In this document: positions 1-64,000 of the stretch, one piece after another
How the letters are laid out: the number at the start of each line of letters is the position of its first letter
Numbering within the stretch: the stretch's first letter is position 1
Assembly: GCF_050920415.1 (NCBI RefSeq)
Contig: NZ_CP169309.1
Length of the DNA: 64,000 nt
Source: Escherichia coli
GTDB taxonomy: Bacteria > Pseudomonadota > Gammaproteobacteria > Enterobacterales > Enterobacteriaceae
Strand: one strand, 5' to 3'
Translations under genes and position numbers: made by a program
Notes under the pieces: generated by a model
Database searches by the model: none
Seen by the model: the letters and a program-made list of their open reading frames with translations, nothing else
What the model was told of the DNA's origin: nothing

Positions 1-512
1 GCAAAGTACTGCGCTATACCGATCCGCGCCGTTTTGGTGCCTGGCTGTGGACCAAAGAGCTGGAAGGGCATAATGTGCTGGCCCACCTTGGACCGGAGCC
101 GCTTAGCGACGATTTCAACGGTGAGTACCTGCATCAGAAGTGCGCGAAGAAAAAAACGGCGATTAAACCGTGGCTGATGGATAACAAGCTGGTGGTAGGC
201 GTAGGGAATATCTATGCCAGCGAATCTCTGTTTGCGGCGGGGATCCATCCGGATCGGCTGGCGTCATCACTGTCGCTGGCAGAGTGTGAATTGTTAGCTC
301 GGGTGATTAAAGCGGTGTTGCTGCGTTCGATTGAGCAGGGCGGTACAACGCTGAAAGATTTTCTGCAAAGTGATGGTAAACCGGGCTATTTCGCTCAGGA
401 ATTGCAGGTTTACGGGCGAAAAGGTGAGCCGTGTCGGGTGTGCGGTACGCCGATTGTGGCGACGAAACATGCACAACGGGCAACGTTTTATTGTCGGCAG
501 TGCCAGAAGTAA
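1..512 (+). CDS. mutM: Formamidopyrimidine-DNA glycosylase (MutM/Fpg), 3' portion; gene begins upstream of the window
   Basis: Frame open from window start; translation ...[32 protein letters not shown]...[23 protein letters not shown] with C-terminal zinc-finger CxxC...CxxC; stop at 510-512. Confidence 0.9.
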
Positions 513-521
513 TTGATGCGC

Positions 522-543
522 GCCGGATGGCATACCATCCGGC
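522..543. terminator. Perfect GC-rich hairpin (gccggatgg-cata-ccatccggc) between convergent mutM and coaD; likely bidirectional terminator
   Basis: 9-bp inverted repeat with 4-nt loop read directly in sequence, located between two convergent stops. Confidence 0.55.
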
Positions 544-550
544 ATAAACG

Positions 551-2315
<1,765 letters not shown>

Positions 2316-2661
2316 AGTAAATAGCTGACTTATGGATGTGCTGGGGATTCTATGTATTTAGCGGTGGCTTTACCATTACTTTTCCCGTTTTTGACTTAAA
2401 TAGCTTCAGTTTGGTCTGATCTGCCGCTACATCTTCATTTTTTTTGTATTTTTATGCGATTCATTGAAACTCAGCCCCATTTTCAACTCTACATAAGCCA
2501 TACCGACCTTATCGGTATGATATTTTTTATCTATTTGAATTTTATAATTAAAAAATATTTTGTGTATAAAAATCATTCGGGTCGGATTGCTGCGAAAGAA
2601 ATGATACACTAGCACGTCAAAGTAAGTGCGTTATCAGTATTCAGGTAGCTGTTGAGCCTGG

Positions 2662-2673
2662 GGCGGTAGCGTG
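2662..2673 (+). promoter_or_regulatory. ops element (GGCGGTAGCGTG) within a JUMPstart-like leader of the waaQ operon; RfaH recruitment site
   Basis: Exact match to ops consensus GGCGGTAGnnTG, about 85 bp upstream of waaQ start, in the waaA-waaQ divergent intergenic region. Confidence 0.8.
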
Positions 2674-2756
2674 CTTTTTTTCTGCTTAACTAACCAGACA
2701 ATCACACAAAAGAGTCGCTAGTGGAAAAGCCATTTCGAAAAATCCTGGTCATAAAG

Positions 2757-3791
2757 ATGCGATATCATGGAGATATGTTATTAACTACTCCTGTCATCAG
2801 TACGCTCAAGCAGAATTATCCTGATGCAAAAATCGATATGCTGCTTTATCAGGACACCATCCCTATTTTGTCTGAAAACCCGGAAATTAATGCGCTCTAC
2901 GGGATAAGCAATAAAGGTGCGGGAACATTCGATAAAATTAAAAATGTGCTTTCGTTGATAAAAACTCTGCGCGGAAATAATTATGACCTGGTCATTAATC
3001 TTACGGATCAGTGGATGGTGGCGCTGCTGGTACGTTGTTTACCTGCACGGATGAAAATATCGCAACTTTATGGTCATCGGCAGCATGGCATTTGGAAAAA
3101 AAGCTTCACTCACTTAGCGCCAATACACGGTACACATATTGTTGAGCGGAATTTATCGGTCCTTGAGCCATTAGGTATTACCGATTTCTACACTGACACA
3201 ACAATGAGTTACGCCGAAGATTGCTGGAAGAAGATGCGCCAGGAATTAGATGCCCTGGGCGTAAAAGATCATTATGTTGTCATCCAACCGACAGCGCGTC
3301 AGATATTTAAGTGTTGGGATAACGATAAATTTTCTAAGGTTATTGATGCGCTGCAACAGCGAGGATATCAGGTTGTGCTGACCTGTGGGCCTTCGGCAGA
3401 CGATCTCTCTTGTGTAGATGAGATTGCGCAAGGTTGCAAAACGAAACCCATTACTGGCCTTGCAGGTAAAACACGTTTTCCTGAACTGGGTGCGTTAATT
3501 GATCATGCAGTGCTTTTTATTGGCGTAGATTCTGCGCCGGGACATATTGCAGCGGCAGTGAAAACGCCAGTCATTAGTCTATTTGGTGCAACGGACCACG
3601 TATTCTGGCGCCCCTGGACCGAGAATATTATTCAATTCTGGGCGGGGAATTATCAGAAAATGCCGACCCGGCATGAACTTGACCGCAACAAAAAATATCT
3701 TTCTGTTATCCCAGCGGAAGATGTGATCGCCGCTACGGAAAAGCTGTTGCCAGAAGATGCCCCTTCAGCTGACAGGAATGCACAATTATGA
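2757..3791 (+). CDS. waaQ: LPS core heptosyltransferase III (344 aa from ATG at 2757; a GTG at 2721 would give 356 aa)
   Basis: Translation MRYHGDMLLTTPVISTLKQNYPDAKIDMLL...; heptosyltransferase family 9 fold; first gene of waaQ operon. Confidence 0.85.
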   Translation: MRYHGDMLLTTPVISTLKQNYPDAKIDMLLYQDTIPILSENPEINALYGISNKGAGTFDKIKNVLSLIKTLRGNNYDLVINLTDQWMVALLVRCLPARMKISQLYGHRQHGIWKKSFTHLAPIHGTHIVERNLSVLEPLGITDFYTDTTMSYAEDCWKKMRQELDALGVKDHYVVIQPTARQIFKCWDNDKFSKVIDALQQRGYQVVLTCGPSADDLSCVDEIAQGCKTKPITGLAGKTRFPELGALIDHAVLFIGVDSAPGHIAAAVKTPVISLFGATDHVFWRPWTENIIQFWAGNYQKMPTRHELDRNKKYLSVIPAEDVIAATEKLLPEDAPSADRNAQL

Positions 3792-4912
3792 TCGTGGCGT
3801 TTTGTTTATATAAATATTTTCCATTTGGTGGGCTTCAACGTGACTTTATGCGTATTGCATCAACAGTTGCCGCTCGGGGCCACCATGTTCGGGTCTATAC
3901 GCAGTCGTGGGAAGGTGATTGCCCAAAAGCATTTGAGCTTATTCAGGTGCCAGTTAAGTCCCATACCAACCATGGACGCAATGCAGAGTATTATGCCTGG
4001 GTACAAAATCATCTCAAAGAGCATCCCGCAGATCGCGTTGTTGGGTTTAATAAGATGCCAGGTCTGGATGTTTATTTTGCTGCTGATGTTTGTTACGCCG
4101 AGAAAGTTGCGCAAGAAAAAGGTTTTTTATATCGTTTAACATCACGATATCGCCATTATGCCGCATTTGAGCGGGCGACTTTCGAGCAGGGTAAATCGAC
4201 GAAACTTATGATGCTGACCGATAAGCAAATCGCCGATTTCCAGAAGCATTATCAAACCGAACCTGAACGTTTTCAAATTCTTCCTCCCGGTATTTATCCG
4301 GACAGAAAATACAGCGAGCAAATCCCAAACAGTCGTGAAATTTATCGCCAGAAAAATGGCATAAAAGAGCAACAAAACTTATTACTGCAGGTTGGATCAG
4401 ATTTTGGCCGTAAAGGTGTGGATCGCTCAATTGAAGCTTTGGCATCGTTATCGGAATCATTACGTCACAATACGCTTTTATTTGTTGTTGGCCAGGATAA
4501 GCCGCGAAAATTTGAAGCGCTGGCAGAAAAGCTCGGCGTGCGGAGCAATGTGCATTTCTTCTCCGGTCGCAATGATGTGTCAGAATTAATGGCAGCCGCT
4601 GATTTATTACTGCATCCCGCTTATCAGGAAGCCGCGGGTATCGTTCTTCTTGAAGCAATCACTGCTGGATTACCTGTTTTAACAACTGCGGTATGTGGGT
4701 ACGCGCATTATATTGCGGATGCCAATTGTGGAACGGTTATCGCTGAACCATTCTCCCAGGAACAGTTAAATGAAGTTTTACGTAAAGCGTTAACTCAGTC
4801 TCCATTACGAATGGCCTGGGCGGAGAATGCTCGCCATTATGCCGATACTCAGGATTTGTATAGCCTGCCAGAGAAAGCCGCAGATATCATTACAGGTGGT
4901 TTAGATGGTTGA
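3788..4912 (+). CDS. waaG: LPS core glucosyltransferase I, 374 aa
   Basis: 374-aa ORF overlapping waaQ stop (ATGA); GT4-like C-terminal region ...[26 protein letters not shown]... Confidence 0.9.
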
Positions 4913-5702
4913 ATTAAAAGAGCCGCTTGCCACACTTTGGCGTGGTAAAGATGCTTTTGAAGAAGTCAAAAAACTGAATGGCGAGGTCTTTCGTGAACTC
5001 GAGACGCGTCGCACATTACGCTTTGAACTGGCCGGGAAAAGCTATTTTCTTAAATGGCACAAAGGGACGACATTAAAAGAGATTGTAAAAAATCTACTCT
5101 CATTACGGATGCCCGTTTTGGGCGCAGACAGAGAGTGGCACGCTATTCATCGCCTGAGTGATGTTGGCGTTGATACAATGAAGGGCATTGGGTTTGGTGA
5201 AAAAGGGTTAAATCCATTAACTCGCACATCATTTATTATTACCGAAGATCTCACTCCCACGATTAGCCTTGAAGATTATTGTGCTGATTGGGCAGTCAAC
5301 CCGCCTGATATACGTGTAAAGCGTATGCTGATTACACGAGTGGCAACCATGGTGCGTAAAATGCACGCCGCAGGGATAAATCACCGCGACTGCTACATTT
5401 GCCACTTTTTGCTTCATTTACCATTTACTGGCCGGGAAGATGAATTAAAAATTTCGGTTATCGATCTGCATCGGGCACAGATACGTGCAAAAGTACCGCG
5501 CCGTTGGCGCGATAAAGACCTGATTGGTTTATATTTCTCATCAATGAATATTGGCCTGACGCAAAGAGACATATGGCGATTTATGAAGGTTTATTTTGGG
5601 ATGCCTTTGCGAAAAATATTGTCTCTTGAACAGAACTTATTGAACATGACAAGCGTTAAGGCCGAGCGTATTAAAGAGCGAACACAACGTAAAGGATTAT
5701 AA
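4905..5702 (+). CDS. waaP: LPS core heptose(I) kinase, 265 aa
   Basis: 265-aa ORF overlapping waaG by 8 bp; kinase-like motifs ...[17 protein letters not shown]... Confidence 0.9.
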
Positions 5703-5738
5703 AAATATTTATCAGTATGTACTGGAACTAACTTCATT

Positions 5739-6674
5739 ATGACTATTTATTTTATAAACTGGGTTGCAGATTATGAATTAAAAATGATCCAGTACCTGAA
5801 AAAAAAGTACAAGATAAAAAACATAACGACACCAAAAAAATACAACTGGATTAATAAGAAAATCTCAAAAATAGGGATGGATAATGCATGGCTGGGGCGA
5901 TTATTCATCAAACATTACCTAAATGATATTAAAAAAGATGACATAATTATCTTTAATGACAGTGTTATTAATAAAGGTATCAATAAACAAATATTAAAAA
6001 ACATTAACTGTCATAAAGTTTTGCTTCTAAGAAATACTGTTAGCGAAGATTTTATTTTTGATAACGCCAATTATTTCGATGTTATATATGATTTTGAACA
6101 TAGATTTATAGGGAATGAAAAGACCAAAGCAATAGAACAATTTTTTCCTATAGGGATGGAGGAGATTACGAATTATAACTTATCTGACAAAAATAACAGT
6201 CAGCCAATATGTTTCTTTCTTGGTCGAGATAAAGGGCGTCTTCAAATAATTAATGAGTTAGCCGATAGACTAGCAACACTAGGATGTAAGTTAGATTTTA
6301 ATGTTGTCAAAGATAAGACATCATCACCGACTTCAAAGTATTTGATTGAAAAACAAATGCCTTATGAAGAGAATATTAGAAGAACATTAAATGCTAATAT
6401 AATTGTTGATATAACTAAAGAAAACCAATCTGGTTGGACTCTTCGTATACTTGAGGCGCTATTTTTCAATAAGAAATTAATCACCAATAATATAAATATA
6501 CTTACTTCAGAAATCTATAGTGAGTCTCGCTTTTTTATAATAGGTCATGATGATTGGGATAAGTTAGAGTATTTTATTAACTCATCTGTTAAACCAATGG
6601 ATTATGATAGTTTATATAAATTCAGTCCAGATAAAATGATGTCAACGATTGTTTCTGATTTTATAGATAAATAA
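5739..6674 (+). CDS. waaS: LPS core biosynthesis protein WaaS (K-12 core-type specific), 311 aa
   Basis: AT-rich 311-aa ORF at the waaS position of the K-12-type core cluster. Confidence 0.75.
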
Positions 6675-6717
6675 AACCGTTAAAACAGTGAGTTTTACTC
6701 AATTAATGAGATCTTCT

Positions 6718-7797
6718 ATGAAAATAGCGTTTATCGGCGAAGCCGTTTCTGGATTTGGCGGCATGGAAACAGTCATCCGTGATGTCATTAGCAACTTCAG
6801 GCAACAACATATCCAAAGTGAAATGTTTTTCTTTTGTCGTAATGACAAAATGGATAAGGGATGGCTAGAGGGTATACAGTACTCGTGTTCATTTTCCAAT
6901 ATTCGTTTAGGCTTTTTACGTCGGGCGAAACATATTTATGCTTTAAGCAAATGGCTGCGGGATTATCAACCGGATATCGTTATTTGTATTGATGTGATCT
7001 CCTGCCTGTTTGCCGCAAAAGCACGTAAAAAATCAGGAATTGATGTGCCAGTATTTTCATGGCCACATTTTTCTTTAGATCACAAAAAACATGCTGAATA
7101 TATCACCTGTGCCGACTATCATTTAGCAATCAGCTCTGGCATTAAACAGCAAATGATTAATCGGGGTGTAGCAGAATCGACGATAAATGTTATTTTTAAT
7201 CCCGTCGAAGCCAAAGATTCAGTCATTCCCGCGCCCGAGGAAGCCGAAACGGCAACGTTCATTTATGTTGGGCGTATGAAATTTGAAGGCCAGAAGAGAG
7301 TTAAAGACCTGCTTGATGGCTTATCACAAGCGCAAGGTAACTGGAAACTCCATGTATTGGGTGATGGTTCCGATTTTGAAAAATGCCAGGCTTATAGTAG
7401 AGAACTAAATATTGATGATCGAATTGTCTGGTATGGTTGGCAACAACATCCCTGGGAATTGGTCCAGCAAGATATTAAAAAAGTGAGTGCATTATTGCTC
7501 ACGTCATCTTTTGAAGGTTTCCCAATGACCCTACTTGAAGCCTTGTCATGGGGGATTCCTTGTATCAGTGCCGATTGTGTCTCCGGGCCTGCTGACATTA
7601 TTCAACCTGATGTCAATGGTCATCTGTATCAACCGGGAGATATTGCTGGTTTTGTAACTCTTCTAAATAAATATATAGCAGGTGAAATTCATATCGAACA
7701 TGAAAAAATTCCTGCGTCGATCGATAAGTTTTACCAATCGAAGTATTACGATAGATTACATAAGATAATTATTTCTGCTATTTCCCGGAGGAAATAA
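6718..7797 (+). CDS. waaB: LPS core UDP-galactose:(glucosyl)LPS alpha-1,6-galactosyltransferase, 359 aa from internal Met
   Basis: Translation MKIAFIGEAVSGFGGMETVIRD...; GT4 family E-x7-E region ...SSFEGFPMTLLEALSWGIPCIS... Confidence 0.85.
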   Translation: MKIAFIGEAVSGFGGMETVIRDVISNFRQQHIQSEMFFFCRNDKMDKGWLEGIQYSCSFSNIRLGFLRRAKHIYALSKWLRDYQPDIVICIDVISCLFAAKARKKSGIDVPVFSWPHFSLDHKKHAEYITCADYHLAISSGIKQQMINRGVAESTINVIFNPVEAKDSVIPAPEEAETATFIYVGRMKFEGQKRVKDLLDGLSQAQGNWKLHVLGDGSDFEKCQAYSRELNIDDRIVWYGWQQHPWELVQQDIKKVSALLLTSSFEGFPMTLLEALSWGIPCISADCVSGPADIIQPDVNGHLYQPGDIAGFVTLLNKYIAGEIHIEHEKIPASIDKFYQSKYYDRLHKIIISAISRRK

Positions 7798-8816
7798 TGC
7801 AGCAGGTGTTTTTCCAGGAAACTGAGTTTCTTAATTCAGTTATTGATTATAATCATAAAGTAGAAACAGAAAATCTTTGTCTGGACATCGCTTATGGAAC
7901 TGACAAAAATTTTCTATTTGGTTGCGGAATTTCGATTGCTTCAATATTAAAGTATAATGAAGGAAGTCGATTGTGTTTCCATATTTTTACTGATTATTTT
8001 GGTGATGATGATCGTAAGTATTTTGATGCCCTGGCGTTGCAGTATGAAACCAGAATTAAAATATATCTGATTAATGGTGATCGACTGCGCTCATTGCCTA
8101 GCACAAAGAATTGGACTCATGCAATATATTTTCGTTTTGTTATTGCAGATTACTTTATTAATAAGGCGTCTAAAGTCCTTTATCTGGATGCAGATATCAT
8201 TTGTCAGGGGAATATTGAGCCACTAATTAATTTCTCATTTCCTGGCGATAAAGTCGCAATGGTTGTTACAGAAGGGCAAGCTGACTGGTGGGAAAAACGC
8301 GCCCATTCGTTAGGTGTTGTGGGAATTGCTAAAGGTTACTTTAACTCGGGTTTTTTATTGATTAATACTGCCCAATGGGCGGCTCAGCAGGTTTCTGCCC
8401 GAGCCATTGCAATGCTAAATGAGCCAGAAATAATCAAAAAGATAACACATCCTGATCAGGATGTATTAAATATGTTGCTGGCAGATAAACTTATTTTTGC
8501 TGATATTAAATATAACACCCAGTTTAGCTTAAATTATCAACTTAAAGAAAGCTTTATAAACCCAGTAACCAACGATACTATTTTTATCCATTATATCGGA
8601 CCAACCAAGCCCTGGCATGATTGGGCCTGGGATTATCCTGTATCACAAGCCTTTATGGAGGCAAAAAATGCTTCGCCATGGAAGAATACGGCGTTGCTGA
8701 AACCGAACAATAGCAATCAATTAAGATATAGCGCAAAACATATGCTTAAAAAGCATAGATATCTAAAAGGATTTAGCAACTATCTTTTTTATTTTATTGA
8801 AAAGATAAAGCATTAA
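7797..8816 (+). CDS. waaO: LPS core alpha-1,3-glucosyltransferase (GT8 family), 339 aa
   Basis: 339-aa ORF; GT8-type motifs ...LYLDADIICQG..., ...HYIGPTKPW... Confidence 0.85.
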   Translation: MQQVFFQETEFLNSVIDYNHKVETENLCLDIAYGTDKNFLFGCGISIASILKYNEGSRLCFHIFTDYFGDDDRKYFDALALQYETRIKIYLINGDRLRSLPSTKNWTHAIYFRFVIADYFINKASKVLYLDADIICQGNIEPLINFSFPGDKVAMVVTEGQADWWEKRAHSLGVVGIAKGYFNSGFLLINTAQWAAQQVSARAIAMLNEPEIIKKITHPDQDVLNMLLADKLIFADIKYNTQFSLNYQLKESFINPVTNDTIFIHYIGPTKPWHDWAWDYPVSQAFMEAKNASPWKNTALLKPNNSNQLRYSAKHMLKKHRYLKGFSNYLFYFIEKIKH

Positions 8817-8855
8817 AACTGGGAAACTATAAAGTAATGATATAAGGGTAGCATT

Positions 8856-9872
8856 GTGGACTCATTTCCTGCCATAGAGATAGATAAAGTTAAAGCCTGG
8901 GATTTTCGGCTTGCTAATATAAATACTTCTGAATGTTTAAATGTTGCCTATGGTGTCGATGCTAATTATCTTGATGGTGTAGGTATTTCCATCACATCAA
9001 TTGTCCTAAATAATCGACATATTAATCTTGATTTTTATATTATTGCTGATGTTTATAATGATGGTTTTTTTCAAAAAGTTGCAAAGCTTGCAGAGCAATA
9101 CCAATTAAGAATCACGTTATATAGAATTAACACTGATAAGCTCCAGTGCTTGCCTTGTACACAGGTCTGGTCAAGAGCAATGTACTTCCGTTTATTTGCA
9201 TTTCAATTATTGGGTTTAACGCTTGATCGTTTGCTTTATCTTGATGCAGATGTTGTTTGTAAAGGCGATATTAGCCAACTATTGCATCTGGATTTAAACG
9301 GAGCGGTTGCTGCTGTTGTTAAAGATGTTGAGCCAATGCAGGAAAAGGCGGTATCCAGGTTGTCTGATCCTGAATTACTTGGGCAGTACTTTAATTCTGG
9401 TGTCGTTTATTTAGATTTAAAAAAATGGGCTGACGCAAAACTAACAGAAAAAGCGTTGTCTATTCTTATGAGTAAAGATAATGTTTATAAATACCCTGAT
9501 CAGGATGTTATGAATGTCTTACTGAAAGGGATGACAATATTTTTGCCTCGTGAGTACAATACAATTTATACAATTAAAAGTGAATTAAAAGATAAAACAC
9601 ATCAAAACTATAAAAAGCTGATTACAGAAAGTACTCTTCTTATTCATTATACAGGTGCAACTAAACCGTGGCACAAATGGGCAATTTATCCATCGGTAAA
9701 ATACTATAAAATAGCTTTAGAAAATTCGCCATGGAAAGATGACTCGCCACGAGATGCAAAATCAATTATTGAATTTAAAAAAAGATATAAACATCTTTTA
9801 GTGCAGCGTCACTATATCTCAGGAATTATAGCAGGAGTCTGTTATCTTTGCCGAAAATATTACCGTAAATAA
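8856..9872 (+). CDS. waaJ: LPS core alpha-1,2-glucosyltransferase (GT8 family), 338 aa
   Basis: 338-aa paralog of the preceding GT8 ORF (...LYLDADVVCKG..., ...HYTGATKPW...). Confidence 0.85.
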   Translation: MDSFPAIEIDKVKAWDFRLANINTSECLNVAYGVDANYLDGVGISITSIVLNNRHINLDFYIIADVYNDGFFQKVAKLAEQYQLRITLYRINTDKLQCLPCTQVWSRAMYFRLFAFQLLGLTLDRLLYLDADVVCKGDISQLLHLDLNGAVAAVVKDVEPMQEKAVSRLSDPELLGQYFNSGVVYLDLKKWADAKLTEKALSILMSKDNVYKYPDQDVMNVLLKGMTIFLPREYNTIYTIKSELKDKTHQNYKKLITESTLLIHYTGATKPWHKWAIYPSVKYYKIALENSPWKDDSPRDAKSIIEFKKRYKHLLVQRHYISGIIAGVCYLCRKYYRK

Positions 9873-9889
9873 CATTTAACTGGTTTATT

Positions 9890-10588
9890 ATGATTCAGAA
9901 GAGCAAGATCAAAGACTTGGTTGTTTTTACCGATGAAAACAATTCAAAGTATCTCAATGTATTAAATGACTTTCTTTCTTATGATATTAATATCATCAAA
10001 GTTTTTCGTTCTATAGATGATACAAAAGTCATGCTTATTGATACCGATTACGGTAAATTGATACTTAAAGTTTTTTCTCCTAAAGTTAAACGCAACGAAC
10101 GTTTCTTTAAATCTCTTTTAAAGGGAGATTATTATGAACGCCTTTTTGAGCAAACTCAAAAAGTGCGTAACGAGGGGCTACATTCTCTCAATGACTTCTA
10201 TTTGTTAGCAGAACGGAAAACATTACGTTTTGTCCATACTTACATCATGCTTATCGAATATATCGATGGCGTTGAGTTGTGTGATATCCCCGATATTGAT
10301 GAAACGTTAAAAAATAAAATTCAACAATCAATCCGTTCATTGCACGAACATGGTATGGTATCTGGTGATCCTCACCGTGGTAATTTTATTATTGAAAATG
10401 GTGAAGTACGCATTATTGATCTTTCAGGAAAACGGGCATCTTCACAACGTAAAGCGAAAGATCGTATTGATCTAGAACGACATTATGGTATTAAGAATGA
10501 GATTAAAGATCTCGGTTATTATCTTTTAGTTTATCGTAAAAAAATACGTAATCTTATGCGCCGCTTGAAAGGAAAGCCAGCACGATAA
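9890..10588 (+). CDS. waaY: LPS core heptose(II) kinase, 232 aa
   Basis: 232-aa ORF with kinase-like ...HEHGMVSGDPHRGNFII...; position after waaJ. Confidence 0.85.
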   Translation: MIQKSKIKDLVVFTDENNSKYLNVLNDFLSYDINIIKVFRSIDDTKVMLIDTDYGKLILKVFSPKVKRNERFFKSLLKGDYYERLFEQTQKVRNEGLHSLNDFYLLAERKTLRFVHTYIMLIEYIDGVELCDIPDIDETLKNKIQQSIRSLHEHGMVSGDPHRGNFIIENGEVRIIDLSGKRASSQRKAKDRIDLERHYGIKNEIKDLGYYLLVYRKKIRNLMRRLKGKPAR

Positions 10589-10659
10589 AGTAAAAGTCTT
10601 ACATTTAAACGTCTTCGTCAGAACATTTCTATGCGGAGTTATTATTTCACAGGTTTATC

Positions 10660-11511
10660 ATGAAGAATATTAGATACATTGACAAAAAAGATGTTGAAAA
10701 CCTGATAGAAAGTAAAACGTCTGATGATGTTATTATTTTTCTTTCCGGCCCCACATCGCAAAAAACACCATTGTCAGTTCTGCAGACAAGGGATGTTATT
10801 GCTGTCAATGGTTCCGCGCAATATCTACTAAGTCATAATATTATTCCCTATATTTATGTACTTACTGATGTTCGCTTCTTGCATCAGCGTCGTGATGATT
10901 TTTATAAATTTAGCCAGAGAAGTCGTTATACCATAGTAAACGTCGACGTTTATGAACACGCTTCCAAAGAAGATAAACTTTATATCCTCCAAAACTGCCT
11001 CGTATTACGGTCCTTTTACCGCCGAGAAAAAGGCGGTTTGATAAAGAAGATAAAATTTAATATATTAAGTCAGATTCATAAAGAACTGCTGATCTCTGTA
11101 CCGTTGTCTAAAAAAGGTCGTCTGGTCGGATTTAGCAAGGACATCAGTCTTGGTTATTGCTCATGCCATACTATTGCCTTTGCTGCAATTCAAATAGCAT
11201 ATACACTTAAGTATGCGCGGATTATTTGTTCTGGTCTTGATTTAACTGGTAGTTGTTCTCGTTTCTATGACGAAAGTAACAATCCTATGCCCTCGGAATT
11301 GAGTAGGGATTTGTATAAAATCTTGCCATTTTTCCGTTTTATGCGTGATAATGTAGAAGATATTAATATTTATAATTTGTCAGATGATACGGCTATTTCT
11401 TACGATGTAATTCCATTTATTAAACCTCTCGATATCAGTACAGAAGAGTCAAAGGATAAGATAAGAAAAAAAATGGAATATAAAGCTTCAACTGATTCTT
11501 ATGCTAATTAA
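10660..11511 (+). CDS. waaZ: LPS core biosynthesis protein WaaZ (K-12 core type), 283 aa
   Basis: 283-aa AT-rich ORF at waaZ position. Confidence 0.75.
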   Translation: MKNIRYIDKKDVENLIESKTSDDVIIFLSGPTSQKTPLSVLQTRDVIAVNGSAQYLLSHNIIPYIYVLTDVRFLHQRRDDFYKFSQRSRYTIVNVDVYEHASKEDKLYILQNCLVLRSFYRREKGGLIKKIKFNILSQIHKELLISVPLSKKGRLVGFSKDISLGYCSCHTIAFAAIQIAYTLKYARIICSGLDLTGSCSRFYDESNNPMPSELSRDLYKILPFFRFMRDNVEDINIYNLSDDTAISYDVIPFIKPLDISTEESKDKIRKKMEYKASTDSYAN

Positions 11512-11543
11512 TCATCCTGAAACTAAAATTATATGGTATAAAA

Positions 11544-12617
11544 ATGCGTTTAGGAACTTTTCACAAAAAGAAAAGATTTTATATAAACAAAATCAAGATT
11601 AATTTTCTTTCTTTTTTATTTCGTAAAAAAATCAATAACCAAGTTACAGATCTCGCACAAGTTAAATCATGCCTTATCATTCATGATAATAATAAACTCG
11701 GTGATTTAATTGTATTAAGTTCGATTTATCGTGAGCTTTATAGTAAAGGAGTTAAAATAACCATTCTCACAAATAGAAAGGGAGGGGAGTTTCTCTCTAA
11801 CAATAAAAATATATTTGGATTCTGTATTAAAGAATCAACAGGTTTCCTTAAAATGCTTACTCTATGTAAGCATTTGCGGGATTTACAGTTCGATATTGTA
11901 TTAGACCCCTTTGAAACTATGCCCTCATTTAAGCATAGCTTAATATTATCAAGTTTAAAAGATTCTTACATTCTGGGTTTTGATCAATGGTATAAGCGTT
12001 ACTATTCATTTTACCATCCCCATGATGAATGTTTAAAAGAACATATGAGTACACGAGCAATAGAAATACTGAAGCATATTTATGGTGAGGGTGAATTTTC
12101 CACCGACTACGACTTGCATTTGCCTGTAGATGTTGAAAATAAAATAATAGATTTTATTGGGAATACAAGGATAGTCATCATTAACCCATTAGGTGCAAAA
12201 AAAATATGCCGACTTACGTTTGAGCAAATAAAAGTTATATATCAAGAAGTGAAAGTACAATTTGAGAATTATCGAGTGATATTTACTGGGTTGCCGCAAG
12301 ATTTATTGACAATACCAATACCTGAAATCGAAACACTACCATTTGATGAGTTTATTTATACCGTTGCGTTGACCAGGTATAGTGATTTTGTCATTTCTGT
12401 TGATACAGCTCTTGTTCATATCGCTGCGGCTTATCATAAACCAACGCTTGCATTTTATCCTAATTCACGCACTCCGGAATATCCCTCACATTTAATTTGG
12501 TCCCCAAATAATCATCGGTCTATACAAATAGTATCCCCAACATTTACGGTAAAAGATATCGATCCTGAAACTTTAACTGATTCAGTAAAGAGATTAAGTT
12601 GTATAGATAAGAAGTGA
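11544..12617 (+). CDS. waaU: LPS core heptosyltransferase-family protein WaaU (RfaK), 357 aa
   Basis: 357-aa ORF, last gene of the long waaQ operon, heptosyltransferase-like fold. Confidence 0.8.
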   Translation: MRLGTFHKKKRFYINKIKINFLSFLFRKKINNQVTDLAQVKSCLIIHDNNKLGDLIVLSSIYRELYSKGVKITILTNRKGGEFLSNNKNIFGFCIKESTGFLKMLTLCKHLRDLQFDIVLDPFETMPSFKHSLILSSLKDSYILGFDQWYKRYYSFYHPHDECLKEHMSTRAIEILKHIYGEGEFSTDYDLHLPVDVENKIIDFIGNTRIVIINPLGAKKICRLTFEQIKVIYQEVKVQFENYRVIFTGLPQDLLTIPIPEIETLPFDEFIYTVALTRYSDFVISVDTALVHIAAAYHKPTLAFYPNSRTPEYPSHLIWSPNNHRSIQIVSPTFTVKDIDPETLTDSVKRLSCIDKK

Positions 12618-12642
12618 GTTTTAACTCACTTCTTAAACTTGT

Positions 12643-13908
12643 CTATTCTTGATTAATAGTATTGTTGCGATTATTAATAACGAGTAAGAGGACTATAGCT
12701 GATATAACGATAATTGGAATGCTGCGTGCCCATATGATTACATCACTGAGTCCAATCCCCACTATGCCAAGCGTTAATATCAACAAACCCAATGCGCGTT
12801 TTTTATATGCTGTATAAAATAGTGAATAATAGAGGAAAAGGGTAGAAAAAATCCCCATCAGACCTTTTAGTGACGCTGCTTCAATTATCTCATTATGTAG
12901 GTGTACGTTAGAAAACTCCAATGCCCCTCTTAGCCTGTTGTGTTCTGCAACTAACAAATTCATACTTTCAGCGCGCGACTCTGCAGATCTAAATGAAAAA
13001 GGTGACTTTTTGAATATATCCAAACCAATTTCGTACATTGCCAGCCTTGCACCTAAGGAAGTCACGCTATTAGCATTGGTATAACTGTTTAAATCATTTA
13101 ATGCTTCATTATAGCGATTCTGTATTGGTTTATTAAATATAATTACAATACTCGCCAATATAGCAATTAGAAGAACAATAGCGGAAGTAAATTTCTTAGG
13201 TGATTTATTATAATAAGCTATTAATGTAACAGCACAAATTCCAGGAAACAGGAGTAGTGTTGCTCTGGTTTGTGTTAGTGCCAGAACATAAAGTACCGCG
13301 CAACTATTTAATAAAAATAAAAAAGGATGGTTCTTCTTAGTATAAAGAATCGCAACACCACTAACTATCCCTATTAGCATTGTTGAATATGCCGCTCCTG
13401 TTGCCGTTCCTACACCAAAAGAAATACGGTCATATTCATGAATGCTATTAATATACATTGCATATCCAGCAATTATAAATGACAGAGAATATAAAATGTA
13501 TAATACACTCTCTTTTTTATTTTTTAGCTGACTAGTTAGTGCTAAAAAAACAATAAAAGAACCAAATATAAATATTTTGGCAGTATTTAAATAACTATGG
13601 TAAGTAGCACGAAATGGCGAGTTATCTACTTTAAATATAGAATACCAAATTAAATCAAGCAAGCCTATAAAAAATATAGAAAGGGGCAGAATAATATTTT
13701 TTATATTGTAATTTCCTTGTCTGCCACGTAAAATTAGTGATAATAGGCAAACTATAGCAGTGATATTATATATCTTTATGCTGAAAGTGTTATCGACGAA
13801 TGCAATTATCAATGAAAGAAAACATAATATATAAGTTATTACCTCTAAAATCATAGATGATTTCAGAGTGTAAGGTTTCCATGAATGAAGTTTAATGAAG
13901 GTTGGCAT
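12643..13908 (-). CDS. waaL: O-antigen ligase, polytopic membrane protein, 421 aa
   Basis: Highly hydrophobic 421-aa ORF; position and orientation as waaL in the hldD-waaFCL operon. Confidence 0.85.
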   Translation of the reverse strand: MPTFIKLHSWKPYTLKSSMILEVITYILCFLSLIIAFVDNTFSIKIYNITAIVCLLSLILRGRQGNYNIKNIILPLSIFFIGLLDLIWYSIFKVDNSPFRATYHSYLNTAKIFIFGSFIVFLALTSQLKNKKESVLYILYSLSFIIAGYAMYINSIHEYDRISFGVGTATGAAYSTMLIGIVSGVAILYTKKNHPFLFLLNSCAVLYVLALTQTRATLLLFPGICAVTLIAYYNKSPKKFTSAIVLLIAILASIVIIFNKPIQNRYNEALNDLNSYTNANSVTSLGARLAMYEIGLDIFKKSPFSFRSAESRAESMNLLVAEHNRLRGALEFSNVHLHNEIIEAASLKGLMGIFSTLFLYYSLFYTAYKKRALGLLILTLGIVGIGLSDVIIWARSIPIIVISAIVLLLVINNRNNTINQE

Positions 13909-13917
13909 GTTTTACCT

Positions 13918-14877
13918 TTATAATGATGATAGTTTTTCCAAAACTGCTTGACCGTTGAGATTAATTAAACTTTTTCCCGGTGCCATGCAAACTACCTGAT
14001 TCTTCCCATACCCACCAATTAATCCCGGATCGGTAGGTCCATAAACCGTGATATTGGGTCTATCCAGTGCCGCCGTTAAATGGCTTAACCCCGTATCCAC
14101 CGACACCACAAATTTAGCGCCCGCCAGCACACGAGCAACGCCTTCCAGACTCATCTTCGGCAATACTTCAACATAAGCAAATCCTTCCGCCAGTCGTTTC
14201 GCCCGTTCTTCCTCATGCGGCGCGCCCCACGGAAGTTTAATCCGTATTCCTGAATCAGCCAGTAAACCAATCAATTCTCGCCAGTGTTCTTCCGGCCAGT
14301 GTTTATCATCACGGGTCGTCGCATGAAGAAATACGGCATATTCGCCAGCATCTGTAGGCAGGTTCGTCAGGAAATGCTGTGCGATAGCATAATCGCCCTG
14401 GGTTTGCGGTTTGCTATAGCCCAGACTTTTGGCAAACAGTTCGCGGGTGCGTTCTACGGCGTGCTGCTGTTTTGCAATATGATGCTTACGATTGTAAAAC
14501 AGGCTGGCTAAGGGTTCGCGAGCGGTTTGCCAGTCCATTCCATGCTTTACGCCATGCGCCAGACGCGTCACCAGCGCCGCGCTTTTTACCAGCCCCTGAG
14601 CGTCGATAACTGCGTCATAGTTCTCTGCTTGTAGCGCTTCACGAAACGCTTTGCGTTCAGCTTTTATGGGGGCCGAGAACCAGGCTTTACGCCAGCGACG
14701 TATTGCCACAGGAATAACTCGCTCAACGGCAGCGTGCCAGGAAGGAATCTGTGCGAACCCTTCTTCCACCACCCAGTCAAACTTAATCCCTGGGATTGCC
14801 TGCTGGGCATCAGTGAGTGCGGGCAGCGTATGGAGAACATCGCCCATCGACGATGTTTTAACGATCAGAACCCGCAT
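13918..14877 (-). CDS. waaC: LPS heptosyltransferase I, 319 aa
   Basis: MRVLIVKTSSMGDVLHTLPALTDA...; 319 aa. Confidence 0.9.
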   Translation of the reverse strand: MRVLIVKTSSMGDVLHTLPALTDAQQAIPGIKFDWVVEEGFAQIPSWHAAVERVIPVAIRRWRKAWFSAPIKAERKAFREALQAENYDAVIDAQGLVKSAALVTRLAHGVKHGMDWQTAREPLASLFYNRKHHIAKQQHAVERTRELFAKSLGYSKPQTQGDYAIAQHFLTNLPTDAGEYAVFLHATTRDDKHWPEEHWRELIGLLADSGIRIKLPWGAPHEEERAKRLAEGFAYVEVLPKMSLEGVARVLAGAKFVVSVDTGLSHLTAALDRPNITVYGPTDPGLIGGYGKNQVVCMAPGKSLINLNGQAVLEKLSSL

Positions 14878-14880
14878 CCG

Positions 14881-15927
14881 TCAGGTTTCCTCTTGTAACA
14901 ATAGCGCGTTGAGTTCTTCCAGTACGCGCTGGGGAGTAATGTCGATCAAGCTCTGGTGATAACCCTCCGCAGCGTCACCTTTACGCACTTTGTGATAGCC
15001 GGTAATCAGGCGGATCACGCGCGCTTTATGGGATAGTGGCGGTGTGAAGTCCGGGCTACTCGGACCATACAGGGCAACCAAAGGACGATTGAGCGCCGCC
15101 GCAACGTGCATCAGGCCAGAATCGTTAGTGACAATGGCTTTACAGGCTGCAATCAGGATAACTGCTTGATCAAGCTGTGTTTCCCCCGCCAGGTTCCGGC
15201 ACCATGCCTGCTGCTCGGTATTCAAAGCGGCAAGAATCTCATTGCCCGCTTCATGATCTTTCGCCGAGCCAAACAGAACCACCTGATAACCTTCATCAAT
15301 CAGCTGCTTTGCCAGCTCCGCATAGTGGTAGTGTGGCCAGCGTTTTGCCGGACCAAACTCCGCTCCGGGGCAAAAGCCAATCATCGGACGTTCTGATGAA
15401 AGCGAAAATTGATTACAGGTATATGATTTTTCACCTTCGCTCACCTGCAACTGCGGCCATAACAATGGCTGCGGCAGATCTTGTGCGGTACGCATAATGC
15501 CTTTGTCATAGGCCAGCGCGACATAGCGTTCCACCATTAGCGGCCAGGCTTCTTTATCGAGCACGCGTACATCGTTAAGTAAACCGTAGCGCATCTCGCC
15601 GCGCCAGCCGGTGCGATGAGGAATACCCGCGAAGAAAGGCACTAATGCGGACTTGAAGGAGTTGGGTAAGACGTAGGCGCGGTCGTAGCGCTTTTCACGC
15701 AGACTATGACCCAGTTTGCGGCGTTCGCCGATTTCCAGCGCTCCGTGACCGAGAGGCATAGGGATAGCTTCGTTAACTTCCGGCATCCGCGATAATAACG
15801 GACGGCACCATGCCGGTGCCATCACGTCGATTATCGCCTGGGGATAGCGCGCCTGGAGCGTGCGATAGAGACTTTGCGACATCATCATGTCGCCAACCCA
15901 AGACGGGCCGATCACCAGTATTTTCAT
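14881..15927 (-). CDS. waaF: LPS heptosyltransferase II, 348 aa
   Basis: MKILVIGPSWVGDMMMSQSLYRTL...; 348 aa. Confidence 0.9.
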   Translation of the reverse strand: MKILVIGPSWVGDMMMSQSLYRTLQARYPQAIIDVMAPAWCRPLLSRMPEVNEAIPMPLGHGALEIGERRKLGHSLREKRYDRAYVLPNSFKSALVPFFAGIPHRTGWRGEMRYGLLNDVRVLDKEAWPLMVERYVALAYDKGIMRTAQDLPQPLLWPQLQVSEGEKSYTCNQFSLSSERPMIGFCPGAEFGPAKRWPHYHYAELAKQLIDEGYQVVLFGSAKDHEAGNEILAALNTEQQAWCRNLAGETQLDQAVILIAACKAIVTNDSGLMHVAAALNRPLVALYGPSSPDFTPPLSHKARVIRLITGYHKVRKGDAAEGYHQSLIDITPQRVLEELNALLLQEET

Positions 15928-15936
15928 GCAGAGCTC

Positions 15937-16869
15937 TTATGCGTCGCGATTCAGCCAGGCCATGTATTCCGTTACACCTTCAGCAACGGTTTTGAACGGT
16001 TTGTCGTAACCCGCCGCGCGCAGATTCGTCAGATCTGCCTGAGTGAACGCCTGATAGCGGCCTTTCAGTTTATCCGGGAACGGAATGTATTCGATCTGGC
16101 CTTTCTTGTGATAAGCAAGCGTAGCATCTGCTACTGCCTGGAAGGATTCTGCACGACCGGTGCCGAGGTTGAAGATGCCGGAAACGCCATTTTCCAGGAA
16201 CCACAGATTCACATCAGCCACGTCGCCCACATAGACGAAGTCACGTTTGAAGTTCTCGCTACCTTCGAACAGCTTCGGTGATTCACCGTTGTTAAGCTGA
16301 GTGTTGAGATGGAAAGCGACGCTCGCCATGCTGCCTTTATGGCCTTCACGCGGTCCATAAACGTTGAAATAGCGGAAGCCAACAATCTGCGAGTTCGCTT
16401 CTGGCAGGATTTGGCGAACATATTCATCAAACAGGAATTTTGAGTAACCGTAGACGTTCAACGGTTTTTCGTACTCGCGGGATTCAATAAAGTCGGAGGT
16501 GCGACCGCCGTAAGTGGCCGCGGAAGAGGCATACAGGAACGGGATTTCGCGTTCCAGACAGTAGTGCAGCAGCTCTTTGGAGTATTGATAGTTGTTATCC
16601 ATCATATACTTGCCATCCCACTCGGTGGTGGAAGAGCACGCGCCTTCGTGGAAAATCGCTTCGACATCGCCGAACTCTTCGCCAGCCATAATCTGGATCA
16701 GGAAGTCTTCCTTATCCATATAGTCCGCGATATCCAGATCGACCAGGTTCACAAACTTGGTGCCGTCTTTCAGGTTGTCCACCACCAGAATATCGGTGAT
16801 GCCTTTATCATTCAGGGCCTTAACGATATTGCTGCCGATAAAGCCCGCGCCGCCGGTAACGATGATCAT
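15937..16869 (-). CDS. hldD: ADP-L-glycero-D-manno-heptose 6-epimerase, 310 aa
   Basis: [23 protein letters not shown]... (NAD-binding GxxGxxG); 310 aa. Confidence 0.9.
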
Positions 16870-17082
16870 AACTGTAACCTTCGAATTATGGAGTCAGAGA
16901 CAATCTCAGACACGAATGCTTCTATCATATCACTACACGGCGTTCGCTTCAGCCATTCGCCAAAAGTGAGATTGATGGACGTTATTTATCCTGAATTTTG
17001 CAGAAGTGTTAACGCGTCATCTCGTCGCAACCTATAAGTTTGGGTAATATGTGCTGGAATTTGCCCTGTCTGGAGAATCGCA

Positions 17083-18279
17083 ATGCGTGGAGAATTTTAT
17101 CAGCAGTTAACCAACGATCTGGAAACCGCAAGGGTGGAAGGGTTGTTTAAAGAAGAGCGCATTATTACGTCTGCGCAACAAGCAGACATCACGGTGGCTG
17201 ATGGAAGCCACGTCATTAACTTTTGTGCCAATAACTATCTCGGACTGGCGAATCATCCGGATCTGATTGCGGCGGCAAAGGCGGGAATGGATTCTCACGG
17301 TTTCGGCATGGCTTCGGTGCGTTTTATTTGCGGCACTCAGGACAGCCATAAAGAGCTTGAACAAAAACTGGCGGCCTTCCTGGGGATGGAAGATGCGATT
17401 CTCTACTCTTCCTGCTTTGATGCTAACGGTGGCCTGTTCGAAACGCTGTTGGGCGCGGAAGACGCCATTATCTCCGACGCACTGAACCACGCGTCTATTA
17501 TTGATGGTGTGCGTCTGTGCAAAGCTAAACGCTATCGTTATGCCAACAACGATATGCAGGAGCTGGAAGCACGTCTGAAAGAAGCGCGTGAAGCCGGTGC
17601 GCGTCATGTGCTGATTGCCACCGATGGTGTGTTCTCGATGGACGGCGTGATTGCCAACCTGAAAGGTGTTTGCGATCTGGCAGATAAATACGATGCCCTG
17701 GTGATGGTAGACGACTCCCACGCCGTTGGTTTTGTCGGTGAAAATGGTCGTGGTTCCCATGAATACTGCGATGTGATGGGCCGGGTCGATATTATCACCG
17801 GCACGCTCGGTAAAGCGCTGGGCGGGGCTTCTGGTGGTTATACCGCGGCGCGCAAAGAAGTGGTTGAGTGGCTGCGCCAGCGTTCTCGTCCGTACCTGTT
17901 CTCCAACTCGTTGGCACCGGCCATTGTTGCCGCTTCCATCAAAGTGCTGGAGATGGTTGAAGCGGGTAGCGAGTTGCGTGACCGTCTGTGGGCGAACGCG
18001 CGTCAGTTCCGTGAGCAAATGTCGGCGGCGGGCTTTACCCTGGCGGGTGCCGATCACGCCATTATTCCGGTCATGCTTGGCGATGCTGTAGTGGCGCAAA
18101 AATTTGCACGTGAACTGCAAAAAGAGGGCATTTACGTCACCGGTTTCTTCTATCCGGTCGTTCCGAAAGGTCAGGCGCGTATTCGTACCCAGATGTCTGC
18201 GGCGCATACCCCTGAGCAAATTACGCGTGCGGTAGAAGCGTTCACGCGTATTGGTAAACAACTGGGCGTAATCGCCTGA
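17083..18279 (+). CDS. kbl: 2-amino-3-ketobutyrate CoA ligase (glycine C-acetyltransferase), 398 aa
   Basis: 398-aa PLP-dependent aminotransferase class II; followed by tdh. Confidence 0.9.
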
Positions 18280-18292
18280 GTGAGGATGTGAG

Positions 18293-19318
18293 ATGAAAGC
18301 GTTATCCAAACTGAAAGCGGAAGAGGGCATCTGGATGACCGACGTTCCTGAACCGGAACTCGGACATAACGATCTGCTGATTAAAATCCGTAAAACAGCC
18401 ATCTGCGGGACTGACGTTCACATCTATAACTGGGATGAGTGGTCGCAAAAAACCATCCCAGTACCGATGGTTGTAGGCCATGAATATGTCGGTGAGGTGG
18501 TTGGCATCGGTCAGGAAGTGAAAGGCTTCAAGATCGGCGATCGCGTTTCTGGCGAAGGCCATATCACTTGTGGTCATTGCCGCAACTGTCGTGGCGGTCG
18601 TACACATCTGTGCCGCAACACGATCGGCGTCGGCGTTAACCGTCCGGGCTGCTTCGCCGAGTATCTGGTGATTCCGGCGTTCAACGCTTTCAAAATCCCC
18701 GACAATATCTCCGATGATCTGGCTTCCATTTTTGATCCCTTCGGTAACGCCGTGCATACCGCGCTGTCGTTTGATCTGGTGGGCGAGGATGTGCTGGTCT
18801 CTGGTGCAGGCCCGATAGGTATTATGGCTGCGGCGGTGGCGAAACACGTCGGTGCACGCAACGTGGTGATCACGGATGTTAATGAATACCGCCTTGAGCT
18901 GGCGCGTAAAATGGGTATCACCCGTGCGGTTAACGTCGCCAAAGAAAATCTCAATGACGTGATGGCGGAGTTAGGCATGACCGAAGGCTTTGATGTCGGT
19001 CTGGAAATGTCCGGTGCGCCGCCAGCGTTTCGTACCATGCTCGACACCATGAACCACGGCGGTCGCATTGCGATGCTGGGTATTCCGCCGTCTGATATGT
19101 CTATCGACTGGACCAAAGTGATCTTTAAAGGCTTGTTCATTAAAGGTATTTACGGTCGTGAGATGTTTGAAACCTGGTACAAGATGGCGGCGCTGATTCA
19201 GTCTGGCCTCGATCTCTCGCCGATCATTACCCATCGTTTCTCTATCGATGATTTCCAGAAGGGCTTTGACGCTATGCGTTCGGGCCAGTCCGGGAAAGTT
19301 ATTCTGAGCTGGGATTAA
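18293..19318 (+). CDS. tdh: L-threonine 3-dehydrogenase, 341 aa
   Basis: Zn-dependent ADH-like (...[12 protein letters not shown]..., ...[10 protein letters not shown]...); 341 aa. Confidence 0.9.
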
Positions 19319-19328
19319 CACGAACAAG

Positions 19329-19353
19329 GGCTGGTATTCCAGCCCTTTTTCCT
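19329..19353 (+). terminator. Rho-independent terminator after tdh (gggctgg-tattc-cagccc followed by T-run)
   Basis: GC stem plus ttttt tract read directly, 10 bp after tdh stop. Confidence 0.7.
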
Positions 19354-19555
19354 GAGGATAATCCGTTAAATATGTAAAATCCTGTCAGTGTAATAAAGAT
19401 ATCGTAATTGCGCTGATCTCTTATATAGCTGCTCTCATTATCTCTCTACCCTGAAGTGACTCTCTCACCTGTAAAAATAATATCTCACAGGCTTAATGGT
19501 TTCTTAATACAAAGCCTGTAAAACATCAGGATAACTTCAGAGGTCGTCGGTATTT

Positions 19556-20590
19556 ATGATGAACAGCACCAATAAACTCAGTGTTATTATCCCGTTATAT
19601 AATGCGGGAGATGATTTCCGTACTTGCATGGAATCTTTAATCGCGCAAACCTGGACTGCTCTGGAAATCATTATTATTAACGATGGTTCAACGGATAATT
19701 CTGTTGAAATAGCAAAGCATTACGCGGAAAACTATCCGCACGTTCGTTTGCTGCATCAGGCGAATGCCGGCGCATCGGTGGCGCGTAATCGTGGGATCGA
19801 GGCGGCGACGGGTAAATATGTCGCTTTTGTCGATGCTGACGATGAGGTCTATCCCACTATGTACGAAACGCTGATGACCATGGCGTTAGAGGACGACCTC
19901 GACGTGGCGCAGTGCAACGCTGACTGGTGTTTTCGTGAAACGGGAGAAACCTGGCAATCCATCCCCAGCGATCGCCTTCGCTCAACCGGCGTATTAACCG
20001 GCCCTGATTGGTTGCGGATGGGGCTTTCTTCCCGCCGTTGGACTCATGTTGTCTGGATGGGCATTTATCGTCGTGATGTCATTGTTAAAAATAACATTAA
20101 ATTTATTGCCGGATTACATCATCAGGATATTGTCTGGACAACAGAATTTATGTTTAACGCGCAACGCGTGCGATATACCGAGCAATCGTTATATAAATAT
20201 TATTTGCATAATACGGCAGTGAGCCGATTGAATAGACAGGGAAATAAAAACCTTAATTATCAACGCCACTATATTAAGATTACCCGACTGTTGGAAAAGT
20301 TAAATCGCGATTACGCAGACAGAATAGTGATTTACCCGGAATTTCATCAACAAATAACTTACGAAGCATTACGTGTTTGCCATGCGGTACGTAAAGAGCC
20401 AGATATTATTACCCGCCAACGGATGATTGCTGAGATATTTACTTCCGGTATGTATAAGCGCCTGATTTCCAATGTACGCAGCATAAAGGTGGGTTATCAG
20501 GCGTTACTGTGGTCTTTCCGCTTATGGCAATGGCGCGACAAAACACGGTCGCACCATCGCATTACGCGTAGCGCCTTTAATTTGCGCTAG
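19556..20590 (+). CDS. waaH: GT2-family glycosyltransferase WaaH (YibD), 344 aa
   Basis: ...[14 protein letters not shown]...[11 protein letters not shown]...VDADDE... (GT2 DxD), 344 aa. Confidence 0.85.
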
Positions 20591-21536
20591 CGTTAAGTTT
20601 TGCCGCTTCGGGCTGCTTGCCCCAGCCTTGCCACTGATGCTGGAAGTAAACGATCAGCGTGCTCTGGCTGATGCTTTCGCTTAATACTTCAAAGAAGCGA
20701 TTAGCATAAACCGGTTCCAGCGGTTTCTTCGGTTTACACAGTTTCACGCCACGGAACGGATTATGCGGTGCATCAGGCACAGCGTTTATCGGCGGTGTAG
20801 AAGTATCAACCTGCGGTTCATTCAGCAAGCTGCTGGCTTTCACCAGTGTAATGTCTGGCGGCAGGTTATAAACCATCTGTTGCAACACGCGTACCGTTGA
20901 AGGGTGAGGATGCCCAATGGCAATGGTTGAACCGTTGCGACGCGCCAGGTCAATTGCACGATTAAACTGCACACGGATGTCTGCTTCGTTCTGTGAATCG
21001 TCGAGGAACACCTTCCGTTTAATAACCTTCACGCCAGTGCCTTGCGCGGCGCGCATCGCCTGGGTATTACCGATGGTTACGCTGTCGAGGAAGTAAAGAT
21101 TGTAACGCTCCAGTGCCTGCATCACTTTCTGCATACCAAACAGGTTAGAGGTCATCTTGCTGCCCATGTGGTTGTTGATCCCCACGGCATAGGGCACGTT
21201 ATTGACCGCACTACGAATAATGCGCTCAATTTCGTCGCTGCTCATCTCCGGGCGCAGCGTATTTTTCTCCAGCGGCTGTTTACTCAACGGTGCCATCGGC
21301 AGATGAATCAACACTTCGTGACCGCTGTTATGCGCTTTGGTCGCCATCTCTCTGGCGTGCGGTGAATCGGGTAATACAGCGACGGAGATAGCGGAAGGCA
21401 TCGCCAGCACCTGGTTTTCGTTGTGTGGGCGATACCCAAAATCATCAATGACGATGGCAAGTTTGCCAGCAAGTACAGGGGAGGAGAGCGCCAACAGAGC
21501 GGCAAATGCAAGAACGTTACGACGAAATGGAAACAA
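20577..21536 (-). CDS. yibQ: Divergent polysaccharide deacetylase family protein, 319 aa
   Basis: 319-aa ORF with signal peptide, upstream of and co-oriented with envC. Confidence 0.8.
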
Positions 21537-21539
21537 AAC

Positions 21540-22799
21540 TTATCTTCCCAACCACGGCTGTGGATTGACCGCCTGACCCTGGCGGCGAATTTCGAAATAA
21601 AGTGAAGGCCGACCCTGACCGCCACTGCTGCCCACCAGTGCAATTGGCTGGCCCGCGCGAACCTGCGAACCAACGCTCACCAGTGCGCTCTGATTATAGC
21701 CGTAAAGACTCATGTCGCCTTTACCATGCTCAACCACCACCACCAGACCGTAGCCTTGCAGCCAGTCAGCCAGAATCACCCGACCGTCGGCAATCGCTTT
21801 AACTTCAGTACCTTCAGAAGCACCAATCACCATCCCTTTCCAGCGCAGCTCACCCTGTAGCTGCTCGCCATAACGATGCAGCGTCGGCCCGCGAACCGGC
21901 CAGAATGCCTGACCACGCGGCGCTCCCAGGCCACCAGTTCGGGACATCAGCGATTTTTCGCTTTCGGTCGGTTTGTAGGTGGTGCCTTTGCGCGTCGCTT
22001 CTTTCTGACGGTCGCGAACCGCCTGGGCTTCGCGCGCCTCACGTTCAGCACGCGCTTTCGCCGCCGCTTCCGCACGGGCAATGCTGTTACGTAGACGAGA
22101 TTCGTTGGCGCGCAGCTCGCTCAACTGTTGTTGACCTTGCTGGATGGAAGACTCTAGCCCAGCCAGCGTCTTTTTACGATCGTTCAGCGCCTGGGTCAGC
22201 TTCGCCTGTTGGGCTCGCTGCTCATATAACAGTGTTTGTTGCTCGCTCTGTTTCTCTTCCAGCTCGGCGCGTTGCATAGCGACTTCTTCACGCGTTTGTT
22301 TCAACTGAGCAATGGTTTCTTGTCGCGCCTGGTTGAGATAGCCGAAATAAGCCTGTAAACGCTGTCCACGCTGGCTTTCTTCACCGCTGAGAATCAGCTG
22401 AATACCGGTATGCTCGCCCTGACGGAATGCGGCATCCAGTTGTGCGGCGAGGCTGCGCTCCTGGGCGGCTTTTTGCTGCTCCAGTTTGGCAATCGACGCG
22501 TTCATCTCATCAATCTGTTTATTCAGTTGATTGAGCGTGTTTTGCGTTTCGCGCAGCTTACGGGTGGCTTCCGAGATCGCTTCTTCCTGCTTTTTCAACT
22601 GAGCAAGCAGGCTGGAGCGTTGTTGTTGTTTTTGGCGTACCGCGCGCTCTTTCGCGGCGATATCGGCCTGAATGGATTTGAGTTGGTCGCGATCATCCGC
22701 GTGGGCGGAAAAGGCGCACAACAATACGCCAGCGCTAAGAACGCTGGCGTAGATGATGGGCCTGATTGCAAACCTGCGCGGTTTCACGGCCCGTGTCAT
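21540..22799 (-). CDS. envC: Murein hydrolase activator EnvC (coiled-coil plus LytM domain), 419 aa from internal Met
   Basis: MTRAVKPRRFAIRPIIYASVLSAG... then long coiled coil and C-terminal LytM-like region. Confidence 0.9.
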   Translation of the reverse strand: MTRAVKPRRFAIRPIIYASVLSAGVLLCAFSAHADDRDQLKSIQADIAAKERAVRQKQQQRSSLLAQLKKQEEAISEATRKLRETQNTLNQLNKQIDEMNASIAKLEQQKAAQERSLAAQLDAAFRQGEHTGIQLILSGEESQRGQRLQAYFGYLNQARQETIAQLKQTREEVAMQRAELEEKQSEQQTLLYEQRAQQAKLTQALNDRKKTLAGLESSIQQGQQQLSELRANESRLRNSIARAEAAAKARAEREAREAQAVRDRQKEATRKGTTYKPTESEKSLMSRTGGLGAPRGQAFWPVRGPTLHRYGEQLQGELRWKGMVIGASEGTEVKAIADGRVILADWLQGYGLVVVVEHGKGDMSLYGYNQSALVSVGSQVRAGQPIALVGSSGGQGRPSLYFEIRRQGQAVNPQPWLGR

Positions 22800-22832
22800 G
22801 GTATTAATCGCCTTTCCCCTCATGGGGAGGGA

Positions 22833-24377
22833 TTATTCCACGATGAACAGCGGCTTACCAGTCATCTCTTGCGGGATTTCCATACCCATCAGCGACAACA
22901 TGGTCGGCGCGATGTCAGAAAGTTTGCCGCCTTCAACCGCTTTCACGTTCTTATCACCAACGTAAATCAGCGGAACTGGCAGGTTGGTGTGTGCCGTGTG
23001 TGCCTGACCCGTTGCCGGATCGCGCATCTGTTCAGCGTTACCGTGGTCAGCGGTGATCAGCAGTTGTCCACCTACAGACTCAACCGCTTTCGCAACTTCA
23101 TCCACGCAGTGATCCAGCGCTTCAACGGCTTTAACCGCTGCTTCCATCACCCCGGTGTGACCTACCATGTCGCCGTTAGGATAGTTACAGATGATAGTGT
23201 CGTATTTGCCGCTCTTGATGGCCGCAACCAGTTTTTCGGTCAGCTCTGCGGAACTCATTTCTGGCTGCAGGTCGTAAGTTGCCACTTTCGGCGAGTTGAT
23301 CAGAATGCGGTCTTCGCCTTTGAACGACTCTTCTACACCACCGTTAAAGAAGAAAGTGACGTGAGCATATTTTTCGGTTTCGGAAATACGCAGTTGAGTT
23401 TTGTCGTTTTTCGCCATCCACTCGCCGAAGGTGTTAACCAGAGAAGCTGGCGGGTAAGCAACCGCAGTTTTGATATCAGCGGCGTATTCGGTCAGCATCA
23501 CGAAATCGATCTTAACCACTTTCTTACGCGCGAAGCCGTCGAAATCAGCGTTCACGAAAGCACGAGTGATTTCACGCGCGCGGTCAGCACGGAAGTTCAT
23601 GAAAATCAGCGCATCGCCGTCTTCCATTGCCGCGTCTGGCTGGCCTTCAGCACGGATAACGGTCGCTTTCACGAATTCGTCGTTTTCGTCGCGAGCATAA
23701 GCAGCCTGCAAACCGGCAACAGCGGTGTCGGCCTGGAATTCGCCCTGCGCCAGCGTCAGCAGGTCATACGCTTTTTCAACGCGATCCCAACGATTGTCGC
23801 GGTCCATTGCGTAGTAACGACCAATGATGGACGCTACGCGGCCTTTGCCCAGCGCGGCAAATTTCTCTTCGAATTTTTTCAGCGAGGATTCAGCACTGCG
23901 CGGCGGGGTGTCGCGACCGTCAAGGAATGCGTGCAGGTAGATTTTTTCTGCGCCGCGTTCCGCTGCCAGTTCTACCATCGCCATGATGTGAACTTCGTGG
24001 CTGTGTACACCACCTGCGGAGAGCAGACCCATAATGTGTACTGCTTTGCCTGCGTTTTTCGCTTTATCTACCGCACCAGTCAGCACCGGATTAGCGAAGA
24101 AAGCGCGATCTTTGATTTCAACGTCCAGACGAGTCAGGTCCTGATACACGATGCGGCCGGCACCCAGGTTAACGTGGCCTACTTCGGAGTTACCCATTTG
24201 ACGGTCAGGCAGACCGACTTCCAGACCGGAAGCGTCGATCAGGGTATGCGGACGATTGGCCCACAGTGCATCCATTACCGGGGTTTTAGCACTAAAAATG
24301 GCGTTATCCTGCTGTTCTTCGCGATAGCCATAGCCATCCAGAATCACCAGTACCATAGGTTTTTTAGAAACCGACAT
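22833..24377 (-). CDS. gpmM: 2,3-bisphosphoglycerate-independent phosphoglycerate mutase, 514 aa; the 562-aa ORF in the track is an upstream extension
   Basis: [21 protein letters not shown]...; start set at Met49 of the 562-aa ORF. Confidence 0.9.
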
Positions 24378-24621
24378 TGCGACAACCTCATACTCAAGAG
24401 TCAAAATTTGCGTAATTTTACTACAGCTGAATCGATAAAATAGCCTCTGAAGATCAAAATATACGACCGCTCGCGGCAAGCCGATGCCAGATTTACGCTT
24501 TTTTTTCGTAGCGCCCCGCAAAATTGCATTCCAGTTAACGCGCTGGCTGTATTTGCCGCACCGCGCAGGTATACTCCTTTCCTGGTTTTTTTAATCACTA
24601 CGTCGGGAGTTGTTACCCCCC

Positions 24622-25053
24622 ATGCAAGAAATTATGCAATTTGTTGGCCGTCATCCCATACTGAGTATCGCCTGGATCGCGTTACTGGTGGCGGTTCTTG
24701 TGACTACGTTTAAGAGCCTGACCTCGAAAGTGAAGGTGATTACTCGTGGTGAAGCTACACGTCTGATCAACAAAGAAGACGCTGTGGTTGTGGATTTACG
24801 TCAGCGTGATGACTTCCGTAAAGGCCATATCGCAGGTTCTATCAATCTGTTGCCGAGCGAAATCAAAGCCAATAATGTTGGTGAGCTTGAGAAGCACAAA
24901 GACAAGCCGGTTATCGTGGTAGACGGTTCTGGCATGCAGTGCCAGGAGCCTGCAAACGCGCTGACGAAAGCAGGTTTTGCGCAAGTATTCGTGCTGAAAG
25001 AGGGCGTCGCTGGCTGGGCTGGTGAAAACTTGCCTCTGGTGCGCGGCAAATAA
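24622..25053 (+). CDS. yibN: Rhodanese-domain inner-membrane protein YibN, 143 aa
   Basis: [27 protein letters not shown]... with single TM and rhodanese-like C-terminus. Confidence 0.85.
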
Positions 25054-25194
25054 TTTACCTGTCGTCTTTCATGATGCAGGCCGTTAGCTGCAATTAGGCC
25101 CCCTGAGACTTATTGTTATAAGCTTCTGGGGACACTCCATTTTGCTGCCGCCCTGCAACATGAAATTTCAGGGTAAAAAAACAGGAGCTAATTT

Positions 25195-25446
25195 ATGGCC
25201 AATGTTGAAATCTATACCAAAGAAACCTGCCCGTATTGCCATCGTGCGAAAGCACTGCTGAGCAGCAAGGGTGTGAGTTTTCAGGAGTTGCCGATCGATG
25301 GCAACGCCGCTAAGCGTGAAGAGATGATCAAACGCAGCGGTCGCACCACGGTTCCCCAGATTTTTATTGACGCACAGCACATTGGCGGCTGTGATGACTT
25401 GTATGCATTGGATGCACGTGGTGGACTGGATCCCCTGCTGAAATAA
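25195..25446 (+). CDS. grxC: Glutaredoxin 3, 83 aa
   Basis: MANVEIYTKETCPYCHRAKALL... (CPYC active site). Confidence 0.95.
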   Translation: MANVEIYTKETCPYCHRAKALLSSKGVSFQELPIDGNAAKREEMIKRSGRTTVPQIFIDAQHIGGCDDLYALDARGGLDPLLK

Positions 25447-25508
25447 CGTGTGAACGTTGGCATTACATTGTGCAGTATTGAAGGACAACACTTAAGGGTT
25501 TTCTACAC

Positions 25509-25976
25509 ATGTCAGAACAAAACAACACTGAAATGACTTTCCAGATCCAACGTATTTATACCAAGGATATCTCTTTCGAAGCGCCAAACGCGCCGCACGT
25601 TTTCCAGAAAGATTGGCAGCCAGAAGTTAAACTTGATCTTGATACGGCATCTTCTCAACTGGCAGATGACGTTTACGAAGTGGTACTGCGTGTTACCGTA
25701 ACGGCATCCCTGGGCGAAGAAACTGCGTTCCTGTGCGAAGTTCAGCAGGGCGGTATTTTCTCCATCGCGGGTATCGAAGGCACCCAGATGGCACATTGCC
25801 TGGGCGCGTACTGCCCGAACATTCTGTTCCCGTATGCTCGTGAGTGCATCACCAGCATGGTATCCCGCGGTACATTCCCGCAACTGAACCTTGCGCCGGT
25901 TAACTTCGATGCGCTGTTCATGAACTATTTGCAGCAGCAGGCTGGCGAAGGTACTGAAGAACATCAGGATGCCTGA
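25509..25976 (+). CDS. secB: Protein-export chaperone SecB, 155 aa
   Basis: [33 protein letters not shown]... Confidence 0.95.
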
Positions 25977-26995
25977 TGAACCAACGTAATGCTTCAATGA
26001 CTGTGATCGGTGCCGGCTCGTACGGCACTGCTCTTGCCATCACCCTGGCAAGAAATGGCCACGAGGTTGTTCTCTGGGGCCATGACCCTGAACATATCGC
26101 GACGCTTGAACGCGACCGCTGTAACGCCGCGTTTCTCCCCGATGTGCCTTTTCCCGATACGCTCCATCTTGAAAGCGATCTCGCTACCGCACTGGCAGCC
26201 AGCCGTAATATTCTTGCCGTCGTGCCAAGCCATGTCTTTGGTGAAGTGCTGCGCCAGATTAAACCGCTGATGCGCCCTGATGCGCGTCTGGTGTGGGCGA
26301 CCAAAGGTCTGGAAGCGGAAACCGGACGTCTGTTACAGGACGTGGCGCGTGAGGCCTTAGGCGATCAAATTCCGCTGGCAGTTATCTCTGGCCCAACGTT
26401 TGCGAAAGAACTGGCGGCAGGTTTACCGACGGCCATTTCGCTGGCCTCTACCGACCAGACCTTTGCTGATGATCTCCAGCAACTGCTGCACTGCGGCAAA
26501 AGTTTCCGCGTTTACAGCAATCCGGATTTCATCGGTGTGCAGCTTGGCGGCGCGGTGAAAAACGTCATTGCCATTGGCGCGGGAATGTCCGACGGTATCG
26601 GTTTTGGTGCGAATGCGCGTACGGCGCTGATCACTCGTGGGCTGGCTGAGATGTCGCGTCTTGGCGCGGCGCTGGGGGCCGATCCTGCCACCTTTATGGG
26701 CATGGCGGGGCTGGGTGATCTGGTACTTACCTGTACCGACAACCAGTCGCGTAACCGCCGTTTTGGCATGATGCTCGGTCAGGGCATGGATGTACAAAGC
26801 GCGCAGGAGAAAATTGGTCAGGTGGTGGAAGGCTACCGCAATACGAAAGAAGTCCGCGAACTGGCGCATCGCTTCGGCGTTGAAATGCCAATAACCGAGG
26901 AAATTTATCAAGTATTATATTGCGGAAAAAACGCGCGCGAGGCAGCATTGACTTTACTAGGTCGTGCACGCAAGGACGAGCGCAGCAGCCACTAA
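25976..26995 (+). CDS. gpsA: NAD(P)H-dependent glycerol-3-phosphate dehydrogenase, 339 aa
   Basis: ...[24 protein letters not shown]... ; start overlaps secB stop. Confidence 0.95.
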
Positions 26996-27074
26996 ACCCA
27001 GGGAACCTTTGTTACCGCTATGACCCGGCCCGCGCAGAACGGGCCGGTCATTATCTCATCGTGTGGAGTAAGCA

Positions 27075-27896
27075 ATGTCGTGTGAAGAACTGGAAATTGT
27101 CTGGAACAATATTAAAGCTGAAGCCAGAACGCTGGCGGACTGTGAGCCAATGCTGGCCAGTTTTTACCACGCGACGCTACTCAAGCACGAAAACCTGGGC
27201 AGTGCACTGAGCTACATGCTGGCGAACAAGCTGTCATCGCCAATTATGCCTGCCATTGCTATCCGCGAAGTGGTGGAAGAAGCCTACGCCGCCGACCCGG
27301 AAATGATTGCTTCTGCGGCCTGTGATATTCAGGCAGTGCGTACCCGCGACCCTGCAGTCGATAAATACTCAACCCCATTGTTATATCTGAAAGGTTTTCA
27401 CGCCTTGCAGGCGTATCGCATCGGTCACTGGCTGTGGAATCAGGGCCGTCGCGCGCTGGCTATTTTTCTGCAAAACCAGGTATCTGTGACGTTCCAGGTG
27501 GATATTCATCCGGCGGCAAAAATTGGTCGCGGTATCATGCTCGACCACGCGACGGGCATTGTGGTGGGTGAAACTGCGGTGATTGAAAATGACGTGTCGA
27601 TTCTGCAATCCGTTACCCTTGGCGGTACGGGAAAATCTGGCGGCGACCGTCACCCGAAAATTCGTGAAGGCGTGATGATTGGCGCAGGTGCGAAAATTCT
27701 CGGTAATATTGAAGTTGGTCGCGGTGCGAAGATTGGCGCAGGTTCCGTGGTGCTGCAACCGGTACCGCCACATACCACCGCCGCTGGCGTTCCGGCACGC
27801 ATTGTCGGTAAACCAGACAGCGATAAGCCATCAATGGATATGGATCAGCATTTCAACGGCATTAACCATACGTTTGAATATGGGGATGGGATCTGA
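27075..27896 (+). CDS. cysE: Serine O-acetyltransferase, 273 aa
   Basis: Hexapeptide-repeat acyltransferase, MSCEELEIVWNNIKAEARTLADCEPMLASFYHATLLKHENL... Confidence 0.95.
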   Translation: MSCEELEIVWNNIKAEARTLADCEPMLASFYHATLLKHENLGSALSYMLANKLSSPIMPAIAIREVVEEAYAADPEMIASAACDIQAVRTRDPAVDKYSTPLLYLKGFHALQAYRIGHWLWNQGRRALAIFLQNQVSVTFQVDIHPAAKIGRGIMLDHATGIVVGETAVIENDVSILQSVTLGGTGKSGGDRHPKIREGVMIGAGAKILGNIEVGRGAKIGAGSVVLQPVPPHTTAAGVPARIVGKPDSDKPSMDMDQHFNGINHTFEYGDGI

Positions 27897-27948
27897 CGTC
27901 CTGTGATTGTGCCGGATGCGATGTAATCATCTATCCGGCATACAGTAA

Positions 27949-28422
27949 CTAATCTCTCAACACCGCTCCCGGATACCCCAGCTGCCGCCAGGCTTCATAC
28001 ACCACGACCGACACCGCATTGGACAGGTTCATGCTGCGGCTGTCCGGCACCATTGGAATGCGAATTTTTTGTTCAGCGGGCAGGGCATCGAGAATGCTCG
28101 CGGGCAGGCCGCGTGTTTCCGGGCCAAACATCAGATAGTCGCCATCCTGATAACTTACGGCGCTGTGAGCAGGCGTACCTTTCGTGGTGAGGGCAAACAG
28201 ACGCTGCGGGTTTTCAGCCTCAAGAAACGCGGCATAGTTATGATGGCGCGTAACGGCGGTAAATTCGTGGTAGTCCAGCCCCGCACGGCGCAGGCGCTTA
28301 TCGTCCCAGGCAAATCCCATCGGTTCGATGATATGCAGGCGAAAGCCGGTGTTGGCGCAAAGACGGATGATGTTGCCAGTATTTGGCGGAATTTCTGGTT
28401 CGTAAAGTACGATGTTTAGCAT
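27949..28422 (-). CDS. trmL: tRNA (cytidine/uridine-2'-O)-methyltransferase TrmL (SpoU family), 157 aa
   Basis: [34 protein letters not shown]... Confidence 0.9.
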
Positions 28423-28434
28423 ACTGCCCCCTTA

Positions 28435-28524
28435 GTGCGGGGGCAGGATAGCAGAAAATTGAGAAGTGGTGCGGCCTTTTCCCCTCACCCCGGCCCTCTC
28501 CCCGGAGGGGCGAGGGGGAAACGA
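28435..28524. repeat. GC-rich imperfect palindrome (REP-like) between lldD stop and trmL start; possible lld operon terminator
   Basis: ttcccctcaccccggccctctccccggaggggcgagggggaa shows extensive self-complementarity. Confidence 0.45.
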
Positions 28525-29715
28525 CTATGCGGCATTCCCTTTCGCCATCGGAGCCAGCGCCGCAGGCAACTCTTTACCCAGCCCTTGCACCAGCGAATCT
28601 TGCGTAATTTCGCTAATCGATTTCGCGCCAGTGAGCGTCATCGCCACTTTCATCTCTTTCTCTATCAGATTAAGCAGATTTGCCACGCCCGCCTGGCCCG
28701 CCGTTGCCAGCGCATACAGGAAAGCACGACCCAGCAGTACAGTATCGGCACCGAGTGCAATCATACGCACGACATCAAGCCCGTTACGAATGCCGCTATC
28801 TGCCAGAATGGCGATATCACCTTTCACCGCATCTGCAATAGCAGGCAACGCACGGGCAGAAGAGAGTACACCGTCCAGCTGGCGGCCACCGTGGTTAGAA
28901 ACCACAATGCCATCTGCGCCAAAACGTACCGCATCACGCGCATCTTCTGGGTCGAGGATCCCTTTGATCACCATCGGGCCATCCCAGAAATCGCGGATCC
29001 ACTCAAGGTCTTTCCATGAGATAGAAGGATCGAAGTTATTCCCTAGCCAGCCGATGTAATCTTCCAGTCCGGTCGGTTTGCCGAGATAAGCCGAGATATT
29101 ACCGAGATCATGCGGACGACCATTCAGGCCCACATCCCACGCCCATTGCGGATGCGTTACCGCCTGCAAGTAGCGGCGCATTGCCGCGTTCGGGCCGCTC
29201 ATTCCAGAGTGCGCATCACGGTAACGCGCACCAGGCGTTGGCATATCCACAGTGAAGACCAGAGTTGAACAGCCTGCCGCTTTTGCACGCTCCAGCGCGT
29301 TACGCATAAAGCCGCGATCGCGCAGCACATATAACTGGAACCACATCGGACGCTTGATGGCGGGGGCGACTTCTTCAATTGGGCAAACAGAAACGGTCGA
29401 GAGAGTAAACGGAATGCCATGTGCATCCGCCGCTTTTGCGGCCTGAACTTCGCCGCGTCGCGCATACATGCCACACAAACCTACCGGACCTAGCGCCACC
29501 GGCATCGACAATTTCTCATTAAACAGCGTCGTTTCCAGGCTTAAGTCGGACATGTTTTTCAGAATTCGCTGGCGCAGCGCCACCTCTGACAAATCTTCCA
29601 CGTTGCGGCGCAGGGTGTATTCAGAATATGCCCCCCCATCCATATAGTGGAACAGGAATGGCGGCAGAATGCGTTGTGCTGCGGCGCGATAATCGCTGGC
29701 TGCGGAAATAATCAT
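28525..29715 (-). CDS. lldD: L-lactate dehydrogenase (FMN-dependent), 396 aa
   Basis: [38 protein letters not shown]... alpha-hydroxy acid oxidase family. Confidence 0.95.
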
Positions 29716-30488
29716 GCGTTTTTCTCCCTCGAATTCTCATTATGGTCACCAGGCAGGCGGGTAATGCGTGCATGGCGAGCCTGATCTTCATCGAATCGTT
29801 TCATGGTGGTGTGAACAAAGCTAAGGTGCGCCATCATTGCTTTACGCGCCCCGTCAGCATCACCGGCAAAAATGGCGTCAATGACAGCCTGATGTTGTTC
29901 GGTCAGTTGTGAAAAAACCGGGGGCACCAGATACATCCGCTGACGGCTATGCTTCACTGAGGATTGCAGGACATCGAAGAAACCACGCATGGTTTGCAGC
30001 AACACAATGTTATGTGAGGCTTCGGCAATCGCCAGATGAAAACGAACGTCCGCTTGTGAGGCGAGATCCGGGTCTTCGCTGAGTGTTGCTTCAAAGCAAA
30101 GCTGAATTTTCTCTTTTTCGCCAGGCGTGGCGCGCATTGCTGCATGCCACGCGGTGCTGGCTTCTATGGCGTAGCGGGCTTCCAGAATATCGAAACTGTA
30201 ATCCGGATCATCGGCCATCAGCGTTTTCAACGGCTGGACGATGTTTTGCTCCGACCATGTGTCATGACGCCAGCGAATAAACGTCCCGCCGCCGCGTCGA
30301 CTGAGCAACACACCTTCGCTCACCAGTTTCGCCAGCGCCTCGCGCAGTGAATTTCGCGATACACCGAGTTGCATTGCCAGTTGACGTTCAGCGGGCAATT
30401 TCATGCCCGCCTCCAGGTTTTTTTCATCAATCAGCGCCCGCACACGATCGGCAACCTCGTCTGACAGGCGTCTGGGTAAAACAATCAT
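29712..30488 (-). CDS. lldR: GntR/FadR-family lactate operon regulator LldR, 258 aa from internal Met
   Basis: [52 protein letters not shown]... (wHTH). Confidence 0.9.
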
Positions 30489-32143
30489 TAAGGAATCATC
30501 CACGTTAAGACATAGGCCTGAAGCGTGGTGATCACGCCCACCATACAGGTGAAGATCAGGCTGTGTTTGACAGTAAAGCGGAACAAATCAGACTCTTTGC
30601 CCACCAGTCCTACCGCCGCACAGGCGATAGCGATAGATTGCGGAGAGATCATTTTGCCGGTGACACCACCGGTGGTGTTGGCAGCAACCAGCAACAGATC
30701 AGAAACGCCAATTTGTTGTGCGGCGGTAGCCTGCAAAGCGGCAAACAAAGCATTAGATGACGTATCCGACCCGGTCAGGAATACCCCAAGCCAGCCGAGG
30801 AACGGCGAGAAGAAGGTGAATGCATGACCGGTGTGCGCCAGTGCAAGCGCCAGTGTTGATGACAGTCCGGAATAGTTCGAAATAAAGGCGAATGCCAGCA
30901 CCATACCGATGGAGTAGATAGGCAGAGCCAGTTCTTTTAGTGTGCTGCCGAAGGTGCTGATAGCGTCAGATGGTTTCATCTTCAGCCAGACAATCGAGAG
31001 CAGGGCAGCAAACAGAATGGCGGTACCGGTAGCAGAGAACCAGTCGAACTTAAACACGGCGGCATACGCTGTCGCTTCGCTGACCACTGGCGGCATACGG
31101 GCAACCAGTTTATCGAGGTACGGCACCGGAATATTGATCACCCACTCATACAGCGCGCCACCCGATGCGAACAGGGCTTTAAACGGCGGGATACTCCACA
31201 GTGTTACGGTAGCGGTCAGGAACAGGAACGGTGTCCAGGCACGTAATACCTGACCCGCGGTGTAACCGGTGTGGGCCAGCGTCATATCAACCTGTGACGC
31301 CCCCAAATCACCAAAACGGAATACGCGCACCGGCTGCCAGCGTTTGAGGAACAGTGTCAGGCAGAGCAGCGATACCAGCGAAGAGATAATGTCTGGCAGT
31401 TCCGGCCCAATGAAGTTAGAGCTGAGGTATTGAGCGATGGCAAACGAACCGCCCGCAACCACGACCGCAGGCCAGGTTTCTTTGATACCGCGCCAGCCGT
31501 CCATAATCGCCATAATCCAGAACAGCACGATAATGGTCATAAACGGTAGCTGACGCCCCACCATCTGGCCAATCTCAAAGCTGTCGATGCCTGTTACCTG
31601 CCCGGCGACCAGAATCGGAATACCCATCGCACCAAATGCCACTGGCGCGGTGTTAACAATCAGGCACAGCCCGGCGGCGTACAGCGGTTTAAAGCCCAGA
31701 CCGACCAGCAATGCGGCGGTAATTGCTACCGGTGCGCCAAATCCTGCGGCCCCTTCGAGGAACGCGCCGAAACAGAAACCGACGATCAGCATTTGCAGGC
31801 GCTGGTCAGGGGTTATCGAAAGAATAGACGAGCGGATGATGTCAAACTGCCCGGTTTTCACCGATATCTTATAGACGAACACCGCTGCAATAATGATCCA
31901 CGCGATGGGCCACAAACCGTAGAAGAAACCATAAATCACCGAGGCTAGCGCGTTAGCGACCGGCATTTTATAGAACAGCAAAGCCACGGCAAGGGCGATT
32001 GCCACCGTCCACGAGGCGGCGACGTATCCTTTCAGTTTGAGCTTAATCAGCGCAAAGAAGAAAAACAGGATGGGAAGCGATGCTATCAGGCTGGAAAGCC
32101 AGATATTCCCGGCGGGATCATAGTTTTGTTGCCAGAGATTCAT
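30488..32143 (-). CDS. lldP: L-lactate permease, 551 aa from internal Met
   Basis: [32 protein letters not shown]...; polytopic membrane protein; first gene of lldPRD. Confidence 0.9.
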
Positions 32144-32399
32144 TGCAGGTCTCCTGCAGTCCACACACGCCGCGTGATGAGTCTGTTGCTCATCTCCGTG
32201 TCACACGTTGTGTAAAAGTGGCACTGCCAATTATGTTGTGTAGGGATAATGACAATGAATAGTTAACTAAATGTTATGCATTGGCAACATTGATGTGAGT
32301 TTTAATTGGGGAACTGTGAACCAGAGGTCAGATAAGCGAAGAATTGGTAGGGCCAATTTGGAGTGAGGTAGATGTCTGTAAAGAAAAGGGCAATTCCCA

Positions 32400-32540
32400 T
32401 CAGAGAATTGCCCTCAGATTGTTGATCTGGTACGCCTTATCTTGCCGGATGCGGCGTGAACGCCTTATCCGTCCTACAGGAATGTGCTGAATCATCCCGT
32501 AGGTCTGATAAGCGTAGCGCATCACGCAATTTGGCGTTTA
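32400..32540. repeat. REP/BIME-type extragenic palindromes downstream of the adhesin gene
   Basis: Motifs gccggatgcggcgtgaacgccttatccg and taggtctgataagcgtagcgcatcac typical of REP units. Confidence 0.7.
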
Positions 32541-32559
32541 CCCATTCTTTAATGGATCA

Positions 32560-35500
32560 TTACCACTGAATACCGGCACCGAGTGCGGCGGAGTATTCAC
32601 CCTGGCTATTGGTACTACCTTGTAATTTGTAGACCCAACGACCATTGGCGCTCACCATCGACACACCTAAAGCAACAGCCGATTCGCCGTTGTAAGTACC
32701 ACCACCAATAGAGGCCATGCTGGCTCCCGGCGTGTAAGCCTGCGGCAGACCGGTCATTGCCATTGCGGAAGCGATACCACCGCTCAGCTTGCTTTCGGTT
32801 TTGGACAGTTTGTTATCCATCTCAACCATGCGCTGATCGGTGTATTGCTTCGTTTCCTGCACACTTTGCTTCAACTGTGCATAGTTCACTGCGTCGTTGT
32901 TGTTCACGCCCGCAGAAACGTTGCTGATGCGAGTCGTACCGCCATTGCCGCCACCGAGAGTAATGTTGCTGTAGTCGATAGAGCCATCAGCTTTGGTGTC
33001 GTAGCGAACGCCACCTGCTTCGGAAGACTTCAGTTGCGAAACGTTAACCGCATCGGTGGCATTAACACCGGCAGCAACGTTGGTGATACGGCGCTGGTTG
33101 GTAGAAGAACCCACAGAGATTGTGTTTTCTTCGTTGGCCACGGAGCCTGTACCCAGAGCGACGCTGTTGTCAGCGGCAGCAATGGATCCAGAACCAATCG
33201 CCACACTGTCTTTACCCTGGGCGTTAGCATCTACGCCATCGGTGTTGGTCTTGAAGTACTTGGTGCTACCTGTGGTTACGATATCGCCAATACCGTTCTC
33301 GATATTGGTCACGCGAGTATCCAGATTCGTCACCTGATTGTTCAGGCTAGTAATGCTCTGGGTATTCTGGGAAACCTGCGCATCCGTTACTTTCAATTGA
33401 CCCACGTTGACCGCATCGGTATCCGCCGAACCAGCCGCGACGTTGGTGATCTGACGTTGACCGTCTTCGCTACCTACGGAGAATTCACCCACAGAGTTCT
33501 GCGGTGTATCCATGTTGTAGGCGGTGTAGCCAGTTTGTGCGCCACGGGTAGTTTGAGAACCATTACCCATTGCAATGCTGTTTGCATGGTTTGCACGCGC
33601 GTTGCTACCGATAGCAATACCGTTAATCGCATCTGCCAGAACTAAAGTGTTCAGGCCGATACCAATACCTGCATTACCATTAACGATGGTTTTTGCGCCC
33701 ATTGCCAGCGAGTCTTCACCGACTGCCAGTGAGTCTTCAGCCGTTGAGTTGGCGTGATAGTATTTGGTCGGCGTGGTGGCTACTGCACCAATCGCATTCT
33801 GCAACTGGCGAACCGTAACGGCATCATGGGCTTCAGAACCATCGGCAACATTGATGATTTGACGATATTTACCATCGTCACCGATCGACAATGCGCCAAG
33901 CAGTTCACCGTCAGTTGTGTCATAACCAATCACAACACCTTCTTCCGATACGCTGGTGTCACGAGAACCTTTAACTATTACACGGCTGGAAACGGAACTG
34001 CTACCCAGGGCGATACCCGTCTCAACTTCGCTGCGGCTGTCCTGACCAATGGCTACGCTGCTGGCTTTGGAAGCAACAGAGTTATAACCCACAGCGGTAG
34101 AGCCAATGCCTGCTGCGCTGGCATCGGTGAAGGTTAAACCGGTGTCATTGGTACGCACATAGTTAATACCTGCACCATTTTCTTCGATGTAGGTTTCACT
34201 GGTGTTACCGGCAAGCTGATTGATGACTTCGCTGTTCTGCTGGATCAGCATATTGGTGTTAAACAGCTGAGAACCGTTGATAGCATCGGTGCTACCTTCA
34301 CCAATGTTACCATCAGCAACGTTTGTGATAATGCTGGCCTTGCCGTCATGACTGGCGTTGTAAGCCCCTTCGCCGTTATTGGCGGTCGCATCCCACAGCA
34401 GCGCGTTCTCATCAAGCGCATCCAGAGCGTCACCGACATTGTTGTACTCGGCATTTGCAATGGTGTAAGTCGGCGCAGTGATAGCACCGTCAGCGTTAAC
34501 TTCTGCATCACCGCCCAGAGCATCAGCGATATATTTGTTAGTGGTATAGAGTTGTGAGCCGTTAATCGCGTCGCTGCTGGTGGCAGAGATTGCACCATTT
34601 GCGACGTTAGTAATCTTACTGGCAGTGTTATCTACCCCACGACCGGCGCTGAATGCACCAGCACCGTCATTGGCTGTTGCATCCCAGAGCAGGGCGTCAT
34701 CCAGCGTGGTATCGATCGCTTCCAGTGCGTCACCAACGTTGCTGTAACTGCCGCCAGCGATGGCATAAGTCGGTGCGGTGATACTGCCATCCGCATTCAC
34801 CACAGCGTTCCCGCCCAGAGCATCGGCAATGTAGTCACTAACGCCATAAAGCTGTGAACCGTTAATAGCGTCGCTACTGGTGGACGAGACTGCACCGTTT
34901 GCAATATCAGTGATTACACTGGGATCATTATTAATGCCGTGTTTGGCGCTGAATTTGCCTGCGGTTGTATCCCAGAGCAGAGCATCACCGAGAGAATCAC
35001 TAAATGAAGTGTTAATCGCAGCCAGAGCATCCCCGACGTTAGTATAGTCAGTGCCGCCAATACTATAGGTTGGCCCGGTTAATACACCTGTATCGCTAAT
35101 ATCAGCACCACCACCCAGATAGGACGTGAATGAATCAGCCAAACCGTAAAGTTGTGAGCCATTTATGGCGTCAGTGCTGTCAGAGGAGACTATGCCAGCT
35201 TGTACGTTGCTGATTTTGTTGGTGGCGTTAGTGCCGTGTGCAGCGGTGAATGCGCCTGCGGCATCGTCCCATTTCAGGGCGTCTTCACCGAGGTTAGTCA
35301 CCGTATCAGTCAGGTTAGTGATATTGGTGGTGTTAGTCGCCACGTTATCGTTAGTGGTTTTCAGCTGAGAACCGTTAACGGCGTCGGTGCTGGTGTCAGA
35401 GAGCTCGCCAGCGGTGACATTAGTGATTTTGCTGGTGACATCGGTGCCGTGTGCGGCGCTGAACGCGGTGCCATTCCACAGCAGGGCATCATCATTGAGA

Positions 35501-37536
35501 CCGTCTATGGCATTGGTCAGGTTAGTGATATTGCTGGTGTTGGTGGCGATGTTGGTGGTGTTGGTAGCGATATTGGTGGTGTTTGCCGCCACATCGTCCT
35601 TGGTCGCTTTCAGCTGAGAACCGTTAACGGCGTCGGTGCTGGTGTCAGAGAGCTCGCCAGCGGTGACGTTAGTGATTCTGTTGGTGGCGTTAGTACCGTG
35701 TGCAGCGGTGAATGCGCCTGTGGCGTCGTCCCATTTCAGGGCGTCTTCACCGAGGTTAGTCACCGTATCAGTCAGGTTAGTGATACTGGTGGTGTTGCCA
35801 GCCACTTCGCTCGTCAGGTTAGTGATGTTGGTGGTGTTAGCCGCCACATCGTCCTTGGTCGCTTTCAGCTGAGAACCGTTGACGGCGTCGGTGCTGGTGT
35901 CAGAGAGTTCGCCAGCGGTGACATTGGTGATTTTGCTGGTGACGTCGGTGCCGTGAGCGGCGCTGAACGCGGTGCCATTCCACAGCAGGGCATCATCATT
36001 GAGACTATCTACGGCATCGGTCAGGTTAGTGATATTGGTGGTGTTGCCAGCCACTTCGCTCGTCAGGTTAGTGATGTTGGTGGTGTTAGCCGCCACATCG
36101 TCCTTGGTCGCTTTCAGCTGAGAACCGTTGACGGCGTCGGTGCTGGTGGCTGAAAGGTCGCCAGCGGTAACGTTAGTGATTTTGCTGGTGGCATCTGTAC
36201 CATGTGCCGCACTATATCCCCTTTTAAGGTTGTCCCATTGTATCGTATTCGTGTTTAGATCCGCTAAGGCGTCGCCAACATTGCCATAAATACCATTTTT
36301 CAGTCTGTAATTCGGGGAAGTCACCACGCCCTGCGAATTGACGGTCGCTCCTCCACCAAGATTATCCGCTACTGACTTACTAATAGCATAAAGCTGTGAT
36401 CCATTGATGGCATCAGTACTGTCAGTGTCGATATCACCTTTTGCCATATTGACAATTTTTCGCTGAGCTGTTGTGTTACCCACGGAGACAGTATCCGCTT
36501 CAGTCGCGACAGAATCAGCACCCAGAGCAATTGAATTTTTACCTTGAGCAGTGGCCTGAGCACCAATTGCAATGCCATTTTCTAAACCGGCATAACTGCC
36601 TTGTCCAAGAGCAATGGCATTTGCCCCACCGGTAATACTCCCATTTCCCAGTGCGATTGCATTTACGCCGTCAGCTTTATTCCCCTGACCGATGGCAATG
36701 GCACCCGCAGCGATTGCCTGGCTTTGATTACCCAGAGCAATCGTATTATCGGTATTTGCAATACTCCCGTAGCCCAACGCGATACTGTTAAGCCCATTTG
36801 CCTCAGCTTTAGTACCCACTGCCGTTGCATTTTCAGCGGCTTCGGTCTCAGCGCCAACCGCAACCGCGTTTGCGGCGCTGGCAATGGACAGTCTACCTAA
36901 TGCAAGGCTGTCTTCACCACTAGCAGCACTCTCTCTACCTGCGGCAATGGAATTAGTTCCTGACGCCTTTGCCAGTCTCCCGAATGCAAGAGCATCCATA
37001 GCACTTGCTACTGTATCCTTGCCCAACGCTATGGTGCCTTCAGCTGTAGCTTGTGCAGAATTCCCCAGTGCAAGGGTATAATCGCTGGTCGCTTTAGCCG
37101 CACTGCCGATGGCGATTGAACGGCTACCCGTGGAAACCGTTGATTGCCCTAAGGCGACCGATCTTTCTCCTGACGAATTACTTGAGAAGCCAATTGCGGT
37201 ACTTCCCACCCCGGCATTAGCTCTTGCACCGACAGCAACACTCCCGCTACCCGTTGTGCCTGTACCCATTGTATCTGATGAGGCGACGGCCTCTTTACCA
37301 ATAGCAATCCAGTTATCACTCAGTGGCGTTTCGCCTGCAATTTCTTCTGCGCTTTTACCACCGTCAAGTGAAACCGAAGCATAGGCTCCAACTGATGAGA
37401 GTAACCCACCCGCAACCAGGGCAGAAATTAACAGCTTACTGCGCCCGCTCTTTTTGCCACGGCTCTTCGCCGTTTCGCTGGCAACGCTATAGCTGCCCGT
37501 CGCCGGATTCCAGATAACTTTAAATATTTTGTTCAT
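32560..37536 (-). CDS. upaG: Trimeric autotransporter adhesin (YadA-like; UpaG/EhaG-type), 1658 aa
   Basis: N-terminal extended signal peptide [18 protein letters not shown]...; long Gly/Ala/Ser/Thr/Asn-rich passenger with YadA-like head and neck repeats; C-terminal membrane anchor ...[31 protein letters not shown]. Confidence 0.85.
35150..36230 (-). repeat. In-frame tandem repeats (about 250 bp / 83 aa, roughly 4 copies) inside the adhesin passenger domain
   Basis: Protein repeat unit ...[61 protein letters not shown]... recurs; identical antisense ORFs in the track (35165, 35387, 35636) reflect the nucleotide repeats. Confidence 0.8.
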
Positions 37537-37579
37537 TATTGATGCTCTCTATTCCTTGATATAAGCGCAGAAGCTGCAT

Positions 37580-38263
37580 TTATTTTTTGTTTTTTCGCTG
37601 CCGATTTTCAGCAGGTTGAACAGTATCGAACTGAATATTGTCCATATTGATGGACAATTTCAGATACTTCAGGTTATTAGGTGAAACGCCTTTCAATGTC
37701 AGATTAATGTCTTGCCATTGACCAGGCATTAATTGCAGGGTGGAGTTCATGGTGGTGTTGAACAGTAATTGCTGCCATTTTGCCAGCGCTTTTTTATCGG
37801 TGGGTCTTTCATTGCCCCATGTAGCTTGAAAGCCAATATTTGATACGGGAACGCTTAATAGGTTGACCAGCGAAATACGAATAACGCTGCCATTTTCAAC
37901 CGCATCAATAGCCAGCACCCGGCCAGCCAAACCAACCGAGCCATTGTTTAAAATGAAGTATTTTGTTTGTGCTGGGTTAAATTCGGTGAAGACAAATTCG
38001 TCCTGTTTGTCTTTAACCGCCTTTACTACACCTGCCAGCACTTTAGTGGTGTTTGCAATATTAATCTGTTGATTTTCAACAAACTCTATCTTTCTTTTAT
38101 ATTGTTCTTGTTGTTTTTCAAGAATCTCTATTTTACTTTTTTGCAATTCTTGCTGTTTGGCAAGATCGTCGATCAGATTCGCTTTCTCAATATAGTCACA
38201 CCCAGTCAATACCCAGAGTGGCAATGTTATCAACATGCTTAATAGTGCTTTTTTGATGCTCAT
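37580..38263 (-). CDS. Predicted lipoprotein with coiled-coil segment, 227 aa, immediately upstream of and co-oriented with the adhesin gene
   Basis: Signal peptide with lipobox MSIKKALLSMLITLPLWVLTGC; Q/E/K-rich helical region; 43 bp from adhesin start. Confidence 0.6.
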   Translation of the reverse strand: MSIKKALLSMLITLPLWVLTGCDYIEKANLIDDLAKQQELQKSKIEILEKQQEQYKRKIEFVENQQINIANTTKVLAGVVKAVKDKQDEFVFTEFNPAQTKYFILNNGSVGLAGRVLAIDAVENGSVIRISLVNLLSVPVSNIGFQATWGNERPTDKKALAKWQQLLFNTTMNSTLQLMPGQWQDINLTLKGVSPNNLKYLKLSINMDNIQFDTVQPAENRQRKNKK

Positions 38264-38775
38264 AGGGTGAATTCCTTTTCATGATCCCGATACGTTAACT
38301 GTTACGGCGTAATCATCCTTTTTATGAATGATTCGAGTGGAAAATATACGCAATATAAATTTATAAGAGACTTTTTCTATTAATTGTTGTATTAATTGGT
38401 AGTGCGAATATGACATTAAATGTCAGACAATTTCAGATTGTAGCCAATAATATTAATCGCGCGGATTTTAATTATCGATGTCAATCAATGTCAAATGTTT
38501 CACCGGATGAAAACACCGACCAGGAGAAATATTAATATTCAGCATGGTGATGTTTTCTTGGGAAGTGTGTGATGCTGAGCGATTAATATAAATAATTAAT
38601 GGCTGTTACAGGCATTAATATGTATTAATTCATTGTTATCGCTTATATATCACTTTCTTATTCCATACCATAATTTCAGAATTTAGCCTGTAATATGCGC
38701 TTCAAAGAGCCGGTGAGATGGAAGCAATAGTGATAAGAATGTTAAAGACATTCGTATCTGGTAGCAGGCTCCTGC

Positions 38776-38798
38776 ATGTGCCAGCAGGAGCGAGTAAA
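38776..38798 (-). terminator. Hairpin downstream of yibL (gctcctgc-atgtgcc-agcaggagc)
   Basis: 8-bp inverted repeat read directly in sequence. Confidence 0.4.
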
Positions 38799-38835
38799 TC
38801 GTAAGAGGCTGTGATTACAGCGGTGAGACAGGTAC

Positions 38836-39198
38836 TTAAAATGCGGTCTTAGAGAATCCGGTCATCTCTTGCAGGCCCATTTCACGGCCCAGCGCGGTCA
38901 TCGGATGCACAACTACCAGTCCGCGAACACTTTTCTTCAGCTTGCCCATATCAGCCTGCTCTTTTTTGGTAATCGCGCGCTGGAAGGGCATTTTCATCAG
39001 TTTTTGCGCTTCTTTACTGAGTTTCTGGCTGTGAACTTCACGCAGGCGAGCAATTTCGGCTTCCAGCGTGGCTTTTTCTTTTTCCAGTTCGGCATATTTA
39101 TCTGCGGCTTCAACCAGTGACAGGTCAGCCTGCTGATGGCGGATAGCGTCCAGGCGATCGCTGAGACGTTTGATTTCGTTTTTTTCGACTTCTTTCAT
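38836..39198 (-). CDS. yibL: Ribosome-associated protein YibL, 120 aa
   Basis: [55 protein letters not shown]... Confidence 0.85.
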
Positions 39199-39481
39199 GT
39201 GATGACTTCTGATAGAGATAAATTTATAGCCTCTAGTATGCGCGACCAGGTGCTTTGTTCACAACAGATGGCATTGTAATAGTTCCAGATTGTAACCATT
39301 AATGTGTTTGAAAATCACCCAATCTATTGATTAATTAGGAAATTTAAAGAAAAAAGATAGACAACAGAAGAGGATCATTATTGAGGATTGAGCACGTTTT
39401 CCTTAATGTCATTTATACCGGGATCTAAACTAAAATTGGCGGCCGCGCATTCCCGGCGCGGGGTAATACGGAGATATCATC

Positions 39482-39691
39482 ATGGGTAAATTAGGTGAAA
39501 ACGTTCCGCTTCTTATCGATAAAGCTGTAGATTTCATGGCATCGAGCCAGGCGTTCCGGGAGTATCTGAAAAAACTTCCTCCCCGCAATGCGATTCCGTC
39601 CGGAATACCTGATGAAAGCGTGCCGTTATATCTACAACGTCTGGAGTATTATCGTCGGCTTTATCGGCCGAAACAGGTAGAGGAGAAGTAA
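39482..39691 (+). CDS. yibT: Small conserved protein (YibT-like), 69 aa
   Basis: 69-aa [37 protein letters not shown]... between yibL and mtlR. Confidence 0.6.
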
Positions 39692-39701
39692 GCGAAAGTA
39701 C

Positions 39702-40289
39702 TTACTTTTGAAAGGCTTTTTTTAAGCTGATTTTGGAAATCAGCTCTGTCAGTGAAAGGACCATTGTTGATCGCACAGCCTGTTGGTAACGCTGAATTTG
39801 CATTGCATACAAACTGGAGTCTGCGGGTTCAAACTGTGGCGGCGGTGGTAACGCCGCCACACAGTGCAGCTCACCAAAGGGGCCAAGAATTTCGTCGTCG
39901 GTAAAGGCGTACTCATTGCCGTCGTGATTTAGTTCTTCACGCAATGCCATCAGCAGTTCCGCATCTTCATATTCATGGCGGTTAATGACACCCAACCCGT
40001 AAATGAGTTTTAAACGCACAGAAAGATCGCCCAGCGGGCCATCGCCGTCGAGTAACGGTTCTACAGCATACTTCACCGCGTAATCGTCTTTGCGGAATAC
40101 CTGAAGCACCAGAAGATTTACCGCCTCGGTCAAAAGCTCGACGGCGGTAATCAGAAAGCTTCGCACGGTTTTGCCAGCATTCAGACGCTCAAGCACACGG
40201 TTTTCAAAGGCCTGGGTTTGTTCCATTGTTGCCTGCATATCTGACAATCTGTTATTCGGGCGCAGGGAGTCCTGCGCCTGGTCCACCAT
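39702..40289 (-). CDS. mtlR: Mannitol operon repressor, 195 aa
   Basis: [46 protein letters not shown]... Confidence 0.9.
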   Translation of the reverse strand: MVDQAQDSLRPNNRLSDMQATMEQTQAFENRVLERLNAGKTVRSFLITAVELLTEAVNLLVLQVFRKDDYAVKYAVEPLLDGDGPLGDLSVRLKLIYGLGVINRHEYEDAELLMALREELNHDGNEYAFTDDEILGPFGELHCVAALPPPPQFEPADSSLYAMQIQRYQQAVRSTMVLSLTELISKISLKKAFQK

Positions 40290-41437
40290 TATTGCATTGC
40301 TTTATAAGCGGTTACCGCCTCGGATACAACCTCGCTGTTAGCATCAAGGCCAGAAATCTGCGCCAGTGCGGCTTGCGGGCCTTTGTCGGCAATCAGTGCT
40401 GCCAGTTCCTGAGCCTGCGGATCATCTTCACTGCGGAAGTGCATTGCAGCGGCAATACCTTCAATCAGGTTTTTATGTGGCAGACCATATTCCAGCGTTC
40501 CGAGCAGTGGCTTGATCAGGCGGTCGCCAGCACTCAGTTTACGCAGCGGCTGACGGCCTACGCGCTCTACATCGTCTTTCAGATACGGGTTTTCAAAACG
40601 ACCAAGGATTTTCTGGATGTATGCCGCATGTTTGTCAGCATCAAAGCCGTAGCGCTTGATCAGTACTGCGCCACTTTCTTCCATCGCCCCTTTTACTACC
40701 GCGCGGATTTTCGCGTCGAGAATTGCGTCACGAATGGTCTGATGACCTGCCAGTTTTCCGAGGTACGCGGTTATAGCATGACCTGTATTCAGGGTGAAGA
40801 GTTTACGCTCAACAAATGCCATCAGGTTGTCGGTTAACTCCATGCCTGGGATGTTCGGCAGTACACCTTTGAACTGGGTTTTATCGACAATCCATTCGCT
40901 GAAGGTTTCGACTGTCACTTCCAGCGGATCGTTCGTTGCCGAAGCGGAAGGCGGTACGATGCGGTCAACGGCGGAATCCACAAAGCCAACGTGTTCTTCT
41001 ACCCACGCTTTGGCGTCTTCTGGCAGGGCGTTCATCACATGGCCTTTCAGTTGCGTGGTGCCGCGTACCATGTTTTCACAGGCGATAATGTTCAGTGGGG
41101 ATTCATTACCTTGTTCTTTACGTTTCACCAGCCCTTTGGCGATTGCCGGAGCAATACGTTCCAGCACAACCGGGCCCACGGCGGTAGTGACTAAATCAAC
41201 CTGAGCAATCAGATCAACGACATCATCACCAATGCTGCTGACAGCATTGACGCCAGAAACGGTATCTACCTGCTCGGTTTCACCGACTACATGAACCTGA
41301 TAGCTATGACGGGCATTCAGGGCATCAAGTACCACCTGATTGACATCGGCAAACGTCAGTTGGATACCTGCGTCTGCCAGCAGTTTACCGATAAAGCCAC
41401 GACCGATATTACCTGCGCCAAAATGTAATGCTTTCAT
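40289..41437 (-). CDS. mtlD: Mannitol-1-phosphate 5-dehydrogenase, 382 aa; the 530-aa ORF in the track reads through the upstream REP region
   Basis: [34 protein letters not shown]...; start at Met149 of the long ORF. Confidence 0.9.
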
Positions 41438-41454
41438 AGTATTAACCTTCATCA

Positions 41455-41800
41455 ATGTTTTTACCCGAGAGGGCTGGGGTGAGGCTTTTCCCTCACCCAA
41501 ACCCTCTCCGTGAGGAGAGGGGCCGCGCCGGATGCGGCGCAAACGCCTTATCCGGCCTACAAGAACGTGCAAATTCAACAAATTGTGCTTTTTTTTGTAG
41601 GCCTGATAAGCGTAGCGCATCAGGCAATCAGCCCATCTTCTCCATGTGGAGAGGGGCCGCGCCGGTTGCGGCGTAAACGCCTTATCCGGCCTACAAGAAC
41701 GTGCAAATTCAACAAATTGTGCTTTGTTTTTGTAGGCCTGATAAGCGTAGCGCATCAGGCAATTAGCCCCACCGTCTCCATGTGGAGAGAGTGGGGTTGG
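41455..41800. repeat. Tandemly duplicated BIME/REP unit (two copies of about 125 bp) in the mtlA-mtlD intergenic region
   Basis: Two near-identical blocks containing gccggatgcggcg(c/t)aaacgccttatccggcctacaagaacgtgcaaattcaacaaattgtgc...gtaggcctgataagcgtagcgcatcaggc. Confidence 0.8.
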
Positions 41801-41801
41801 A

Positions 41802-43715
41802 TTACTTACGACCTGCCAGCAGTTCCAGCACTTCATCCACGCTGGTGGTGTGCGCCAGACGCTCGATGACAGACTCATCATCCAGTGCGTTGGTCAGGCT
41901 GGTGATAACCTGAATGTGCTCGTTGTTACGGGCAGCAATACCAATCACCAGACGGGCAATGTCATCTTCTTCTTCACCGAAGCGCACGCCTTCCGGGTAC
42001 TGGCAGAACACCACGCCCGTTTTCAGTACGCGATCTTTCGCTTCAACCGTACCGTGCGGTACCGCGATGGACTCACCCAGATAAGTCGGGGTCAGTTTTT
42101 CACGATCCAGCATCGCCTGAACGTATTCCGGCTCAACGTAACCGCCTTTCACCAGCTGCTCGCCAGCAAAACGAATCGCTTCTTCTTTGGTGGCCGCTTT
42201 GCGACCGAGGAAGATGTTCTCCGCGCCTAGCTTGAACAGGTTAGCACTGGAATCGTCAAAGCTGTCTTTCAGACTGTCTTTCACTTTTACTTCGTTTTCA
42301 GTATGGCGCTGGGCAGCAACCAGACGTTCGGTCAGGCTGGTGTACAGGCCGCTGTCGAGGAAGTTGGTCAGCGAAATATGCTGTGCCTGCGGAACCTGGC
42401 GCATAGCGCGTTCGGTCAGATCACGGTGAGTGATGACGAGGTCCACATCTGGTGGCAGGTTGTTGATCGCGCTGTTAGTAACAGAAATCTGCGACAGACC
42501 AGCATCCTGAATTTTCTTACGCAGCACGCCTGCACCCATCGCACTGGAACCCATACCGGCGTCACAGGCAACGATGATTTTACGTACGTGGCTCAGGTCG
42601 TTAGTCACATCGCCCGCAGACAGCGGAGACGCACCTTTAGATTCAGCTTTCATGTCCTGCATACGACGCGTTGCTGCTTCAATGTCATCTTCTTCTTTCA
42701 CTTTGCTGGTTTTCAGCAGAATGGCAGAGACAACGAAGGAGACTGCCATAGCCGCACACACACCCGCGATGTTAGCGAAGTAAGCACCTTTTGGCGTCAT
42801 CGCCAGTACAGCAAGGATAGAACCCGGAGATGCCGGAGAAACCAGACCACCGCCCAGGATAGTCAGCGTGAACACGCCAGTCATACCGCCGAGGATAACG
42901 GCCAGAATCAGACGCGGATTCATCAGCACATACGGGAAGTAGATTTCGTGGATACCCCCCAGGAAGTGAATGATTGCCGCACCGCCCGCAGACTGTTTAG
43001 CGCTACCACGGCCAAAGAACATGTACGCCAGCAGAACACCCATACCCGGACCTGGGTTAGCTTCAATCAGGAAGAAGATGGATTTACCCAGTTCATGGGA
43101 CTGCTGAATACCCAGCGGCGAGAAGATACCGTGGTTAATGGCGTTGTTGAGGAACAGGATTTTCGCCGGTTCAACAAAGATAGACGCCAGCGGCAGCATG
43201 TCATGGACAACCATGAAGTTAACGCCCGCAGCCAGCATTTTGGACAGGGCTTCAACAATTGGACCAATGCCGAGGAACGCCAGAATAGCGAGGATCATCC
43301 CGATGATGCCTGCGGAGAAGTTATTCACCAGCATCTCAAAACCGGATTTGATCTTACCGTCTACCCAGCGGTCGAAGTGCTTAATGCACCAGCCGCCCAG
43401 CGGACCTGCAATCATAGAACCGAGGAACATCGGCATATCTGCGCCGACGATAACGCCCATTGTAGTGATGGCACCGACTACGCCGCCACGTTCGCCGCCT
43501 ACCAGCTTACCACCGGTATAACCGATCAGCAGTGGCAGGAGATAAGTGATCATCGGCCCGACCAGCTTCGCCAGCGTTTCGTTCGGTAACCACCCTGTTG
43601 GAATAAATAACGCGGTGATGATACCCCACGCGATAAACGCGCCGATATTTGGCATCACCATGTTGCTGAGGAAACGACCAAAGCTTTGCACTTTGATCTT
43701 AATATCGGATGACAT
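41802..43715 (-). CDS. mtlA: PTS mannitol-specific EIICBA component, 637 aa
   Basis: [37 protein letters not shown]...; C-terminal EIIA domain. Confidence 0.95.
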
Positions 43716-43902
43716 AAAAACACCCCTTCTTATGTTTGCTGTCGCGCAGGCTGGAAGCCCGAGGTTTTTTGTTAATGTGGCGGCAGAGGTAGCCGGACCT
43801 TGTTGATAGTGCGAAATCTGGCACTGAATCGGTTAACTGTCCAGTCGACGGCTTTTTGTGTGATATCGGTCACATAAATATAGGGGGTAGAGAGGTAATT
43901 GA

Positions 43903-43918
43903 CGTGATGTGCATCACA
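43903..43918. promoter_or_regulatory. CRP-like site (gtgatgtgcatcacaa) in mtlA upstream region
   Basis: Near-palindromic TGTGA-N6-TCACA-like match. Confidence 0.4.
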
Positions 43919-44019
43919 AAATACTTGTGTAAAAAAGCAACAAGACGGCGATTTTCGCTAAAAATGGTATTTAAATGTGAGTAATGTCACGTTTTTGTTT
44001 TGTTAGTTTGTTGAATCTT

Positions 44020-44035
44020 TGTGATCTGAATCACA
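44020..44035. promoter_or_regulatory. Consensus CRP-binding site TGTGAtctgaaTCACA in the mtlA-yibI divergent intergenic region
   Basis: Exact TGTGA-N6-TCACA palindrome. Confidence 0.6.
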
Positions 44036-44251
44036 AGATATTTTCTTACGGCGTTCACCTGATGTGATCTGCAGCATGTTCTGCCTTCGTCATAAAATCG
44101 TTATGTAACTAAGCAACTCATCACCTCTAAAAATTATTCTTTGGTGTTATGGCGAGAATCGCGAACCCGAATTATTGTCAAAATATCAGCCTGACTCCCT
44201 TCTGGCTGCCAGCCAAAAAACAACACCGATAAACGTGAATCCGAGGCAGAT

Positions 44252-44614
44252 ATGTTTCTAAACTATTTCGCGTTGGGAGTGCTGATCTTCGTCTTTCTGG
44301 TGATTTTTTATGGAATCATCGCGATACATGACATCCCTTATCTGATTGCCAAAAAGCGCAATCACCCCCATGCCGACGCTATTCATACGGCGGGCTGGGT
44401 GAGCCTGTTTACTCTGCATGTTATCTGGCCGTTCCTGTGGATCTGGGCGACGCTCTATCAACCGGAGCGTGGCTGGGGTATGCAGTCACATGTTGCGTCG
44501 CAGGAGAAAGCGACTGACCCGGAAATCGCCGCACTTTCTGACCGAATTTCCCGGCTGGAGCATCAACTCGCCGCCGAGAAAAACGCTGACTATTCCACGT
44601 TCCCGGAGATCTAA
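44252..44614 (+). CDS. yibI: Small inner-membrane protein YibI, 120 aa
   Basis: [35 protein letters not shown]...; directly upstream of yibH. Confidence 0.8.
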
Positions 44615-44616
44615 TT

Positions 44617-45195
44617 ATGGATCTGTTGATTGTTTTAACTTACGTGGCGCTGGCATGGGCGGTCTTTAAAATCTTCCGTATTCCGGTGAATCAGTGGACG
44701 CTGGCGACGGCGGCGCTGGGAGGCGTTTTTCTGGTAAGCGGTTTGATTTTGTTGATGAACTACAACCACCCTTACACTTTTACCGCACAGAAAGCGGTGA
44801 TTGCTATTCCCATCACGCCACAGGTGACGGGGATCGTGACTGAAGTCACTGACAAGAATAATCAGCTTATTCAGAAGGGCGAGGTGCTTTTTAAGCTCGA
44901 CCCGGTACGTTATCAGGCGCGAGTCGACAGACTTCAGGCTGACCTGATGACGGCGACGCATAATATAAAGACGCTGCGCGCGCAGCTCACTGAAGCGCAA
45001 GCCAATACCACCCAGGTTTCAGCGGAGCGTGACCGCTTGTTTAAAAATTATCAACGTTACCTGAAAGGCAGCCAGGCGGCGGTAAATCCGTTCTCAGAAC
45101 GTGATATCGACGATGCGCGGCAGAATTTTCTCGCGCAGGATGCGCTGGTGAAAGGTTCGGTGGCGGAACAGGCGCAAATCCAGAGCCAGCTCGAC
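44617..45195 (+). pseudogene. yibH: yibH 5' fragment (HlyD-family membrane fusion protein), 193 codons, interrupted by IS insertion
   Basis: [23 protein letters not shown]... reading frame runs into IS left end at 45196; the rest of the gene resumes at 47324. Confidence 0.85.
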
Positions 45196-45296
45196 TGTCA
45201 GCGCCAATGATATAAGACAGTAATTCACCATTTGGATTGTCCGCTCCACCCAACATGTTGTTTCCTTAAGGTTCCTACACCACAAAGGGAACACTC

Positions 45297-46343
45297 ATGC
45301 TGAGCAGAGAGGACTTTTACATGATAAAGCAAATGCGCCAGCAAGGTGCGTATATTGTTGATATTGCCACTCAGGTTGGTTGCTCTGAGCGGACTGTCAG
45401 ACGGTACCTGAAATACCCGGAACCTCCGGCCAGAAAAACACGCCACAAAATGGCCAAACTCAAGCCGTTCATGGACTATATCGACATGCGTCTGGCTGAG
45501 AATGTCTGGAACGGCGAGGTCATCCTGGCGGAAATCAAAGCGATGGGTTATACCGGTGGCCGTTCCATGTTGCGTTACTACATCCAGCCCAAACGTAAGA
45601 TGCGGCCATCGAAGAAAACGGTTCGCTTCGAAACTCAGCCCGGTTACCAGCTACAGCATGACTGGGGAGAAGTTGAGGCTGAGGTTGCCGGGCAACGATG
45701 CAGGGTTAACTTCGCGGTTAATACGCTGGGGTTCTCACGTCGCTTCCATGTCTTCGCGGCACCAAAGCAGGATGCTGAACATACCTATGAGTCACTGGTC
45801 CGCGCCTTTCGCTACTTCGGCGGCAGCGTGAAAACCGTGCTGGTCGATAACCAGAAAGCCGCAGTGCTGAAAAATAACAACGGGAAGGTGGTGTTCAACT
45901 CCGGGTTCCTGCTGCTGGCCGATCACTATGGCTTCCTGCCACGGGCCTGCCGTCCACGAAGGGCCAGAACCAAAGGTAAGGTGGAACGGATGGTGAAATA
46001 CCTCAAGGAAAACTTCTTCGTCCGGTACCGCCGGTTCGACAGCTTCGCCCATGTTAATCAGCTACTGGAGCAGTGGATGGCTGACGTTGCCGACAGGCGG
46101 GAACTTCGCCAGTTCAGGCAGACACCGGAACAGCGCTTCACGCAGGAACAGGTGCATCTGCAGGCGCTGCCAGGTACGGACTTCGATACCAGCTACTTCG
46201 ATATCCGTCATGTCTCCTGGGATGGCTATATCGAGGTTGGCGGGAACCGTTACAGCGTGCCGGAAAGCCTGTGTGGCCAGCCGGTATCAATACGGATCTC
46301 GCTGGATGATGAACTGCGATTTACAGTAATGAGCAACAGGTAG
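45297..46343 (+). pseudogene. istA: IS21-family transposase IstA, frameshifted near 3' end (348 aa as read; about 390 aa if the -1 shift around 46313-46343 is repaired, then ending at 46468)
   Basis: HTH N-terminus and integrase-core-like body; alternative frame open from 46313 to TGA at 46466-46468, which overlaps the istB ATG. Confidence 0.8.
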
Positions 46344-46455
46344 CATCGCACCGTCTCTGTTCGGCTGTATACGGCTGGCAGACCGTGCCGGAGCATCACG
46401 CCCCACTCTGGCAGCAGGTCAGTCAGGTGGAACACAGGCCGTTGAGTGCCTATGA

Positions 46456-47262
<807 letters not shown>

Positions 47263-47323
47263 TGACCAATAGCGGACATTAAAAATGGCGAAAAACGGCC
47301 AATAATCTTGGCGTTGACACGAC

Positions 47324-47881
47324 AGTATGGTTAACGGTGAGCAGTCGCAGATTGTCAGCTTAAGGGCGCAGCTTACCGAAGCGAAATATAACCTTGAGCA
47401 GACCGTCATTCGCGCGCCGAGCAATGGCTACGTTACTCAGGTACTGATCCGCCCAGGTACATACGCAGCTGCCTTGCCGCTACGTCCGGTGATGGTTTTC
47501 ATCCCCGAGCAAAAACGGCAAATTGTCGCCCAATTTCGGCAGAACTCGCTGTTACGTCTGAAACCCGGCGATGATGCGGAAGTAGTGTTTAACGCGCTAC
47601 CTGGGCAGGTGTTCCACGGCAAACTGACTAGTATTTTACCTGTCGTGCCAGGTGGTTCGTATCAGGCGCAGGGGGTACTGCAATCATTAACCGTCGTACC
47701 CGGCACGGACGGTGTGCTGGGAACCATCGAACTGGACCCTAACGCTGATATCGATGCTTTACCCGACGGCATCTACGCCCAGGTGGCAGTTTACTCCGAC
47801 CATTTCAGCCATGTTTCGGTGATGCGGAAGGTGCTGCTAAGAATGACCAGTTGGATGCATTATCTTTATTTGGATCATTGA
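47324..47881 (+). pseudogene. yibH: yibH 3' fragment (185 codons); joins in-frame with 44617-45195 to give 378 aa once IS and TSD are removed
   Basis: ...[32 protein letters not shown]... typical HlyD/EmrA-like; frame arithmetic confirms. Confidence 0.85.
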
Positions 47882-48185
47882 GGGGGGCGGGGGAGATTAT
47901 GGAACTTTGCTCCTTGTAAGGACTAATTATTTTTGCATATTACTTCATTGGCTGCGATGATTTTTCTTTAATATTCATTAGGTTGAGAAGTTCTTGATGA
48001 GTGTGCTCTCATTGGATTTTTTATCCGTCTTGTTCTGCCGCAGGATCAGACTATACATCGTCGAGATCGCAATGATTATGAATTGTTCCTCTGCGACGAT
48101 GCTAATCAAAAAAGTGCTGGAGTGCTTTTCCATCTATTGCGATGATGGTTTTATTATCTGAAGAATGACAGTCACACATCCAGCT

Positions 48186-48457
48186 AATAAAGAACTCGTG
48201 AAATTTTCCAGGACTGATACAGGACACAACTCTGGTAATGATATCGTGAATAGGAATACCATATTAAAAATCACCATATTGCTTCAACAAATCGAGATGA
48301 GTCTCACCAGAATCCTCTATATCTTCCCATCCTTCAGCTCCGGAAATGATGGCGAAAATAATCAGCACTAGGATATCTGATAATTTATACTCTACTTTCC
48401 AGACTTGTCTGTAATCGGGACAGTAGAAATATGCTCCATTAATTTTTTAAGTTCCAT
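48186..48457 (-). pseudogene. H-repeat (ISAs1-family) transposase N-terminal fragment, degraded copy 1 (frameshift and in-frame stop)
   Basis: Begins ATG-GAA-CTT-AAA-AAA (MELKKLM...) like copy 2 at 50276-50572 but carries a 1-nt deletion and a stop. Confidence 0.7.
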
Positions 48458-48915
48458 TTTTTCTCCTTGTTTATGTAAGGAGTGTCTGAATATATATAAG
48501 CTATGAAAACACTTATTAAATAATAAGGGATATCTTGATTATTGGACATTTAGTGCTAATTGTTTAGTGCAAAAAATCGGCGTTATATGGTCTTTACCTT
48601 TATTACCCTTGCTGTTTTCCTCCAGCCTATGAAAAGCCAGCTTCAGTAAATCGTACCGCCCGAACATTGTAAGATACAATTTACTGACAACTTAGTACAT
48701 TATTAATATCACATTTAAGCTTTTTTTTCAGATTATAAAGCCTGTCCACTTTATAATCTTTGCAATTATAAACGTATTCTTTTTTTGTTTTCATATCAAT
48801 GACACTAACCCCTCGCATGTTACTACCGTTGTCGTAATTGCTAAACACGGAGTACTTATATCCACTTTGAATAAAACTAACGCTAAAGTAATCCGTTTGA
48901 AATCTGGAGTAATGA

Positions 48916-49128
48916 TTATAAAAAATCCTGAATACATTGGTCCATCTGAAATGAATTGAAATTTATCCCATGCTGACTATTCATTTCATAAATCAACGTT
49001 TCACCAAAACTTGTTAATGACAAAGTTCCTTTGGATGTATTACATAAAAAATAATTATTTCCTGCGTTTAGAGTCCAGGGAATTCCAGATAAAAAAATAA
49101 AAATTAATGCTCTATCTATATTGCTCAT
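48916..49128 (-). CDS. Small hypothetical protein (70 aa) with N-terminal hydrophobic segment; candidate immunity protein for the orphan muramidase-like toxin domain
   Basis: ORF start overlaps the stop of the orphan toxin ORF by 17 bp; MSNIDRALIFIFLSGIPWTLNAG... Confidence 0.35.
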   Translation of the reverse strand: MSNIDRALIFIFLSGIPWTLNAGNNYFLCNTSKGTLSLTSFGETLIYEMNSQHGINFNSFQMDQCIQDFL

Positions 49129-50276
49129 AATTAGCCCTTATTCTGTCATCATATCCTCGCTGACTTTGCCCATTATAACATAGAGCAAAGTTAAGCCAAT
49201 CTTTATCTCTAATAGCACGCAATAATACAGGATTAGATTTTATGAAGTTAATGAATGCCGCCAGATGGTTTTTCTCTGACTCTGAAATCGATATTATAAA
49301 CTCTTCGGGCGAAGAGTACCCGGCAGCTTGGTAATTTGAAGCCAATATCTGAAATTTACCCCACGATGCCGATTTAAGCGCAGCTTGCTTATCTAAAACA
49401 TATGCACGAAGTAATTTTTGATATTGCTCCGATCGTGTTCCATAACCGCCAGAACGGCTGTTGGAAATATCAGGTTGAGAATCATACACACCATTCGTAT
49501 ATCGATGGAAATGATGTCTTTCAAAAAGAATTGAGGGGACGTAATCATCTTCTTGTTCAAATTTAAAATAGCTACCGGAACTACCAGTTTCAGTTTTTGC
49601 AACAGCTTTAATTGCAGCCACTTCGCATTGTAGTGTCCTTGCAGCATTTTCATAGTCTGCATCATCAATGGTATCTCCGTTATAAAATCGTAAAAATTCC
49701 AATGGAATAAGTTCATTATTTACAGGAGTTTTTGGGTAATTGCTATTATTAATAGCATTCAAAAACACAACCGGATGAAAATGCCACACAGCATCATCAC
49801 TATTAAACGGAGACACCCCGCTCATCCACTCCAGATCCAGCTGCCACTTTTCACAGTATGCCACTTCCTCGGGTCCAGATCTTTATAAAACCCTTCCCAG
49901 CGTCCCGTCGAGCGACCGCCGTACCACTCGCTGTGGTGTCTGACTGTCAGACGATTCACCACATTTCTCACCAGTGGTTCACGCACGGTCAGCGCCTGTC
50001 TGATCTCTTCCTCCGTCACTTTTCCATCACCGTCCTGATCCATACCCGCCATCAGCTCACGATAAAAGGGCGGTACCTGCTCATACAGCCACTCATCTCC
50101 CTGTTCTGCGGCACGGCTTATTGAGTCAAACGCTTCCGGCACCCATCCTTCGTACGGGCTGTACGTCATGTCACCGCTGCTGTTCTCCTCCAGCGGCTGA
50201 AAACCCAGCTTCAGTAAATCATACTGTCCGGCCTCTTCAACATCCTTCTGTGGCAGCCAGCCGGTTCCGGTGATAT
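49112..50276 (-). pseudogene. Displaced (orphan) effector 3' module: shared pre-toxin region with EF-hand loop plus a distinct C-terminal N-acetylmuramidase-like domain; 5'-truncated and carrying a 1-nt frameshift near 49866
   Basis: 49764-50276 is near-identical to 52116-52630 of the full-length effector; downstream domain has ...FERHHFHRYT... and ...SWGKFQILASNY... motifs; no start codon; two overlapping ORFs (49822-50391, 49112-49864). Confidence 0.75.
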
Positions 50277-50572
50277 TAAGCCGCCTCTGGTTTCCTTTTA
50301 ATAAAGCACTCGTGAAATTTTGCAGGACTGATACAGGATACAACTCTGGCAATGGTATCGTGAACAGGAATACCATTATCAAAATCACCATATTGCTTCA
50401 AAAAATCGAGATGTGTTTCCCCAAAATCCTCTATATCTTCCCAGCCTTCTGCACCCGAAATAACGGCACAAATAGTCAACAGTAGAATATCCGATAATTT
50501 ATGTTGCACTTTCCAGGCTTGTCTGTAATCGGGGATAATAGAAATATGTCCCATCAATTTTTTAAGTTCCAT
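50276..50572 (-). pseudogene. H-repeat (ISAs1-family) transposase N-terminal fragment, copy 2 (about 92 codons then truncated)
   Basis: [64 protein letters not shown]... matches the start of E. coli H-rpt proteins, then loses homology. Confidence 0.8.
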
Positions 50573-50873
50573 TTTGTTCTCCTTAATTATGTAAGGAGTA
50601 TTTGATCATGTATAAGCAATAAAAAACAGCTTTAGGTAATGAGGAATATCTCAATTTTCAAACATAAAATGCGAATTGTCTAGTACAAAAAAGCAGCGTT
50701 ACGTGATCTTTCCCTGCCTGCCTGTACGATATCCCTCAAAAATAATTTTCCAGTCAGTTATTCATGTCTAACTTAAAATCATAAAACATTTAAATTAATA
50801 ATAAACAAATTCAACCTAGTCGCATTATTATTTTAATAACACAGCATCGATTTCATAAAAAACTGCACAATGG

Positions 50874-51284
50874 TCATCCAGTCCATTTGCAATCAGTACC
50901 ATCATCATTATATGCCTCAATATTTTCTTCAAACTCAGTTGTTTTCCCACTTATTGATTTATAATGAAACAAATTAAATCTTGCACCTTGTGTGGAAACA
51001 ACATACAACCCATTAATTTTTCCATTTACAACCTCGCTCCATGCATAAGAAAATTCAGAAGGCCTGTCATCGAAAGTCACTTCTAATTTATTTATAAACG
51101 CAAGAGGTATAAATTTTGAGGATTTCTCATAAATCACATAACCTAAAAAAATATCGCCAGACGATATTTCAACAAACTTTAAATTTGTTTTCCCAGCGCT
51201 AAAACAGCCTACCGTTGTTTGTTGTTTAGCCAATAAACAACAAGGCACCAAACAAAACAGTAAAACCAATAAGTTAACTTTCAT
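50874..51284 (-). CDS. Candidate immunity protein (136 aa, cleavable signal peptide) for the upstream GH19-like effector
   Basis: MKVNLLVLLFCLVPCCLLA...; 5 bp downstream of effector stop; small secreted protein. Confidence 0.55.
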   Translation of the reverse strand: MKVNLLVLLFCLVPCCLLAKQQTTVGCFSAGKTNLKFVEISSGDIFLGYVIYEKSSKFIPLAFINKLEVTFDDRPSEFSYAWSEVVNGKINGLYVVSTQGARFNLFHYKSISGKTTEFEENIEAYNDDGTDCKWTG

Positions 51285-51289
51285 ATCAA

Positions 51290-53779
51290 TTACTCCAGTT
51301 CAGTTATTCGTCTCTCTACAAATGTGGATATATTCCTTTTTTCTATTCCATATACTTTTCTATCACCCTCACGCCCTTCCTGAGGAAACGGATGCAGGTC
51401 AATTAATTCTTTCGCCCTTCTATAACCTTTTAATGCTTCTTCGTTACTCTTGATCGTCCCTCTTCGGGAGCTATCAGGATCATGCCATATCCCCCATCCC
51501 AAAGCATATACTTTATTATCATATACGTCACTATCATCAAACAAGAAATCGTCGTTCATTGCTTTCTGATTTAAATGCTCGGCAGCAAGTGAGGTAACCA
51601 ATTTATTAAATATCGACAACCGTTCATCATAATGATTATACCCTCCATTAATCACTGCTGTAATTTTATTAAAATCATCATTTTTAGCATCTTCATTTAT
51701 TCTTTTGAATATATTGAAATACCAAAACGCAGATAATACGCAATGTGGGGAGGATATAAGTTTATCTCTTGCGGAATCTGAAGATGTTACGTCCTCATTG
51801 ATATATTCCCCATAGGCGGTGTAATTACTTTCCCCTGTAACTTGTATTAAGCCTCGGCCATACCACGGACTATATGAAGCTGATTCACCATTAATTTCTT
51901 TGGTATATCTAAAATAACCGCTCTCGTGAATAATTTGAGCAAGAAAATGGGCTTTTTCTCTACAAGTGGTCATACCAAACCGAATAAACCCTGCATTTAT
52001 ATCGTAGAGGTACCTTTTGAGAAGACCTTCACTTACTGCAGGAGCAACTTTTTTTAATTCATCTAATGTTATATCTCTGTTGCAAGCACACACAGATTTG
52101 GAATTAATAGCGTCCAAAAACACAACCGGATGAAAATGCCACACAGCATCATCACTATTAAACGGAGATACCCCGCTCATCCACTCCAGATCCAGCTGCC
52201 ACTTCTCACAGTATGCCACTTCCTCTGTGTCCAGATCTTTATAAAATCCTTCCCACCGCCCTGTCGAGCGCCCTCCGTACCATTCGCTGTGGTGTTTAAC
52301 TATCAGATGATTCACCACATTTCTCACCAGTGGTTCACGCACGGTCAGCGCCTGTCTGATCTCTTCCTCCGTCACTTTTCCATCACCGTCCTGATCCATA
52401 CCCGCCATCAGCTCACGATAAAAGGGCGGTACCTGCTCATACAGCCACTCATCTCCCTGTTCTGCGGCACGGCTTATTGAGTCAAACGCTTCCGGCACCC
52501 ATCCTTCGTACGGGCTGTACGTCATGTCACCGCTGCTGTTCTCCTCCAGCGGTTGAAAACCCAGCTTCAGTAAATCATACTGTCCGGCCTCTTCAACATC
52601 CTTTTGTGGCAGCCAGCCGGTTCCGGTGATATTAAACCACCACTGCTGCGATTCATCCGTGATCGGTGTCGTGGCTTCCCGCGGAAGAACGCGCTGAGCA
52701 CCCAGTGTGGCTGCGGTTGCGGTAAATACCTCCTGTCCCGGAACGGCCTGCCGGGTGTATAAAATTATCCCTTTTGGTGCCAGAACAGTCCGTTTTTCTC
52801 CCTTAACGCCTGCCGGGTTGGATAAGAACTTTGGCATATTCGGGTCTGTACTCAGAACCTCCAGATGGACGAACCACTCGCGCTCAATCTCACCGCTTCC
52901 CTCGCCAGGATAATCCTCGCATCCCATAAATCCGACCGGTGTTCCGGCACTGACTTTCCACTCTTCCGTTTCGTCGACCGTCTGTACCGAGTCAAAAATG
53001 CCTTTTGCCTTCGCCTTCTGCATCCACTCAGGCATCAGCATCTGTATTTCGCCATCTGACTCCATCAGATCCGGATCCAGGGTCACCCAGTACTGCTCAT
53101 TCCCCGGTTTATTGCCTTCCAGCAGGCGAACCAGTCCGAATGTCGTCAGGACCGGCTGGCCGTTATTGGTCACGTAAAAACGTCCGGTCCGGGATGACAC
53201 AAACCGATCTCCCGCATTAAGTGTCCTGTTTCCGCTGATTTTCGGGGGTATCCAGTACGTGGCATGATCTCCGCTTTCCTGCCCCTCGGGAAGGCCGTTC
53301 TTTCCCGGGATGTATCGGTGCAGCAATATGCCACCATGCCCGGTTTTAACTTTATAGCAGGGGGAGCCGGGATAATCGTTCACCGGGGCCAGATGCATAT
53401 AGAGACAGTAAAATTCCAGCCAGCTTTCTTTTTTTTGCGGGTCTGGCTGGCACTGCGATTTCACCAGAACAAATGTGCTGCTGTAACGGAGTTGCTGCCC
53501 TTTGTAGGTGCCTTTCAGGTAATCATTATTTATCCGGTACGCCGCAATGGTGCCATCGGCCATAAACTGAAGAGGAACCGGTTCTCCGGTAGCGGCGGTA
53601 TCCGGTTTCAGGGCTGATAACGGATTAGACACGTCACTGATATGTATCCCGCCGTGCCACAGCCCGTTTCCACCCAGCAGCCAGGTTCCGTGCGCTTCTT
53701 TGTCAATAAGCCGCATTATCTCATCCAGCGAGCGAAACTCTTTGCCTTCTTTATCCCTGATGGGATGGCTGATTTTCAT
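51290..53779 (-). CDS. VgrG-linked candidate T6SS effector, 829 aa: N-terminal domain of unknown function, central EF-hand-like Ca-binding loop, C-terminal GH19/lysozyme-like peptidoglycan hydrolase domain
   Basis: 9 bp downstream of vgrG stop; DQDGDGKVTEEE loop; C-terminal ...AHFLAQIIHESGYFRYTKE...YGRGLIQVTGESNYTAYG...LSAFWYFN... resembling the GH19 / COG3179 signature. Confidence 0.7.
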   Translation of the reverse strand: MKISHPIRDKEGKEFRSLDEIMRLIDKEAHGTWLLGGNGLWHGGIHISDVSNPLSALKPDTAATGEPVPLQFMADGTIAAYRINNDYLKGTYKGQQLRYSSTFVLVKSQCQPDPQKKESWLEFYCLYMHLAPVNDYPGSPCYKVKTGHGGILLHRYIPGKNGLPEGQESGDHATYWIPPKISGNRTLNAGDRFVSSRTGRFYVTNNGQPVLTTFGLVRLLEGNKPGNEQYWVTLDPDLMESDGEIQMLMPEWMQKAKAKGIFDSVQTVDETEEWKVSAGTPVGFMGCEDYPGEGSGEIEREWFVHLEVLSTDPNMPKFLSNPAGVKGEKRTVLAPKGIILYTRQAVPGQEVFTATAATLGAQRVLPREATTPITDESQQWWFNITGTGWLPQKDVEEAGQYDLLKLGFQPLEENSSGDMTYSPYEGWVPEAFDSISRAAEQGDEWLYEQVPPFYRELMAGMDQDGDGKVTEEEIRQALTVREPLVRNVVNHLIVKHHSEWYGGRSTGRWEGFYKDLDTEEVAYCEKWQLDLEWMSGVSPFNSDDAVWHFHPVVFLDAINSKSVCACNRDITLDELKKVAPAVSEGLLKRYLYDINAGFIRFGMTTCREKAHFLAQIIHESGYFRYTKEINGESASYSPWYGRGLIQVTGESNYTAYGEYINEDVTSSDSARDKLISSPHCVLSAFWYFNIFKRINEDAKNDDFNKITAVINGGYNHYDERLSIFNKLVTSLAAEHLNQKAMNDDFLFDDSDVYDNKVYALGWGIWHDPDSSRRGTIKSNEEALKGYRRAKELIDLHPFPQEGREGDRKVYGIEKRNISTFVERRITELE

Positions 53780-53788
53780 GTTCAGTCC

Positions 53789-55990
53789 TTATCGTGAGAA
53801 TCTTCCCGGCCGTTGTGGCGGTACCTTATCCTGCTGGGGAGGATCAAAGGCTTCCTGTACATTTTTCCGTGGTGGCTCCGCCCCTTCAGTTCCAGGTCCG
53901 CCATTGTCATAATCTGCCAGCGCTTTCAAAACCGCCGGTCGTAGTGTCGGCACCGGCGTTCCCGGACTACCGCCGCTATTGAGATTGATTTTCGGCCCGA
54001 CGATGTCCACGCCCCCTGAATGGATGACCACAAACGAACCACCCACCTTCAGGGTGATTTTACCGCCACTCTCCAGTACGATTTCATCCCGGACCTTCAT
54101 TCCCAGCGCACCGGTAATCTTCCTCGCCAGGTCGCCCTTCACCTCCAGACTGTGCGTTCCCTCCACCAGACTGATATGGTTCCCCGTCGTCTTATGCTCC
54201 TGCTTCCCTTCCACCGTCACTTTACGGTCGTTTCTGACATACAGGCCGTCATCGTGACTCACGCTCACCGTCCGGTCATTCGTCACCTTCAGCGTCTGGT
54301 CATTACGTACCGTTATGCGCCGGTCGTTCGCCACCGTGATACTCTGGTCGTGGCCCCCTTCTTTTCTGGTGCCGACCTCAACCGTCTGCCCCTTCACCAC
54401 CCTTATCTTCTGGTCGTTACCGATGGTCTCCGTATGGTCATGCTTCACGTCCGTCGTCCGGTCGTTAAGCACCTCCGTGTCCATGTTCTTCTGCGCGTGG
54501 ATATACACCTGCTCACTGTCCGTCGCATCCTCGAAACGCAGTTCATTAAAGCCGCTTCCTTTATAGGTCTTCGAGCGGATGGTCATCTGCGTCCGCGTGC
54601 CCGGTAAATCCCCCGGTGAACGGTTATCTTCATGGTAGGTCCGCCCCGTCACAATGGGCTGGTCCGGGTCGCCGTTCAGAAAGTCCACTATCACTTCCTG
54701 ACCCACACGCGGTATCGCCAGATTGCCGAACCCCGGTCCCGCCCATGCCTGCGACACCCGTATCCAGCATGAACTCTCCTCCGTCATCCCGTGATAACGG
54801 TCCCAGTGAAACTTCACCCGTACCCGGCCATGCTCGTCGCAGAATATCTCCTCGCCCTTCGGCCCGGTCACGATGGCACTCTGCGGGCCGTCCACCTTCG
54901 GCTTCGGCAGGGGCTGTGAGCGCCAGGTCCGGTCTGCCGGGATGACCGTGATATGGTTACTCAGTGTCGTTCCCCTCCCCTGGCTCCCGTGCAGCGCCTG
55001 CGGCTGGCTCCCCGTCAGCGTGCTGCTCACCACCTGCCACTCACGGTTCGGGTTCGCTCCCTGTACCGGATGCCCCGTCAGGGTGAACCGCCGTCCCGGC
55101 CACAGCGCCGGGGAGTTACTGATACCTGTGGCGGTTTCAGCACTGTTACGCAGCCCTTCCAGCCGGTAGCGGGTAAAGTCCTGACCATGCTGCTCGTCCT
55201 TGTAGCGCCCCGGCCAGTCCAGGATTTTGTACTGCTTCAGTTGCTCGTTGAGGTTTTCAGCATCCTCAATGTAAATACCCGGCCAGTCCGGCACCTTAAA
55301 CGTGTGGTCTTTTGAACGCACCTGCGAGGGCCGCACCTGCGCCTGGTAGCGGAACAGGCTGATGCACGCCGTCGTCACCTCACGGGTGTTCGGGTTAAAC
55401 GGTATCTCCCCGTACACCGGCAGGCCCGCCACATCATCGCACAGCGTGAGCGTCTGCTCCGGGCTGTCGTCAGCGTATCTGTCATAAAAGAAGATGCCTT
55501 CCTCCGCCCACAGCCGGGTCAGAAACGCCAGGTCGCTTTCACCGTACTGGACGCAGAACTCCCGTGCCGGGTGGCTCTCATAAAAGCGCGGCGTCCACTG
55601 CGTCACTCCGTCCTCGTTTAACAGCGTGGCGGAGATGGCCTGAATGTCCTGCTGCTGGAAGATTCGGTAGTTCTGCCGCAGCCCGCTGCGCCACAGGGGC
55701 GGGCGTATCTGAAGGTGGTACTGCATCTGCCAGCCGTTGTGCTCCTTCATGCCTAACCCCGACACCACACCGCTCACATAACGCAGCGCCGTGCCACCCT
55801 GCCAGATGGTCAGCACGGCCCCCTTCTCCAGCAGCTTCTCCGCCGTCTGGCGGAACGAGTCGCTGGCAACGTCCACATCCAGGACGAACGGCGATGAGTA
55901 TGCCTGCGTGAGGCGGAAATCCACCACCGCGAACGTCTCCGGCACCAGTCCGTCCACCGTCAGCGTAAAACGCAGCCCTTTTAATGACAT
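53789..55990 (-). CDS. vgrG: T6SS spike protein VgrG (copy B), 733 aa
   Basis: MSLKGLRFTLTVDGL...; gp27/gp5-like regions (...GQEVIVDFLNGDPDQPIVTGRTYH...) and C-terminal beta-helix repeats (VKHDHTETIG...ITVANDRRITVRNDQTLKVTNDRTVSV...). Confidence 0.9.
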   Translation of the reverse strand: MSLKGLRFTLTVDGLVPETFAVVDFRLTQAYSSPFVLDVDVASDSFRQTAEKLLEKGAVLTIWQGGTALRYVSGVVSGLGMKEHNGWQMQYHLQIRPPLWRSGLRQNYRIFQQQDIQAISATLLNEDGVTQWTPRFYESHPAREFCVQYGESDLAFLTRLWAEEGIFFYDRYADDSPEQTLTLCDDVAGLPVYGEIPFNPNTREVTTACISLFRYQAQVRPSQVRSKDHTFKVPDWPGIYIEDAENLNEQLKQYKILDWPGRYKDEQHGQDFTRYRLEGLRNSAETATGISNSPALWPGRRFTLTGHPVQGANPNREWQVVSSTLTGSQPQALHGSQGRGTTLSNHITVIPADRTWRSQPLPKPKVDGPQSAIVTGPKGEEIFCDEHGRVRVKFHWDRYHGMTEESSCWIRVSQAWAGPGFGNLAIPRVGQEVIVDFLNGDPDQPIVTGRTYHEDNRSPGDLPGTRTQMTIRSKTYKGSGFNELRFEDATDSEQVYIHAQKNMDTEVLNDRTTDVKHDHTETIGNDQKIRVVKGQTVEVGTRKEGGHDQSITVANDRRITVRNDQTLKVTNDRTVSVSHDDGLYVRNDRKVTVEGKQEHKTTGNHISLVEGTHSLEVKGDLARKITGALGMKVRDEIVLESGGKITLKVGGSFVVIHSGGVDIVGPKINLNSGGSPGTPVPTLRPAVLKALADYDNGGPGTEGAEPPRKNVQEAFDPPQQDKVPPQRPGRFSR
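54085..54930. repeat. About 0.85-kb block near-identical to 58422-59267 (internal vgrG segment shared by both paralogs, offset 4337 bp)
   Basis: Antisense ORFs 54020-54607 and 54616-54945 are letter-identical to parts of 58204-58944 and 58953-59534; VgrG proteins identical over about 270 residues. Confidence 0.85.
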
Positions 55991-56145
55991 GATGACCTCC
56001 CTGGTATTGCTACAGGAAAAAGTAATTAACCGATATTGACCGTACCTTCTGATATTCTCTCACTGATTCATTATCTGTATTTCCCATGAACATTCTCATT
56101 TCAACAGGAAAACCAACGAATTGTAGCCATGACAATAAGTTAACA

Positions 56146-57075
56146 TTAATAATTCCTCAACGAATAAGGAGGAGATGCCCTGTCCCCATCAATAGTAACC
56201 ACGACCTGATTTGATCTTATTTTGAATATATTATCATTACCGCCATGATAGCCAAATCGTGCTAAAAAATCCTGAAATAGACCAGGTCCTCTATAAGGTC
56301 CACAGATTCTCCAAACCCGCCACTCCTCTATGCCATACGTTATTTTATCTATAGGATTAGTACACTCTCTTTCTGCCCGCCAGTTCATAATAGAAAGAAA
56401 ATACTCATATATATATTGTTCTGCAAACCACTCTTGATTAACTATTGTAAATTCTACCGTCCCTATATTATAACGATGAATGCCCGGTAAAAAGGCATAA
56501 TAATCGTTCAATGTGACATCAAAGGATAGCTCTTTCCCTGGTAATATCTCGCGCCAAACAGATTTACTTTTCCATTCACCAAAGCTACATTTTGTTTTTT
56601 TTAAAAAATCCAACTGAATGTTATCCATTATCGGTATAAACACACCACTACACAAGGAAGAGTAAGGCCCGCCGTTAACGTCAAGAGGAAGAGTTAGTCG
56701 ATGAACAAAATAAGATCCCTGGCTTTTATTCGATAAAACCACTGCAGCTGCTACAATATTTTCTTTCTGATGCACGGAAAGATGAAGATATATTTTATTT
56801 TTATCCTGATTATACTGACTCTCATTTTTACTGATAGTATAATATTGAAAAACAGCATAGGCTGAAAGATCATCATAATAATCATAATAATTAAGCCTTG
56901 TCGGTTCTACACGAGGATAGACACCAAGTTTTTCCATTACTCCATTCCAATGTAACTTCCCATATCTGTAATGAACCGCATAATCGCCAGAGATATCATA
57001 AGCAAATATTGGATGCACCCAAGAAAAAAAAGCAATAAAAACAATCCATCTAGCAAGCATATACTCCCCCGTCAA
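56146..57075 (-). CDS. Candidate immunity protein (309 aa, N-terminal signal peptide) for the upstream HExxH effector
   Basis: MLARWIVFIAFFSWVHPIFAYD... signal peptide; 9 bp downstream of the metallopeptidase-like gene; Trp/Tyr-rich. Confidence 0.5.
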   Translation of the reverse strand: MTGEYMLARWIVFIAFFSWVHPIFAYDISGDYAVHYRYGKLHWNGVMEKLGVYPRVEPTRLNYYDYYDDLSAYAVFQYYTISKNESQYNQDKNKIYLHLSVHQKENIVAAAVVLSNKSQGSYFVHRLTLPLDVNGGPYSSLCSGVFIPIMDNIQLDFLKKTKCSFGEWKSKSVWREILPGKELSFDVTLNDYYAFLPGIHRYNIGTVEFTIVNQEWFAEQYIYEYFLSIMNWRAERECTNPIDKITYGIEEWRVWRICGPYRGPGLFQDFLARFGYHGGNDNIFKIRSNQVVVTIDGDRASPPYSLRNY

Positions 57076-57084
57076 ATAAAAGCA

Positions 57085-57930
57085 TCAATATGGTACAGGA
57101 ATCTCGAAATAACGTTCGATATTATATGCATTCTGAAACAGTTCTGATTTTTTATCATTTTTTAATTTAGTGGCATGAGCAATATATTCGTCACCTGTAC
57201 TATACTCTATATCTACCGGCATATCTTCCGTCCACATGCCTCCAAACTTAAGTGAATCCCCGTACCTTATAAAGTGAGATAGTTCATGGCAGAGTGTCGA
57301 TGCCTTAGAGTTTTCCCCAGTGAATGGCCTATCTATAAATCTTTGTCCTATAGTTATACTTACCAAACTTTTAAAGCTTCCAGATTTTACACCCAAAATC
57401 TGATCGTAAGTTACATTGGCAGCATAAGCGTCATTATCTGTACAATTCACAAAGTTACCAATTTTGGGCCTGATTACGTCTTTGTCAACATATTCATTAC
57501 CCCCTTTGTCATTAAGAACAAGATTACAATTGGCATCACGTTTGAGGAAATGGTCATGAACGGTAACGTCTACACAATCACCTTCCACAGATAATTCCCC
57601 ACATATCTCATACAGGCGAGTAACGCCATTTCTCATATAATCCCTTGCCTTTATATTCTCTGTAAACAGAGTATTACGCCCCCCGAAAGGGAACTTTAAT
57701 TTAATATAAGTATTTCCATCAATGCCAAATATATTTATAAATTCCTGATTTTGTTCCGCCCCCCATTTATCACCAAGATCTTCTACTCTTTTTTTCAATA
57801 CAGCCATCTGCGCCTTCAGAGCCTCTCTCATCATTATTTTAAAATCATTAGTAATTTTCCCCTCCTTTAAAACTACACACTGTTCACCACTCTGGCTTTT
57901 TCCGCTCGTACTACCCTTTTCATCTCCCAT
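57085..57930 (-). CDS. VgrG-linked candidate effector, 281 aa, with HExxH zinc-metallopeptidase motif (TLCHELSHF)
   Basis: Follows vgrG copy A by 81 bp; HELSH motif in C-terminal third; no signal peptide. Confidence 0.6.
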   Translation of the reverse strand: MGDEKGSTSGKSQSGEQCVVLKEGKITNDFKIMMREALKAQMAVLKKRVEDLGDKWGAEQNQEFINIFGIDGNTYIKLKFPFGGRNTLFTENIKARDYMRNGVTRLYEICGELSVEGDCVDVTVHDHFLKRDANCNLVLNDKGGNEYVDKDVIRPKIGNFVNCTDNDAYAANVTYDQILGVKSGSFKSLVSITIGQRFIDRPFTGENSKASTLCHELSHFIRYGDSLKFGGMWTEDMPVDIEYSTGDEYIAHATKLKNDKKSELFQNAYNIERYFEIPVPY

Positions 57931-58011
57931 ATAAATCCTCCTTGGTATATATTTTCACTACAAACCCTGTTCCATTTATGCAAAAACACGCCAATTACAG
58001 GCGGTCACTCT

Positions 58012-60324
58012 CTATTCATTAATCCCTCCCCATATCATATCGATATTCAAATGCAACAATCTGACGTCTATTGTCTGCTCGCTGTCAGTGGTGAATATTT
58101 CCGTATACCCATCCTTATCCGTTTCTCCGCGGGTCTGCGTGCCGTCCTCAAAGAAGGCAATGTAGCGTGTCTCTGAATACGGTATCCCGTCATCGTCTGT
58201 AAAATGGAACTGGAGAGTATATTTTTCAGGGTTCTCATCATCATTCTCATCCTCCAGCGCCTCCAGTACAACCGGTTGCAGCGTCGATACTGGCGTCCCC
58301 GGACCTCCCCCACCATTCAGGTTTATCTTCGGCCCCACTATATCCACGCCGCCAGAGTGTATCACCACGAACGAACCGCCCGCTTTCAGGCTTATCTGGC
58401 TGCTGCTCTCCAGCACGATATCCCCGTCCACCTTTATCCCCAGCGCGCCACTCACCTTCTCCGCCAGGTCACCCTTCACCTCCAGGCTGTGTTTCCCCTC
58501 CACCAGGCTGATATGGTTTCCCGTCGTCTTATGCTCCTGCTTCCCTTCCACCGTCACTTTACGGTCGTTTCTGACATACAGGCCGTCATCGTGACTCACG
58601 CTCACCGTCCGGTCATTCGTCACCTTCAGCGTCTGGTCATTACGTACCGTTATGCGCCGGTCGTTCGCCACCGTGATACTCTGGTCGTGACCCCCTTCTT
58701 TTCTGGTGCCGACCTCAACCGTCTGCCCCTTCACCACCCTTATCTTCTGGTCGTTACCGATGGTCTCCGTATGGTCATGCTTCACGTCCGTCGTCCGGTC
58801 GTTAAGCACCTCCGTGTCCATGTTCTTCTGCGCGTGGATATACACCTGCTCACTGTCCGTCGCATCCTCGAAACGCAGTTCATTAAAGCCGCTTCCTTTA
58901 TAGGTCTTCGAGCGGATGGTCATCTGCGTCCGCGTGCCCGGTAAATCCCCCGGTGAACGGTTATCTTCATGGTAGGTCCGCCCCGTCACAATGGGCTGGT
59001 CCGGGTCGCCGTTCAGAAAGTCCACTATCACTTCCTGACCCACACGCGGTATCGCCAGATTGCCGAACCCCGGTCCCGCCCATGCCTGCGACACCCGTAT
59101 CCAGCATGAACTCTCCTCCGTCATCCCGTGATAACGGTCCCAGTGAAACTTCACCCGTACCCGGCCATGCTCGTCGCAGAATATCTCCTCACCCTTCGGC
59201 CCGGTCACGATGGCACTCTGCGGGCCGTCCACCTTCGGCTTCGGCAGCGGCGCGTGACGCCACGTCCTGTCTGCCGGTATCACCTCAAACTGATTGCTCA
59301 GTGTCGTCCCTTCACCGTGACTCCCGTGCAGCGCCTGCGGCTGTTCTCCCCGCAGTGTGCTTCCCACAACCTGCCATTCCCGGTTCAGCGTCGCTGACGG
59401 ATGGCCCGTCAGCCGGAACCGCGTTCCCGGCCACAGCCGCGCCGTGTTACACACCCCGCTCGCCGTCTCCGCCCCGTTCCGCCACCCTTCCGTCTGGTAA
59501 CGCGCAAAATCCTGGCCATGCTGCTCATCCTTGAAACGCCCCGGATAATCAAATATCTCGTACTGCGTTCCCTGTCCGTTCAGGCTCTCCCCGTCATGGC
59601 TGTAGTACCCCGGCCACCCCGGCGTTTTGAACGTATAATCCTGCGTCTCCACCGACGCCACGCTTATCTGCGCACGGTAACGGAAGTCGCGGATGTACTC
59701 TGTCGTGCCTCCGGTCGTGGTATTCGGGTTAAACGCCAGCGCCCCCATTCCCGTCAGCCCCGCCACGTCATCACACACCGCCAGCTTCTGTTCCGGCCCG
59801 TCCTGACTGCAGCGTTCATAAAAGAAGATACCTTCCTCCGCCCACAGCCGGGTCAGGAATGTCAGGTCGCTCTCCCCGTACTGCACGCAGAACTCCCGCG
59901 CCGGGTGCGCCTCATAGAACAGCGGCATCCACGCCGTCACCCCGTTCTCTTCAAGAAGCTGCGCTGATATCGTCTGAATGTCCTGCTGCTGGAAGATACG
60001 GAAGTTCTGCCGTAACCCTGCCCGCCACAGCGGCGGGCTGATGCTCAGGGAATAACGCATCTGCCAGTCGTTGTTCTCACCGAGCTGCACCTCTGTCACG
60101 ATACCGCTGACGTAACGCTGTGCAGTGTCGCCCTGCCAGACCGTCAGCACCGCGCTTTTCTCCAGAAAATCTTCTGCCGTCAGGTCAGACAGTCCGCTGG
60201 CGATATCCACATCCAGGATGAACGGTGTGCAGTGGTGCTGGTACAGACGGAAGCTCACCACCGCCGTCGCCATCTCCACAATACCGTCCACCGACAGCGT
60301 GAAACGTAATCCTTCTGCTGCCAT
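58012..60324 (-). CDS. vgrG: T6SS spike protein VgrG (copy A) with about 100-aa C-terminal extension, 770 aa from MAAEGLRFTL (the ORF in the track starts 11 codons upstream)
   Basis: Same domain order as copy B; extra C-terminal tail ...EKYTLQFHFTDDDGIPYSETRYIAFFEDGTQTRGETDKDGYTEIFTTDSEQTIDVRLL... Confidence 0.9.
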   Translation of the reverse strand: MAAEGLRFTLSVDGIVEMATAVVSFRLYQHHCTPFILDVDIASGLSDLTAEDFLEKSAVLTVWQGDTAQRYVSGIVTEVQLGENNDWQMRYSLSISPPLWRAGLRQNFRIFQQQDIQTISAQLLEENGVTAWMPLFYEAHPAREFCVQYGESDLTFLTRLWAEEGIFFYERCSQDGPEQKLAVCDDVAGLTGMGALAFNPNTTTGGTTEYIRDFRYRAQISVASVETQDYTFKTPGWPGYYSHDGESLNGQGTQYEIFDYPGRFKDEQHGQDFARYQTEGWRNGAETASGVCNTARLWPGTRFRLTGHPSATLNREWQVVGSTLRGEQPQALHGSHGEGTTLSNQFEVIPADRTWRHAPLPKPKVDGPQSAIVTGPKGEEIFCDEHGRVRVKFHWDRYHGMTEESSCWIRVSQAWAGPGFGNLAIPRVGQEVIVDFLNGDPDQPIVTGRTYHEDNRSPGDLPGTRTQMTIRSKTYKGSGFNELRFEDATDSEQVYIHAQKNMDTEVLNDRTTDVKHDHTETIGNDQKIRVVKGQTVEVGTRKEGGHDQSITVANDRRITVRNDQTLKVTNDRTVSVSHDDGLYVRNDRKVTVEGKQEHKTTGNHISLVEGKHSLEVKGDLAEKVSGALGIKVDGDIVLESSSQISLKAGGSFVVIHSGGVDIVGPKINLNGGGGPGTPVSTLQPVVLEALEDENDDENPEKYTLQFHFTDDDGIPYSETRYIAFFEDGTQTRGETDKDGYTEIFTTDSEQTIDVRLLHLNIDMIWGGINE

Positions 60325-60539
60325 ATAAACCCCATAGCTACCGCACTCATAGTGCAAACCATACGGGCTTATAAGAAAGGCTTAAGTGAGATATCTGCCA
60401 GATAGCAACTATTAGGAAAATATTTATATCACCATGATAAATATGTGATTTATTGGGAGATAACAAACCATCAACATTTTCTGCCCTTTTTCCCATCACC
60501 AGGCCATACTGATATTTTTCCTCGCACAAAGGACTCGGC

Positions 60540-61148
60540 ATGAAACTCGTCGGTAGCTACACCAGCCCGTTTGTACGCAAACTTTCTATTCTGTTGTTAG
60601 AAAAGGGCATAACTTTCGAATTTATTAATGAACTGCCCTATAACGCGGACAACGGCGTGGCGCAATTTAACCCGTTAGGGAAAGTGCCGGTGCTGGTGAC
60701 CGAAGAGGGCGAATGTTGGTTTGATTCGCCGATCATCGCTGAATATATTGAATTAATGAATGTCGCTCCGGCGATGTTGCCGCGCGATCCGCTGGAGTCG
60801 TTGCGAGTGCGCAAAATTGAGGCGCTGGCGGATGGCATTATGGATGCCGGGCTGGTATCGGTGCGTGAACAGGCGCGTCCGGCGGCGCAGCAGTCTGAAG
60901 ATGAATTGTTACGCCAGCGGGAGAAAATCAACCGCAGTCTGGATGTGCTGGAAGGATATCTGGTCGATGGCACGCTCAAAACCGATACGGTCAATCTGGC
61001 GACTATCGCCATTGCCTGTGCCGTCGGATATCTCAATTTCCGCCGCGTTGCGCCAGGCTGGTGTGTCGACCGCCCACACTTAGTCAAACTGGTCGAAAAC
61101 CTGTTTAGCCGCGAAAGTTTTGCCCGCACCGAACCGCCAAAGGCTTGA
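60540..61148 (+). CDS. yibF: Glutathione S-transferase family protein YibF, 202 aa
   Basis: [31 protein letters not shown]... GST N- and C-domains. Confidence 0.9.
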
Positions 61149-61245
61149 TGCGCGATATGTCCTCCTGACCCATCTCACGTTACAATCCGTGGTTATGTTA
61201 AACGCCCTTCTCCGTGTGAGAGGGCCTTGATCAACCAGGTTTCCT

Positions 61246-62637
61246 ATGACAACCGAAACGCGTTCCCTCTATAGTCAACTTCCGGCTATTGATCGCTTAT
61301 TGCGCGATAGCTCTTTCCTTTCTTTGCGTGATACCTATGGTCACACCCGCGTGGTGGAGTTGCTGCGTCAGATGCTTGACGAAGCGCGAGAAGTGATTCG
61401 TGACAGCCAGACGCTACCCGCGTGGTGTGAAAACTGGGCGCAAGAAGTTGATGCCCGGTTGACGAAAGAGGCGCAAAGCGCGCTGCGTCCGGTGATCAAC
61501 CTGACGGGAACCGTGCTGCATACCAACCTTGGGCGAGCTTTACAGGCGGAAGCCGCGGTGGAGGCTGTTGCGCAGGCTATGCGTTCGCCAGTAACCCTCG
61601 AATACGATCTGGACGACGCCGGACGCGGACATCGCGATCGGGCGCTGGCGCAGCTGCTGTGCCGTATTACGGGGGCGGAAGATGCCTGTATCGTTAATAA
61701 CAATGCGGCGGCGGTCTTGTTGATGTTGGCGGCCATTGCCAGCGGGAAAGAGGTTGTGGTTTCTCGCGGTGAACTGGTGGAGATTGGCGGTGCGTTTCGT
61801 ATTCCCGATGTTATGCGCCAGGCAGGCTGCACACTACACGAAGTGGGGACCACCAACCGCACGCACACTAATGATTATCGTCAGGCGGTGAATGAAAATA
61901 CCGCTCTGTTGATGAAAGTACATACCAGTAACTACAGCATTCAGGGGTTCACCAAAGCGATAGATGAAGCTGAACTGGTGGCGCTCGGCAAAGAGCTGGA
62001 TGTTCCCGTAGTGACTGACTTAGGCAGCGGCTCGCTGGTCGATCTTAGCCAGTACGGTTTGCCGAAAGAGCCAATGCCGCAGGAGTTGATTGCGGCGGGC
62101 GTCAGTCTGGTGAGCTTCTCCGGCGACAAGCTGTTAGGCGGGCCGCAGGCAGGAATTATTGTTGGTAAAAAAGAGATGATCGCCCGCCTGCAAAGCCATC
62201 CACTGAAGCGTGCATTACGCGCGGATAAAATGACCCTCGCGGCGCTGGAAGCCACGTTGCGTCTTTATTTACACCCTGAGGCGCTGAGTGAAAAATTACC
62301 GACCCTGCGTCTGCTTACCCGCAGCGCAGAGGTCATTCAAATCCAGGCACAACGTTTACAGGCCCCCCTTGCCGCACATTACGGCGCGGAGTTTGCGGTA
62401 CAGGTTATGCCATGTCTTTCGCAGATTGGCAGTGGTTCGCTGCCGGTTGATCGCCTGCCGAGCGCGGCATTAACGTTTACACCCCATGATGGACGCGGTA
62501 GCCACCTTGAGTCATTAGCCGCCCGCTGGCGTGAATTGCCAGTGCCGGTGATTGGTCGTATTTATGACGGACGATTGTGGCTGGATTTACGCTGCCTTGA
62601 AGATGAGCAACGGTTTTTGGAGATGTTGTTGAAATGA
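61246..62637 (+). CDS. selA: L-seryl-tRNA(Sec) selenium transferase, 463 aa
   Basis: [48 protein letters not shown]... Confidence 0.95.
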
Positions 62638-64000
62638 TTATTGCGACTGCCGGACACGTTGACCACGGCAAAACAACCTTATTGCAGGCGATTACTGGCG
62701 TAAATGCCGACCGTCTGCCGGAAGAAAAAAAGCGCGGCATGACCATCGATCTCGGCTATGCCTACTGGCCGCAGCCGGATGGTCGTGTTCCGGGTTTTAT
62801 CGACGTTCCCGGTCATGAAAAGTTTCTTTCCAACATGCTGGCGGGCGTCGGGGGTATCGATCACGCGCTGTTGGTGGTGGCGTGCGATGACGGCGTGATG
62901 GCACAGACCCGTGAGCATCTGGCGATTTTACAGCTGACCGGTAACCCGATGCTGACCGTGGCGCTGACCAAAGCCGATCGCGTGGACGAAGCGCGTGTTG
63001 ATGAGGTTGAACGCCAGGTAAAGGAGGTACTGCGGGAATACGGTTTTGCTGAGGCAAAACTGTTTATCACCGCAGCAACCGAAGGCCGGGGAATTGATGC
63101 CCTGCGCGAGCATCTGCTTCAGTTACCAGAGCGTGAACACGCCAGCCAACATAGCTTCCGCCTCGCTATCGACCGTGCTTTTACCGTAAAAGGTGCCGGG
63201 CTGGTCGTCACCGGTACGGCGTTAAGTGGGGAAGTGAAGGTAGGCGATTCACTCTGGCTGACTGGTGTAAATAAACCGATGCGCGTGCGTGCGCTGCATG
63301 CGCAAAATCAGCCAACAAATGCAGCTCATGCCGGGCAGCGTATTGCGCTTAACATCGCGGGTGATGCGGAAAAAGAGCAGATTAACCGTGGCGACTGGCT
63401 GCTTGCCGATGCGCCGCCGGAGCCGTTCACACGGGTGATTGTCGAGCTTCAAACCCATACACCGCTGACCCAGTGGCAGCCGCTGCATATTCACCACGCC
63501 GCCAGCCACGTCACGGGACGCGTTTCGCTGCTGGAAGATAACCTTGCCGAGCTGGTGCTCGACACCCCGTTATGGCTGGCAGATAACGATCGCCTGGTGC
63601 TGCGCGATATCTCGGCCCGCAACACGCTGGCGGGGGCGCGCGTGGTGATGCTTAACCCGCCGCGTCGCGGTAAGCGTAAGCCGGAATATCTGCAATGGCT
63701 GGCGTCTCTTGCACGGGCGCAGAGCGATGCCGATGCGTTAGCTATTCATCTGGAACGCGGAACGGTTAACCTTGCTGATTTCGCCTGGGCGCGCCAGCTC
63801 AACGGCGAAGGGATGCGTGAACTGCTGCAGCAACCGGGCTATATTCAGGCCGGTTACAGCTTGCTGAATGCACCGGTTGCCGCTCGTTGGCAGCGGAAAA
63901 TTCTCGATACCCTGGCGACTTATCATGAGCAGCATCGCGATGAACCAGGTCCTGGGCGCGAGCGTCTGCGGCGCATGGCGTTGCCAATGGAAGATGAAGC
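62634..64000 (+). CDS. selB: Selenocysteine-specific elongation factor SelB, 5' portion (runs off the window end); start overlaps selA stop (ATGA)
   Basis: [45 protein letters not shown]... GTPase G1 motif; open to end of window. Confidence 0.9.

Follow-up and report, generated by a model that had tools for sequence, protein, structure and literature searches.

A probable auxiliary T6SS vgrG island with two cargo modules and an orphan WHIX toxin cassette at the RhsA site of Escherichia coli

In the stretch of Escherichia coli DNA analysed here (64,000 nucleotides of NZ_CP169309.1, GCF_050920415.1; hereafter the window), the interval between yibF and yibH very probably holds an auxiliary T6SS vgrG island at the RhsA site, which comprises two spike-effector-immunity modules that depend on a T6SS core at yafV, plus a displaced orphan warhead (Table 1). 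The gene order on the minus strand is vgrG-A, E1, I1, vgrG-B, E2, I2, an ISAs1 fragment, the orphan toxin and its immunity gene, and a second ISAs1 fragment; our ORF calls agreed with the layout and spacings given by an earlier sequence-only reading of this DNA. Few E. coli genomes have this layout, which is present in 3 of 5,426 complete ones, and each of its components is a described kind of T6SS weapon.

Table 1 Features of the yibF-yibH interval, listed from the yibF side (positions counted from the first letter of the window).
Feature	Coordinates	Strand	Description
yibF/vgrG-A intergenic region	60325..60539	.	common to rhsA-bearing strains
vgrG-A	58012..60324	-	770-aa T6SS spike protein with ~70-aa C-terminal extension; ORF reaches TTG at 60357
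E1	57085..57930	-	281 aa; HELSH at residue 215; 81-nt gap after vgrG-A
I1	56146..57060 (alternative start 57075)	-	304 aa; signal-like N-terminus MLARWIVFIAFFSWVHPIFA, judged by eye
vgrG-B	53789..55990	-	733-aa T6SS spike protein; WHIX-type tail ...VPPQRPGRFSR
E2	51290..53779	-	829 aa; WHxxxH at residues 41-46, EF-hand ~455-479, GH19-type lysozyme ~575-740; 9-nt gap after vgrG-B
I2	50874..51284	-	136 aa; signal-like N-terminus MKVNLLVLLFCLVPCCLLA, judged by eye; starts 5 nt after E2
ISAs1 (H-rpt) left-end fragment	50299..50715	-	closes the E2/I2 cassette; 50300-50572 in the ORF layout
Orphan WHIX C-terminal module	49112..50289 (ORFs 49112-50391)	-	handle, then N-acetylmuramidase domain; 5'-truncated at the ISAs1 fragment
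Orphan immunity gene	48681..49130	-	149 aa and intact in N96 and RMDEC465; here frameshifted to a 70-aa product (small ORF 48916-49128)
Third WHIX handle remnant	48605..48662	-	58 nt; 83% identical to 50173-50230 and 52529-52586
Second ISAs1 (H-rpt) left-end fragment	47961..48599 (47961-48457 in the ORF layout)	-	yibH-side boundary of the island; PGAP ISAs1 pseudogene

Outside the island the window is core genome, running from the waa cluster to mtlA and then from yibF to selAB. We found by synteny comparison that the yibF-yibH interval of K-12 contains rhsA (encoding the 1,377-aa RhsA) and its orphans, and that in other strains it holds an rhs element or is empty, which agrees with the earlier placement of the island in the rhsA position. 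Homology to rhs-type genomes runs from yibF as far as position 60356 of the window and ends there, and the yibF/vgrG-A intergenic region is presumed to be the promoter region of the island. No gene annotated by PGAP as RHS or YD was found in the window, the longest ORF of the interval being 829 aa, and no hcp, tss, PAAR, DUF4123 or DUF2169 gene was annotated in its 64 kb; both absences had also been reported by the sequence-only reading. That reading gave the flanking yibH as 44617-47881. Its position as the flank holds, but it is not an intact gene, being split by an IS21-like ISEc62 element in the PGAP annotation. The RhsA locus of E. coli K-12 is known for its orphan C-terminal tips and H-rpt (ISAs1) repeats (Poole et al. 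2011, PMC3150448). The island resembles it in its yibF-yibH site, its upstream intergenic region, its carrier-retaining orphan cassettes and its association with ISAs1/H-rpt, but differs in lacking a YD-repeat/Rhs core; here the carrier is WHIX, with predicted delivery as VgrG cargo and not in an Rhs cage.

MFDS1022581 is 99.99% identical to the window (7 SNPs and 2 indels in 64 kb) and has a complete T6SS core (hcp, tssA-C, E-H and J-M), without pseudogene flags, at yafV, approximately 4 Mb from the island. This main T6SS cluster also holds paralogous modules. With no tss or hcp gene in the window and the core set at yafV in MFDS1022581, the locus has the make-up of an auxiliary (orphan) vgrG island, and firing would depend on the yafV cluster, as had been anticipated in the proposal that the island relies on a T6SS encoded elsewhere.

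Because the near-identical MFDS1022581 has a complete core, we regard the island as auxiliary and not as a relic. A non-functional remnant of a former vgrG/rhs locus, persisting only through drift or for the sake of its immunity genes, is unlikely. Such a remnant would fit the frameshifts which both orphan genes carry in this lineage, the local decay seen in the ISAs1 fragments and in the IS21 insertion of the adjoining yibH, and the state of N96, in which E1 has lost its stop codon and is fused to I1 and an IS66 element lies inside the orphan. E. coli T6SSs are also often repressed in vitro. However, three complete genomes whose DNA differs by up to ~2% keep intact ORFs for all six main-module genes, the exact island proteins were found on 64-107 contigs, and conservation across genera is seen for the VgrG-B tail and for the vgrG-WHIX junction (see below), in addition to the complete core.

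By profile score both large ORFs are true T6SS VgrG (TssI) proteins, in line with what had been proposed for them. VgrG-A and VgrG-B reached 591 and 589 bits with TIGR03361 (cut-off 186), the two TIGR01646 scores were 431 and 413 bits (cut-off 122), P. aeruginosa VgrG1 (4MTK) was matched at E = 8.6e-92, and Pfam identified Phage_GPD, Phage_base_V and Gp5_trimer_C in the VgrG genes. VgrG-A and VgrG-B are identical over residues ~350-600 of VgrG-B. VgrG-A also shares 96% identity, C-terminal extension included, with the 770-aa VgrG encoded in the main T6SS cluster; the extension may be called TTR-like by analogy only. VgrGs with this type of C-terminus have an M35-like effector/immunity pair next downstream in all 3 loci examined, and VgrG-A, which closely copies the VgrG of the main cluster and has the same extension, would carry E1 in module 1. 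In both modules a toxin gene is followed by a signal-peptide gene, as expected from the earlier description of effector and immunity genes arranged after each vgrG in the manner of T6SS cargo pairs; for I1, I2 and the orphan immunity protein alike, the signal peptide was judged by eye.

E1 is predicted to be an M35/aspzincin-like zinc metallopeptidase and the periplasm-acting cargo effector of VgrG-A. Residues H215, E216, H219 and D236 are invariant in 14 members of its family, the M35 third-ligand motif, a GTxDxxYG-like segment, reads GGMWTED in E1 and GG(M/V)GTDD in relatives, and E1 has the aspzincin fold, the nearest known M35 aspzincins being GfMEP (1G12), AsaP1 (2X3A) and deuterolysin (1EB6). 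It should be noted that E1 had no match to Aspzincin_M35 (PF14521) even at E ≤ 10, nor to any other Pfam or NCBIfam model, that only 4 of 14 relatives had weak Aspzincin_M35 matches (best 2.2e-3) and that the family profile matches 1g12 by sequence (E = 9e-5); E1 is therefore classed, from these profile comparisons, as a divergent M35 relative and not as a canonical member. Its identity to the E. coli paralogues examined that carry an M35 annotation is only ~32%, and similarity to the solved C-terminal metallopeptidase of VgrG2b (Wood et al. 2019) was not detected. I1 had no Pfam match and is 30-33% identical to the genes 3' of two paralogous M35-like effectors. It is predicted to be the periplasmic immunity protein for E1: E1 would act in the prey periplasm, and exported I1 would neutralise it in the producer.

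We consider it very unlikely that the main role of E1 is that of an anti-eukaryotic toxin or extracellular protease toxin like Aeromonas AsaP1 and that the 304-aa protein is not an immunity protein. The solved folds closest to E1 are secreted M35 proteases, fish-toxic AsaP1 among them, and P. aeruginosa VgrG2b has been proposed to work across kingdoms (PMC6899460), but across three paralogous modules the downstream gene, which carries an export signal, is conserved and varies together with the effector. Furthermore, the M35-type cargo effector of E. coli PAR (M35PAR) has been shown experimentally to be toxic, killing E. coli, and to be neutralised by the downstream gene (PMC10673891). The PAR locus has a separate DUF2345 gene as a bridge between VgrG and effector, whereas here VgrG is a single gene.

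The effector of module 2, E2, is by its motifs a WHIX effector of the TseP family, and corresponds to WP_000703217.1, which is listed in the WHIX dataset and tree of PMC12135965. The stretch W41-H42-G-G-I-H46 is invariant in 47 homologues, residues H42, H46, H129, H305 and E307 of E2 are invariant, and the EF-hand was matched in Pfam. Against the PDB the C-domain matched endolysin 9ms7 (E = 1.7e-13) and the TseP C-domain (8XCL, 8xcl_A; E = 5.8e-8), and the HESG...E pair could be aligned with both an endolysin and TseP-C. The two glutamates, E619 and E628, are 9 residues apart, both align with the PWe2 endolysin, and their spacing is like that of E654/E663 in TseP, which points to a lysozyme of the TseP-C kind. 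Together with the Pfam Muramidase match of the orphan (PF11860, 6.5e-46), these matches accord with the claim that two of the three toxin domains are peptidoglycan-hydrolase-like.

[quoted passage not shown] E2 is like WHIX subclass I in its WHxxxH motif, its toxic C-domain targeting peptidoglycan, the tailed VgrG upstream and the adjacent signal-peptide immunity gene downstream (I2). TseP of Aeromonas dhakensis is an amidase-lysozyme chimeric effector with Zn amidase residues H19, H23, H109, H339, H359 and E539 and Glu residues E654/E663 (eLife 2025, PMC11893102; PDB 8XCL). E2 shares with it a length of ~830-850 aa, the EF-hand, the C-terminal lysozyme, an upstream VgrG carrier, a C-domain of lower GC and a single downstream immunity gene, and the spacing of H42/H46/H129 parallels that of H19/H23/H109 by residue numbering. 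The GH19-type lysozyme at the C-terminus of E2 would degrade prey peptidoglycan, and the WHIX/TseP-N domain may add amidase activity. The N-terminal 572 aa of E2 are conserved across Enterobacteriaceae, where the C-terminal peptidoglycan hydrolases are swapped among at least six types, and GC falls from 0.53-0.60 in vgrG and WHIX to 0.33-0.37 in the toxin and immunity genes. I2, which accompanies E2 in all three genomes and at a further locus (L012), is predicted to be its periplasmic immunity protein and to protect the producer. E. coli vgrG islands with VT effector modules, as described in a paper (PMC6730261) citing Ma et al. 2018 (BBA Gen Subj), have vgrG outside or inside the main cluster and non-Rhs effector/immunity pairs with lysozyme-like toxins carrying GLxQ; on that description our island is similar, and the G-L-I-Q at residues 643-646 of E2, within G641-R-G-L-I-Q646, fits the motif.

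The tail ...PxQRxGR(F/I)SR was found in all five VgrGs encoded immediately upstream of WHIX homologues, a sixth encoding it out of frame. These tail-bearing VgrGs come from E. coli, Klebsiella, Cronobacter and a metagenome contig, and the vgrG-WHIX junction has the same 9-nt spacing in five of five loci. The tail was absent from the non-WHIX VgrGs VgrG-A, main-cluster VgrG2 and a second Klebsiella VgrG. An AF2 model of an E2-linker-tail chimera for tail docking was unusable (pLDDT 55.7 overall and ~26 for the tail). Module 2 would work without an adaptor or chaperone because the N-terminal WHIX domain of E2 is expected to cap the VgrG-B tail ...PPQRPGRFSR; an adaptor gene would be unneeded here since this conserved tail would serve WHIX loading. 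The lack of adaptor genes is expected for the loading modes of VgrG-A and VgrG-B and is no anomaly.

A prophage or tailocin remnant, with the VgrG-like proteins as baseplate hubs and the GH19 and muramidase domains as endolysins, is extremely improbable: the phage-type Pfam matches of the VgrG genes and the phage endolysins that are the top PDB matches of the E2 C-domain would suit it, but the scores with the T6SS-specific TssI models are about threefold the cut-off, the interval holds no other phage genes, E2 belongs to a T6SS-specific family (T6SS is present in >98% of genomes with the WHIX family), the toxin genes are followed by signal-peptide genes and not by holins or spanins, and paralogous modules lie within the main T6SS cluster.

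We also compared the orphan cassette with the intact modules. The first ISAs1 fragment matches the NF033564 ISAs1 transposase over residues 1-64 only, is annotated by PGAP as an incomplete ISAs1 transposase, and has its sequence repeated at 48185-48599. In DNA alignment the orphan handle (543 bp, 49747-50289) is ~96% identical to E2 at 52103-52645, and beyond it the sequences diverge. The orphan toxin has a 1-bp frameshift, and a full-length 749-aa muramidase form (P0002) with an immunity gene is found next to yibH in another strain (locus L011). As in an orphan toxin/immunity cassette, the carrier handle is kept, the toxin domain is different, there is an immunity gene of its own and a full-length form exists elsewhere. 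Compared with N96, the orphan immunity gene has two 1-bp deletions, at 48920 and 48966; this frameshift is no assembly artefact, because the same 70-aa product recurs on 23 contigs. The sequence-only reading had described a truncated orphan toxin module with a small ORF, of which the truncated module stands, while the small ORF proved to be a piece of the frameshifted 149-aa immunity gene.

The orphan would be a displaced older warhead, consisting of the second half of WHIX, the N-acetylmuramidase domain and the immunity gene, which was severed by the ISAs1/H-rpt fragment. It may record a toxin-domain replacement via the 543-bp WHIX handle, in the way that Rhs loci gather orphan C-terminal tips. 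The WHIX paper (PMC12135965) contains no 5'-truncated orphan WHIX C-terminal cassettes or recombination, whereas here a muramidase cassette and a 58-nt remnant lie between ISAs1/H-rpt ends at the rhsA site. We offer only tentatively the wider idea that WHIX effectors diversify by Rhs-type orphan cassettes, where the ~540-bp EF-hand half of WHIX would act as a handle for homologous recombination and the boundaries would be marked by ISAs1/H-rpt left ends. If this were true, the rhsA "rearrangement hot spot" would belong to the T6SS cargo locus and H-rpt elements and not to Rhs proteins, a crossover downstream of its frameshift could re-arm the orphan, and the L011 strain would represent either the ancestral state or a recombinant of this kind.

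The effector families of the island are already catalogued, E2 in the WHIX dataset and M35 cargo pairs by testing in E. coli PAR (PMC10673891). The understanding of T6SS biology is unchanged and it is mainly the annotation that is refined, in that four PGAP "hypothetical proteins" can be named. VgrG-A and the main-cluster VgrG1 are nearly identical, yet their M35-like effectors are only 32% identical, which offers a system for studying how spike-cargo and immunity specificity evolve. The orphan illustrates how a WHIX/TseP-type effector can have its toxin domain replaced in nature, and a full-length form, ancestral or recombinant, is available for comparison. The island indicates that the classical rhsA site is open to wholesale takeover by non-Rhs T6SS cargo modules, and would tie the Rhs-element architecture of fixed site, H-rpt/ISAs1 repeats and orphan tips to T6SS auxiliary islands in general.

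We compared the 12.8-kb interval that holds the vgrG island, a set of minus-strand VgrG-linked toxin genes between yibF and yibH, with 5,426 complete E. coli genomes. E. coli MFDS1022581 (NZ_CP169399.1) carries it in its chromosome at 100% identity, N96 at 99.9% and RMDEC465 at 97.8% (over 80% of the query), with no further carrier among the genomes searched. Over 64 kb the window differs from MFDS1022581 by only 7 SNPs and two 1-bp indels, so that the two derive from one strain or from near-identical strains, and because of this near-identity the PGAP annotation of the MFDS1022581 record was used as an independent reading of the window genes. Both this annotation and the ORF map match, gene for gene, the order claimed in the sequence-only reading, whose overall description and interpretation we judged to be correct. 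The reading had also reported no Rhs, hcp, tss, PAAR, DUF4123 or DUF2169 genes in the window; the PGAP annotation agrees, the remainder being core genome. The gaps between vgrG and effector gene are 81 nt for E1 and 9 nt for E2, and those between effector and next gene are 5 nt and 9–24 nt. A promoter and terminator scan of the island gave counts near the shuffled expectation and no clear operon boundaries.

Elements of the vgrG island, listed from the yibF side to the yibH side (E, effector; I, predicted immunity protein)
Element	Window position	Strand	Basis or placement
vgrG-A	58012-60324	minus	ORF map and PGAP
E1, 281 aa	57085-57930	minus	ORF map and PGAP
I1, 304 aa	56146-57060	minus	ORF map and PGAP
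vgrG-B	53789-55990	minus	ORF map and PGAP
E2, 829 aa	51290-53779	minus	ORF map and PGAP
I2, 136 aa	50874-51284	minus	ORF map and PGAP
"EF-hand" ORF overlapping N-acetylmuramidase ORF	49112-50391	minus	After ISAs1 fragment, downstream of I2
Small ORF, then second ISAs1 fragment adjoining yibH		minus	Last elements of island

The HlyD-family gene yibH, placed at 44617-47881 by the earlier reading, is indeed the boundary gene of the island, but it is split by an IS21-like ISEc62 (istA 45297-46469, istB 46469-47262) which that reading overlooked. Compared with MFDS1022581, the window lacks 1 bp in istA (46318) and has 1 extra bp at 46552, close to the istB 5′ end, so that a different IS gene is frameshifted in each of the two. 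Between lldP and yibL (window 32560-37536) lies an accessory locus unrelated to the island, with a gene for a 1,658-aa YadA-like trimeric autotransporter adhesin and an adjacent DUF3251 gene.

Synteny bears out the assignment of the island to the rhsA position, as the K-12 yibF-yibH interval holds rhsA-yibA and orphan fragments. The same interval contains an rhs core, orphans and ISAs1 in strain 23CRST026 and is empty in strain FDAARGOS_1282; among 40 evenly spaced genomes sampled, approximately two thirds had the rhs-type junction and a quarter the empty-site junction. Homology to rhs-type genomes runs from yibF as far as window 60356 and breaks off 32 nt short of the vgrG-A ATG, indicating that the island replaced the rhs cargo while the upstream region was retained. 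In the literature searched, no paper dealing with both yibF and vgrG was found, and no description of such occupancy of the rhsA site. At megablast sensitivity E1/I1, E2/I2 and the orphan module (a 5′-truncated muramidase module with its own immunity gene) were each found in only 3 of the 5,426 complete genomes. The exact island proteins occurred on 64–107 contigs of a wider collection, some of them labelled Escherichia sp. 10290, TW15838, HH091_1A, E4385, E. ruysiae and E. whittamii, suggesting that divergent or cryptic Escherichia lineages are the home of the island. It should also be noted that the yibF-proximal DNA of the window is only ~95–96% identical to most E. coli, and the source strain may belong to such a lineage.

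That the two large ORFs encode VgrG homologues was confirmed: both score approximately three times the curated cut-off of T6SS TssI/VgrG models, carry the expected Pfam domains and match the solved P. aeruginosa VgrG1 (E = 8.6e−92). Across all 770 residues VgrG-A shares 96% identity with the first VgrG in the MFDS1022581 main T6SS cluster, and the match includes a C-terminal extension of ~70 residues. Similarity of VgrG-A to EAEC VgrG1 (6SJL) stops before the C-terminus, and for the extension the label "TTR-like" was left as an analogy. The N-terminal third of VgrG-B resembles the second main-cluster VgrG, and its short, proline-rich tail is its own. The two island proteins are 100% identical at residues ~350–600 (window ~54190–54940 and ~58500–59270) although their N-terminal thirds are only 50–80% identical, which indicates recent gene conversion between the tandem copies.

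Neither E1 nor I1 had a Pfam or NCBIfam match. E1 is 32% identical (E ~ 1e−33) to two proteins: one, of 307 aa, is encoded after the main-cluster VgrG1, and the other is a 267-aa "peptidase M35" of strain ECNB21-M121, where the preceding VgrG has a C-terminal extension of the VgrG-A type. I1 is 30–33% identical to the products of the genes downstream of these two relatives. Fourteen members of the E1 family share an invariant H215-E216-x-x-H219 and D236 (in GGMWTED/GGxGTDD) and a C-terminal F-x-N-A-Y-N-x-E-x-Y-F motif, and the family profile matches the M35 peptidyl-Lys endopeptidase 1G12 (E = 9e−5). One E. coli M35 cargo effector has been shown to be lethal to E. coli, and the product of its downstream gene neutralises it (PMC10673891); Wood et al. 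described VgrG2b-type metallopeptidases encoded as separate cargo effectors in Enterobacteriaceae (PMC6899460). A comparison of E1 with the solved C-terminal metallopeptidase domain of VgrG2b detected no similarity by sequence or fold, and E1 is therefore filed as a predicted, divergent M35-like effector. By inspection, I1, I2 and the orphan immunity protein have hydrophobic, signal-peptide-like N-terminal segments, which fits putative periplasmic targets for the effectors.

In N96 the E1 stop codon is changed from TGA to TTA (window 57086; position 15997 of the N96 locus), fusing E1 and I1 into a 594-aa ORF annotated by PGAP as "M35 family metalloendopeptidase" (WP_000502244.1). Such fusions are also on record for Escherichia sp. 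TW15838 and a further genome. The split form strongly predominates: it was seen on 67 contigs, and the two fused sequences on 3 and 2.

E2 carries an EF-hand motif, and Pfam and NCBIfam searches of its N-terminal region and of I2 gave nothing beyond this motif and a marginal GH19 match. Its C-terminal domain matches GH19-type phage endolysins (9ms7, E = 1.7e−13) and the lysozyme-domain crystal structure of Aeromonas TseP (8XCL, E = 5.8e−8), with conservation of the HESG Glu E619 and of a second Glu, E628, nine residues on, which correspond to TseP E654/E663. With the N-acetylmuramidase domain of the orphan (PF11860), two of the three toxin domains of the island are peptidoglycan-hydrolase-like, as had been proposed. 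A search with E2 residues 1–572 gave 276 proteins, and the 120 of these which were listed included matches from Salmonella, Citrobacter, Enterobacter, Klebsiella, Cronobacter, Leclercia, Pantoea and others. Among these listed matches the E2-type N-terminal region was 50–80% conserved and was joined to swapped C-termini: GH19, N-acetylmuramidase (PF11860), GH108, M23+GH24, CHAP and pesticin-like muramidase. The WHIX motif of E2, W41-H42-GGI-H46, was invariant in 47 homologues, and the E2 accession, WP_000703217.1, is present in the supplementary FASTA file and tree of the WHIX paper (PMC12135965). TseP, which is assigned to the same family, has an N-domain with functionally important H19/H23, an EF-hand and a C-terminal lysozyme, is carried by the upstream VgrG and falls in GC in its C-domain (PMC11893102); E2 parallels this drop, with a GC of 0.53 in the WHIX part versus 0.37 in the C-terminus.

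We compared the vgrG-B/E2 junction with five further WHIX loci. A spacing of exactly 9 nt separates the end of vgrG from the WHIX start codon in four of the five, as it does in a partial E. coli contig. The vgrG TAA stop sits inside a TAAGGAG ribosome-binding site (window 53780-53800; junctions in L012, the E. coli draft contig, and in the further WHIX loci L014, L016 and L017), an arrangement conserved across genera which suggests that spike and cargo may be translationally coupled. The VgrG proteins upstream of WHIX end in VPPQRPGRFSR (window), VPPQRLGRFSR, VPPQRRGRISR, VQPSRRNRFSR and VPAARKGLISR; in an Enterobacter hormaechei contig (L015, 3926-4000) the tail IPAQRRGRFSR is encoded just past a premature vgrG stop. 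This interrupted vgrG precedes a WHIX-M23-GH24 effector; it may be a carrier that has become a pseudogene, or the stop may reflect an error in sequencing or annotation. The tail was absent from VgrG-A, the main-cluster VgrG2 and a second Klebsiella VgrG which precedes a non-WHIX gene. In A. jandaei VgrG4 the tail, which has been mapped by experiment, ends in KVSFSGR. Conservation of tail and junction supports VgrG-B as the probable dedicated carrier of E2, a role which would explain the absence of adaptor genes. AF2 applied to an E2-(GGS)12-VgrG-B-tail chimera, with a 47-row alignment, gave an unusable model (mean pLDDT 55.7, tail ~26).

The orphan module begins with a 543-bp handle, a retained stretch of WHIX (49747-50289), which is ~96% identical to E2 codons ~383–563, the second half of WHIX including the EF-hand, and nearly identical in its 5′ two thirds. 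Past the handle the orphan diverges into the N-acetylmuramidase domain (PF11860, 6.5e−46), followed by a separate immunity gene. A truncated ISAs1 left end directly borders the orphan on its 5′ side; a second copy of this left-end region follows the immunity gene, with a third, 58-nt handle remnant ahead of it. A 1-bp deletion in the orphan toxin gene is found in the window and N96 and is absent from RMDEC465, L011 (a Logan assembly) and L012. Compared with N96, the immunity gene has lost 1 bp at each of two sites and so yields a 70-aa product; sequencing error was ruled out here because the same product recurs on 23 contigs. In L011 the WHIX-muramidase gene is present at its full length of 749 aa; it matches E2 (in the WHIX part) and the orphan (in the remainder) at 98% identity, and is followed by its own immunity gene and then directly by an ISAs1 fragment and yibH. 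From the handle, the orphan and this full-length form we infer that warheads have been exchanged at this locus by recombination within WHIX. In RMDEC465 (L003, 2426-5128) and L012 (4888-7591) an extra cassette lies between the ISAs1 copies, with E2/I2 on one side and the orphan muramidase on the other. Besides a full ISAs1 it contains a vgrG fragment, the gene for an S-type pyocin/colicin DNase and a colicin-type immunity gene.

The suggestion that the island is auxiliary and depends on a T6SS encoded elsewhere was supported by near-identical MFDS1022581, in which the following T6SS genes adjoin yafV: hcp, tssB, tssC, tssE, tssF, tssG, tagH, tssJ, tssK, tssL (icmH/DotU), tssH, vasI, tssA, tssM and a VasL gene. 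None of these is flagged as a pseudogene, and the cluster holds three further vgrG modules (M35-like; Tae4; M23 with PAAR) and an IS21-disrupted vgrG with DUF4123, DUF3304 and Tle1 genes. The island is thus not an orphan lacking a machine but an auxiliary module, in a strain that has five or more VgrG-linked effector sets. In this main cluster (NZ_CP169399.1, 4,105,000-4,150,000) a group II intron (ltrA) adjoins the Tle1 gene, the IS21 insertion is the one that splits the vgrG of the DUF4123-Tle1 module, and there are also an IS2 copy and, at the yafV-side end, ISAs1 fragments.

Every element of the island maps to a described kind. One such kind is the E. coli vgrG island with non-Rhs "VT" effectors (Ma et al. 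2018, as presented in the literature citing that work). Other known kinds matched are WHIX/TseP effectors and M35-type cargo effectors, and the orphan corresponds to the orphan toxin/immunity cassettes known from polymorphic toxin loci. The literature searched gave no example of an orphan cassette whose handle is a piece of WHIX. The island is of modest interest as a clean natural example both of warhead replacement in a WHIX effector and of Rhs-site takeover.

Follow-up and report, generated by a model that had tools for sequence, protein, structure and literature searches.

H-repeat (H-rpt) sequences are known components of Rhs elements, as cited in PMC3032704, where it is also stated that transposition of H-rpt has never been observed. 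In Escherichia coli K-12, H-rpt, or ISEc1, is found as ydcC at RhsE, as ybfQ/ybfL/ybfD at RhsC and as yibU at RhsA (Zhao et al. 1993, J Bacteriol 175:2799, as cited in PMC3032704). ISAs1 members are reported to be enriched at chromosomal orphan type VI secretion (T6SS) islands (Fisher P = 1.2e-30, PMC13098142), and the displacement of Rhs C-termini, together with the arrays of orphan toxin and immunity genes found with it, has been described by Jackson et al. 2009 (PMC2935791) and Poole et al. 2011 (PMC3150448). The occurrence of ISEc1/H-rpt relics after toxin/immunity cassettes is a long-described, ordinary arrangement. The locus described here leaves the current understanding of Rhs/T6SS island evolution unchanged and adds a small concrete example to the known pattern of ISAs1 at orphan T6SS islands. 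It also corrects an earlier reading, in that the repeated "unit" found at this locus is the insertion sequence (IS) from its own inverted repeat inward and not a piece of cassette flank.

The window, a 64-kb stretch of E. coli DNA, matches NZ_CP169399.1 at 100% with concordant PGAP features, and its site is the yibF-yibH interval, which in K-12 is home to rhsA and which is occupied here by a type VI secretion "vgrG island" (Table 1). Read along the minus strand, vgrG is followed by an 829-aa effector gene with a GH19-type cell-wall hydrolase end, an immunity gene, a 157-nt spacer and a first ISEc1 fragment (copy B), after which come the orphan piece of an effector gene ending in a muramidase domain, its frameshifted immunity gene, a 58-nt remnant of an effector, a second ISEc1 fragment (copy A) and yibH, the latter split by an IS21-like ISEc62 at 45297-47262. 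The effector gives a Pfam EF-hand match at E = 4.8e-4 and a weak match to Glyco_hydro_19, its residues 605-732 match PDB endolysins (down to E = 1.7e-13), and its orthologues carry the PGAP names "glycoside hydrolase family 19 protein" or "chitinase". No Rhs/YD match was found for it in NCBIfam or Pfam, and the effector is not an Rhs protein, although the locus seems to work like an Rhs array. The product of the gene that follows (imm1), WP_000867650.1, has a signal-like segment at its N-terminus and is common to all three genomes that carry the cassettes; going by its position, imm1 would confer immunity to the current effector. The spacer between imm1 and copy B is not IS sequence and is conserved in genome RMDEC465.

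Table 1. Features of the vgrG island between vgrG and yibH (positions in the window; ISEc1 nucleotides counted from its left end).
Feature	Position	Strand	Basis or remark
yibH 3' fragment, core-genome boundary of the island	47321..47881	+	PGAP annotation
Copy A, decayed ISEc1-like relic, nt ~2-654 (~647 nt), adjoining the yibH 3' end	47953..48599	-	
Effector stub, 58 nt, conserved middle region ("GRYDLLKLAFHRLEENSKG"), abutting the left end of copy A	48605..48662	-	
imm2, putative orphan immunity gene, pseudogene in this strain	48681..49128	-	comparison with RMDEC465 gene
Orphan toxin end, N-acetylmuramidase-domain ORF, 250 aa, GTG start	49112..49864	-	Pfam PF11860
Orphan effector conserved segment, 543 bp, with 1-nt deletion, fused upstream to copy B	49748..50289	-	
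27-nt piece, ISEc1 nt 728-754, linking nt 419 to the effector codons "ITGTGW"	50274..50300	-	
Copy B, ISEc1 nt 1-419: IRL CAGGGAAAGATCA at 50716, 144-nt leader, transposase codons 1-91	50298..50716	-	
AT-rich spacer, 157 nt, from imm1 to the left end of copy B	50717..50873	-	alignment
imm1, putative immunity gene of the current effector, 136 aa	50874..51284	-	ORF list
Full-length effector, 829 aa, downstream of vgrG	51290..53779	-	EF-hand mid-protein, GH19-like lysozyme end
Matching conserved segment within the full-length effector gene	52103..52645	-	alignment and repeat families
vgrG (tssI), module head	53789..55990	-	TIGR03361, 589 bits

The extent of ISEc1 was taken from full reference copies: the K-12 ydcC element and the full copy of RMDEC465 match over 1291 bp in unrelated contexts, with IRL CAGGGAAAGATCA and IRR CAGGGCAAGATTA as inverted repeats. 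Ends of ISAs1-family elements begin CAGGG. The start of ISEc1 lies 144 nt upstream of the transposase ATG (at 50716 in copy B and at ~48599 in copy A), and because the 1291-bp match spans this 144-nt leader in unrelated contexts, the leader is IS sequence; what the preliminary description had taken for some 170 bp of flank is the ISEc1 left end, IRL plus leader. Each of the two copies is a fragment rather than an intact element: it keeps only the N-terminal part of an ISAs1-type DDE transposase, lacks the ISEc1 right end and falls short of the full length of an ISAs1 element (~1.2-1.5 kb) and of its single uninterrupted transposase ORF. The suggested search for an intact H-rpt came back empty within the 64-kb window, which holds no other ISEc1-related sequence; six places on the chromosome of the strain match window positions 50100-50500. 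Target-site duplications are absent at the two full copies examined (K-12 ydcC and RMDEC465). Their absence fits recombination joints, but would equally fit old, eroded insertions. No shared target motif is visible just outside the ISEc1 left ends in four contexts.

Copy B, with its transposase ATG at 50572, shows 95.2% identity across 419 nt with the K-12 ydcC element (E = 0.0), and many genomes hold intact ISEc1/ydcC copies that agree with its nt 217-419 (203 nt, 50298-50500) at 100%. Against the full copy of RMDEC465 the identity is 98.6%, outside flank included. The 91-aa translation scores 78.9 bits (E = 3.8e-22) against NCBIfam NF033564 (ISAs1 family transposase, cutoff 70 bits), against which the reference K-12 YdcC reaches 416 bits. 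At its inner end copy B runs into the 27-nt piece (blastn 92.6% over 27 nt), both joints of which show microhomology (TAA and GGYGGYT..AATA). The joint between nt 419 and nt 728-754 is also present in RMDEC465 and N96. Copy B is a young fragment that lost nt 420-727 and, beyond the 27-nt piece, was fused by a microhomology deletion to about codon 395 of the next effector.

Copy A matches ISEc1 at 80.5% identity over 630 nt (E = 6e-161 against the K-12 ydcC element) and begins at a degenerate IRL (AAGGTAAAGACCA) at ~48599. Its reading frame is broken by the loss of one nucleotide after codon ~13, by stops at codons ~65 and ~119 and by additional indels, its differences are spread over all codon positions, and tblastn recovers YdcC residues 5-155 at 61-71% identity with frame changes. 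PGAP annotates 47961-48457 as "ISAs1 family transposase, frameshifted; internal stop", whereas copy B is merely called "incomplete", so that the lower copy is, as first described, the more decayed one. Alignment with K-12 yibU and RMDEC465 identifies the distal part of copy A as the orthologue of the K-12 pseudogene yibU. A yibU-type relic lies beside yibH in 26 of 40 rows sampled at even spacing from 5,401 matching genomes, which puts it as fixed in about two-thirds of E. coli genomes. The left end of copy A abuts the 58-nt stub, the reference of a three-copy repeat family (D5) whose other two members are 83% identical to it. The stub is what is left of an effector copy that is older still and that took up the insertion of copy A, itself old.

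The orphan module between the two fragments carries a 5'-truncated effector, which shares 543 bp with the full-length gene before the sequences diverge into different ends, Muramidase PF11860 in the orphan (E = 6.5e-46; PGAP name "N-acetylmuramidase family protein") and GH19-like in the full-length gene. The two shared segments are 95.9% identical with a longest exact run of 244 bp, the indel between them sitting opposite position 52228 of the main effector, and the pair is also recovered by the repeat search (families D1 and D4). Behind each toxin end lies a small ORF, for which the family search gave no match and whose immunity role is putative. The one behind the muramidase end, imm2, is 99.4% identical (2 gap columns) to an intact 149-aa RMDEC465 gene and is intact in N96 too; in this strain it has two 1-nt deletions (~48967 and ~48926) and PGAP annotates no gene in the region.

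The exact arrangement of this locus occurs in 3 of 5,426 complete genomes. In RMDEC465, an extra cassette of 4,076 bp, measured from one IS start to the other, lies between imm1 and the orphan also found here. It opens with a full ISEc1, whose right end abuts the middle of a vgrG; this vgrG fragment is followed by the genes for a pyocin-type effector and its immunity protein and by a partial ISEc1, and the ends of the cassette fall in ISEc1 nt 1-419 direct repeats. At 32 of the 35 sites that are informative, copy B agrees with the full copy of RMDEC465, the agreement reaching as far as nt 405. A one-step homologous deletion from an RMDEC465-like ancestor was considered and not established: it fits poorly because the informative sites confine the exchange to the last 14 nt before the shared junction, and gene conversion or further events would otherwise have to be invoked. 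The cassettes occur in three genomes only, which makes any order of events tentative. Elsewhere, co-oriented full and partial ISEc1 copies follow modules at K-12 RhsC (a tandem of ISEc1 nt 1-381, a full copy and nt 25-913|1225-1291), at K-12 RhsE, at T6SS-1/yafV of A30 and at ydcC of FDAARGOS_144, and all ISEc1 copies at the six loci examined point the same way as the T6SS or rhs genes there. The view that the fragments mark module boundaries is borne out by these comparisons, the relics lying at the distal ends of successive modules and the RMDEC465 cassette ending in ISEc1 repeats. ISEc1 is not required at every boundary, since the boundary between the upstream vgrG-M35 module and the vgrG of Table 1 has no ISEc1 trace.

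The preliminary description explained the two fragments by a unit of truncated H-rpt and flank that was duplicated within the locus and then served as a homology patch for module displacement. Two ISAs1-family 5' fragments are indeed present, each matching ISEc1 far beyond chance: the repeat search pairs 48185-48599 with 50299-50715, both on the minus strand (families D2, D6 and D3), global alignment gives 345 identical columns out of 419 (82.3%, 6 gap columns), and in favor of a duplicated unit the two copies align from ~144 nt upstream of the ATG until both end at 48185/50299, and both sit just past an immunity gene. The alignment, however, stops at 48185/50299 because the breakpoint of copy B lies there. 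This end is an internal deletion joint and not a shared truncation, and copy A extends ~230 nt further as IS sequence; truncation at the same codon does not hold, with copy A continuing to 47953 (nt ~654) and copy B stopping at nt 419 (50298) plus nt 728-754. Homology does reach beyond the transposase fragment, through the leader to IRL, but none was found outside IRL, where the 100-nt and 30-nt flanks score at shuffle level (121 of 300 and 271 of 500 shuffles reach the observed outer-flank score). Given the different end points, the 82% identity (longest exact match 21 bp), the 95-100% identity of copy B to live ISEc1 copies and the orthology of copy A with yibU, A and B are independent relics of different age and not duplicates of one truncated unit, and we consider duplication after truncation extremely unlikely. 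The two copies would also be too diverged to recombine efficiently in this genome, and hence a poor homology patch for each other. Copy B breaks at ISEc1 nt 419, close to nt ~426, where the relic yibU of K-12 begins; a breakpoint hot spot near nt 419-427 was considered, and this proximity is treated as coincidence because relics at other loci end at many positions, among them nt 155, 381, 519, 532, 654 and 913.

The reading that we favor, with a probability of roughly 0.7, is that A and B are independent ISEc1 relics in a stack of cassettes for which co-oriented ISEc1 provides portable homology. Cassettes of vgrG/effector, immunity gene and ISEc1 would be stacked from the vgrG side, leaving older ones nearer to yibH, and the co-oriented ISEc1 copies at their ends would allow gain or loss of whole cassettes, with later illegitimate deletions trimming the IS and the displaced genes. 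The greater age and decay of the module nearest to yibH is supported. Within the locus, the 543-bp effector repeat appears to be the obvious and stronger recombination substrate for toxin displacement or switching, and a toxin end could be swapped through it as in Rhs C-terminal displacement. Of the proposed homology patch, what stands is that ISEc1 coincides with changes in module content; the pairing of A with B does not, the effector repeat being the better partner. This same superiority of the effector repeat lends some weight to a tentative and less probable alternative, namely that the fragments are passive scars of independent ISEc1 insertions that eroded afterwards (AT-rich DNA behind immunity genes may have been a preferred target), with turnover proceeding only through the conserved sequences of effectors, vgrG and Rhs. 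That copy A abuts the effector stub with its left end is as expected for insertion into an effector gene, the full copy of RMDEC465 ends in mid-vgrG, the varied end points of relics at other loci resemble random erosion, and Jackson et al. (PMC2935791) account for displacement without any IS. Mere insertion and erosion nevertheless sits uneasily with two full copies devoid of target-site duplications, with the uniform co-orientation at six loci, with a cassette bounded exactly by ISEc1 nt 1-419 repeats and with the report that H-rpt transposition has never been seen (PMC3032704).

The missing target-site duplications could also be turned toward an active role, in which the ISEc1 transposase or ends capture or deliver modules, for example in one-ended or site-directed events, and such a vehicle would agree with the strict co-orientation of IS and module at several loci, where the left end of the IS points toward the immunity gene, and with the strong statistical link between ISAs1 and orphan T6SS islands (PMC13098142). 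We hold this to be highly improbable, as the left ends share no motif outside the IS in four contexts, both copies in the window are dead fragments, the joints to displaced genes are microhomology deletions rather than IS ends and no transposition activity is reported (PMC3032704). It is likewise quite improbable, in our estimate, that ISEc1 is a dedicated, always co-oriented end-piece of E. coli T6SS/Rhs cassettes with an active part in capturing, stacking or exchanging them. If true, this would explain why ISEc1 follows modules at the RhsA, RhsC, RhsE/ydcC and T6SS-1/yafV sites, and also the missing target duplications and the never-seen solo transposition.

Portable homology of the kind that we favor has a counterpart outside T6SS and Rhs islands: Xiang, Hobbs and Reeves reportedly described in 1994, in J Bacteriol, IS-mediated recombination at H-repeat elements in the O-antigen (rfb) clusters of Salmonella. 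There, reportedly, and here, an H-rpt lies at the joint of gene blocks of different origin and is the proposed site of recombination; locus and cargo differ, and the evidence here is one 4-kb cassette indel, with ISEc1 repeats at its bounds, among three genomes. Like Rhs displacement arrays, the present locus has a full-length toxin gene and its immunity gene followed by a 5'-truncated copy with another toxin end and its own putative immunity gene, with the oldest remnants furthest downstream. Unlike in those arrays, the effector has no Rhs/YD-repeat core (no NCBIfam match, and in Pfam only EF-hand and weak GH19), its conserved region is an EF-hand-containing middle segment, and an IS relic separates the modules, which the published circle model of Rhs displacement does not have. 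The closest parallel is with the H-rpt of the K-12 Rhs islands. It is the same 1291-bp element, copy B being 95% identical to ydcC, it lies downstream of the final toxin/immunity genes of an rhs/vgrG island in the orientation of the island genes, and full and partial copies are mixed. The present island departs from those of K-12 in having vgrG-linked non-Rhs effectors and no rhs gene, and in that copy B is deletion-fused to a displaced effector fragment. Copy A, finally, occupies the same chromosomal site as K-12 yibU, of which it is the longer form, and this long form reveals the former state of the yibU pseudogene.

The region lies between yibF/selA on one side and yibH/yibI/mtlA on the other, at the site that in K-12 is occupied by rhsA-yibA-yibJ-yibG-yibS-yibW-yibV-yibU. 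E. coli strain MFDS1022581 (NZ_CP169399.1) matches window positions 47300–56000 at 100% identity, and comparison record L006 (record positions 97338–147000) shares the window's coordinates. Upstream, at 56146–60324 (minus), is a second vgrG module. Elsewhere, between lldP and yibL, a large YadA-like trimeric autotransporter gene (4,977 bp; 32560–37536, minus) and a DUF3251 gene are found.

Features of the vgrG cassettes and ISEc1 relics, in window coordinates
Feature	Position	Strand	Basis or remark
vgrG of upstream module	58012–60324	minus	annotation in related strains
M35-type metallopeptidase of upstream module	57085–57930	minus	annotation in related strains
Hypothetical gene of upstream module	56146–57060	minus	annotation in related strains
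vgrG	55990–53789	minus	TIGR03361, 589 bits
829-aa main effector, EF-hand motif and GH19/endolysin-like end	53779–51290	minus	Pfam; PDB endolysins
Putative imm1, 136-aa ORF, signal-like N terminus	51284–50874	minus	ORF list
Spacer, 157 nt	50873–50717	minus	alignment
H-rpt copy B	50716–50274	minus	match to ISEc1
Effector sequence, 543 nt, 1-nt deletion	50289–49748	minus	95.9% identical to 52645–52103
Different toxin end (orphan), Muramidase PF11860	49864–49112	minus	E = 6.5e-46
imm2, second small gene	49128–48681	minus	two 1-nt deletions here; intact (149 aa) in RMDEC465, N96
Effector-region stub, 58 nt	48662–48605	minus	repeat family; two other members 83% identical to stub
H-rpt copy A	48599–47953	minus	match to ISEc1
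yibH 3' end	ends at 47881	plus	PGAP annotation

Copies A and B are fragments of H-rpt/ISEc1, an ISAs1-family element. A repeat search pairs 48185–48599 with 50299–50715, and on global alignment the two are 82.3% identical over 419 columns, with no exact run longer than 21 bp. Both match the K-12 ydcC H-rpt/ISEc1 element (E = 0.0 for B, 6e-161 for A), the translation of copy B exceeds the NCBIfam ISAs1 transposase cutoff, and PGAP labels both as ISAs1 family transposase pseudogenes. The repeat and its H-repeat identity, as given in the preliminary description, thus hold, as does the greater decay of copy A, in which codons ~65 and ~119 are stops and there are several indels. ISEc1 comprises exactly the 1291 bp over which the K-12 ydcC copy and a full-length one in the related strain RMDEC465 match, their contexts being unrelated; this match begins CAGGGAAAGATCA and finishes at the complement of CAGGGCAAGATTA, with the transposase ATG 144 nt inside the left end, from which IS nt are counted. 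The left end lies at 50716 in copy B and, degenerate, at about 48599 in copy A, and alignment of 30 and 100 nt outside these ends gave shuffle-level scores only. The shared flank of about 170 bp is therefore the 144-nt IS leader plus ~20 non-homologous nt, and the two units align for 419 columns within the IS but not beyond its left end. Copy B consists of IS nt 1–419, then 27 nt (IS nt 728–754), then effector, the first joint passing from nt 419 to nt 728 via TAA microhomology and the second from nt 754 to the effector via a GGYGGYT..AATA patch at the codons for ITGTGW. Past the end of A/B homology, copy A is still readable (48184–47953) as IS nt 420–654; the impression of truncation at the same codon is due solely to the breakpoint of copy B, which ends the alignment. 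The 189-aa ORF that holds the orphan's EF-hand segment (49822–50391) begins, in an alternative frame, within copy B and continues through the joint.

At 50298–50500 copy B shows no difference (100% identity) from intact ISEc1/ydcC copies of many genomes, and with the full copy of RMDEC465 it shares 98.6% identity, the outside 157-nt spacer included. Copy A has diverged further, to ~80% identity with ISEc1; its codon positions 1/2/3 differ at 16%, 12% and 22%. When the yibH 3' end plus copy A was used as population query, and 40 evenly spaced rows were sampled from the 5,401 matching genomes, query positions 1–477 (window 47700–48176) were matched at ~94.8% identity in 26 rows, K-12 derivatives and O157:H7 included, and the yibH part alone in 12; the long form of the copy A relic occurs in 3 genomes only. 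By alignment, K-12 yibU corresponds to IS nt ~426–654, the distal part of this relic. These differing ages and end points, and the relationship of A to yibU, show that A, a yibU-type relic, and B, near-identical to modern ISEc1, are independent relics rather than the duplicated copies of one truncated unit proposed earlier. The stretch 47700–48176 differs from most E. coli by more than typical core divergence, which may point to import of the yibH end of the locus from a divergent lineage. In the window yibH (44617–47881, plus) is split by the IS21-like ISEc62 (istA 45297–46469; istB 46469–47262, frameshifted).

The 543-bp effector repeat has a longest exact run of 244 bp, and the toxin ends diverge after a conserved stretch ending ...HPVVFL(D/N)AIN (effector residues about 396–575). 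Main-effector residues 605–732 match PDB endolysins (E = 1.7e-13); the N-terminal ~395 aa have no Pfam or NCBIfam family match, and by eye motifs including WHGGIHISD, YCLYMHL and WFVHLEVL may resemble a degenerate LytM/M23 fold. In the orphan, a 5'-truncated effector piece, a 1-nt deletion near 49871 (opposite main-effector position 52228) puts the EF-hand segment (ORF 49822–50391) and the muramidase end (ORF 49112–49864) out of frame. The putative immunity gene imm2 is a pseudogene in the window strain, with deletions at about 48967 and 48926, where PGAP annotates nothing.

Among 5,426 complete genomes, only MFDS1022581, N96 and RMDEC465 carry the copy-B joint, and the GH19 and muramidase cassettes are each confined to these three as well. 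N96 has the module order of the window, with ISCro1 inserted in the muramidase end and yibH and imm2 intact. In RMDEC465, where yibH is likewise intact, imm1 and the orphan are separated by an additional segment (L004:786–5303). It begins with a full-length ISEc1 interrupted by an internal stop, whose right end is followed immediately by a vgrG 3' fragment; next come a pyocin-type effector (S-type pyocin domain), an immunity gene (bacteriocin immunity protein) and a second, partial ISEc1 that differs from the full copy by ~8% and has the same 419/728–754/effector joint as copy B. The starts of the two IS copies are 4,076 bp apart and the sequence either side of the extra segment is present in the window at 98–99% identity, so that the strains differ by a cassette indel with ISEc1 nt 1–419 repeated directly at its two ends. 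To this extent the suggested marking of module boundaries is borne out; as homology patch for each other, A and B, at 82% identity and with so short an exact run, are poor recombination partners. Nor is a one-step exchange clean: of 35 informative sites copy B shares 32 with the full copy of RMDEC465, out to nt 405, which leaves only the last 14 nt for a single homologous exchange from an RMDEC465-like arrangement to that of the window. The preliminary observation is thus partly confirmed and its interpretation partly supported.

As the joints show, illegitimate microhomology events trimmed both copy B and the displaced effector; copy A inserted into an older effector copy, and decay rises toward yibH. 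Cassettes would have been added from the vgrG side, with ISEc1 at their ends providing portable co-oriented homology at which whole cassettes may be gained or lost. The 543-bp repeat is the likely substrate for a toxin-end swap in the window genome; such a swap would put the muramidase end beside a broken immunity gene, and only an exchange between the orphan's 1-nt deletion and the toxin end (49748–49870) would keep it in frame.

Cassettes at other sites are also followed by co-oriented ISEc1 copies, full or partial: K-12 RhsC (nt 1–381, a full copy, and nt 25–913 followed by 1225–1291, in tandem), K-12 RhsE (ydcC), the yafV end of T6SS-1 in A30 (where two relics follow the Tle1 module) and the ydcC locus of FDAARGOS_144 (where a full copy follows the vgrG module and is itself followed by an orphan M35 fragment and a 3' relic). 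FDAARGOS_144 also holds a left-end fragment, nt 1–155 (L010:9526–9680), between PAAR and yncG, upstream of a PAAR-vgrG module, so that relics also occur on the proximal side of an island. No ISEc1 trace was found at the boundary of the vgrG-M35 module (60324–56146) and the next vgrG in the window, and no target duplications around the two full ISEc1 copies examined. Relic end points vary widely across loci, which rules out a breakpoint hot spot in ISEc1. As a kind of feature, rhs/vgrG cassettes with H-rpt/ISEc1 relics at the distal end are long known and already annotated; where PMC3032704 cites Zhao et al. 1993, H-rpt is described as a component of Rhs elements whose transposition was never observed. 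Published work finds ISAs1 elements over-represented at chromosomal orphan T6SS islands (PMC13098142), and C-terminal displacement has been modelled as homologous recombination in the conserved core, with circular intermediates (PMC2935791).

Follow-up and report, generated by a model that had tools for sequence, protein, structure and literature searches.

The window that we analysed, a stretch of 64,000 nt of Escherichia coli DNA (contig NZ_CP169309.1), includes the chromosomal yibF–yibH hot spot, the site of the RhsA element in K-12. Read along the minus strand, the order here is vgrG, a main effector with a GH19 tip and its immunity gene, an ISAs1 remnant, an orphan module (orphan 1) and its immunity gene, a short effector stub, a second ISAs1 remnant and yibH. 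The head of the array is vgrG (tssI; 53789–55990), followed by a VgrG-linked effector of 829 aa (51290–53779) that consists of a conserved N-terminal region, an EF-hand linker and a C-terminus annotated as GH19/chitinase in sister strains, and by its presumed immunity gene (50874–51284; 136 aa, without a family match). Orphan 1 (49112–50290) comprises an EF-hand linker, to about 49865, and an N-acetylmuramidase domain (PF11860, Muramidase, E 6.5e-46). It is frameshifted at about 49870 (within roughly 49865–49875), between linker and muramidase domain, into overlapping ORFs at 49822–50391 and 49112–49864; the main gene reads GACACAGAGGAAGTG at this site versus GACCCGAGGAAGTG in orphan 1, and at another locus (L008) the module is one ORF of 352 aa. 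All these features lie on the minus strand. RefSeq annotates nothing in 48459–49112 of this strain, despite the frameshifted immunity gene and the effector stub described below.

The surroundings vary between strains. Here yibH is split by an IS21-family element (ISEc62, with istA and a frameshifted istB) at 45297–47262, leaving halves at 44617–45210 and 47327–47881; the gene is intact in N96. A second vgrG island lies upstream on the minus strand, where window positions 56146–57930 hold two ORFs of 309 and 281 aa whose N96 counterpart is a single 594-aa M35 metalloendopeptidase gene; this pair looks to be either a further split effector or an arrangement of another kind. The array of E. coli RMDEC465 (locus L003, 1900–6300) is longer, with a further layer separating its GH19 module from the muramidase orphan. 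This layer consists of a full-length ISAs1 that contains an internal stop, a fragment of vgrG, a protein with an S-type pyocin domain, a bacteriocin immunity protein and a second ISAs1, itself a remnant.

Both ISAs1 (H-rpt) remnants in the window lie on the minus strand. The upper one (50274–50714) retains IS positions 1 to about 418 and about 727–752, having lost positions ~419–726 by internal deletion. Where it meets orphan 1 (50274–50330) there is a 12-nt near-identical microhomology between GGCGGCTTAATA (IS ~741–752) and GGTGGTTTAATA (effector codons WWFN), and it was through this fusion, an illegitimate recombination, that orphan 1 acquired its 5' end. The lower remnant, beside which the original prediction placed its trace of an older toxin module, is real: 47956–48600 corresponds to IS positions 1–649 and is 80.6% identical to a full-length copy in Escherichia whittamii (locus L015). 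We defined the left terminus of the element on that full-length copy, whose inverted repeats are CAGGGAAAGATCACG on the left and, reverse-complemented, CAGGGCAAGATTACG on the right. RefSeq labels the lower remnant 'ISAs1 family transposase', and homologues of the upper copy match DDE_Tnp_1_assoc. Part of the lower remnant, 47956–48176, is the K-12 pseudogene yibU next to yibH (93% identity), and window positions 47882–48176 recur at about 93% in 3,729 of the 5,426 complete E. coli genomes; the lower remnant is ancient. Homology to K-12 yibU begins at 48176, and identity to the E. whittamii IS falls from about 87% to about 72% near there. The fall may mark an old crossover within the IS; we considered such a crossover and make no claim for it, 60-nt windows being too noisy.

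Between orphan 1 and the lower remnant the original prediction described an AT-rich region with a short minus-strand ORF of about 48 codons (around 48690–48830), read as the possible immunity gene of the older module. The region is indeed AT-rich (GC 0.295 over 48681–49128), and short minus-strand ORFs are present at 48681–48848 (55 aa, GTG start) and 48791–48937 (48 aa, ATG start), but they belong to a different gene. N96 and RMDEC465 carry the same DNA at 99.4% identity, and in both it encodes an intact protein of 149 aa (WP_000065119.1) whose gene start overlaps the muramidase stop; the protein is also intact in 10 loci found by its exact sequence. Compared with N96 and RMDEC465, the window lacks one nucleotide at each of two places, AA being shortened to A at about 48966/7 and T7 to T6 at about 48925/6, and these losses split this gene (48681–49128, minus strand) into ORFs at 48916–49128, 48791–48937 and 48681–48848 and make it a pseudogene here. 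As both deletions fall in short homopolymers, they could be assembly errors.

The 149-aa protein has no Pfam, NCBIfam or PDB match, and its N-terminus, read from the sequence, resembles a signal peptide. Homologues of 43–99% identity always stand immediately downstream of a PF11860 muramidase toxin, the stop of the toxin gene overlapping the start of the next, in contexts as different as chromosomal Enterobacter T6SS loci, plasmid-like contigs near ParM/StbA-family genes, and the flank of a CBASS-type island. From this recurrent position, and from its signal-peptide-like N-terminus, the protein is presumed to be the immunity protein of orphan 1. The alternative, that the ORF at about 48690–48830 and the adjoining effector-like sequence are an old toxin stub with an immunity gene of its own, draws on the ORF's lying next to the stub and on its AT-richness, which it shares with the other immunity genes of the array. 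We regard it as very improbable. The ORF is the C-terminal part of the 149-aa muramidase immunity gene, in frame with its start at 49128, overlapping the muramidase stop and intact in other strains; it lies upstream of the effector-like sequence on the coding strand, and so cannot belong to a module that begins there; and unrelated contexts without the effector-like sequence also have this gene behind a muramidase toxin. More distant immunity homologues (P0061, P0072) likewise have no effector fragment downstream.

Beyond the stop codon of this gene lies the effector-like sequence itself. The string quoted in the original prediction for 48618–48665 is present, although it starts 2 nt later than given (48620–48665), and its resemblance to an effector segment is real. 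That segment encodes DLLKLGFQPLEE at 52541–52576 and 50185–50220. In ungapped alignment, 48605–48662 (minus strand) matches the (A)GQYDLLKLGFQPLEENSSGD-coding segment of the main effector (52529–52586) and of orphan 1 (50173–50230), both on the minus strand, at 83% over 58 nt. BLASTN within the window gave 88% over 43 nt for 48610–48652 against each effector copy (E 7e-7) and, under permissive scoring, 77% over 78 nt for 48586–48662 (E 5e-11), the final ~14 nt of the longer alignment belonging to the ISAs1 end and not to the effector. The relic is thus significantly homologous to a part of the main effector that is conserved and lies outside the tip (58 nt, 83%, E 5e-11).

Could such a short similarity, 46 nt with an exact match of merely 16 nt, be a chance resemblance in AT-poor, coding-like sequence? 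We consider this almost certainly not the case. The top ungapped local alignment (58 nt, 48 matches) scores 38, a value reached by none of 2,000 dinucleotide-preserving shuffles; shuffled sequences score 10.3 ± 1.3 with a maximum of 18, placing the relic about 21 SD above their mean. The reading frame is preserved, with FGRYDLLKLAFHRLEENSKGN in the relic against AGQYDLLKLGFQPLEENSSGD in the effector, and two other species have longer homologous versions at this very junction. Alignment, shuffle test and preserved frame together confirm the resemblance.

The relic occupies 48601–48673 on the minus strand, in the same orientation as the main effector–immunity pair and downstream of it, and consists of two pieces. 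Piece A (48658–48673), CTTACAATGTTCGGGC, is a remnant of effector codons ~209–214 (LTTFGL) and the original 5' start of the displaced fragment; it is recognisable solely by comparison with Enterobacter hormaechei, its 16 nt being too short for significance by themselves. Piece B (48601–48657) is a remnant of codons ~398–418, (Q)YDLLKLGFQPLEENSSGD, and now reads (R)YDLLKLAFHRLEENSKGN. The two are joined by an internal deletion common to the Escherichia lineages, which links codon ~214 to codon ~398 at a short CGG/TA microhomology. On its 5' side the relic begins 7 nt past the immunity stop codon (48681–48683), after a spacer (48674–48680, minus strand) that is conserved in E. whittamii and E. 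hormaechei. On its 3' side effector-like sequence stops at 48601, directly at the left terminus of ISAs1 at 48600. Beginning at codon ~209, it lacks the N-terminal delivery region, as well as any conserved start codon of its own, and neither a toxin tip nor a cognate immunity gene follows it. Because it abuts the ISAs1 terminus, with nothing but the IS remnant and yibH beyond, this is the relic of a module and not a module.

Nor is the sequence a part of the insertion element. Neither the upper ISAs1 of the window nor the other E. coli copies of ISAs1 contain it, and a 141-nt query found matches in 3 of the 5,426 complete E. coli genomes, at 3–4 places each. These are genomes that carry the effector family, which shows that the relic is not a general part of ISAs1. 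BLAST searches of the relic, near and distant, against the same 5,426 genomes returned no fuller module. The exact-protein look-up of the immunity protein yielded 10 contexts, all of the yibH haplotype with an identical relic, and metagenomes scanned for the junction pattern GTTCGGGN{2,3}TAYGATTTACTGAARCTGG yielded 0 matches.

Longer versions of the relic are found in other species. An E. whittamii locus (L015), reached by a genome-contig search with the immunity protein that returned only 2 loci, one of them informative, has an immunity gene of 75% amino acid identity and the same spacer and A/B junction as the window. Its piece B is 133 nt long (...YDLLKLGFQPLEENSSGDMTYSPYGGWVPEAFGSISRAAEQGDE), is 95.5% identical to the window effector (E 6e-48) and abuts a full-length ISAs1, so that the stub ends after codon ~444 there versus codon ~418 in E. 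coli. From 50289 down to 47956 the window is collinear with L015 (4852–7257) at 84.6%, interrupted by a single large gap of 78 nt that ends exactly at the IS terminus. The E. whittamii block ends in the full ISAs1 next to ybgA–phr, an arrangement present in 688 E. coli genomes, at what we take to be the RhsC-type site of K-12. The relic, which the original prediction called decayed, differs from its E. whittamii counterpart (~85% identity) to the same degree as do the flanking immunity gene and IS; since its divergence equals that of its flanks, it is better described as neutral co-divergence than as special decay.

The different end points of the stub, at codon ~418 in E. coli and ~444 in E. 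whittamii, might have arisen because ISAs1 inserted twice, independently, into one orphan fragment, a reading compatible with IS copies that are only 80.6% identical, lie at different chromosomal sites (yibH and ybgA) and offer no target-site duplication. We hold this to be possible but unlikely, for the block is collinear at a uniform ~85% including IS positions 1–649, and its sole large gap of 78 nt ends exactly at the IS terminus, as fits one ancestral junction followed by an IS-end-anchored deletion. The position of the 78-nt loss in E. coli suggests an adjacent deletion anchored on the IS end.

The fullest remnant lies in E. hormaechei (loci L022 and L025), where an effector of 917 aa, intact and ending in a muramidase tip, and an immunity gene of 70% amino acid identity are followed by the same spacer and then by about 500 nt of decayed effector (codons ~209–479), which matches codons 211–231, 243–272, 327–423 and 450–479 of the window effector. 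This remnant is fused to a vgrG fragment (codons 581–621), after which comes a DUF3289/DUF943 gene pair, possibly another toxin/immunity module. At the fusion (L022, 5872–6021) effector remnant ...DGKVT is joined to vgrG ...KVTVEGKQEH, apparently at a KVT-coding microhomology. The E. hormaechei junction also lies upstream of a gene whose product matches Pfam YafT (PF25851). The remnants thus form a graded series of about 500 nt in E. hormaechei, 149 nt in E. whittamii and 73 nt in E. coli, and the same junction, immunity stop plus 7 nt plus codon ~209, occurs in three lineages: at yibH in E. coli, at ybgA in E. whittamii and in the T6SS locus of E. hormaechei. The idea of a trace of an older displaced toxin module therefore stands insofar as an effector fragment lies beyond the muramidase orphan and is longer at the same junction in two species, while the assignment of an immunity gene to it does not. 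The original prediction called for a comparison with related genomes carrying intact modules at this point; the relatives compared supplied longer remnants (piece B of 133 nt in E. whittamii, ~500 nt in E. hormaechei) and no intact module.

The segment that the relic represents recurs at the starts of orphans elsewhere in the family. A Klebsiella-like locus (L017) holds an independent intact orphan whose homology to the main effector runs from KLGFQ (5002 matches 2287), and which starts no more than 20 nt from the start of relic piece B; other members of the effector family include orphan-like short proteins that start in or near the same segment. The context of a further homologue (P0007, locus L016) offered no self-homology with which to map a breakpoint. 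A Chi-like site at the clustered orphan breakpoints was considered and dropped, as exact GCTGGTGG is absent from the displayed stretches of the segment. The EF-hand linker region is common to many short orphan-like proteins (P0001–P0037) of Klebsiella, Enterobacter, Citrobacter, Cronobacter and Salmonella, and the tips on these proteins, by Pfam, are GH19, muramidase, GH108, pesticin-type lysozyme, M23 peptidase and phage lysozyme. They are a polymorphic family of peptidoglycan-hydrolase effectors, for which we found no family model. Separately, 770-aa proteins of loci L028–L033 have the same N-terminal region (33% identity over 560 aa) and muramidase tip (64.5% identity), with a homologous immunity gene; they sit on plasmid-like contigs (ParM/StbA) and beside a CBASS-type (SMODS/SAVED) island, and no vgrG was among the genes called in the ~4 kb retrieved on each side. 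The muramidase toxin family may be used outside T6SS islands.

Is the stub kept because it is useful? It might serve as a homology handle for toxin swapping, encode a 46-aa protein (MFGRYDLLKL...), or act as a leader or promoter for the IS transposase. The relic is identical in 14 of the 14 Escherichia loci examined (yibH haplotype), save for one ATG/ACG polymorphism, and orphan fragments elsewhere do act as recombination substrates (PMC3150448, PMC2935791). These 14 loci constitute one near-identical haplotype, however, so that their identity gives no sign of selection. The polymorphism abolishes the sole ATG of the 46-aa ORF, half of the loci having ACG; the ORF has no Pfam, NCBIfam or PDB match, and Rfam returned only sub-threshold noise for the relic (RsaA, 26.6 bits against a gathering score of 50). 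The longest exact match between the relic and the live effector is the 16-nt GATTTACTGAAGCTGG, and we consider 16 nt of exact identity too short for efficient RecA-dependent homologous recombination. We therefore think it highly unlikely that the stub is retained for any of these uses. No conserved start codon, no RNA family match and no exact identity beyond 16 nt was seen, and from these features the stub appears to have no present function.

We conclude that 48601–48673 is very probably a scar without function, left by an older copy of the VgrG-linked peptidoglycan-hydrolase effector gene that was displaced and of which a 5' stub survives, and that the adjacent AT-rich ORF belongs to the immunity gene of orphan 1. 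The junction sequences are observed; from such scars alone we infer the displacement and the order of events. First, a cassette of linker, muramidase tip and immunity gene would have been joined to an effector fragment that began at codon ~209, with the joint 7 nt past the immunity stop; C-terminal displacement through recombination within the conserved region of the gene should produce just such an arrangement. The displaced fragment would then have decayed, with a microhomology-type deletion linking codon ~214 to ~398 in the Escherichia lineage. Next, the left end of ISAs1 would have come to abut the fragment, by IS insertion or by an IS-adjacent deletion, and the old module would have lost its toxin tip and its immunity gene, either at this chromosomal site or elsewhere before the block arrived. 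Finally, the E. coli yibH haplotype would have lost a further 78 nt beside the IS terminus, leaving the present 16 + 57 nt.

C-terminal displacement is a known phenomenon, in which an incoming cassette of conserved region, tip and immunity gene enters by recombination within the conserved part and pushes the resident tip further downstream (PMC2935791, PMC5361080, PMC3150448); the array fits this model, and the stub is a new example of a known scar. As in Rhs arrays, the main toxin gene has behind it a set of fragments on its own strand, each with a conserved piece, an alternative tip and an immunity gene, and older tips are shunted downstream and decay (PMC2935791). The array also shares its yibF–yibH hot spot and its terminal H-rpt/ISAs1 remnant (yibU, 47956–48176) with the K-12 RhsA element. 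In contrast to Rhs systems, the effector here has no Rhs/YD repeats and is instead a VgrG-linked peptidoglycan hydrolase with an EF-hand linker, and the relic has lost both tip and immunity gene. Successive insertions likewise leave remnants downstream of the active pair in T6SS module displacement in Vibrio cholerae (Kirchberger et al., 2017; PMC5361080), a process attributed to homology-facilitated illegitimate recombination, and the microhomology junctions seen here agree with this mechanism. In Vibrio, however, old immunity genes are kept and effectors lost, whereas here an effector stub is kept and the immunity gene lost (PMC5361080). The orphan cdiA-CT/cdiI and rhs-CT/rhsI modules (Poole et al., 2011; PMC3150448) are similar in that a short conserved upstream coding stretch, without start codon or delivery domain, precedes the toxin/immunity pair; unlike this stub of ~70 nt, however, they are as a rule complete and open to reactivation. 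Its 3' boundary is the left inverted repeat of an ISAs1-family (H-rpt/ISEc1) element, although the relic is not itself part of the IS.

A more tentative idea concerns how the muramidase cassette travelled. Movement of Rhs modules through circular intermediates was proposed by Jackson et al. (2009; PMC2935791), and the stop/codon-209 junction could conceivably be the preserved joint of a circular cassette of linker, muramidase tip, immunity gene and 5' arm. Such a circle would move among genomes and Rhs-type hot spots by a single crossover in the conserved effector region, with ISAs1 copies supplying additional portable homology and end-anchored nested deletions. The block of muramidase tip, immunity gene, stub and left part of the IS stands at two classical Rhs/H-rpt sites, and the stop/codon-209 junction at a third site, in Enterobacter; this recurrence would agree with cassettes that move as circular intermediates and use homology supplied by the IS, though it is no proof of such movement.

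The relic itself is of little importance: it adds an older layer to the toxin array and corrects the local annotation. The graded series to which it belongs shows how displaced modules of this effector family erode, by microhomology deletions and by truncation at the end of an IS. The muramidase cassette travels with a fixed junction on its downstream side, and the H-rpt remnant that terminates the K-12 RhsA element (yibU) bounds a non-Rhs vgrG island as well. If the junction were indeed the joint of a circular cassette, it would constitute sequence-level evidence for the circular-intermediate model in non-Rhs, VgrG-linked peptidoglycan-hydrolase effectors.

Follow-up and report, generated by a model that had tools for sequence, protein, structure and literature searches.

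An orphan muramidase-immunity cassette beside a WHIX-class T6SS cargo effector in Escherichia coli, probably left by C-terminal displacement

A region downstream of a T6SS cargo effector gene in Escherichia coli is very probably what C-terminal displacement of a polymorphic WHIX-class effector has left in place: an orphan toxin-immunity cassette. It was found in a 64-kb window, the whole stretch of DNA analyzed here, from the chromosome of E. coli MFDS1022581. The orphan combines the end of a WHIX region with a toxin domain that differs from that of its neighbor, and is followed by a predicted immunity gene. An intact version of the same toxin and immunity gene exists at the same locus in another E. 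coli. A preliminary description of this DNA had proposed a toxin-switching architecture on a VgrG cargo effector. The architecture stands, but a usable switch in this strain does not: judging from its sequence, the cassette is a decaying, non-functional relic.

All genes of interest are on the minus strand, in an island bounded by yibF and yibH (Table 1). We take this position to be the one that rhsA occupies on the K-12 map. In gene orientation, the island contains a vgrG, an M35-like toxin gene, a partner gene, a second vgrG and the gene of the 829-aa main effector. These are followed by a 136-aa gene, an ISAs1/H-rpt fragment (H-rpt1), the orphan (49112-50391), a degraded small gene, a short relic and a second ISAs1 fragment (H-rpt2), which adjoins yibH. 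The second vgrG, whose product is presumably the carrier of the main effector, is adjacent to the effector gene. The 136-aa gene is presumed to be the immunity gene of the GH19 domain. The WHIX/TseP-like identity of the main effector, the immunity gene at 48681-49128, and the 77-nt relic with the second H-rpt fragment beyond it were absent from the preliminary description.

Table 1. Positions of the island features in the window, listed in gene orientation.
Feature	Positions	Strand	Basis or remark
vgrG (TssI), spike protein	53789-55990	-	TIGR03361, E 7.5e-177; annotated tssI
Main effector, 829 aa, WP_000703217.1: WHIX-class N-domain, EF-hand, GH19/TseP-C-like lysozyme C-terminus	51290-53779	-	
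Main-gene pre-toxin stretch duplicated in the orphan	52103-52645	-	Pairwise alignment
136-aa gene with hydrophobic N-terminus, presumed immunity to the GH19 domain	50874-51284	-	Position; retained beside the effector gene in both N96 and RMDEC465
H-rpt1: ISAs1 left end plus ~420 nt, then 27 nt of IS interior, joined to the orphan	50274-50716	-	
Pre-toxin region of the orphan, from the C-terminal part of the WHIX domain	49753-50279	-	Alignment; no start codon of its own; 1-nt deletion
Orphan toxin domain, PF11860 N-acetylmuramidase	49112-49756	-	Pfam, PDB matches, alignment
Predicted cognate immunity gene of the muramidase, pseudogene here	48681-49128	-	149 aa in RMDEC465 and N96
Third pre-toxin copy, more divergent, reduced to a 77-nt relic (YDLLKLAFHRLEENSKG)	48586-48662	-	Abuts the next IS end
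H-rpt2: second ISAs1 5' fragment, 82% identical to H-rpt1; island end adjoining yibH	47961-48599	-	

Two other parts of the window differ from strains RMDEC465 or N96. The HlyD-family gene yibH is interrupted by the IS21-family element ISEc62 at 45297-47262, with yibH flanks at 44617-45210 and 47327-47881. The istB of ISEc62 is annotated as frameshifted, and yibH is uninterrupted in RMDEC465 and N96. Downstream of the other vgrG, the region 56146-57930 holds two genes: one is HELSH metallopeptidase-like (281 aa), and the product of the other (~300 aa) has a hydrophobic N-terminus. These are parted by one stop codon, which is Leu in N96, where RefSeq has a single 594-aa M35 metalloendopeptidase. 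An effector-immunity pair is the probable reading, with read-through as the cause of the fusion in N96. Poor assembly was considered as the source of both the M35 gene split and the frameshifts described below, and was rejected: 11 kb contain no indels relative to N96, and a stop/Leu substitution accounts for the M35 difference.

[quoted passage not shown] Its N-terminus contains W41-H-G-G-I-H46, the WHxxxH motif of the first WHIX region, and the protein is listed in the sequence and tree files (supplementary files 8 and 28) that accompany the WHIX study (Fridman et al., PLoS Biol 2025, PMC12135965). In that study, WHIX effectors are polymorphic T6SS cargo effectors named for the WHxxxH motif. 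Their N-domain is reported there to cap the VgrG C-terminal tail, and their C-terminal extensions to be mostly peptidoglycan-targeting. The C-terminal domain of the main effector resembles GH19-type endolysins and the TseP-C structure 8XCL (E 5.8e-8 and 3e-9). Proteins 50-99% identical to the main effector in the N-domain end in GH19, PF11860, GH108, M23 plus phage lysozyme, pesticin-like or CHAP domains. Comparison of homologues gave at least six C-terminal domain types in the family, all of them after the fixed junction VWHFHPVxFLDA. Because the effector belongs to the published WHIX class and is TseP-like, this polymorphism is already described. The effector, the orphan and both immunity proteins were searched against NCBIfam, and none was assigned to a family. 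RMDEC465 has the WHIX N-domain a second time (99.6% identical), at a distant locus (NZ_CM177019.1, 1610838-1611977), where it is annotated ‘glycoside hydrolase family protein’.

The orphan repeats an internal stretch of the main gene. Pairwise alignment of orphan 50289-49748 with main-gene 52645-52103 gave 521 identical positions out of 542 and a single 1-nt gap, in agreement with the near-identity previously described for 49764-50276 and 52116-52630. The core repeat (50279-49753, 527 nt) starts at main-gene codon ~408 and is located downstream of the main gene. Its 5' 327 nt contain two mismatches (99.4% identical), and its 3' 200 nt contain 15 mismatches and the deletion (~92%). The similarity ends after GCTATTAA (...HPVVFL(D/N)AIN), at the start of the catalytic domain as had been claimed. 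The orphan covers the last ~150 residues of the WHIX region (main-gene residues ~408-559) and has neither a start codon nor the WHxxxH region. By its homology to the main gene alone, the fragment would belong to the WHIX class. The EF-hand (main-gene residues 455-479) is located within the repeat, as the preliminary description had noted, and is also present in the orphan.

The gap in the alignment is a base deleted between orphan 49873 and 49872, the counterpart of main-gene 52228. Because of this deletion, the orphan is divided into two ORFs, both found as first reported. The first (49822-50391, 189 aa) holds the EF-hand loop MDQDGDGKVTEEEI. The second (49112-49864) encodes 250 aa. Pfam assigned residues 81-249 of the latter to PF11860 Muramidase (model positions 1-174 of 175, E 6.5e-46), as against the GH19-like domain of the main gene, which substantiates the earlier suggestion of an unrelated N-acetylmuramidase-like domain. 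PF11860 is not the lysozyme family of TseP-C. Endolysin structures in the PDB matched the same ORF (7Q4S, E 6.7e-31; 5NM7; 7RUM). The Glu of a K(A/V)V.K.E motif is invariant in our alignment A3 and is placed opposite a Glu in 7Q4S, which makes it a candidate catalytic residue. The orphan carries a complete N-acetylmuramidase domain, with predicted enzymatic activity. The cassette starts at (Y/F)P.T.VN and also forms the C-terminal end of a Vibrio cholerae VgrG, with 69% identity. Because it is found there as well, the muramidase cassette moves between different T6SS delivery scaffolds. The Vibrio cholerae protein (P0029/P0031) is an evolved VgrG with a PG_binding_1 domain, and the cassette boundary FPMTLVNGEL... 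is unchanged in it.

Directly downstream of the toxin, and overlapping its stop codon, is a gene whose product in RMDEC465 and N96 is 149 aa long and has a signal-peptide-like N-terminus. In Salmonella arizonae and contig L004, the genes of full-length muramidase effectors are followed by those of homologues of this protein, 48% identical to it. Muramidase and immunity protein co-occur at ~50% and 48% identity, respectively, in Salmonella arizonae, Enterobacter and L004. Such co-occurrence is as expected of a toxin-immunity pair, and the 149-aa protein is a predicted immunity protein of the muramidase. In the window, 1-nt deletions at 48967/48966 and 48926/48925 create two frameshifts in this gene. 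Both are located in short homopolymer runs and are unique to the window assembly. They could reflect true decay or residual sequencing errors, in an assembly that otherwise contains no indel relative to N96 over 11 kb.

The upstream junction of the orphan is made by an ISAs1 remnant, so the earlier observation of a gene cut by an H-rpt fragment and lacking a start codon holds. H-rpt1 covers the ISAs1 left end and transposase codons 1 to ~89. The rest of the IS is deleted, and the remnant is annotated as a partial ISAs1 family transposase. The joint is composite: the IS left end with ~420 nt is followed by 27 nt of IS interior (the AVKGNQGRL region, 92.6%) and then by effector sequence. The 16 nt upstream of 50276 (CCAGAGGCGGCT), 12 of which align with the main gene, were considered as divergent effector sequence. 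This was rejected, as intact ISAs1 identifies them as IS interior, and their similarity to the main gene is at most microhomology at the joint. The composite joint is common to three strains and is identical in RMDEC465. The truncation of the orphan is therefore old and precedes the divergence of these strains.

The ISAs1 remnants also suggest exchange between IS copies. In RMDEC465, a full ISAs1 is located next to the GH19 immunity gene, and H-rpt1 matches it with 98.6% identity over 583 nt (~420 nt of IS). H-rpt1 is less similar, at 92%, to the fragment that forms the identical joint of the orphan in the same strain, which suggests an IS-IS exchange at the locus. The 77-nt relic is located directly against the left end of H-rpt2. 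There are accordingly two independent joints between IS and pre-toxin sequence, at main-gene codons ~408 and ~440, and the distance between them in effector coordinates is ~100 nt. Upstream of H-rpt1, a pre-toxin relic like the one upstream of H-rpt2 was looked for and not found. In RMDEC465 (L002), the interval between the GH19 immunity gene and the orphan (11202-15051) holds an extra module. It consists of a full ISAs1 and a vgrG fragment, together with genes for an S-type pyocin-domain protein and for bacteriocin immunity. The arrangement in the window could have arisen from that of RMDEC465 via IS-IS recombination, or the reverse. In the window, as in RMDEC465 and E. whittamii, each module boundary terminates in an ISAs1 left end. 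ISAs1/H-rpt elements might then be more than incidental debris and serve as portable right-hand homology for exchange and stacking of vgrG-WHIX effector-immunity units at the Escherichia rhsA/yibH site, with orphan WHIX cassettes as a widespread and occasionally reactivated toxin reserve of Enterobacterales. We regard this broader proposal as speculative and rather unlikely.

The WHIX N-domain of the main gene was found in exactly 3 of 5,426 complete E. coli genomes, and all three have the orphan. In RMDEC465, the toxin and immunity frames of the orphan are both open, and a 237-aa form is annotated. N96 has an IS66 insertion in the toxin domain besides the frameshift, and its immunity gene is intact. 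A homologue search with the repaired orphan returned no close full-length relative, only versions with 49-55% identity. The close relative, P0122, surfaced only in a search with the N-domain. Its contig (L069; E. coli read set DRR244934) contains, in this order, a 767-aa effector gene, a 145-aa immunity gene, a stretch of ~800 nt and yibH-yibI-mtlADR. Its identity to the window main gene over the N-domain is 98.07%. To the orphan, immunity gene, relic, H-rpt2 and yibH of the window it is 97.98%, and the only gaps there include the three frameshifts. All 15 SNPs that set the 3' pre-toxin segment of the orphan apart from the main gene match the DRR244934 allele. DRR244934 thus has an intact muramidase allele with its immunity gene at the same yibH-side locus, and the muramidase domain on a full-length effector, suggested in the preliminary description as something to look for, does exist in the species.

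Related versions are found in other species. E. whittamii has a colinear full-length version beside a vgrG 3' fragment and an intact ISAs1, with many stop codons and a 13-nt deletion. The Salmonella arizonae (770 aa) and Enterobacter asburiae (769 aa) versions are intact and have a more distant N-domain (33% identity for S. arizonae, the one compared). Similar orphans, composed of a truncated WHIX region, PF11860 and a small downstream gene, are present in Lelliottia amnigena and Providencia. The Lelliottia amnigena orphan is located inside a complete T6SS cluster (L070, 3697-10861). This segment encodes a VgrG, a 766-aa WHIX effector with a faint pesticin match, an LprI-like immunity protein, PAAR and two further proteins, then a 467-aa 5'-truncated WHIX and PF11860 orphan and a 164-aa protein. 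The architecture is the same, without IS.

These comparisons suggest how the cassette may have formed. An older allele at the yibF/yibH locus would have combined the WHIX N-domain with the muramidase and a periplasmic immunity protein. A unit of vgrG, GH19 effector, immunity gene and ISAs1 would later have taken the upstream position. An ISAs1-associated deletion may then have stripped the old gene of its first ~407 codons (5' 1.2 kb). This loss would leave it without a start codon and without the WHxxxH half of the VgrG-loading domain, and for that reason without delivery. What remained would be the 527-nt direct repeat, an alternative toxin domain and its immunity gene. We infer the order of events from parsimony. 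The history must be more complex than a single step, because RMDEC465 has the extra module with the vgrG fragment and pyocin between the main gene and the orphan.

The direct repeat could in principle support a RecA-type deletion of 2.35 kb. This would restore a muramidase effector of 770 aa at the cost of the GH19 domain, the GH19 immunity gene and H-rpt1. In silico, a crossover 3' of the frameshift gave an uninterrupted 770-aa protein of natural length, and a crossover 5' of it led to a stop at residue 533. Because of the toxin frameshift, the productive crossover window is only ~120 nt. A few SNPs are shared between main and orphan copies in a patchy manner, which hints at past conversion between them.

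The possibility of rebuilding raises the question of whether the cassette is a live reserve weapon. Recombination at the repeat would then regularly yield muramidase-armed variants that outcompete their parents, as was reportedly shown for orphan Rhs in Salmonella. The direct repeats, 96% identical, on the same strand and 2.35 kb apart, speak for this. The intact in silico product, the patchy SNP sharing, and the open toxin frame and intact immunity gene of RMDEC465 also point in this direction. However, crossovers must fall in the last ~120 nt to avoid the frameshift, and the longest perfect tracts are only 35 and 54 nt. Recombinants would moreover poison their siblings, because the immunity gene is broken twice. 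Together with the additional IS66 insertion in the toxin domain of N96, this pattern indicates decay over maintenance. We consider a live reserve improbable here, and a displaced cassette in decay the better reading.

It is still less probable that the 250-aa ORF (the 237-aa form in RMDEC465) is an independent muramidase gene, such as a stray endolysin or a housekeeping lytic enzyme with no tie to the T6SS. RefSeq names the product an N-acetylmuramidase family protein, and its nearest solved structures are from phage endolysins. However, the ORF has no phage context around it and no export signal of its own, and its start is located inside sequence 92-99% identical to the effector pre-toxin region. 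The same domain and upstream junction end 767-770-aa VgrG-linked effectors and the Vibrio cholerae VgrG. The co-varying signal-peptide protein that follows is typical of immunity genes.

The cassette is also not explained by assembly or sequencing errors. The independent assembly of N96 is gap-free relative to the window over 49245-60300 (11,056 nt, 7 mismatches), the frameshift site included, and both encode the same split product, WP_001361050.1. The extra base is present in RMDEC465, DRR244934 and E. whittamii. The toxin frameshift is therefore real, since N96 has the same deletion and split product. Three single-base deletions in 1 kb, two of them in homopolymer runs, do resemble long-read errors, but with the same architecture in three independent complete genomes, the identical frameshift in N96 and an old non-redundant accession for the split product, an artefactual repeat and frameshift can hardly be credited.

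C-terminal displacement and orphan toxin/immunity cassettes were reportedly described for Rhs and CdiA loci by Jackson in 2009, and orphan Rhs activation in Salmonella by Koskiniemi in 2014. Similar to the Rhs and CdiA orphans, the region here has a 5'-truncated conserved piece, an unrelated toxin domain and an immunity gene, downstream of the main gene and in the same orientation. It is also flanked by H-rpt/ISAs1 remnants, recombination between its repeats could rebuild a full-length gene, and its site is presumably that of rhsA in K-12. Unlike in those systems, the carrier appears to be a WHIX cargo effector loaded non-covalently on VgrG, with no Rhs/YD-repeat or CdiA protein. The junction is VWHFHPVxFLDA, compared with PxxxxDPxGL or VENN. 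The toxins are predicted to hydrolyse peptidoglycan in the periplasm, and their immunity proteins carry signal peptides. Two papers (PMC5361080; PMC9796082) cite the Rhs and CdiA orphans as known.

Closer relatives are found among VgrG-loaded effectors. The main gene is in the WHIX dataset and shares with the effectors described there the WHxxxH motif, a position next to vgrG and a peptidoglycan-targeting C-terminus. The C-terminal repertoire seen here (GH19, pesticin-like, lysozyme-like) is the one reported for WHIX effectors (PMC12135965). Unlike those effectors, the orphan lacks the first WHIX region. In the part of that paper's text used here, orphan C-terminal/immunity cassettes are not described, the word ‘recombination’ is absent, and ‘orphan’ refers to effectors far from T6SS genes. 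Similar to TseP of Aeromonas dhakensis (Wang et al., eLife 2025, PMC11893102), the main gene encodes a VgrG-linked effector of ~830 aa, in which a large N-domain and a predicted EF-hand are combined with a C-terminal lysozyme that matches 8XCL, and is followed by a presumed immunity gene. In sequence, this likeness was compared over the C-domain. The orphan toxin domain, unlike TseP, belongs to a different family, PF11860. The part of the TseP text used here likewise describes no orphan cassettes or recombination. What the two studies, on WHIX and on TseP, establish is that the effectors are polymorphic and modular in their domains.

In Vibrio cholerae T6SS clusters, cargo effector-immunity modules are displaced sequentially (Kirchberger et al. 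2017, PMC5361080). As in our locus, incoming modules displace older effectors, and old immunity genes, sometimes with effector 3' ends, stay downstream. Unlike the Vibrio cholerae arrays, which mostly keep immunity genes only, the locus described here keeps a complete toxin domain and 527 nt of recombinogenic homology, with IS remnants at the joints.

C-terminal displacement is well known for Rhs/CDI and has been inferred for Vibrio cholerae. The cassette involves no new mechanism, and its biology is expected and not surprising. What it does is extend turnover by orphan cassettes and C-terminal displacement to the WHIX class of VgrG-loaded, peptidoglycan-targeting effectors. The strains also provide natural states for comparison: an intact allele (DRR244934), an orphan with open frames (RMDEC465) and two independent decays (the window strain and N96). 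Together, these form a compact system for the study of kin protection against an old toxin by kept immunity genes, and of the rate at which unused cassettes decay.

Follow-up and report, generated by a model that had tools for sequence, protein, structure and literature searches.

A 70-codon reading frame in Escherichia coli is probably the 5' remnant of a pseudogenised T6SS muramidase immunity gene

Introduction

A tract-sharing orphan arrangement permits toxin swapping by recombination in Rhs/CdiA-type loci. Among T6SS toxins, glycoside-hydrolase effector-immunity pairs of the Tge/Tgi kind, such as Tse3-Tsi3 and Tge2-Tgi2, were reportedly described by Whitney et al. in 2013. Orphan immunity arrays are found in the T6SS clusters of V. 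cholerae, as is a DUF3380 effector type (Kirchberger et al. 2017, PMC5361080). In the WHIX report, WHIX effectors carry peptidoglycan-targeting C-termini, downstream genes with signal peptides are their predicted immunities, and the N-acetylmuramidase C-terminal class counts 353 proteins (Fridman et al., PLoS Biol 2025, PMC12135965).

Here we examine an orphan toxin module in a 64,000-nt stretch of Escherichia coli DNA; the whole of this stretch is called the window. A preliminary description had put forward a 70-aa ORF at the end of the orphan toxin gene as its possible immunity gene. We conclude that this ORF is probably the 5' end of a former immunity gene, cognate to the toxin of an orphan T6SS effector module and pseudogenised here. 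The immunity family is unnamed, uncharacterised and new; the effector-immunity arrangement itself is an ordinary one.

Results

An orphan module with a predicted muramidase

The locus lies between yibF and yibH/mtlA. The yibF-yibH interval is the site of rhsA in E. coli K-12; since it holds vgrG genes in the window strain, it represents there a T6SS vgrG/effector island and not an Rhs element. The minus strand reads, in order, vgrG, an 829-aa effector, a 136-aa gene, an ISAs1 fragment, an "EF-hand" fragment with the PF11860 ORF, some 650 nt with no RefSeq annotation, another ISAs1 fragment and an IS21-disrupted yibH. The main features around the module are as follows.

51290..53779, minus strand: full-length T6SS effector WP_000703217.1, 829 aa, directly 3' of vgrG (tssI)
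50874..51284, minus strand: 136-aa gene that directly follows the full-length effector; its N-terminus is hydrophobic and resembles a signal peptide
50299..50715, minus strand: 5' fragment of ISAs1 (H-repeat), separating the orphan module from the main effector-immunity pair
49748..50289, minus strand: 543-nt tract by which the orphan module matches 52103..52645 within the full-length effector gene, at 96% identity
49872..49873, minus strand: 1-nt deletion at the carrier/toxin junction, GGACACCGAGG to GGAC-CCGAGG
49112..49864, minus strand: orphan toxin ORF, 250 aa, GTG start, PF11860/DUF3380 N-acetylmuramidase at residues 81-249
48185..48599, minus strand: 5' fragment of ISAs1 (H-repeat) at the end of the orphan module, in direct repeat with 50299..50715 (82% identity)

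The full-length effector combines a WHIX-type carrier (LWHGGIH, fitting WHxxxH) with an EF-hand and a weak GH19/chitinase-like match at its C-terminus. It falls in the WHIX class by its WHxxxH motif, its vgrG neighbour and a peptidoglycan-targeting C-terminus, the last resting on the weak GH19 match, and it is listed in the WHIX effector dataset (Fridman et al., PLoS Biol 2025, PMC12135965). From its position, the 136-aa gene is presumably the immunity gene of WP_000703217.1. Its sequence was compared with that of the 149-aa family described below, and the two are unrelated.

The upstream ORF had been called muramidase-like, and the profile search agrees, with a Pfam PF11860 match at E=6.5e-46. 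The DUF3380 endolysin structures 7Q4S, 5NM7 and 7RUM are matched at E=1e-25 to 1e-31, and the catalytic Glu is kept, E92 aligning with Glu101 of the endolysin AP3gp15 (PDB 5NM7). Profile and single catalytic Glu together mark the orphan toxin as a predicted PF11860/DUF3380 N-acetylmuramidase. It is limited to the toxin and the C-terminal portion of the carrier, and it has no WHIX N-terminus. With a 3' toxin fragment devoid of a delivery domain, a position downstream of a full-length effector and a tract common to both, the locus has the make-up of an orphan toxin-immunity module, and the 543-nt tract is a likely substrate for toxin-swapping recombination. The deletion at 49872/49873 puts the carrier-homology tract out of frame with the muramidase. 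It also occurs in strain N96 and the assembly ENA ERZ27298360, and RMDEC465 is intact there. The window strain is thus predicted to have no deliverable copy of the PF11860 toxin.

Several further rearrangements were seen around the module. At 48610-48662, just 3' of the immunity stop, a 53-nt remnant matches 52534-52586 of the full-length effector gene (the GQYDLLKLGFQPLEENS region) at 85% identity; the remnant abuts the ISAs1 fragment and looks like the IS-truncated stump of a further orphan module. Relative to the window, RMDEC465 (L002, 1254-5601) has an extra block between the main effector pair and the muramidase orphan, where the window has only the ISAs1 fragment at 50299-50715. The block comprises a complete ISAs1, part of a vgrG, a gene for a protein with an S-type pyocin domain and a bacteriocin immunity gene. 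Between its two ISAs1 5' repeats, the window strain seems either to have lost this block or never to have acquired it. Elsewhere in the yibF-yibH interval, 53789-60324 holds a pair of vgrG (tssI) genes that flank two hypothetical genes, and at 44617-47881 yibH (HlyD-family) is split by the IS21-family element ISEc62 (istA 45297-46469; istB 46469-47262, which RefSeq flags as frameshifted).

The 70-aa ORF is part of a 149-codon gene

The small ORF was correctly placed by the preliminary description: its ATG at 49128 lies 17 nt ahead of the last stop-codon base of the muramidase ORF (49112). Its N-terminus (MSNIDRALIFIFLSGIPWTLNA) is hydrophobic, as had also been noticed, and resembles a signal peptide. 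An ORF of at least 70 aa arose in 182 of 2000 composition-preserving shuffles (~9%) of the surrounding 731-nt AT-rich stretch, which has a GC content of 29-38%. This length is within the range of chance, and therefore the reality of the feature rests on homology and not on the ORF itself.

Such homology is found in three other Escherichia genomes, RMDEC465, N96 and MOD1-EC7003, which have an intact gene of 450 nt and 149 aa. PGAP annotates it in RMDEC465 and N96 as the hypothetical protein WP_000065119.1, at the same position and again starting 17 nt before the muramidase stop, and Escherichia sp. MOD1-EC7003 has the identical intact gene. The orphan module was found in 3 of 5,426 complete E. 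coli genomes. Over the gene, nucleotide alignment of the window copy with the intact alleles shows only two 1-nt gaps and one substitution. The true feature is therefore 48681..49128.

48681..49128, minus strand: full immunity pseudogene, counterpart of the intact WP_000065119.1 (149 aa)
48916..49128, minus strand: reported 70-aa ORF, ATG-initiated; codons 1-54 are native and hold the signal peptide and ~32 mature residues
within 48916..49128, minus strand: codons 55-70 of the 70-aa ORF, out-of-frame read-through to a frameshift-made stop
49068, minus strand: C-to-A substitution, His21 to Asn (H21N), at position -2 of the predicted signal-peptide cleavage site
48966..48967, minus strand: first of the two 1-nt deletions, the coding strand reading GGGATAAA in place of GGGAATAAA; so far in this assembly only
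48920..48925, minus strand: second of the two 1-nt deletions, by which the T7 run of the intact alleles is shortened to T6
49135..49139, minus strand: Shine-Dalgarno-like AAGGG, 6 nt upstream of the ATG and within the 3' end of the toxin ORF

The last 16 residues of the 70-aa ORF (INFNSFQMDQCIQDFL) are thus a frameshift product, and the substitution turns TLHA|G into TLNA|G. In the window genome, 54 of the 149 codons remain in frame; the C-terminal 80 codons are 100% conserved and lie in a third frame, with the original stop at 48681. The 70-aa ORF is therefore not the gene that it had been taken for, its length being an artefact of the frameshifts. RefSeq annotation can be corrected accordingly: the interval from the muramidase ORF to ISAs1 is neither empty nor a 70-aa gene, and contains a 448-nt immunity pseudogene.

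In N96 (L003, 3332-5947), the IS66-family element ISCro1 interrupts the orphan muramidase ORF, and the downstream 149-aa gene is intact. An Rfam scan of the window at 47900-51300 gave no match. A promoter-like TTGGCT-16-TATAAT with 10/12 matches and an extended-10 TG lies within the toxin ORF (49199..49172, minus strand), 44 nt upstream of the immunity ATG, from where it could drive immunity internally. We do not count this site as evidence of a promoter: such sites are as frequent in shuffles, and the hexamers coincide with DWL/YNG codons conserved in all loci.

The intact gene belongs to a family tied to PF11860 toxins

A word-indexed search found 45 clusters of homologues of 145-151 aa, at 99-43% identity, in Escherichia, Enterobacter, Citrobacter, Salmonella, Cronobacter, Yersinia, Erwinia, Pluralibacter and Acerihabitans. 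All 45 are labelled hypothetical and have no Pfam domain. An exhaustive profile search extended the family to 370 clusters (50% identity) at E<=1e-3, of which 148 reach E<=1e-10; most of these members are 160-190 aa long and carry the signature motifs. Neither Pfam nor NCBIfam has a match for the 70-aa or the 149-aa protein, Pfam returned nothing meaningful for ten distant relatives, and a profile search of PDB sequences with the 149-aa family gave one chance-level match (E=0.2). Two very large proteins, P0208 (3256 aa) and P0235 (2413 aa), show 8 and 12 repeated partial matches to family profile positions ~19-62, a region that corresponds to YFxC...beta-hairpin.

Conservation of the ORF beside the muramidase domain had been proposed beforehand as a check, and it holds for the full-length gene: all 17 distinct homologues examined are encoded directly downstream of a PF11860 muramidase domain. 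This set reaches from Escherichia to relatives that match at only E ~1e-18 to 1e-25, the distant relatives P0177, P0182 and P0192 likewise follow PF11860, and the linkage extends over Enterobacterales and beyond. A scan of species-representative genomes yielded 6 loci, and hence most of the synteny evidence comes from exact-protein look-ups. In homologous loci, the immunity gene overlaps the toxin stop by 14, 17 or 20 nt, and a purine-rich Shine-Dalgarno-like motif (GGAG/GAGG-type) stands 6-10 nt before the ATG in all of them. The proteins encoded upstream are typically 764-1092 aa long, and their genes often follow vgrG/hcp or lie in a T6SS cluster with PAAR and tssM (L004, L022, L027, L029); the gene upstream of a 149-aa homologue is usually that of a VgrG-linked WHIX-type T6SS effector. 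In the Enterobacteriaceae lineage with P0024 (L006-L008, 7065-11378), the muramidase-immunity pair adjoins an IS (DDE_Tnp_1) and a CBASS-like operon encoding a CD-NTase/SMODS protein, an E1-like ThiF, a JAB protein and a SAVED effector, which suggests a mixed defence/competition island.

The predicted protein has the features of an exported domain. A heuristic signal-peptide check found a basic n-region in the family, with 39 of the 42 members showing a hydrophobic core and 37 carrying Ala at -1. The family alignment shows four invariant cysteines (C29, C123, C140, C148), a YNHYSRFQTDYF core and a C-terminal CDxxSALGC. AF2 gives a confident all-beta model of the 149-aa protein (pLDDT 85, 10 beta strands, residues 1-20 disordered), and a fused toxin-linker-immunity model has a pTM of 0.61 for the whole fused chain. 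The 149-aa gene is under purifying selection; its dN/dS is 0.15-0.39, compared with 0.06-0.17 in the toxin domain. Toxin and immunity diverge from the window pair together (toxin/immunity identities of ~99/100, 90/75, 84/70, 71/47 and 68/46 percent), the immunity protein faster than the toxin domain.

The gene thus shows adjacency and co-orientation with a toxin domain, recurrence across unrelated genomes and, heuristically, an export signal, by all of which T6SS immunities are recognised. Because the 149-codon gene always follows the PF11860 toxin domain in other bacteria, it almost certainly encodes the immunity to this toxin, as far as sequence and synteny can tell. Function is here assigned from position alone and the fold matches no known lysozyme inhibitor specifically, so the family could instead supply some other periplasmic or secreted accessory of the muramidase, such as a co-factor, a secretion adaptor or a second toxin. 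We regard this as very unlikely. Known T6SS adaptors are cytoplasmic, whereas the 149-aa family has predicted signal peptides; the protein evolves faster than the toxin and under purifying selection; and its immediately 3', overlapping position fits the pattern reported for WHIX effectors. Moreover, the gene is kept intact beside truncated or IS-disrupted toxins (L006, L016, L017, L021), which is the behaviour expected of an immunity gene and not of a co-factor.

The window copy carries two frameshifts

An immunity gene could still be whole in the organism if both 1-nt deletions were assembly (homopolymer) errors. The T7 run is a classic site of long-read error, the other lesion drops one A from an AA pair, the annotation of the window flags istB, too, as frameshifted, and PGAP gave the region no annotation. 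We nevertheless consider this explanation very unlikely. The identical T7-to-T6 deletion is found in two independent metagenome/read-run assemblies, ENA ERZ27298360 and Logan SRR6060206, and is therefore a real allele. Both are sources from which we recovered the DNA of P0013, a 112-aa protein of a public collection that is the product of an allele with the T-run deletion only; this deletion truncates the protein and by itself would be enough to destroy the gene. Furthermore, ~45 core housekeeping genes in the 64-kb window show no frameshift, the window copy has a private substitution (H21N) as well, and the two deletions are the sole indels in 2.75 kb of alignment with N96. The deletion at 48966/48967, seen in a single assembly, could be an assembly error on its own. 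The alleles form a series that runs from intact to one frameshift and, in the window, to two frameshifts plus a missense change.

Programmed frameshifting was also considered and rejected: both lesions go in the same direction (net -2), and the intact alleles do not have them. In Escherichia whittamii (L014, 4001-4446), the homologous immunity gene is frameshifted too (NMRGVSV to NMRGGASLI*), beside a muramidase fragment of just 215 codons, which makes it a second, independent instance of this orphan module in decay.

That the 70-aa product is functional, whether as a minimal form of the immunity or as some other small protein that is exported or sits in the membrane, is scarcely credible: start codon, Shine-Dalgarno-like motif and signal peptide are indeed kept, but the product retains only five of the 26 family-invariant residues, one of the four invariant Cys and none of the YNHYSRFQTDYF core, spans at most the first three of ten predicted strands (the third only partly), ends in 16 frameshift-derived residues present in no homologue, and has no homologues of ~70 aa in the word-indexed search save evident frameshift products.

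The proposed identity as cognate immunity gene is thus strongly supported by the synteny; what did not survive is the idea of a working gene, since the copy is broken here by two frameshifts. Orphan toxins had been said to be retained with their immunity genes for the sake of protection. With 54 native codons and so few invariant residues left, protection by the window allele is almost certainly lost. Deletions are present in the orphan junction as well as in the immunity gene, which indicates that the whole module is eroding.

Discussion

Our analysis suggests how the intact protein may act. It would be translated from the conserved Shine-Dalgarno-like motif within the 3' end of the toxin gene and would reach the periplasm by means of a cleavable Sec signal peptide; there, the four invariant cysteines, oxidised by the Dsb system, might form two disulfides that stabilise it. 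The small all-beta domain could then bind an incoming muramidase and block its cleft, so that cleavage of peptidoglycan is prevented and the cell is shielded from neighbours firing a WHIX-carrier/muramidase effector. Inactivation in the window lineage may have been stepwise, with the T7-to-T6 slip common to other isolates followed by the second 1-nt deletion and H21N, and the window allele would yield only a signal peptide and ~32 native residues. As the orphan has no WHIX N-terminus and its junction is frameshifted, loss of the immunity should carry no self-killing cost.

Since the junction of the orphan toxin and the immunity gene have both decayed, orphan modules are evidently not always maintained. 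Strict synteny also ties an unnamed family to PF11860-type T6SS effectors and makes it a testable candidate for a muramidase inhibitor, in an enzyme class of current interest for endolysin-based antimicrobials. The family may serve as a marker for predicting which Enterobacterales strains resist WHIX-muramidase attack. A broader proposal, which we put forward tentatively, is that the 149-aa proteins are an undescribed, widespread family of dedicated DUF3380/PF11860 muramidase inhibitors with a new disulfide-stabilised beta fold and a YNHYSRFQTDYF signature. If so, members might also inhibit the many Gram-negative phage endolysins that use the DUF3380 fold, and the allelic series would be a natural record of how orphan immunity is lost once the cognate threat is gone. 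The wider family may merit experimental attention on this account.

Among known inhibitors of muramidases, the lysozyme inhibitors offer one comparison. No Pfam match links the 149-aa protein to Ivy, MliC/PliC, PliI or PliG, and by the profile and fold comparisons made here it falls outside the lysozyme-inhibitor families (Ivy, MliC/PliC, PliI, PliG, LprI/DUF1311). Structural scores of the family are in the range of generic small beta-barrels (FABPs, avidin-like). Unlike Ivy, MliC/PliC, PliI and PliG, the 149-aa family is genetically tied to one specific toxin domain. The family likewise has no sequence similarity or significant structural similarity to solved immunity proteins, and the same comparisons show no relation to Tsi3/Tgi. 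It resembles the Tgi proteins of the Tge/Tgi pairs in being a predicted periplasmic immunity encoded beside a muramidase effector, for which occlusion of the active site would be expected by analogy; the toxin differs, having the PF11860/DUF3380 fold with a single catalytic Glu.

Closer parallels are found with the predicted immunities of WHIX effectors. These are likewise encoded immediately 3' of a peptidoglycan-targeting toxin domain and have a signal peptide; the 149-aa family is neither named nor tested in that study, and WP_000065119 does not appear in the available portion of the supplementary text (Fridman et al., PLoS Biol 2025, PMC12135965). The window gene differs further from those predicted immunities in belonging to an orphan, non-deliverable module and in being a pseudogene. 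In its arrangement, the module matches the orphan modules of Rhs/CdiA loci and of V. cholerae, each being a 3' toxin-immunity cassette that has no delivery domain, lies downstream of an expressed effector and shares a homology tract with it, and the flanking ISAs1/H-repeat fragments recall the E. coli Rhs loci in particular. Compared to these systems, the carrier in the window is a WHIX cargo effector in place of Rhs, CdiA or VgrG, and the immunity gene has decayed instead of being preserved.

Follow-up and report, generated by a model that had tools for sequence, protein, structure and literature searches.

The open reading frame (ORF) at positions 50874..51284 on the minus strand of the window, a 64,000-nucleotide stretch of Escherichia coli DNA that was analyzed as a whole, most probably encodes a periplasmic immunity protein cognate to the GH19-like C-terminal peptidoglycan-hydrolase domain of the WHIX-class T6SS effector encoded upstream. 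An immunity function had been put forward in the original prediction, based on a signal peptide and the position behind the effector gene, and this reading is supported by comparative tests: the adjacency is linked to one toxin subtype, an export leader and two cysteines are conserved in the family, the effector is linked to VgrG and it is listed among the WHIX-class effectors. The ORF lies next to a T6SS-associated effector gene in the same orientation, and this effector gene has a VgrG gene directly upstream, the arrangement expected of an effector–immunity pair. The function of the protein would be to bind the toxin domain in the periplasm and thereby to protect the cell wall from hydrolysis.

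The locus is part of the E. coli chromosome and lies in the yibF–mtlA island. Read along the minus strand, VgrG (53789..55990) is followed by the 829-aa effector (51290..53779) and then by the 136-aa ORF (RefSeq WP_000867650.1, UniProt A0A0L7AH90), the product of which starts MKVNLLVLLFCLVPCCLLAKQQ. The coordinates, the length of 136 aa, the spacing of 5 bp to the effector gene and the leader sequence were given correctly in the original prediction, as confirmed on re-reading; the strand, left unstated there, is minus. Three of 5,426 complete E. coli genomes match this stretch identically, and the ORF is present there as WP_000867650.1, annotated as "hypothetical protein". For the E. coli sequences NZ_CP169399.1, NZ_CM169999.1 and NZ_CM177019.1 the search with the ORF gives two matching places per genome, of which the main locus is the one listed and the second is outside the window.

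The junction between effector gene and ORF (51285..51296, minus strand) was read directly from the sequence as CTG GAG TAA TTGAT ATG: the effector stop codon TAA occupies 51292..51290 and is followed by the 5-nt spacer TTGAT and by the ATG of the ORF at 51284..51282. A Shine-Dalgarno-like GGAG (51296..51293) is located 8 nt upstream of this ATG within the last effector codons, and no terminator-like site was found on the minus strand between the two genes. The junction is compatible with co-transcription and coupled translation. By its sequence, the 136-aa ORF is a real gene under constraint. At the G+C content of the ORF region of 32.6% a random frame would meet a stop every ~13 codons, and the probability of 136 open codons is estimated from the base composition as ~2e-5. 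Comparison with four homologues yielded dN/dS values of 0.17–0.22, indicating purifying selection. The homologues form 12 clusters at 90% identity and have 101 representatives at 50% identity. In an alignment of 64 family members, the residues E84, G92, Y94 and C132 are invariant, and C27, V50, Y52, W82, Q99, G100, Y108, F118 and W134 are at least 90% conserved.

The effector gene follows directly on the gene of the 733-aa VgrG/TssI spike protein (53789..55990, minus strand), its presumed carrier. The N-terminal carrier part of the effector (residues 1–559; 52103..53779, minus strand) contains the WHIX-type motif GLWHGGIHI near the N-terminus and an EF-hand at residues 455–479, and a conserved motif, VWHFHPVVFL, immediately precedes the toxin domain (residues ~560–829; 51290..52102, minus strand). 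The toxin domain has a GH19-like core of the endolysin type at residues ~594–732 with an intact HES...E motif (E619/E628). It matches endolysins in the PDB with values of 1.7e-13 to 2.6e-9, including 9ms7, 4ok7 and 9eoi, and the PHROG endolysin phrog_181 at 3.6e-32, in agreement with the GH19-like assignment in the original prediction. A further match is PDB entry 8xcl (E = 5.8e-8), taken here as the C-domain of TseP because it is 96% identical to a TseP-like effector of A. piscicola. The original prediction also stated that the ORF independently supports the assignment of the effector; this support is independent only in part, since the argument already makes use of the position beside the effector.

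The accession of the effector, WP_000703217.1, appears in the supplementary files of the study describing the WHIX class of T6SS effectors (PMC12135965). In this study, the genes beside the toxin domains were reported to encode mostly signal-peptide proteins, which were taken as immunity proteins, and one such downstream protein, AwiD, was validated as an immunity protein (PMC12135965). Relatives of the window effector have the N-terminal 560 residues in common and carry many different C-terminal domains, comprising N-acetylmuramidase, GH108, M23 plus lysozyme, CHAP, pesticin and several GH19-like types; even effectors with a 98%-identical N-terminal part bear other toxin domains. Judged from this pattern, the window effector is a classic polymorphic toxin. 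The G+C content falls sharply from ~0.52–0.54 to ~0.37–0.38 at effector codon ~551 (52100..52130), right after VWHFHPVVFL, and this position marks the swap point of polymorphic toxin cassettes, in a similar way to the junction motifs of Rhs and CDI toxins.

The toxin subtype of the window is common to few effectors, with 53–99% identity, and other GH19-like tails are 25–38% identical. Using hmmsearch and blastp, a member of the ORF family was found directly downstream in six other lineages with the same toxin subtype, so that the adjacency, the conservation of which had been named as a check of the original prediction, held across genomes. These lineages span identities of ~54–93% for the toxin C-terminal domain and down to ~40% for the ORF, and at every readable locus of this subtype the next gene downstream belongs to the family. 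The pairs are found inside a T6SS cluster of Cronobacter dublinensis (L002/L003), in a metagenomic array of orphan toxin modules (L008/L009), in Enterobacter cloacae (L103/L104) and at the loci L016/L017 and L100–L102, and in the conserved pairs the reading frames of effector and ORF overlap or are 5 nt apart. In the metagenomic array L008, orphan C-terminal modules (muramidase, GH19-like and CHAP) are each followed by their own small leader-bearing protein, and the ORF family gene is kept in a module without the N-terminal part of the effector. The ORF follows the toxin C-terminal domain and not the N-terminal carrier. ORF and toxin domain are both low in G+C (0.33 and 0.37), against ~0.54 in the N-terminal part of the effector, and within a given genome pair the two have similar dS values (ORF vs. 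toxin domain, 0.24 vs. 0.21 and 1.08 vs. 1.28). Adjacency, subtype specificity, G+C content and dS together lead to the conclusion that toxin domain and ORF constitute one mobile cassette. Behind the GH19-like core, effector residues ~733–829 (51290..51590) form a C-terminal tail of ~100 aa that is without a database match. It occurs only in the toxin subtype that pairs with the ORF family and may therefore be part of what the immunity protein recognizes.

At loci with other GH19-like subtypes the downstream gene encodes a different protein, with 274 aa in Klebsiella variicola and 239 aa in Leclercia. No family member was found downstream of the two other GH19-like subtypes sampled (L018, L019), nor in any of 80 TseP-C-like loci. 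As a separate observation, a different GH19-like subtype at L012 (3201..4760) and L018 (7304..8128) is followed by a leader-bearing protein of 273/274 aa, the Klebsiella copy of which shows a weak FG-GAP match. We take this protein to resemble the Xanthomonas X-Tfi immunity protein to a GH19 T4SS effector. Distinct GH19-like subtypes would thus use unrelated immunity folds.

Members of the family are also found outside intact pairs, in settings that one would expect for immunity genes. At L100 the effector is fragmented and the family gene beside it is intact, and in some E. coli assemblies (L005–L007) an orphan copy with 66% identity adjoins an IS element; this orphan variant (P0003 type) was not found in the 5,426 complete E. 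coli genomes. At L012 a family member is the third gene after an effector of a different subtype, which was interpreted as the leftover of an earlier cassette. In Vibrio scophthalmi (L105, 300..7435) a row of small exported proteins comprises two LprI/DUF1311 genes and one family member, with no effector nearby, and looks like an array of orphan immunity genes. Orphan copies, as well as those next to a decayed effector, would guard the cell against neighbours still using the toxin. Distant members with ~30% identity (L010/L011, L014/L015) stand alone among housekeeping genes, without a T6SS gene in the vicinity, and the role of the family is therefore not confined to immunity.

These stand-alone members bear on the most probable of the alternatives, namely that the ORF product acts in the periplasm in the manner of PliC/MliC and inhibits GH19-type or lysozyme-like muramidases in general. 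The main task of such a protein would be the defence against effectors of rivals, phage lysins acting from outside or host enzymes, and the linkage to the effector would be a secondary recruitment and not strictly cognate. We consider this unlikely for the window ORF, because its close relatives (at least 40% identity) are tied to a single toxin subtype, with which they share G+C content and dS, which argues for cognate pairing. The general and the cognate function are compatible with each other.

The N-terminal residues 1–19 of the ORF product form a leader by rule-based analysis, with a basic N-terminal end (K2), an uncharged hydrophobic run of 15 residues (L5–A19) and a plausible signal peptidase I site after L-L-A19, followed by KQQ. 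A hydrophobic export leader was likewise assigned to 62 of the 64 family members, the leader sequence itself being variable. By simple rules, the signal peptide claimed originally is predicted to be a Sec-type leader. A lipoprotein was ruled out for the window ORF, as its hydrophobic region does not end in a lipobox ([LVI][ASTVI][GAS]C). Among the family members there are eight lipobox-like matches, most of them at a conserved Cys of the mature chain; matches inside the leader were found in P0031 (LFGC) and in P0022, P0023 and P0079. The residues C27 and C132 are conserved as a pair, one close to each end of the mature chain, which would fit a periplasmic disulfide.

Searches with the ORF and the 64-sequence profile against Pfam, NCBIfam, PADLOC, PHROGs and PDB sequences yielded no match, and a Pfam search of all 64 members gave 0 matches. 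Based on the family alignment, AF2 predicts eight β-strands with a pLDDT of 91.8. The ORF product is accordingly described as a predicted exported eight-stranded β-barrel of an unnamed family, with a predicted fold resembling that of known lysozyme inhibitors. This barrel fold is very common, streptavidin, Cap15 and designed barrels scoring nearly as well, and the Foldseek search of the model against the PDB reached an E-value of only ~0.03. In AFDB50, 86 related clusters were found across gamma- and beta-proteobacteria. The matches listed at the top are nearly all uncharacterized, a few are labelled as lipoprotein or secreted protein and two carry DUF labels (DUF2846, DUF3108). Homologues named in their source are likewise called hypothetical, uncharacterized, lipoprotein or secreted protein, with no other name. 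A fused toxin–linker–ORF model, used as a proxy for the complex, reached a pTM of 0.37 with the toxin domain poorly modelled and yielded no complex of good confidence.

As eight-stranded barrels have many functions, including avidins, lipocalin-like binders and Cap15, and as the family is without functional annotation, the ORF might also encode an exported barrel that is hitch-hiking in the cassette and whose function, for instance in ligand binding or in the envelope, has nothing to do with the toxin. This is improbable: the immediate adjacency, with frames overlapping or 5 nt apart, is kept in the six other lineages, and the gene persists in orphan modules and next to decayed effectors but is missing at other toxin subtypes, features that jointly make a passenger gene unlikely. 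Least probable is an accessory factor, i.e., an adaptor or chaperone that loads the effector on VgrG or stabilizes it there, since, even though the ORF lies in a VgrG–effector operon and small accessory genes are common in such operons, it has an export leader when loading is cytoplasmic, and it follows the toxin domain and not the VgrG-binding WHIX part, persisting where the N-terminal part is absent.

For the cognate immunity protein the following mode of action is proposed. The product of the ORF would be exported by Sec and cleaved after Ala19, and the C27–C132 disulfide would form in the periplasm. There, the mature protein would bind the toxin domain, either incoming or delivered by sister cells, in a stoichiometry of ~1:1. 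The bound protein may block the substrate cleft of the toxin, as PliC/MliC do with lysozyme and TsiP and AwiD with their effectors, and this block would prevent hydrolysis of the cell wall.

The region around the ORF contains further elements of this kind. Just downstream of the ORF on the minus strand, a second, orphan toxin module (48681..50391) contains a fragment (49822..50391) that is 97% identical to effector residues 382–517 and an N-acetylmuramidase C-terminal domain (49112..49864). The small leader-bearing partner of this module is broken in two (48916..49128 and 48681..48848), and an intact version of 148 aa is found in the metagenomic array L008 (950..1396). The module is flanked by ISAs1 transposase fragments (50276..50572 and ~48100..48600). 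On the other side, a second VgrG island (56146..60357, minus strand) encodes a VgrG of 781 aa with a C-terminal extension, followed by proteins of 281 aa and 309 aa. The 281-aa protein contains a HELSH zinc-protease-like motif and has no match in Pfam or NCBIfam; the 309-aa protein has a hydrophobic N-terminus and no match in NCBIfam. Both genes are low in G+C (~0.35) and probably constitute another effector–immunity pair. Elsewhere in the window, an IS21-family element (ISEc62 in RefSeq) within 44617..47881, with istA at 45297..46343 and istB at 46465..47262, splits the HlyD-family gene yibH into 44617..45210 and 47327..47881.

The effector class and the rule that a downstream signal-peptide protein is the immunity protein were already published in 2025, and as a finding in the window the pair is ordinary. 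What appears to be new, judging from sequence comparison, is an unnamed immunity family of a well-known kind. A likely function is thereby assigned to a family that is without functional annotation in the databases searched and that comprises ~100 clusters at 50% identity and 86 AlphaFold-DB clusters, and an immunity family is added for the widespread cell-wall toxins of the WHIX/TseP type. Should the protein indeed block a GH19-like muramidase, it could serve as a useful reagent and as a structural model of how endolysin-type enzymes are inhibited, and it would then also help to predict the resistance of Enterobacteriaceae strains to given T6SS attackers. More tentatively, the family as a whole may represent an unrecognized class of inhibitors of GH19-type (endolysin/chitinase-like) muramidases with a barrel of the PliC/MliC type that either goes back to a very distant common ancestor or arose by convergence. 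The stand-alone members in Burkholderia, Pseudomonas, Vibrio and other proteobacteria might then protect the envelope in general from foreign GH19 hydrolases, with the enterobacterial T6SS immunity genes as one specialized branch.

Compared with the lysozyme inhibitors, the mature chain of the ORF product is ~35 residues longer than PliC/MliC (PDB 3oe3, 4mir, 3f6z, 2f09). Its STQGARF segment resembles the SxSGAxY motif of MliC (SASGARY), but it is located in the β6–β7 hairpin, whereas that of MliC follows β4. The presumed target also differs, being a GH19-like enzyme for the ORF product and C-type lysozyme for PliC/MliC. Membership in the MliC/PliC family (PF09864) was rejected, as the comparison with the MliC/PliC alignment gave an hhalign probability of 0.07% and no Pfam match was obtained for the 64 members. 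According to the model, the ORF product looks like a PliC-type inhibitor and would work like one; membership in the PliC/MliC family is not supported.

Periplasmic immunity to T6SS peptidoglycan hydrolases in Enterobacteriaceae is also provided by the LprI/DUF1311 proteins, such as Etsi4 of E. coli O157:H7 (PMC12981562). They occur at the same kinds of loci (L019, L103–L105), and an identity of the ORF with this family was dismissed because there is no PF07007 match. In Aeromonas dhakensis, TsiP neutralizes TseP, including its N-terminal amidase (PMC11893102). TseP has the layout of the window effector, being VgrG-linked with a WHGGIH motif, an EF-hand and a C-terminal GH19-like lysozyme. A word-based protein search with a part of 8xcl, rebuilt from an alignment, gave only hits of ≤56% identity; the TseP locus of A. 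piscicola was found by a genome scan. The next gene downstream of the A. piscicola orthologue, 150 nt past the stop, encodes a signal-peptide protein. Homology to TsiP was rejected, as the TsiP orthologue (L020, 6525..7010; ~160 aa) scores 0.5 bits against the family HMM, and a search with this HMM at the A. piscicola locus and 79 related loci returned nothing at E ≤10.

A close counterpart in organization is the AwiD/AwiU system of Awe1 from Aeromonas jandaei (PMC12135965), as Awe1 belongs to the same effector class as WP_000703217.1 and as in both cases a small exported protein is encoded directly downstream of the C-terminal toxin domain. The C-terminal domain of Awe1 looks from its sequence like a different type of enzyme than that of the window effector. 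Mature AwiD, taken from the supplementary model file of PMC12135965, scores 0.5 bits against the family HMM, so that homology to AwiD was rejected as well. Taken together, the ORF family appears to be a separate immunity family for a known effector class, unlike TsiP and AwiD in sequence.
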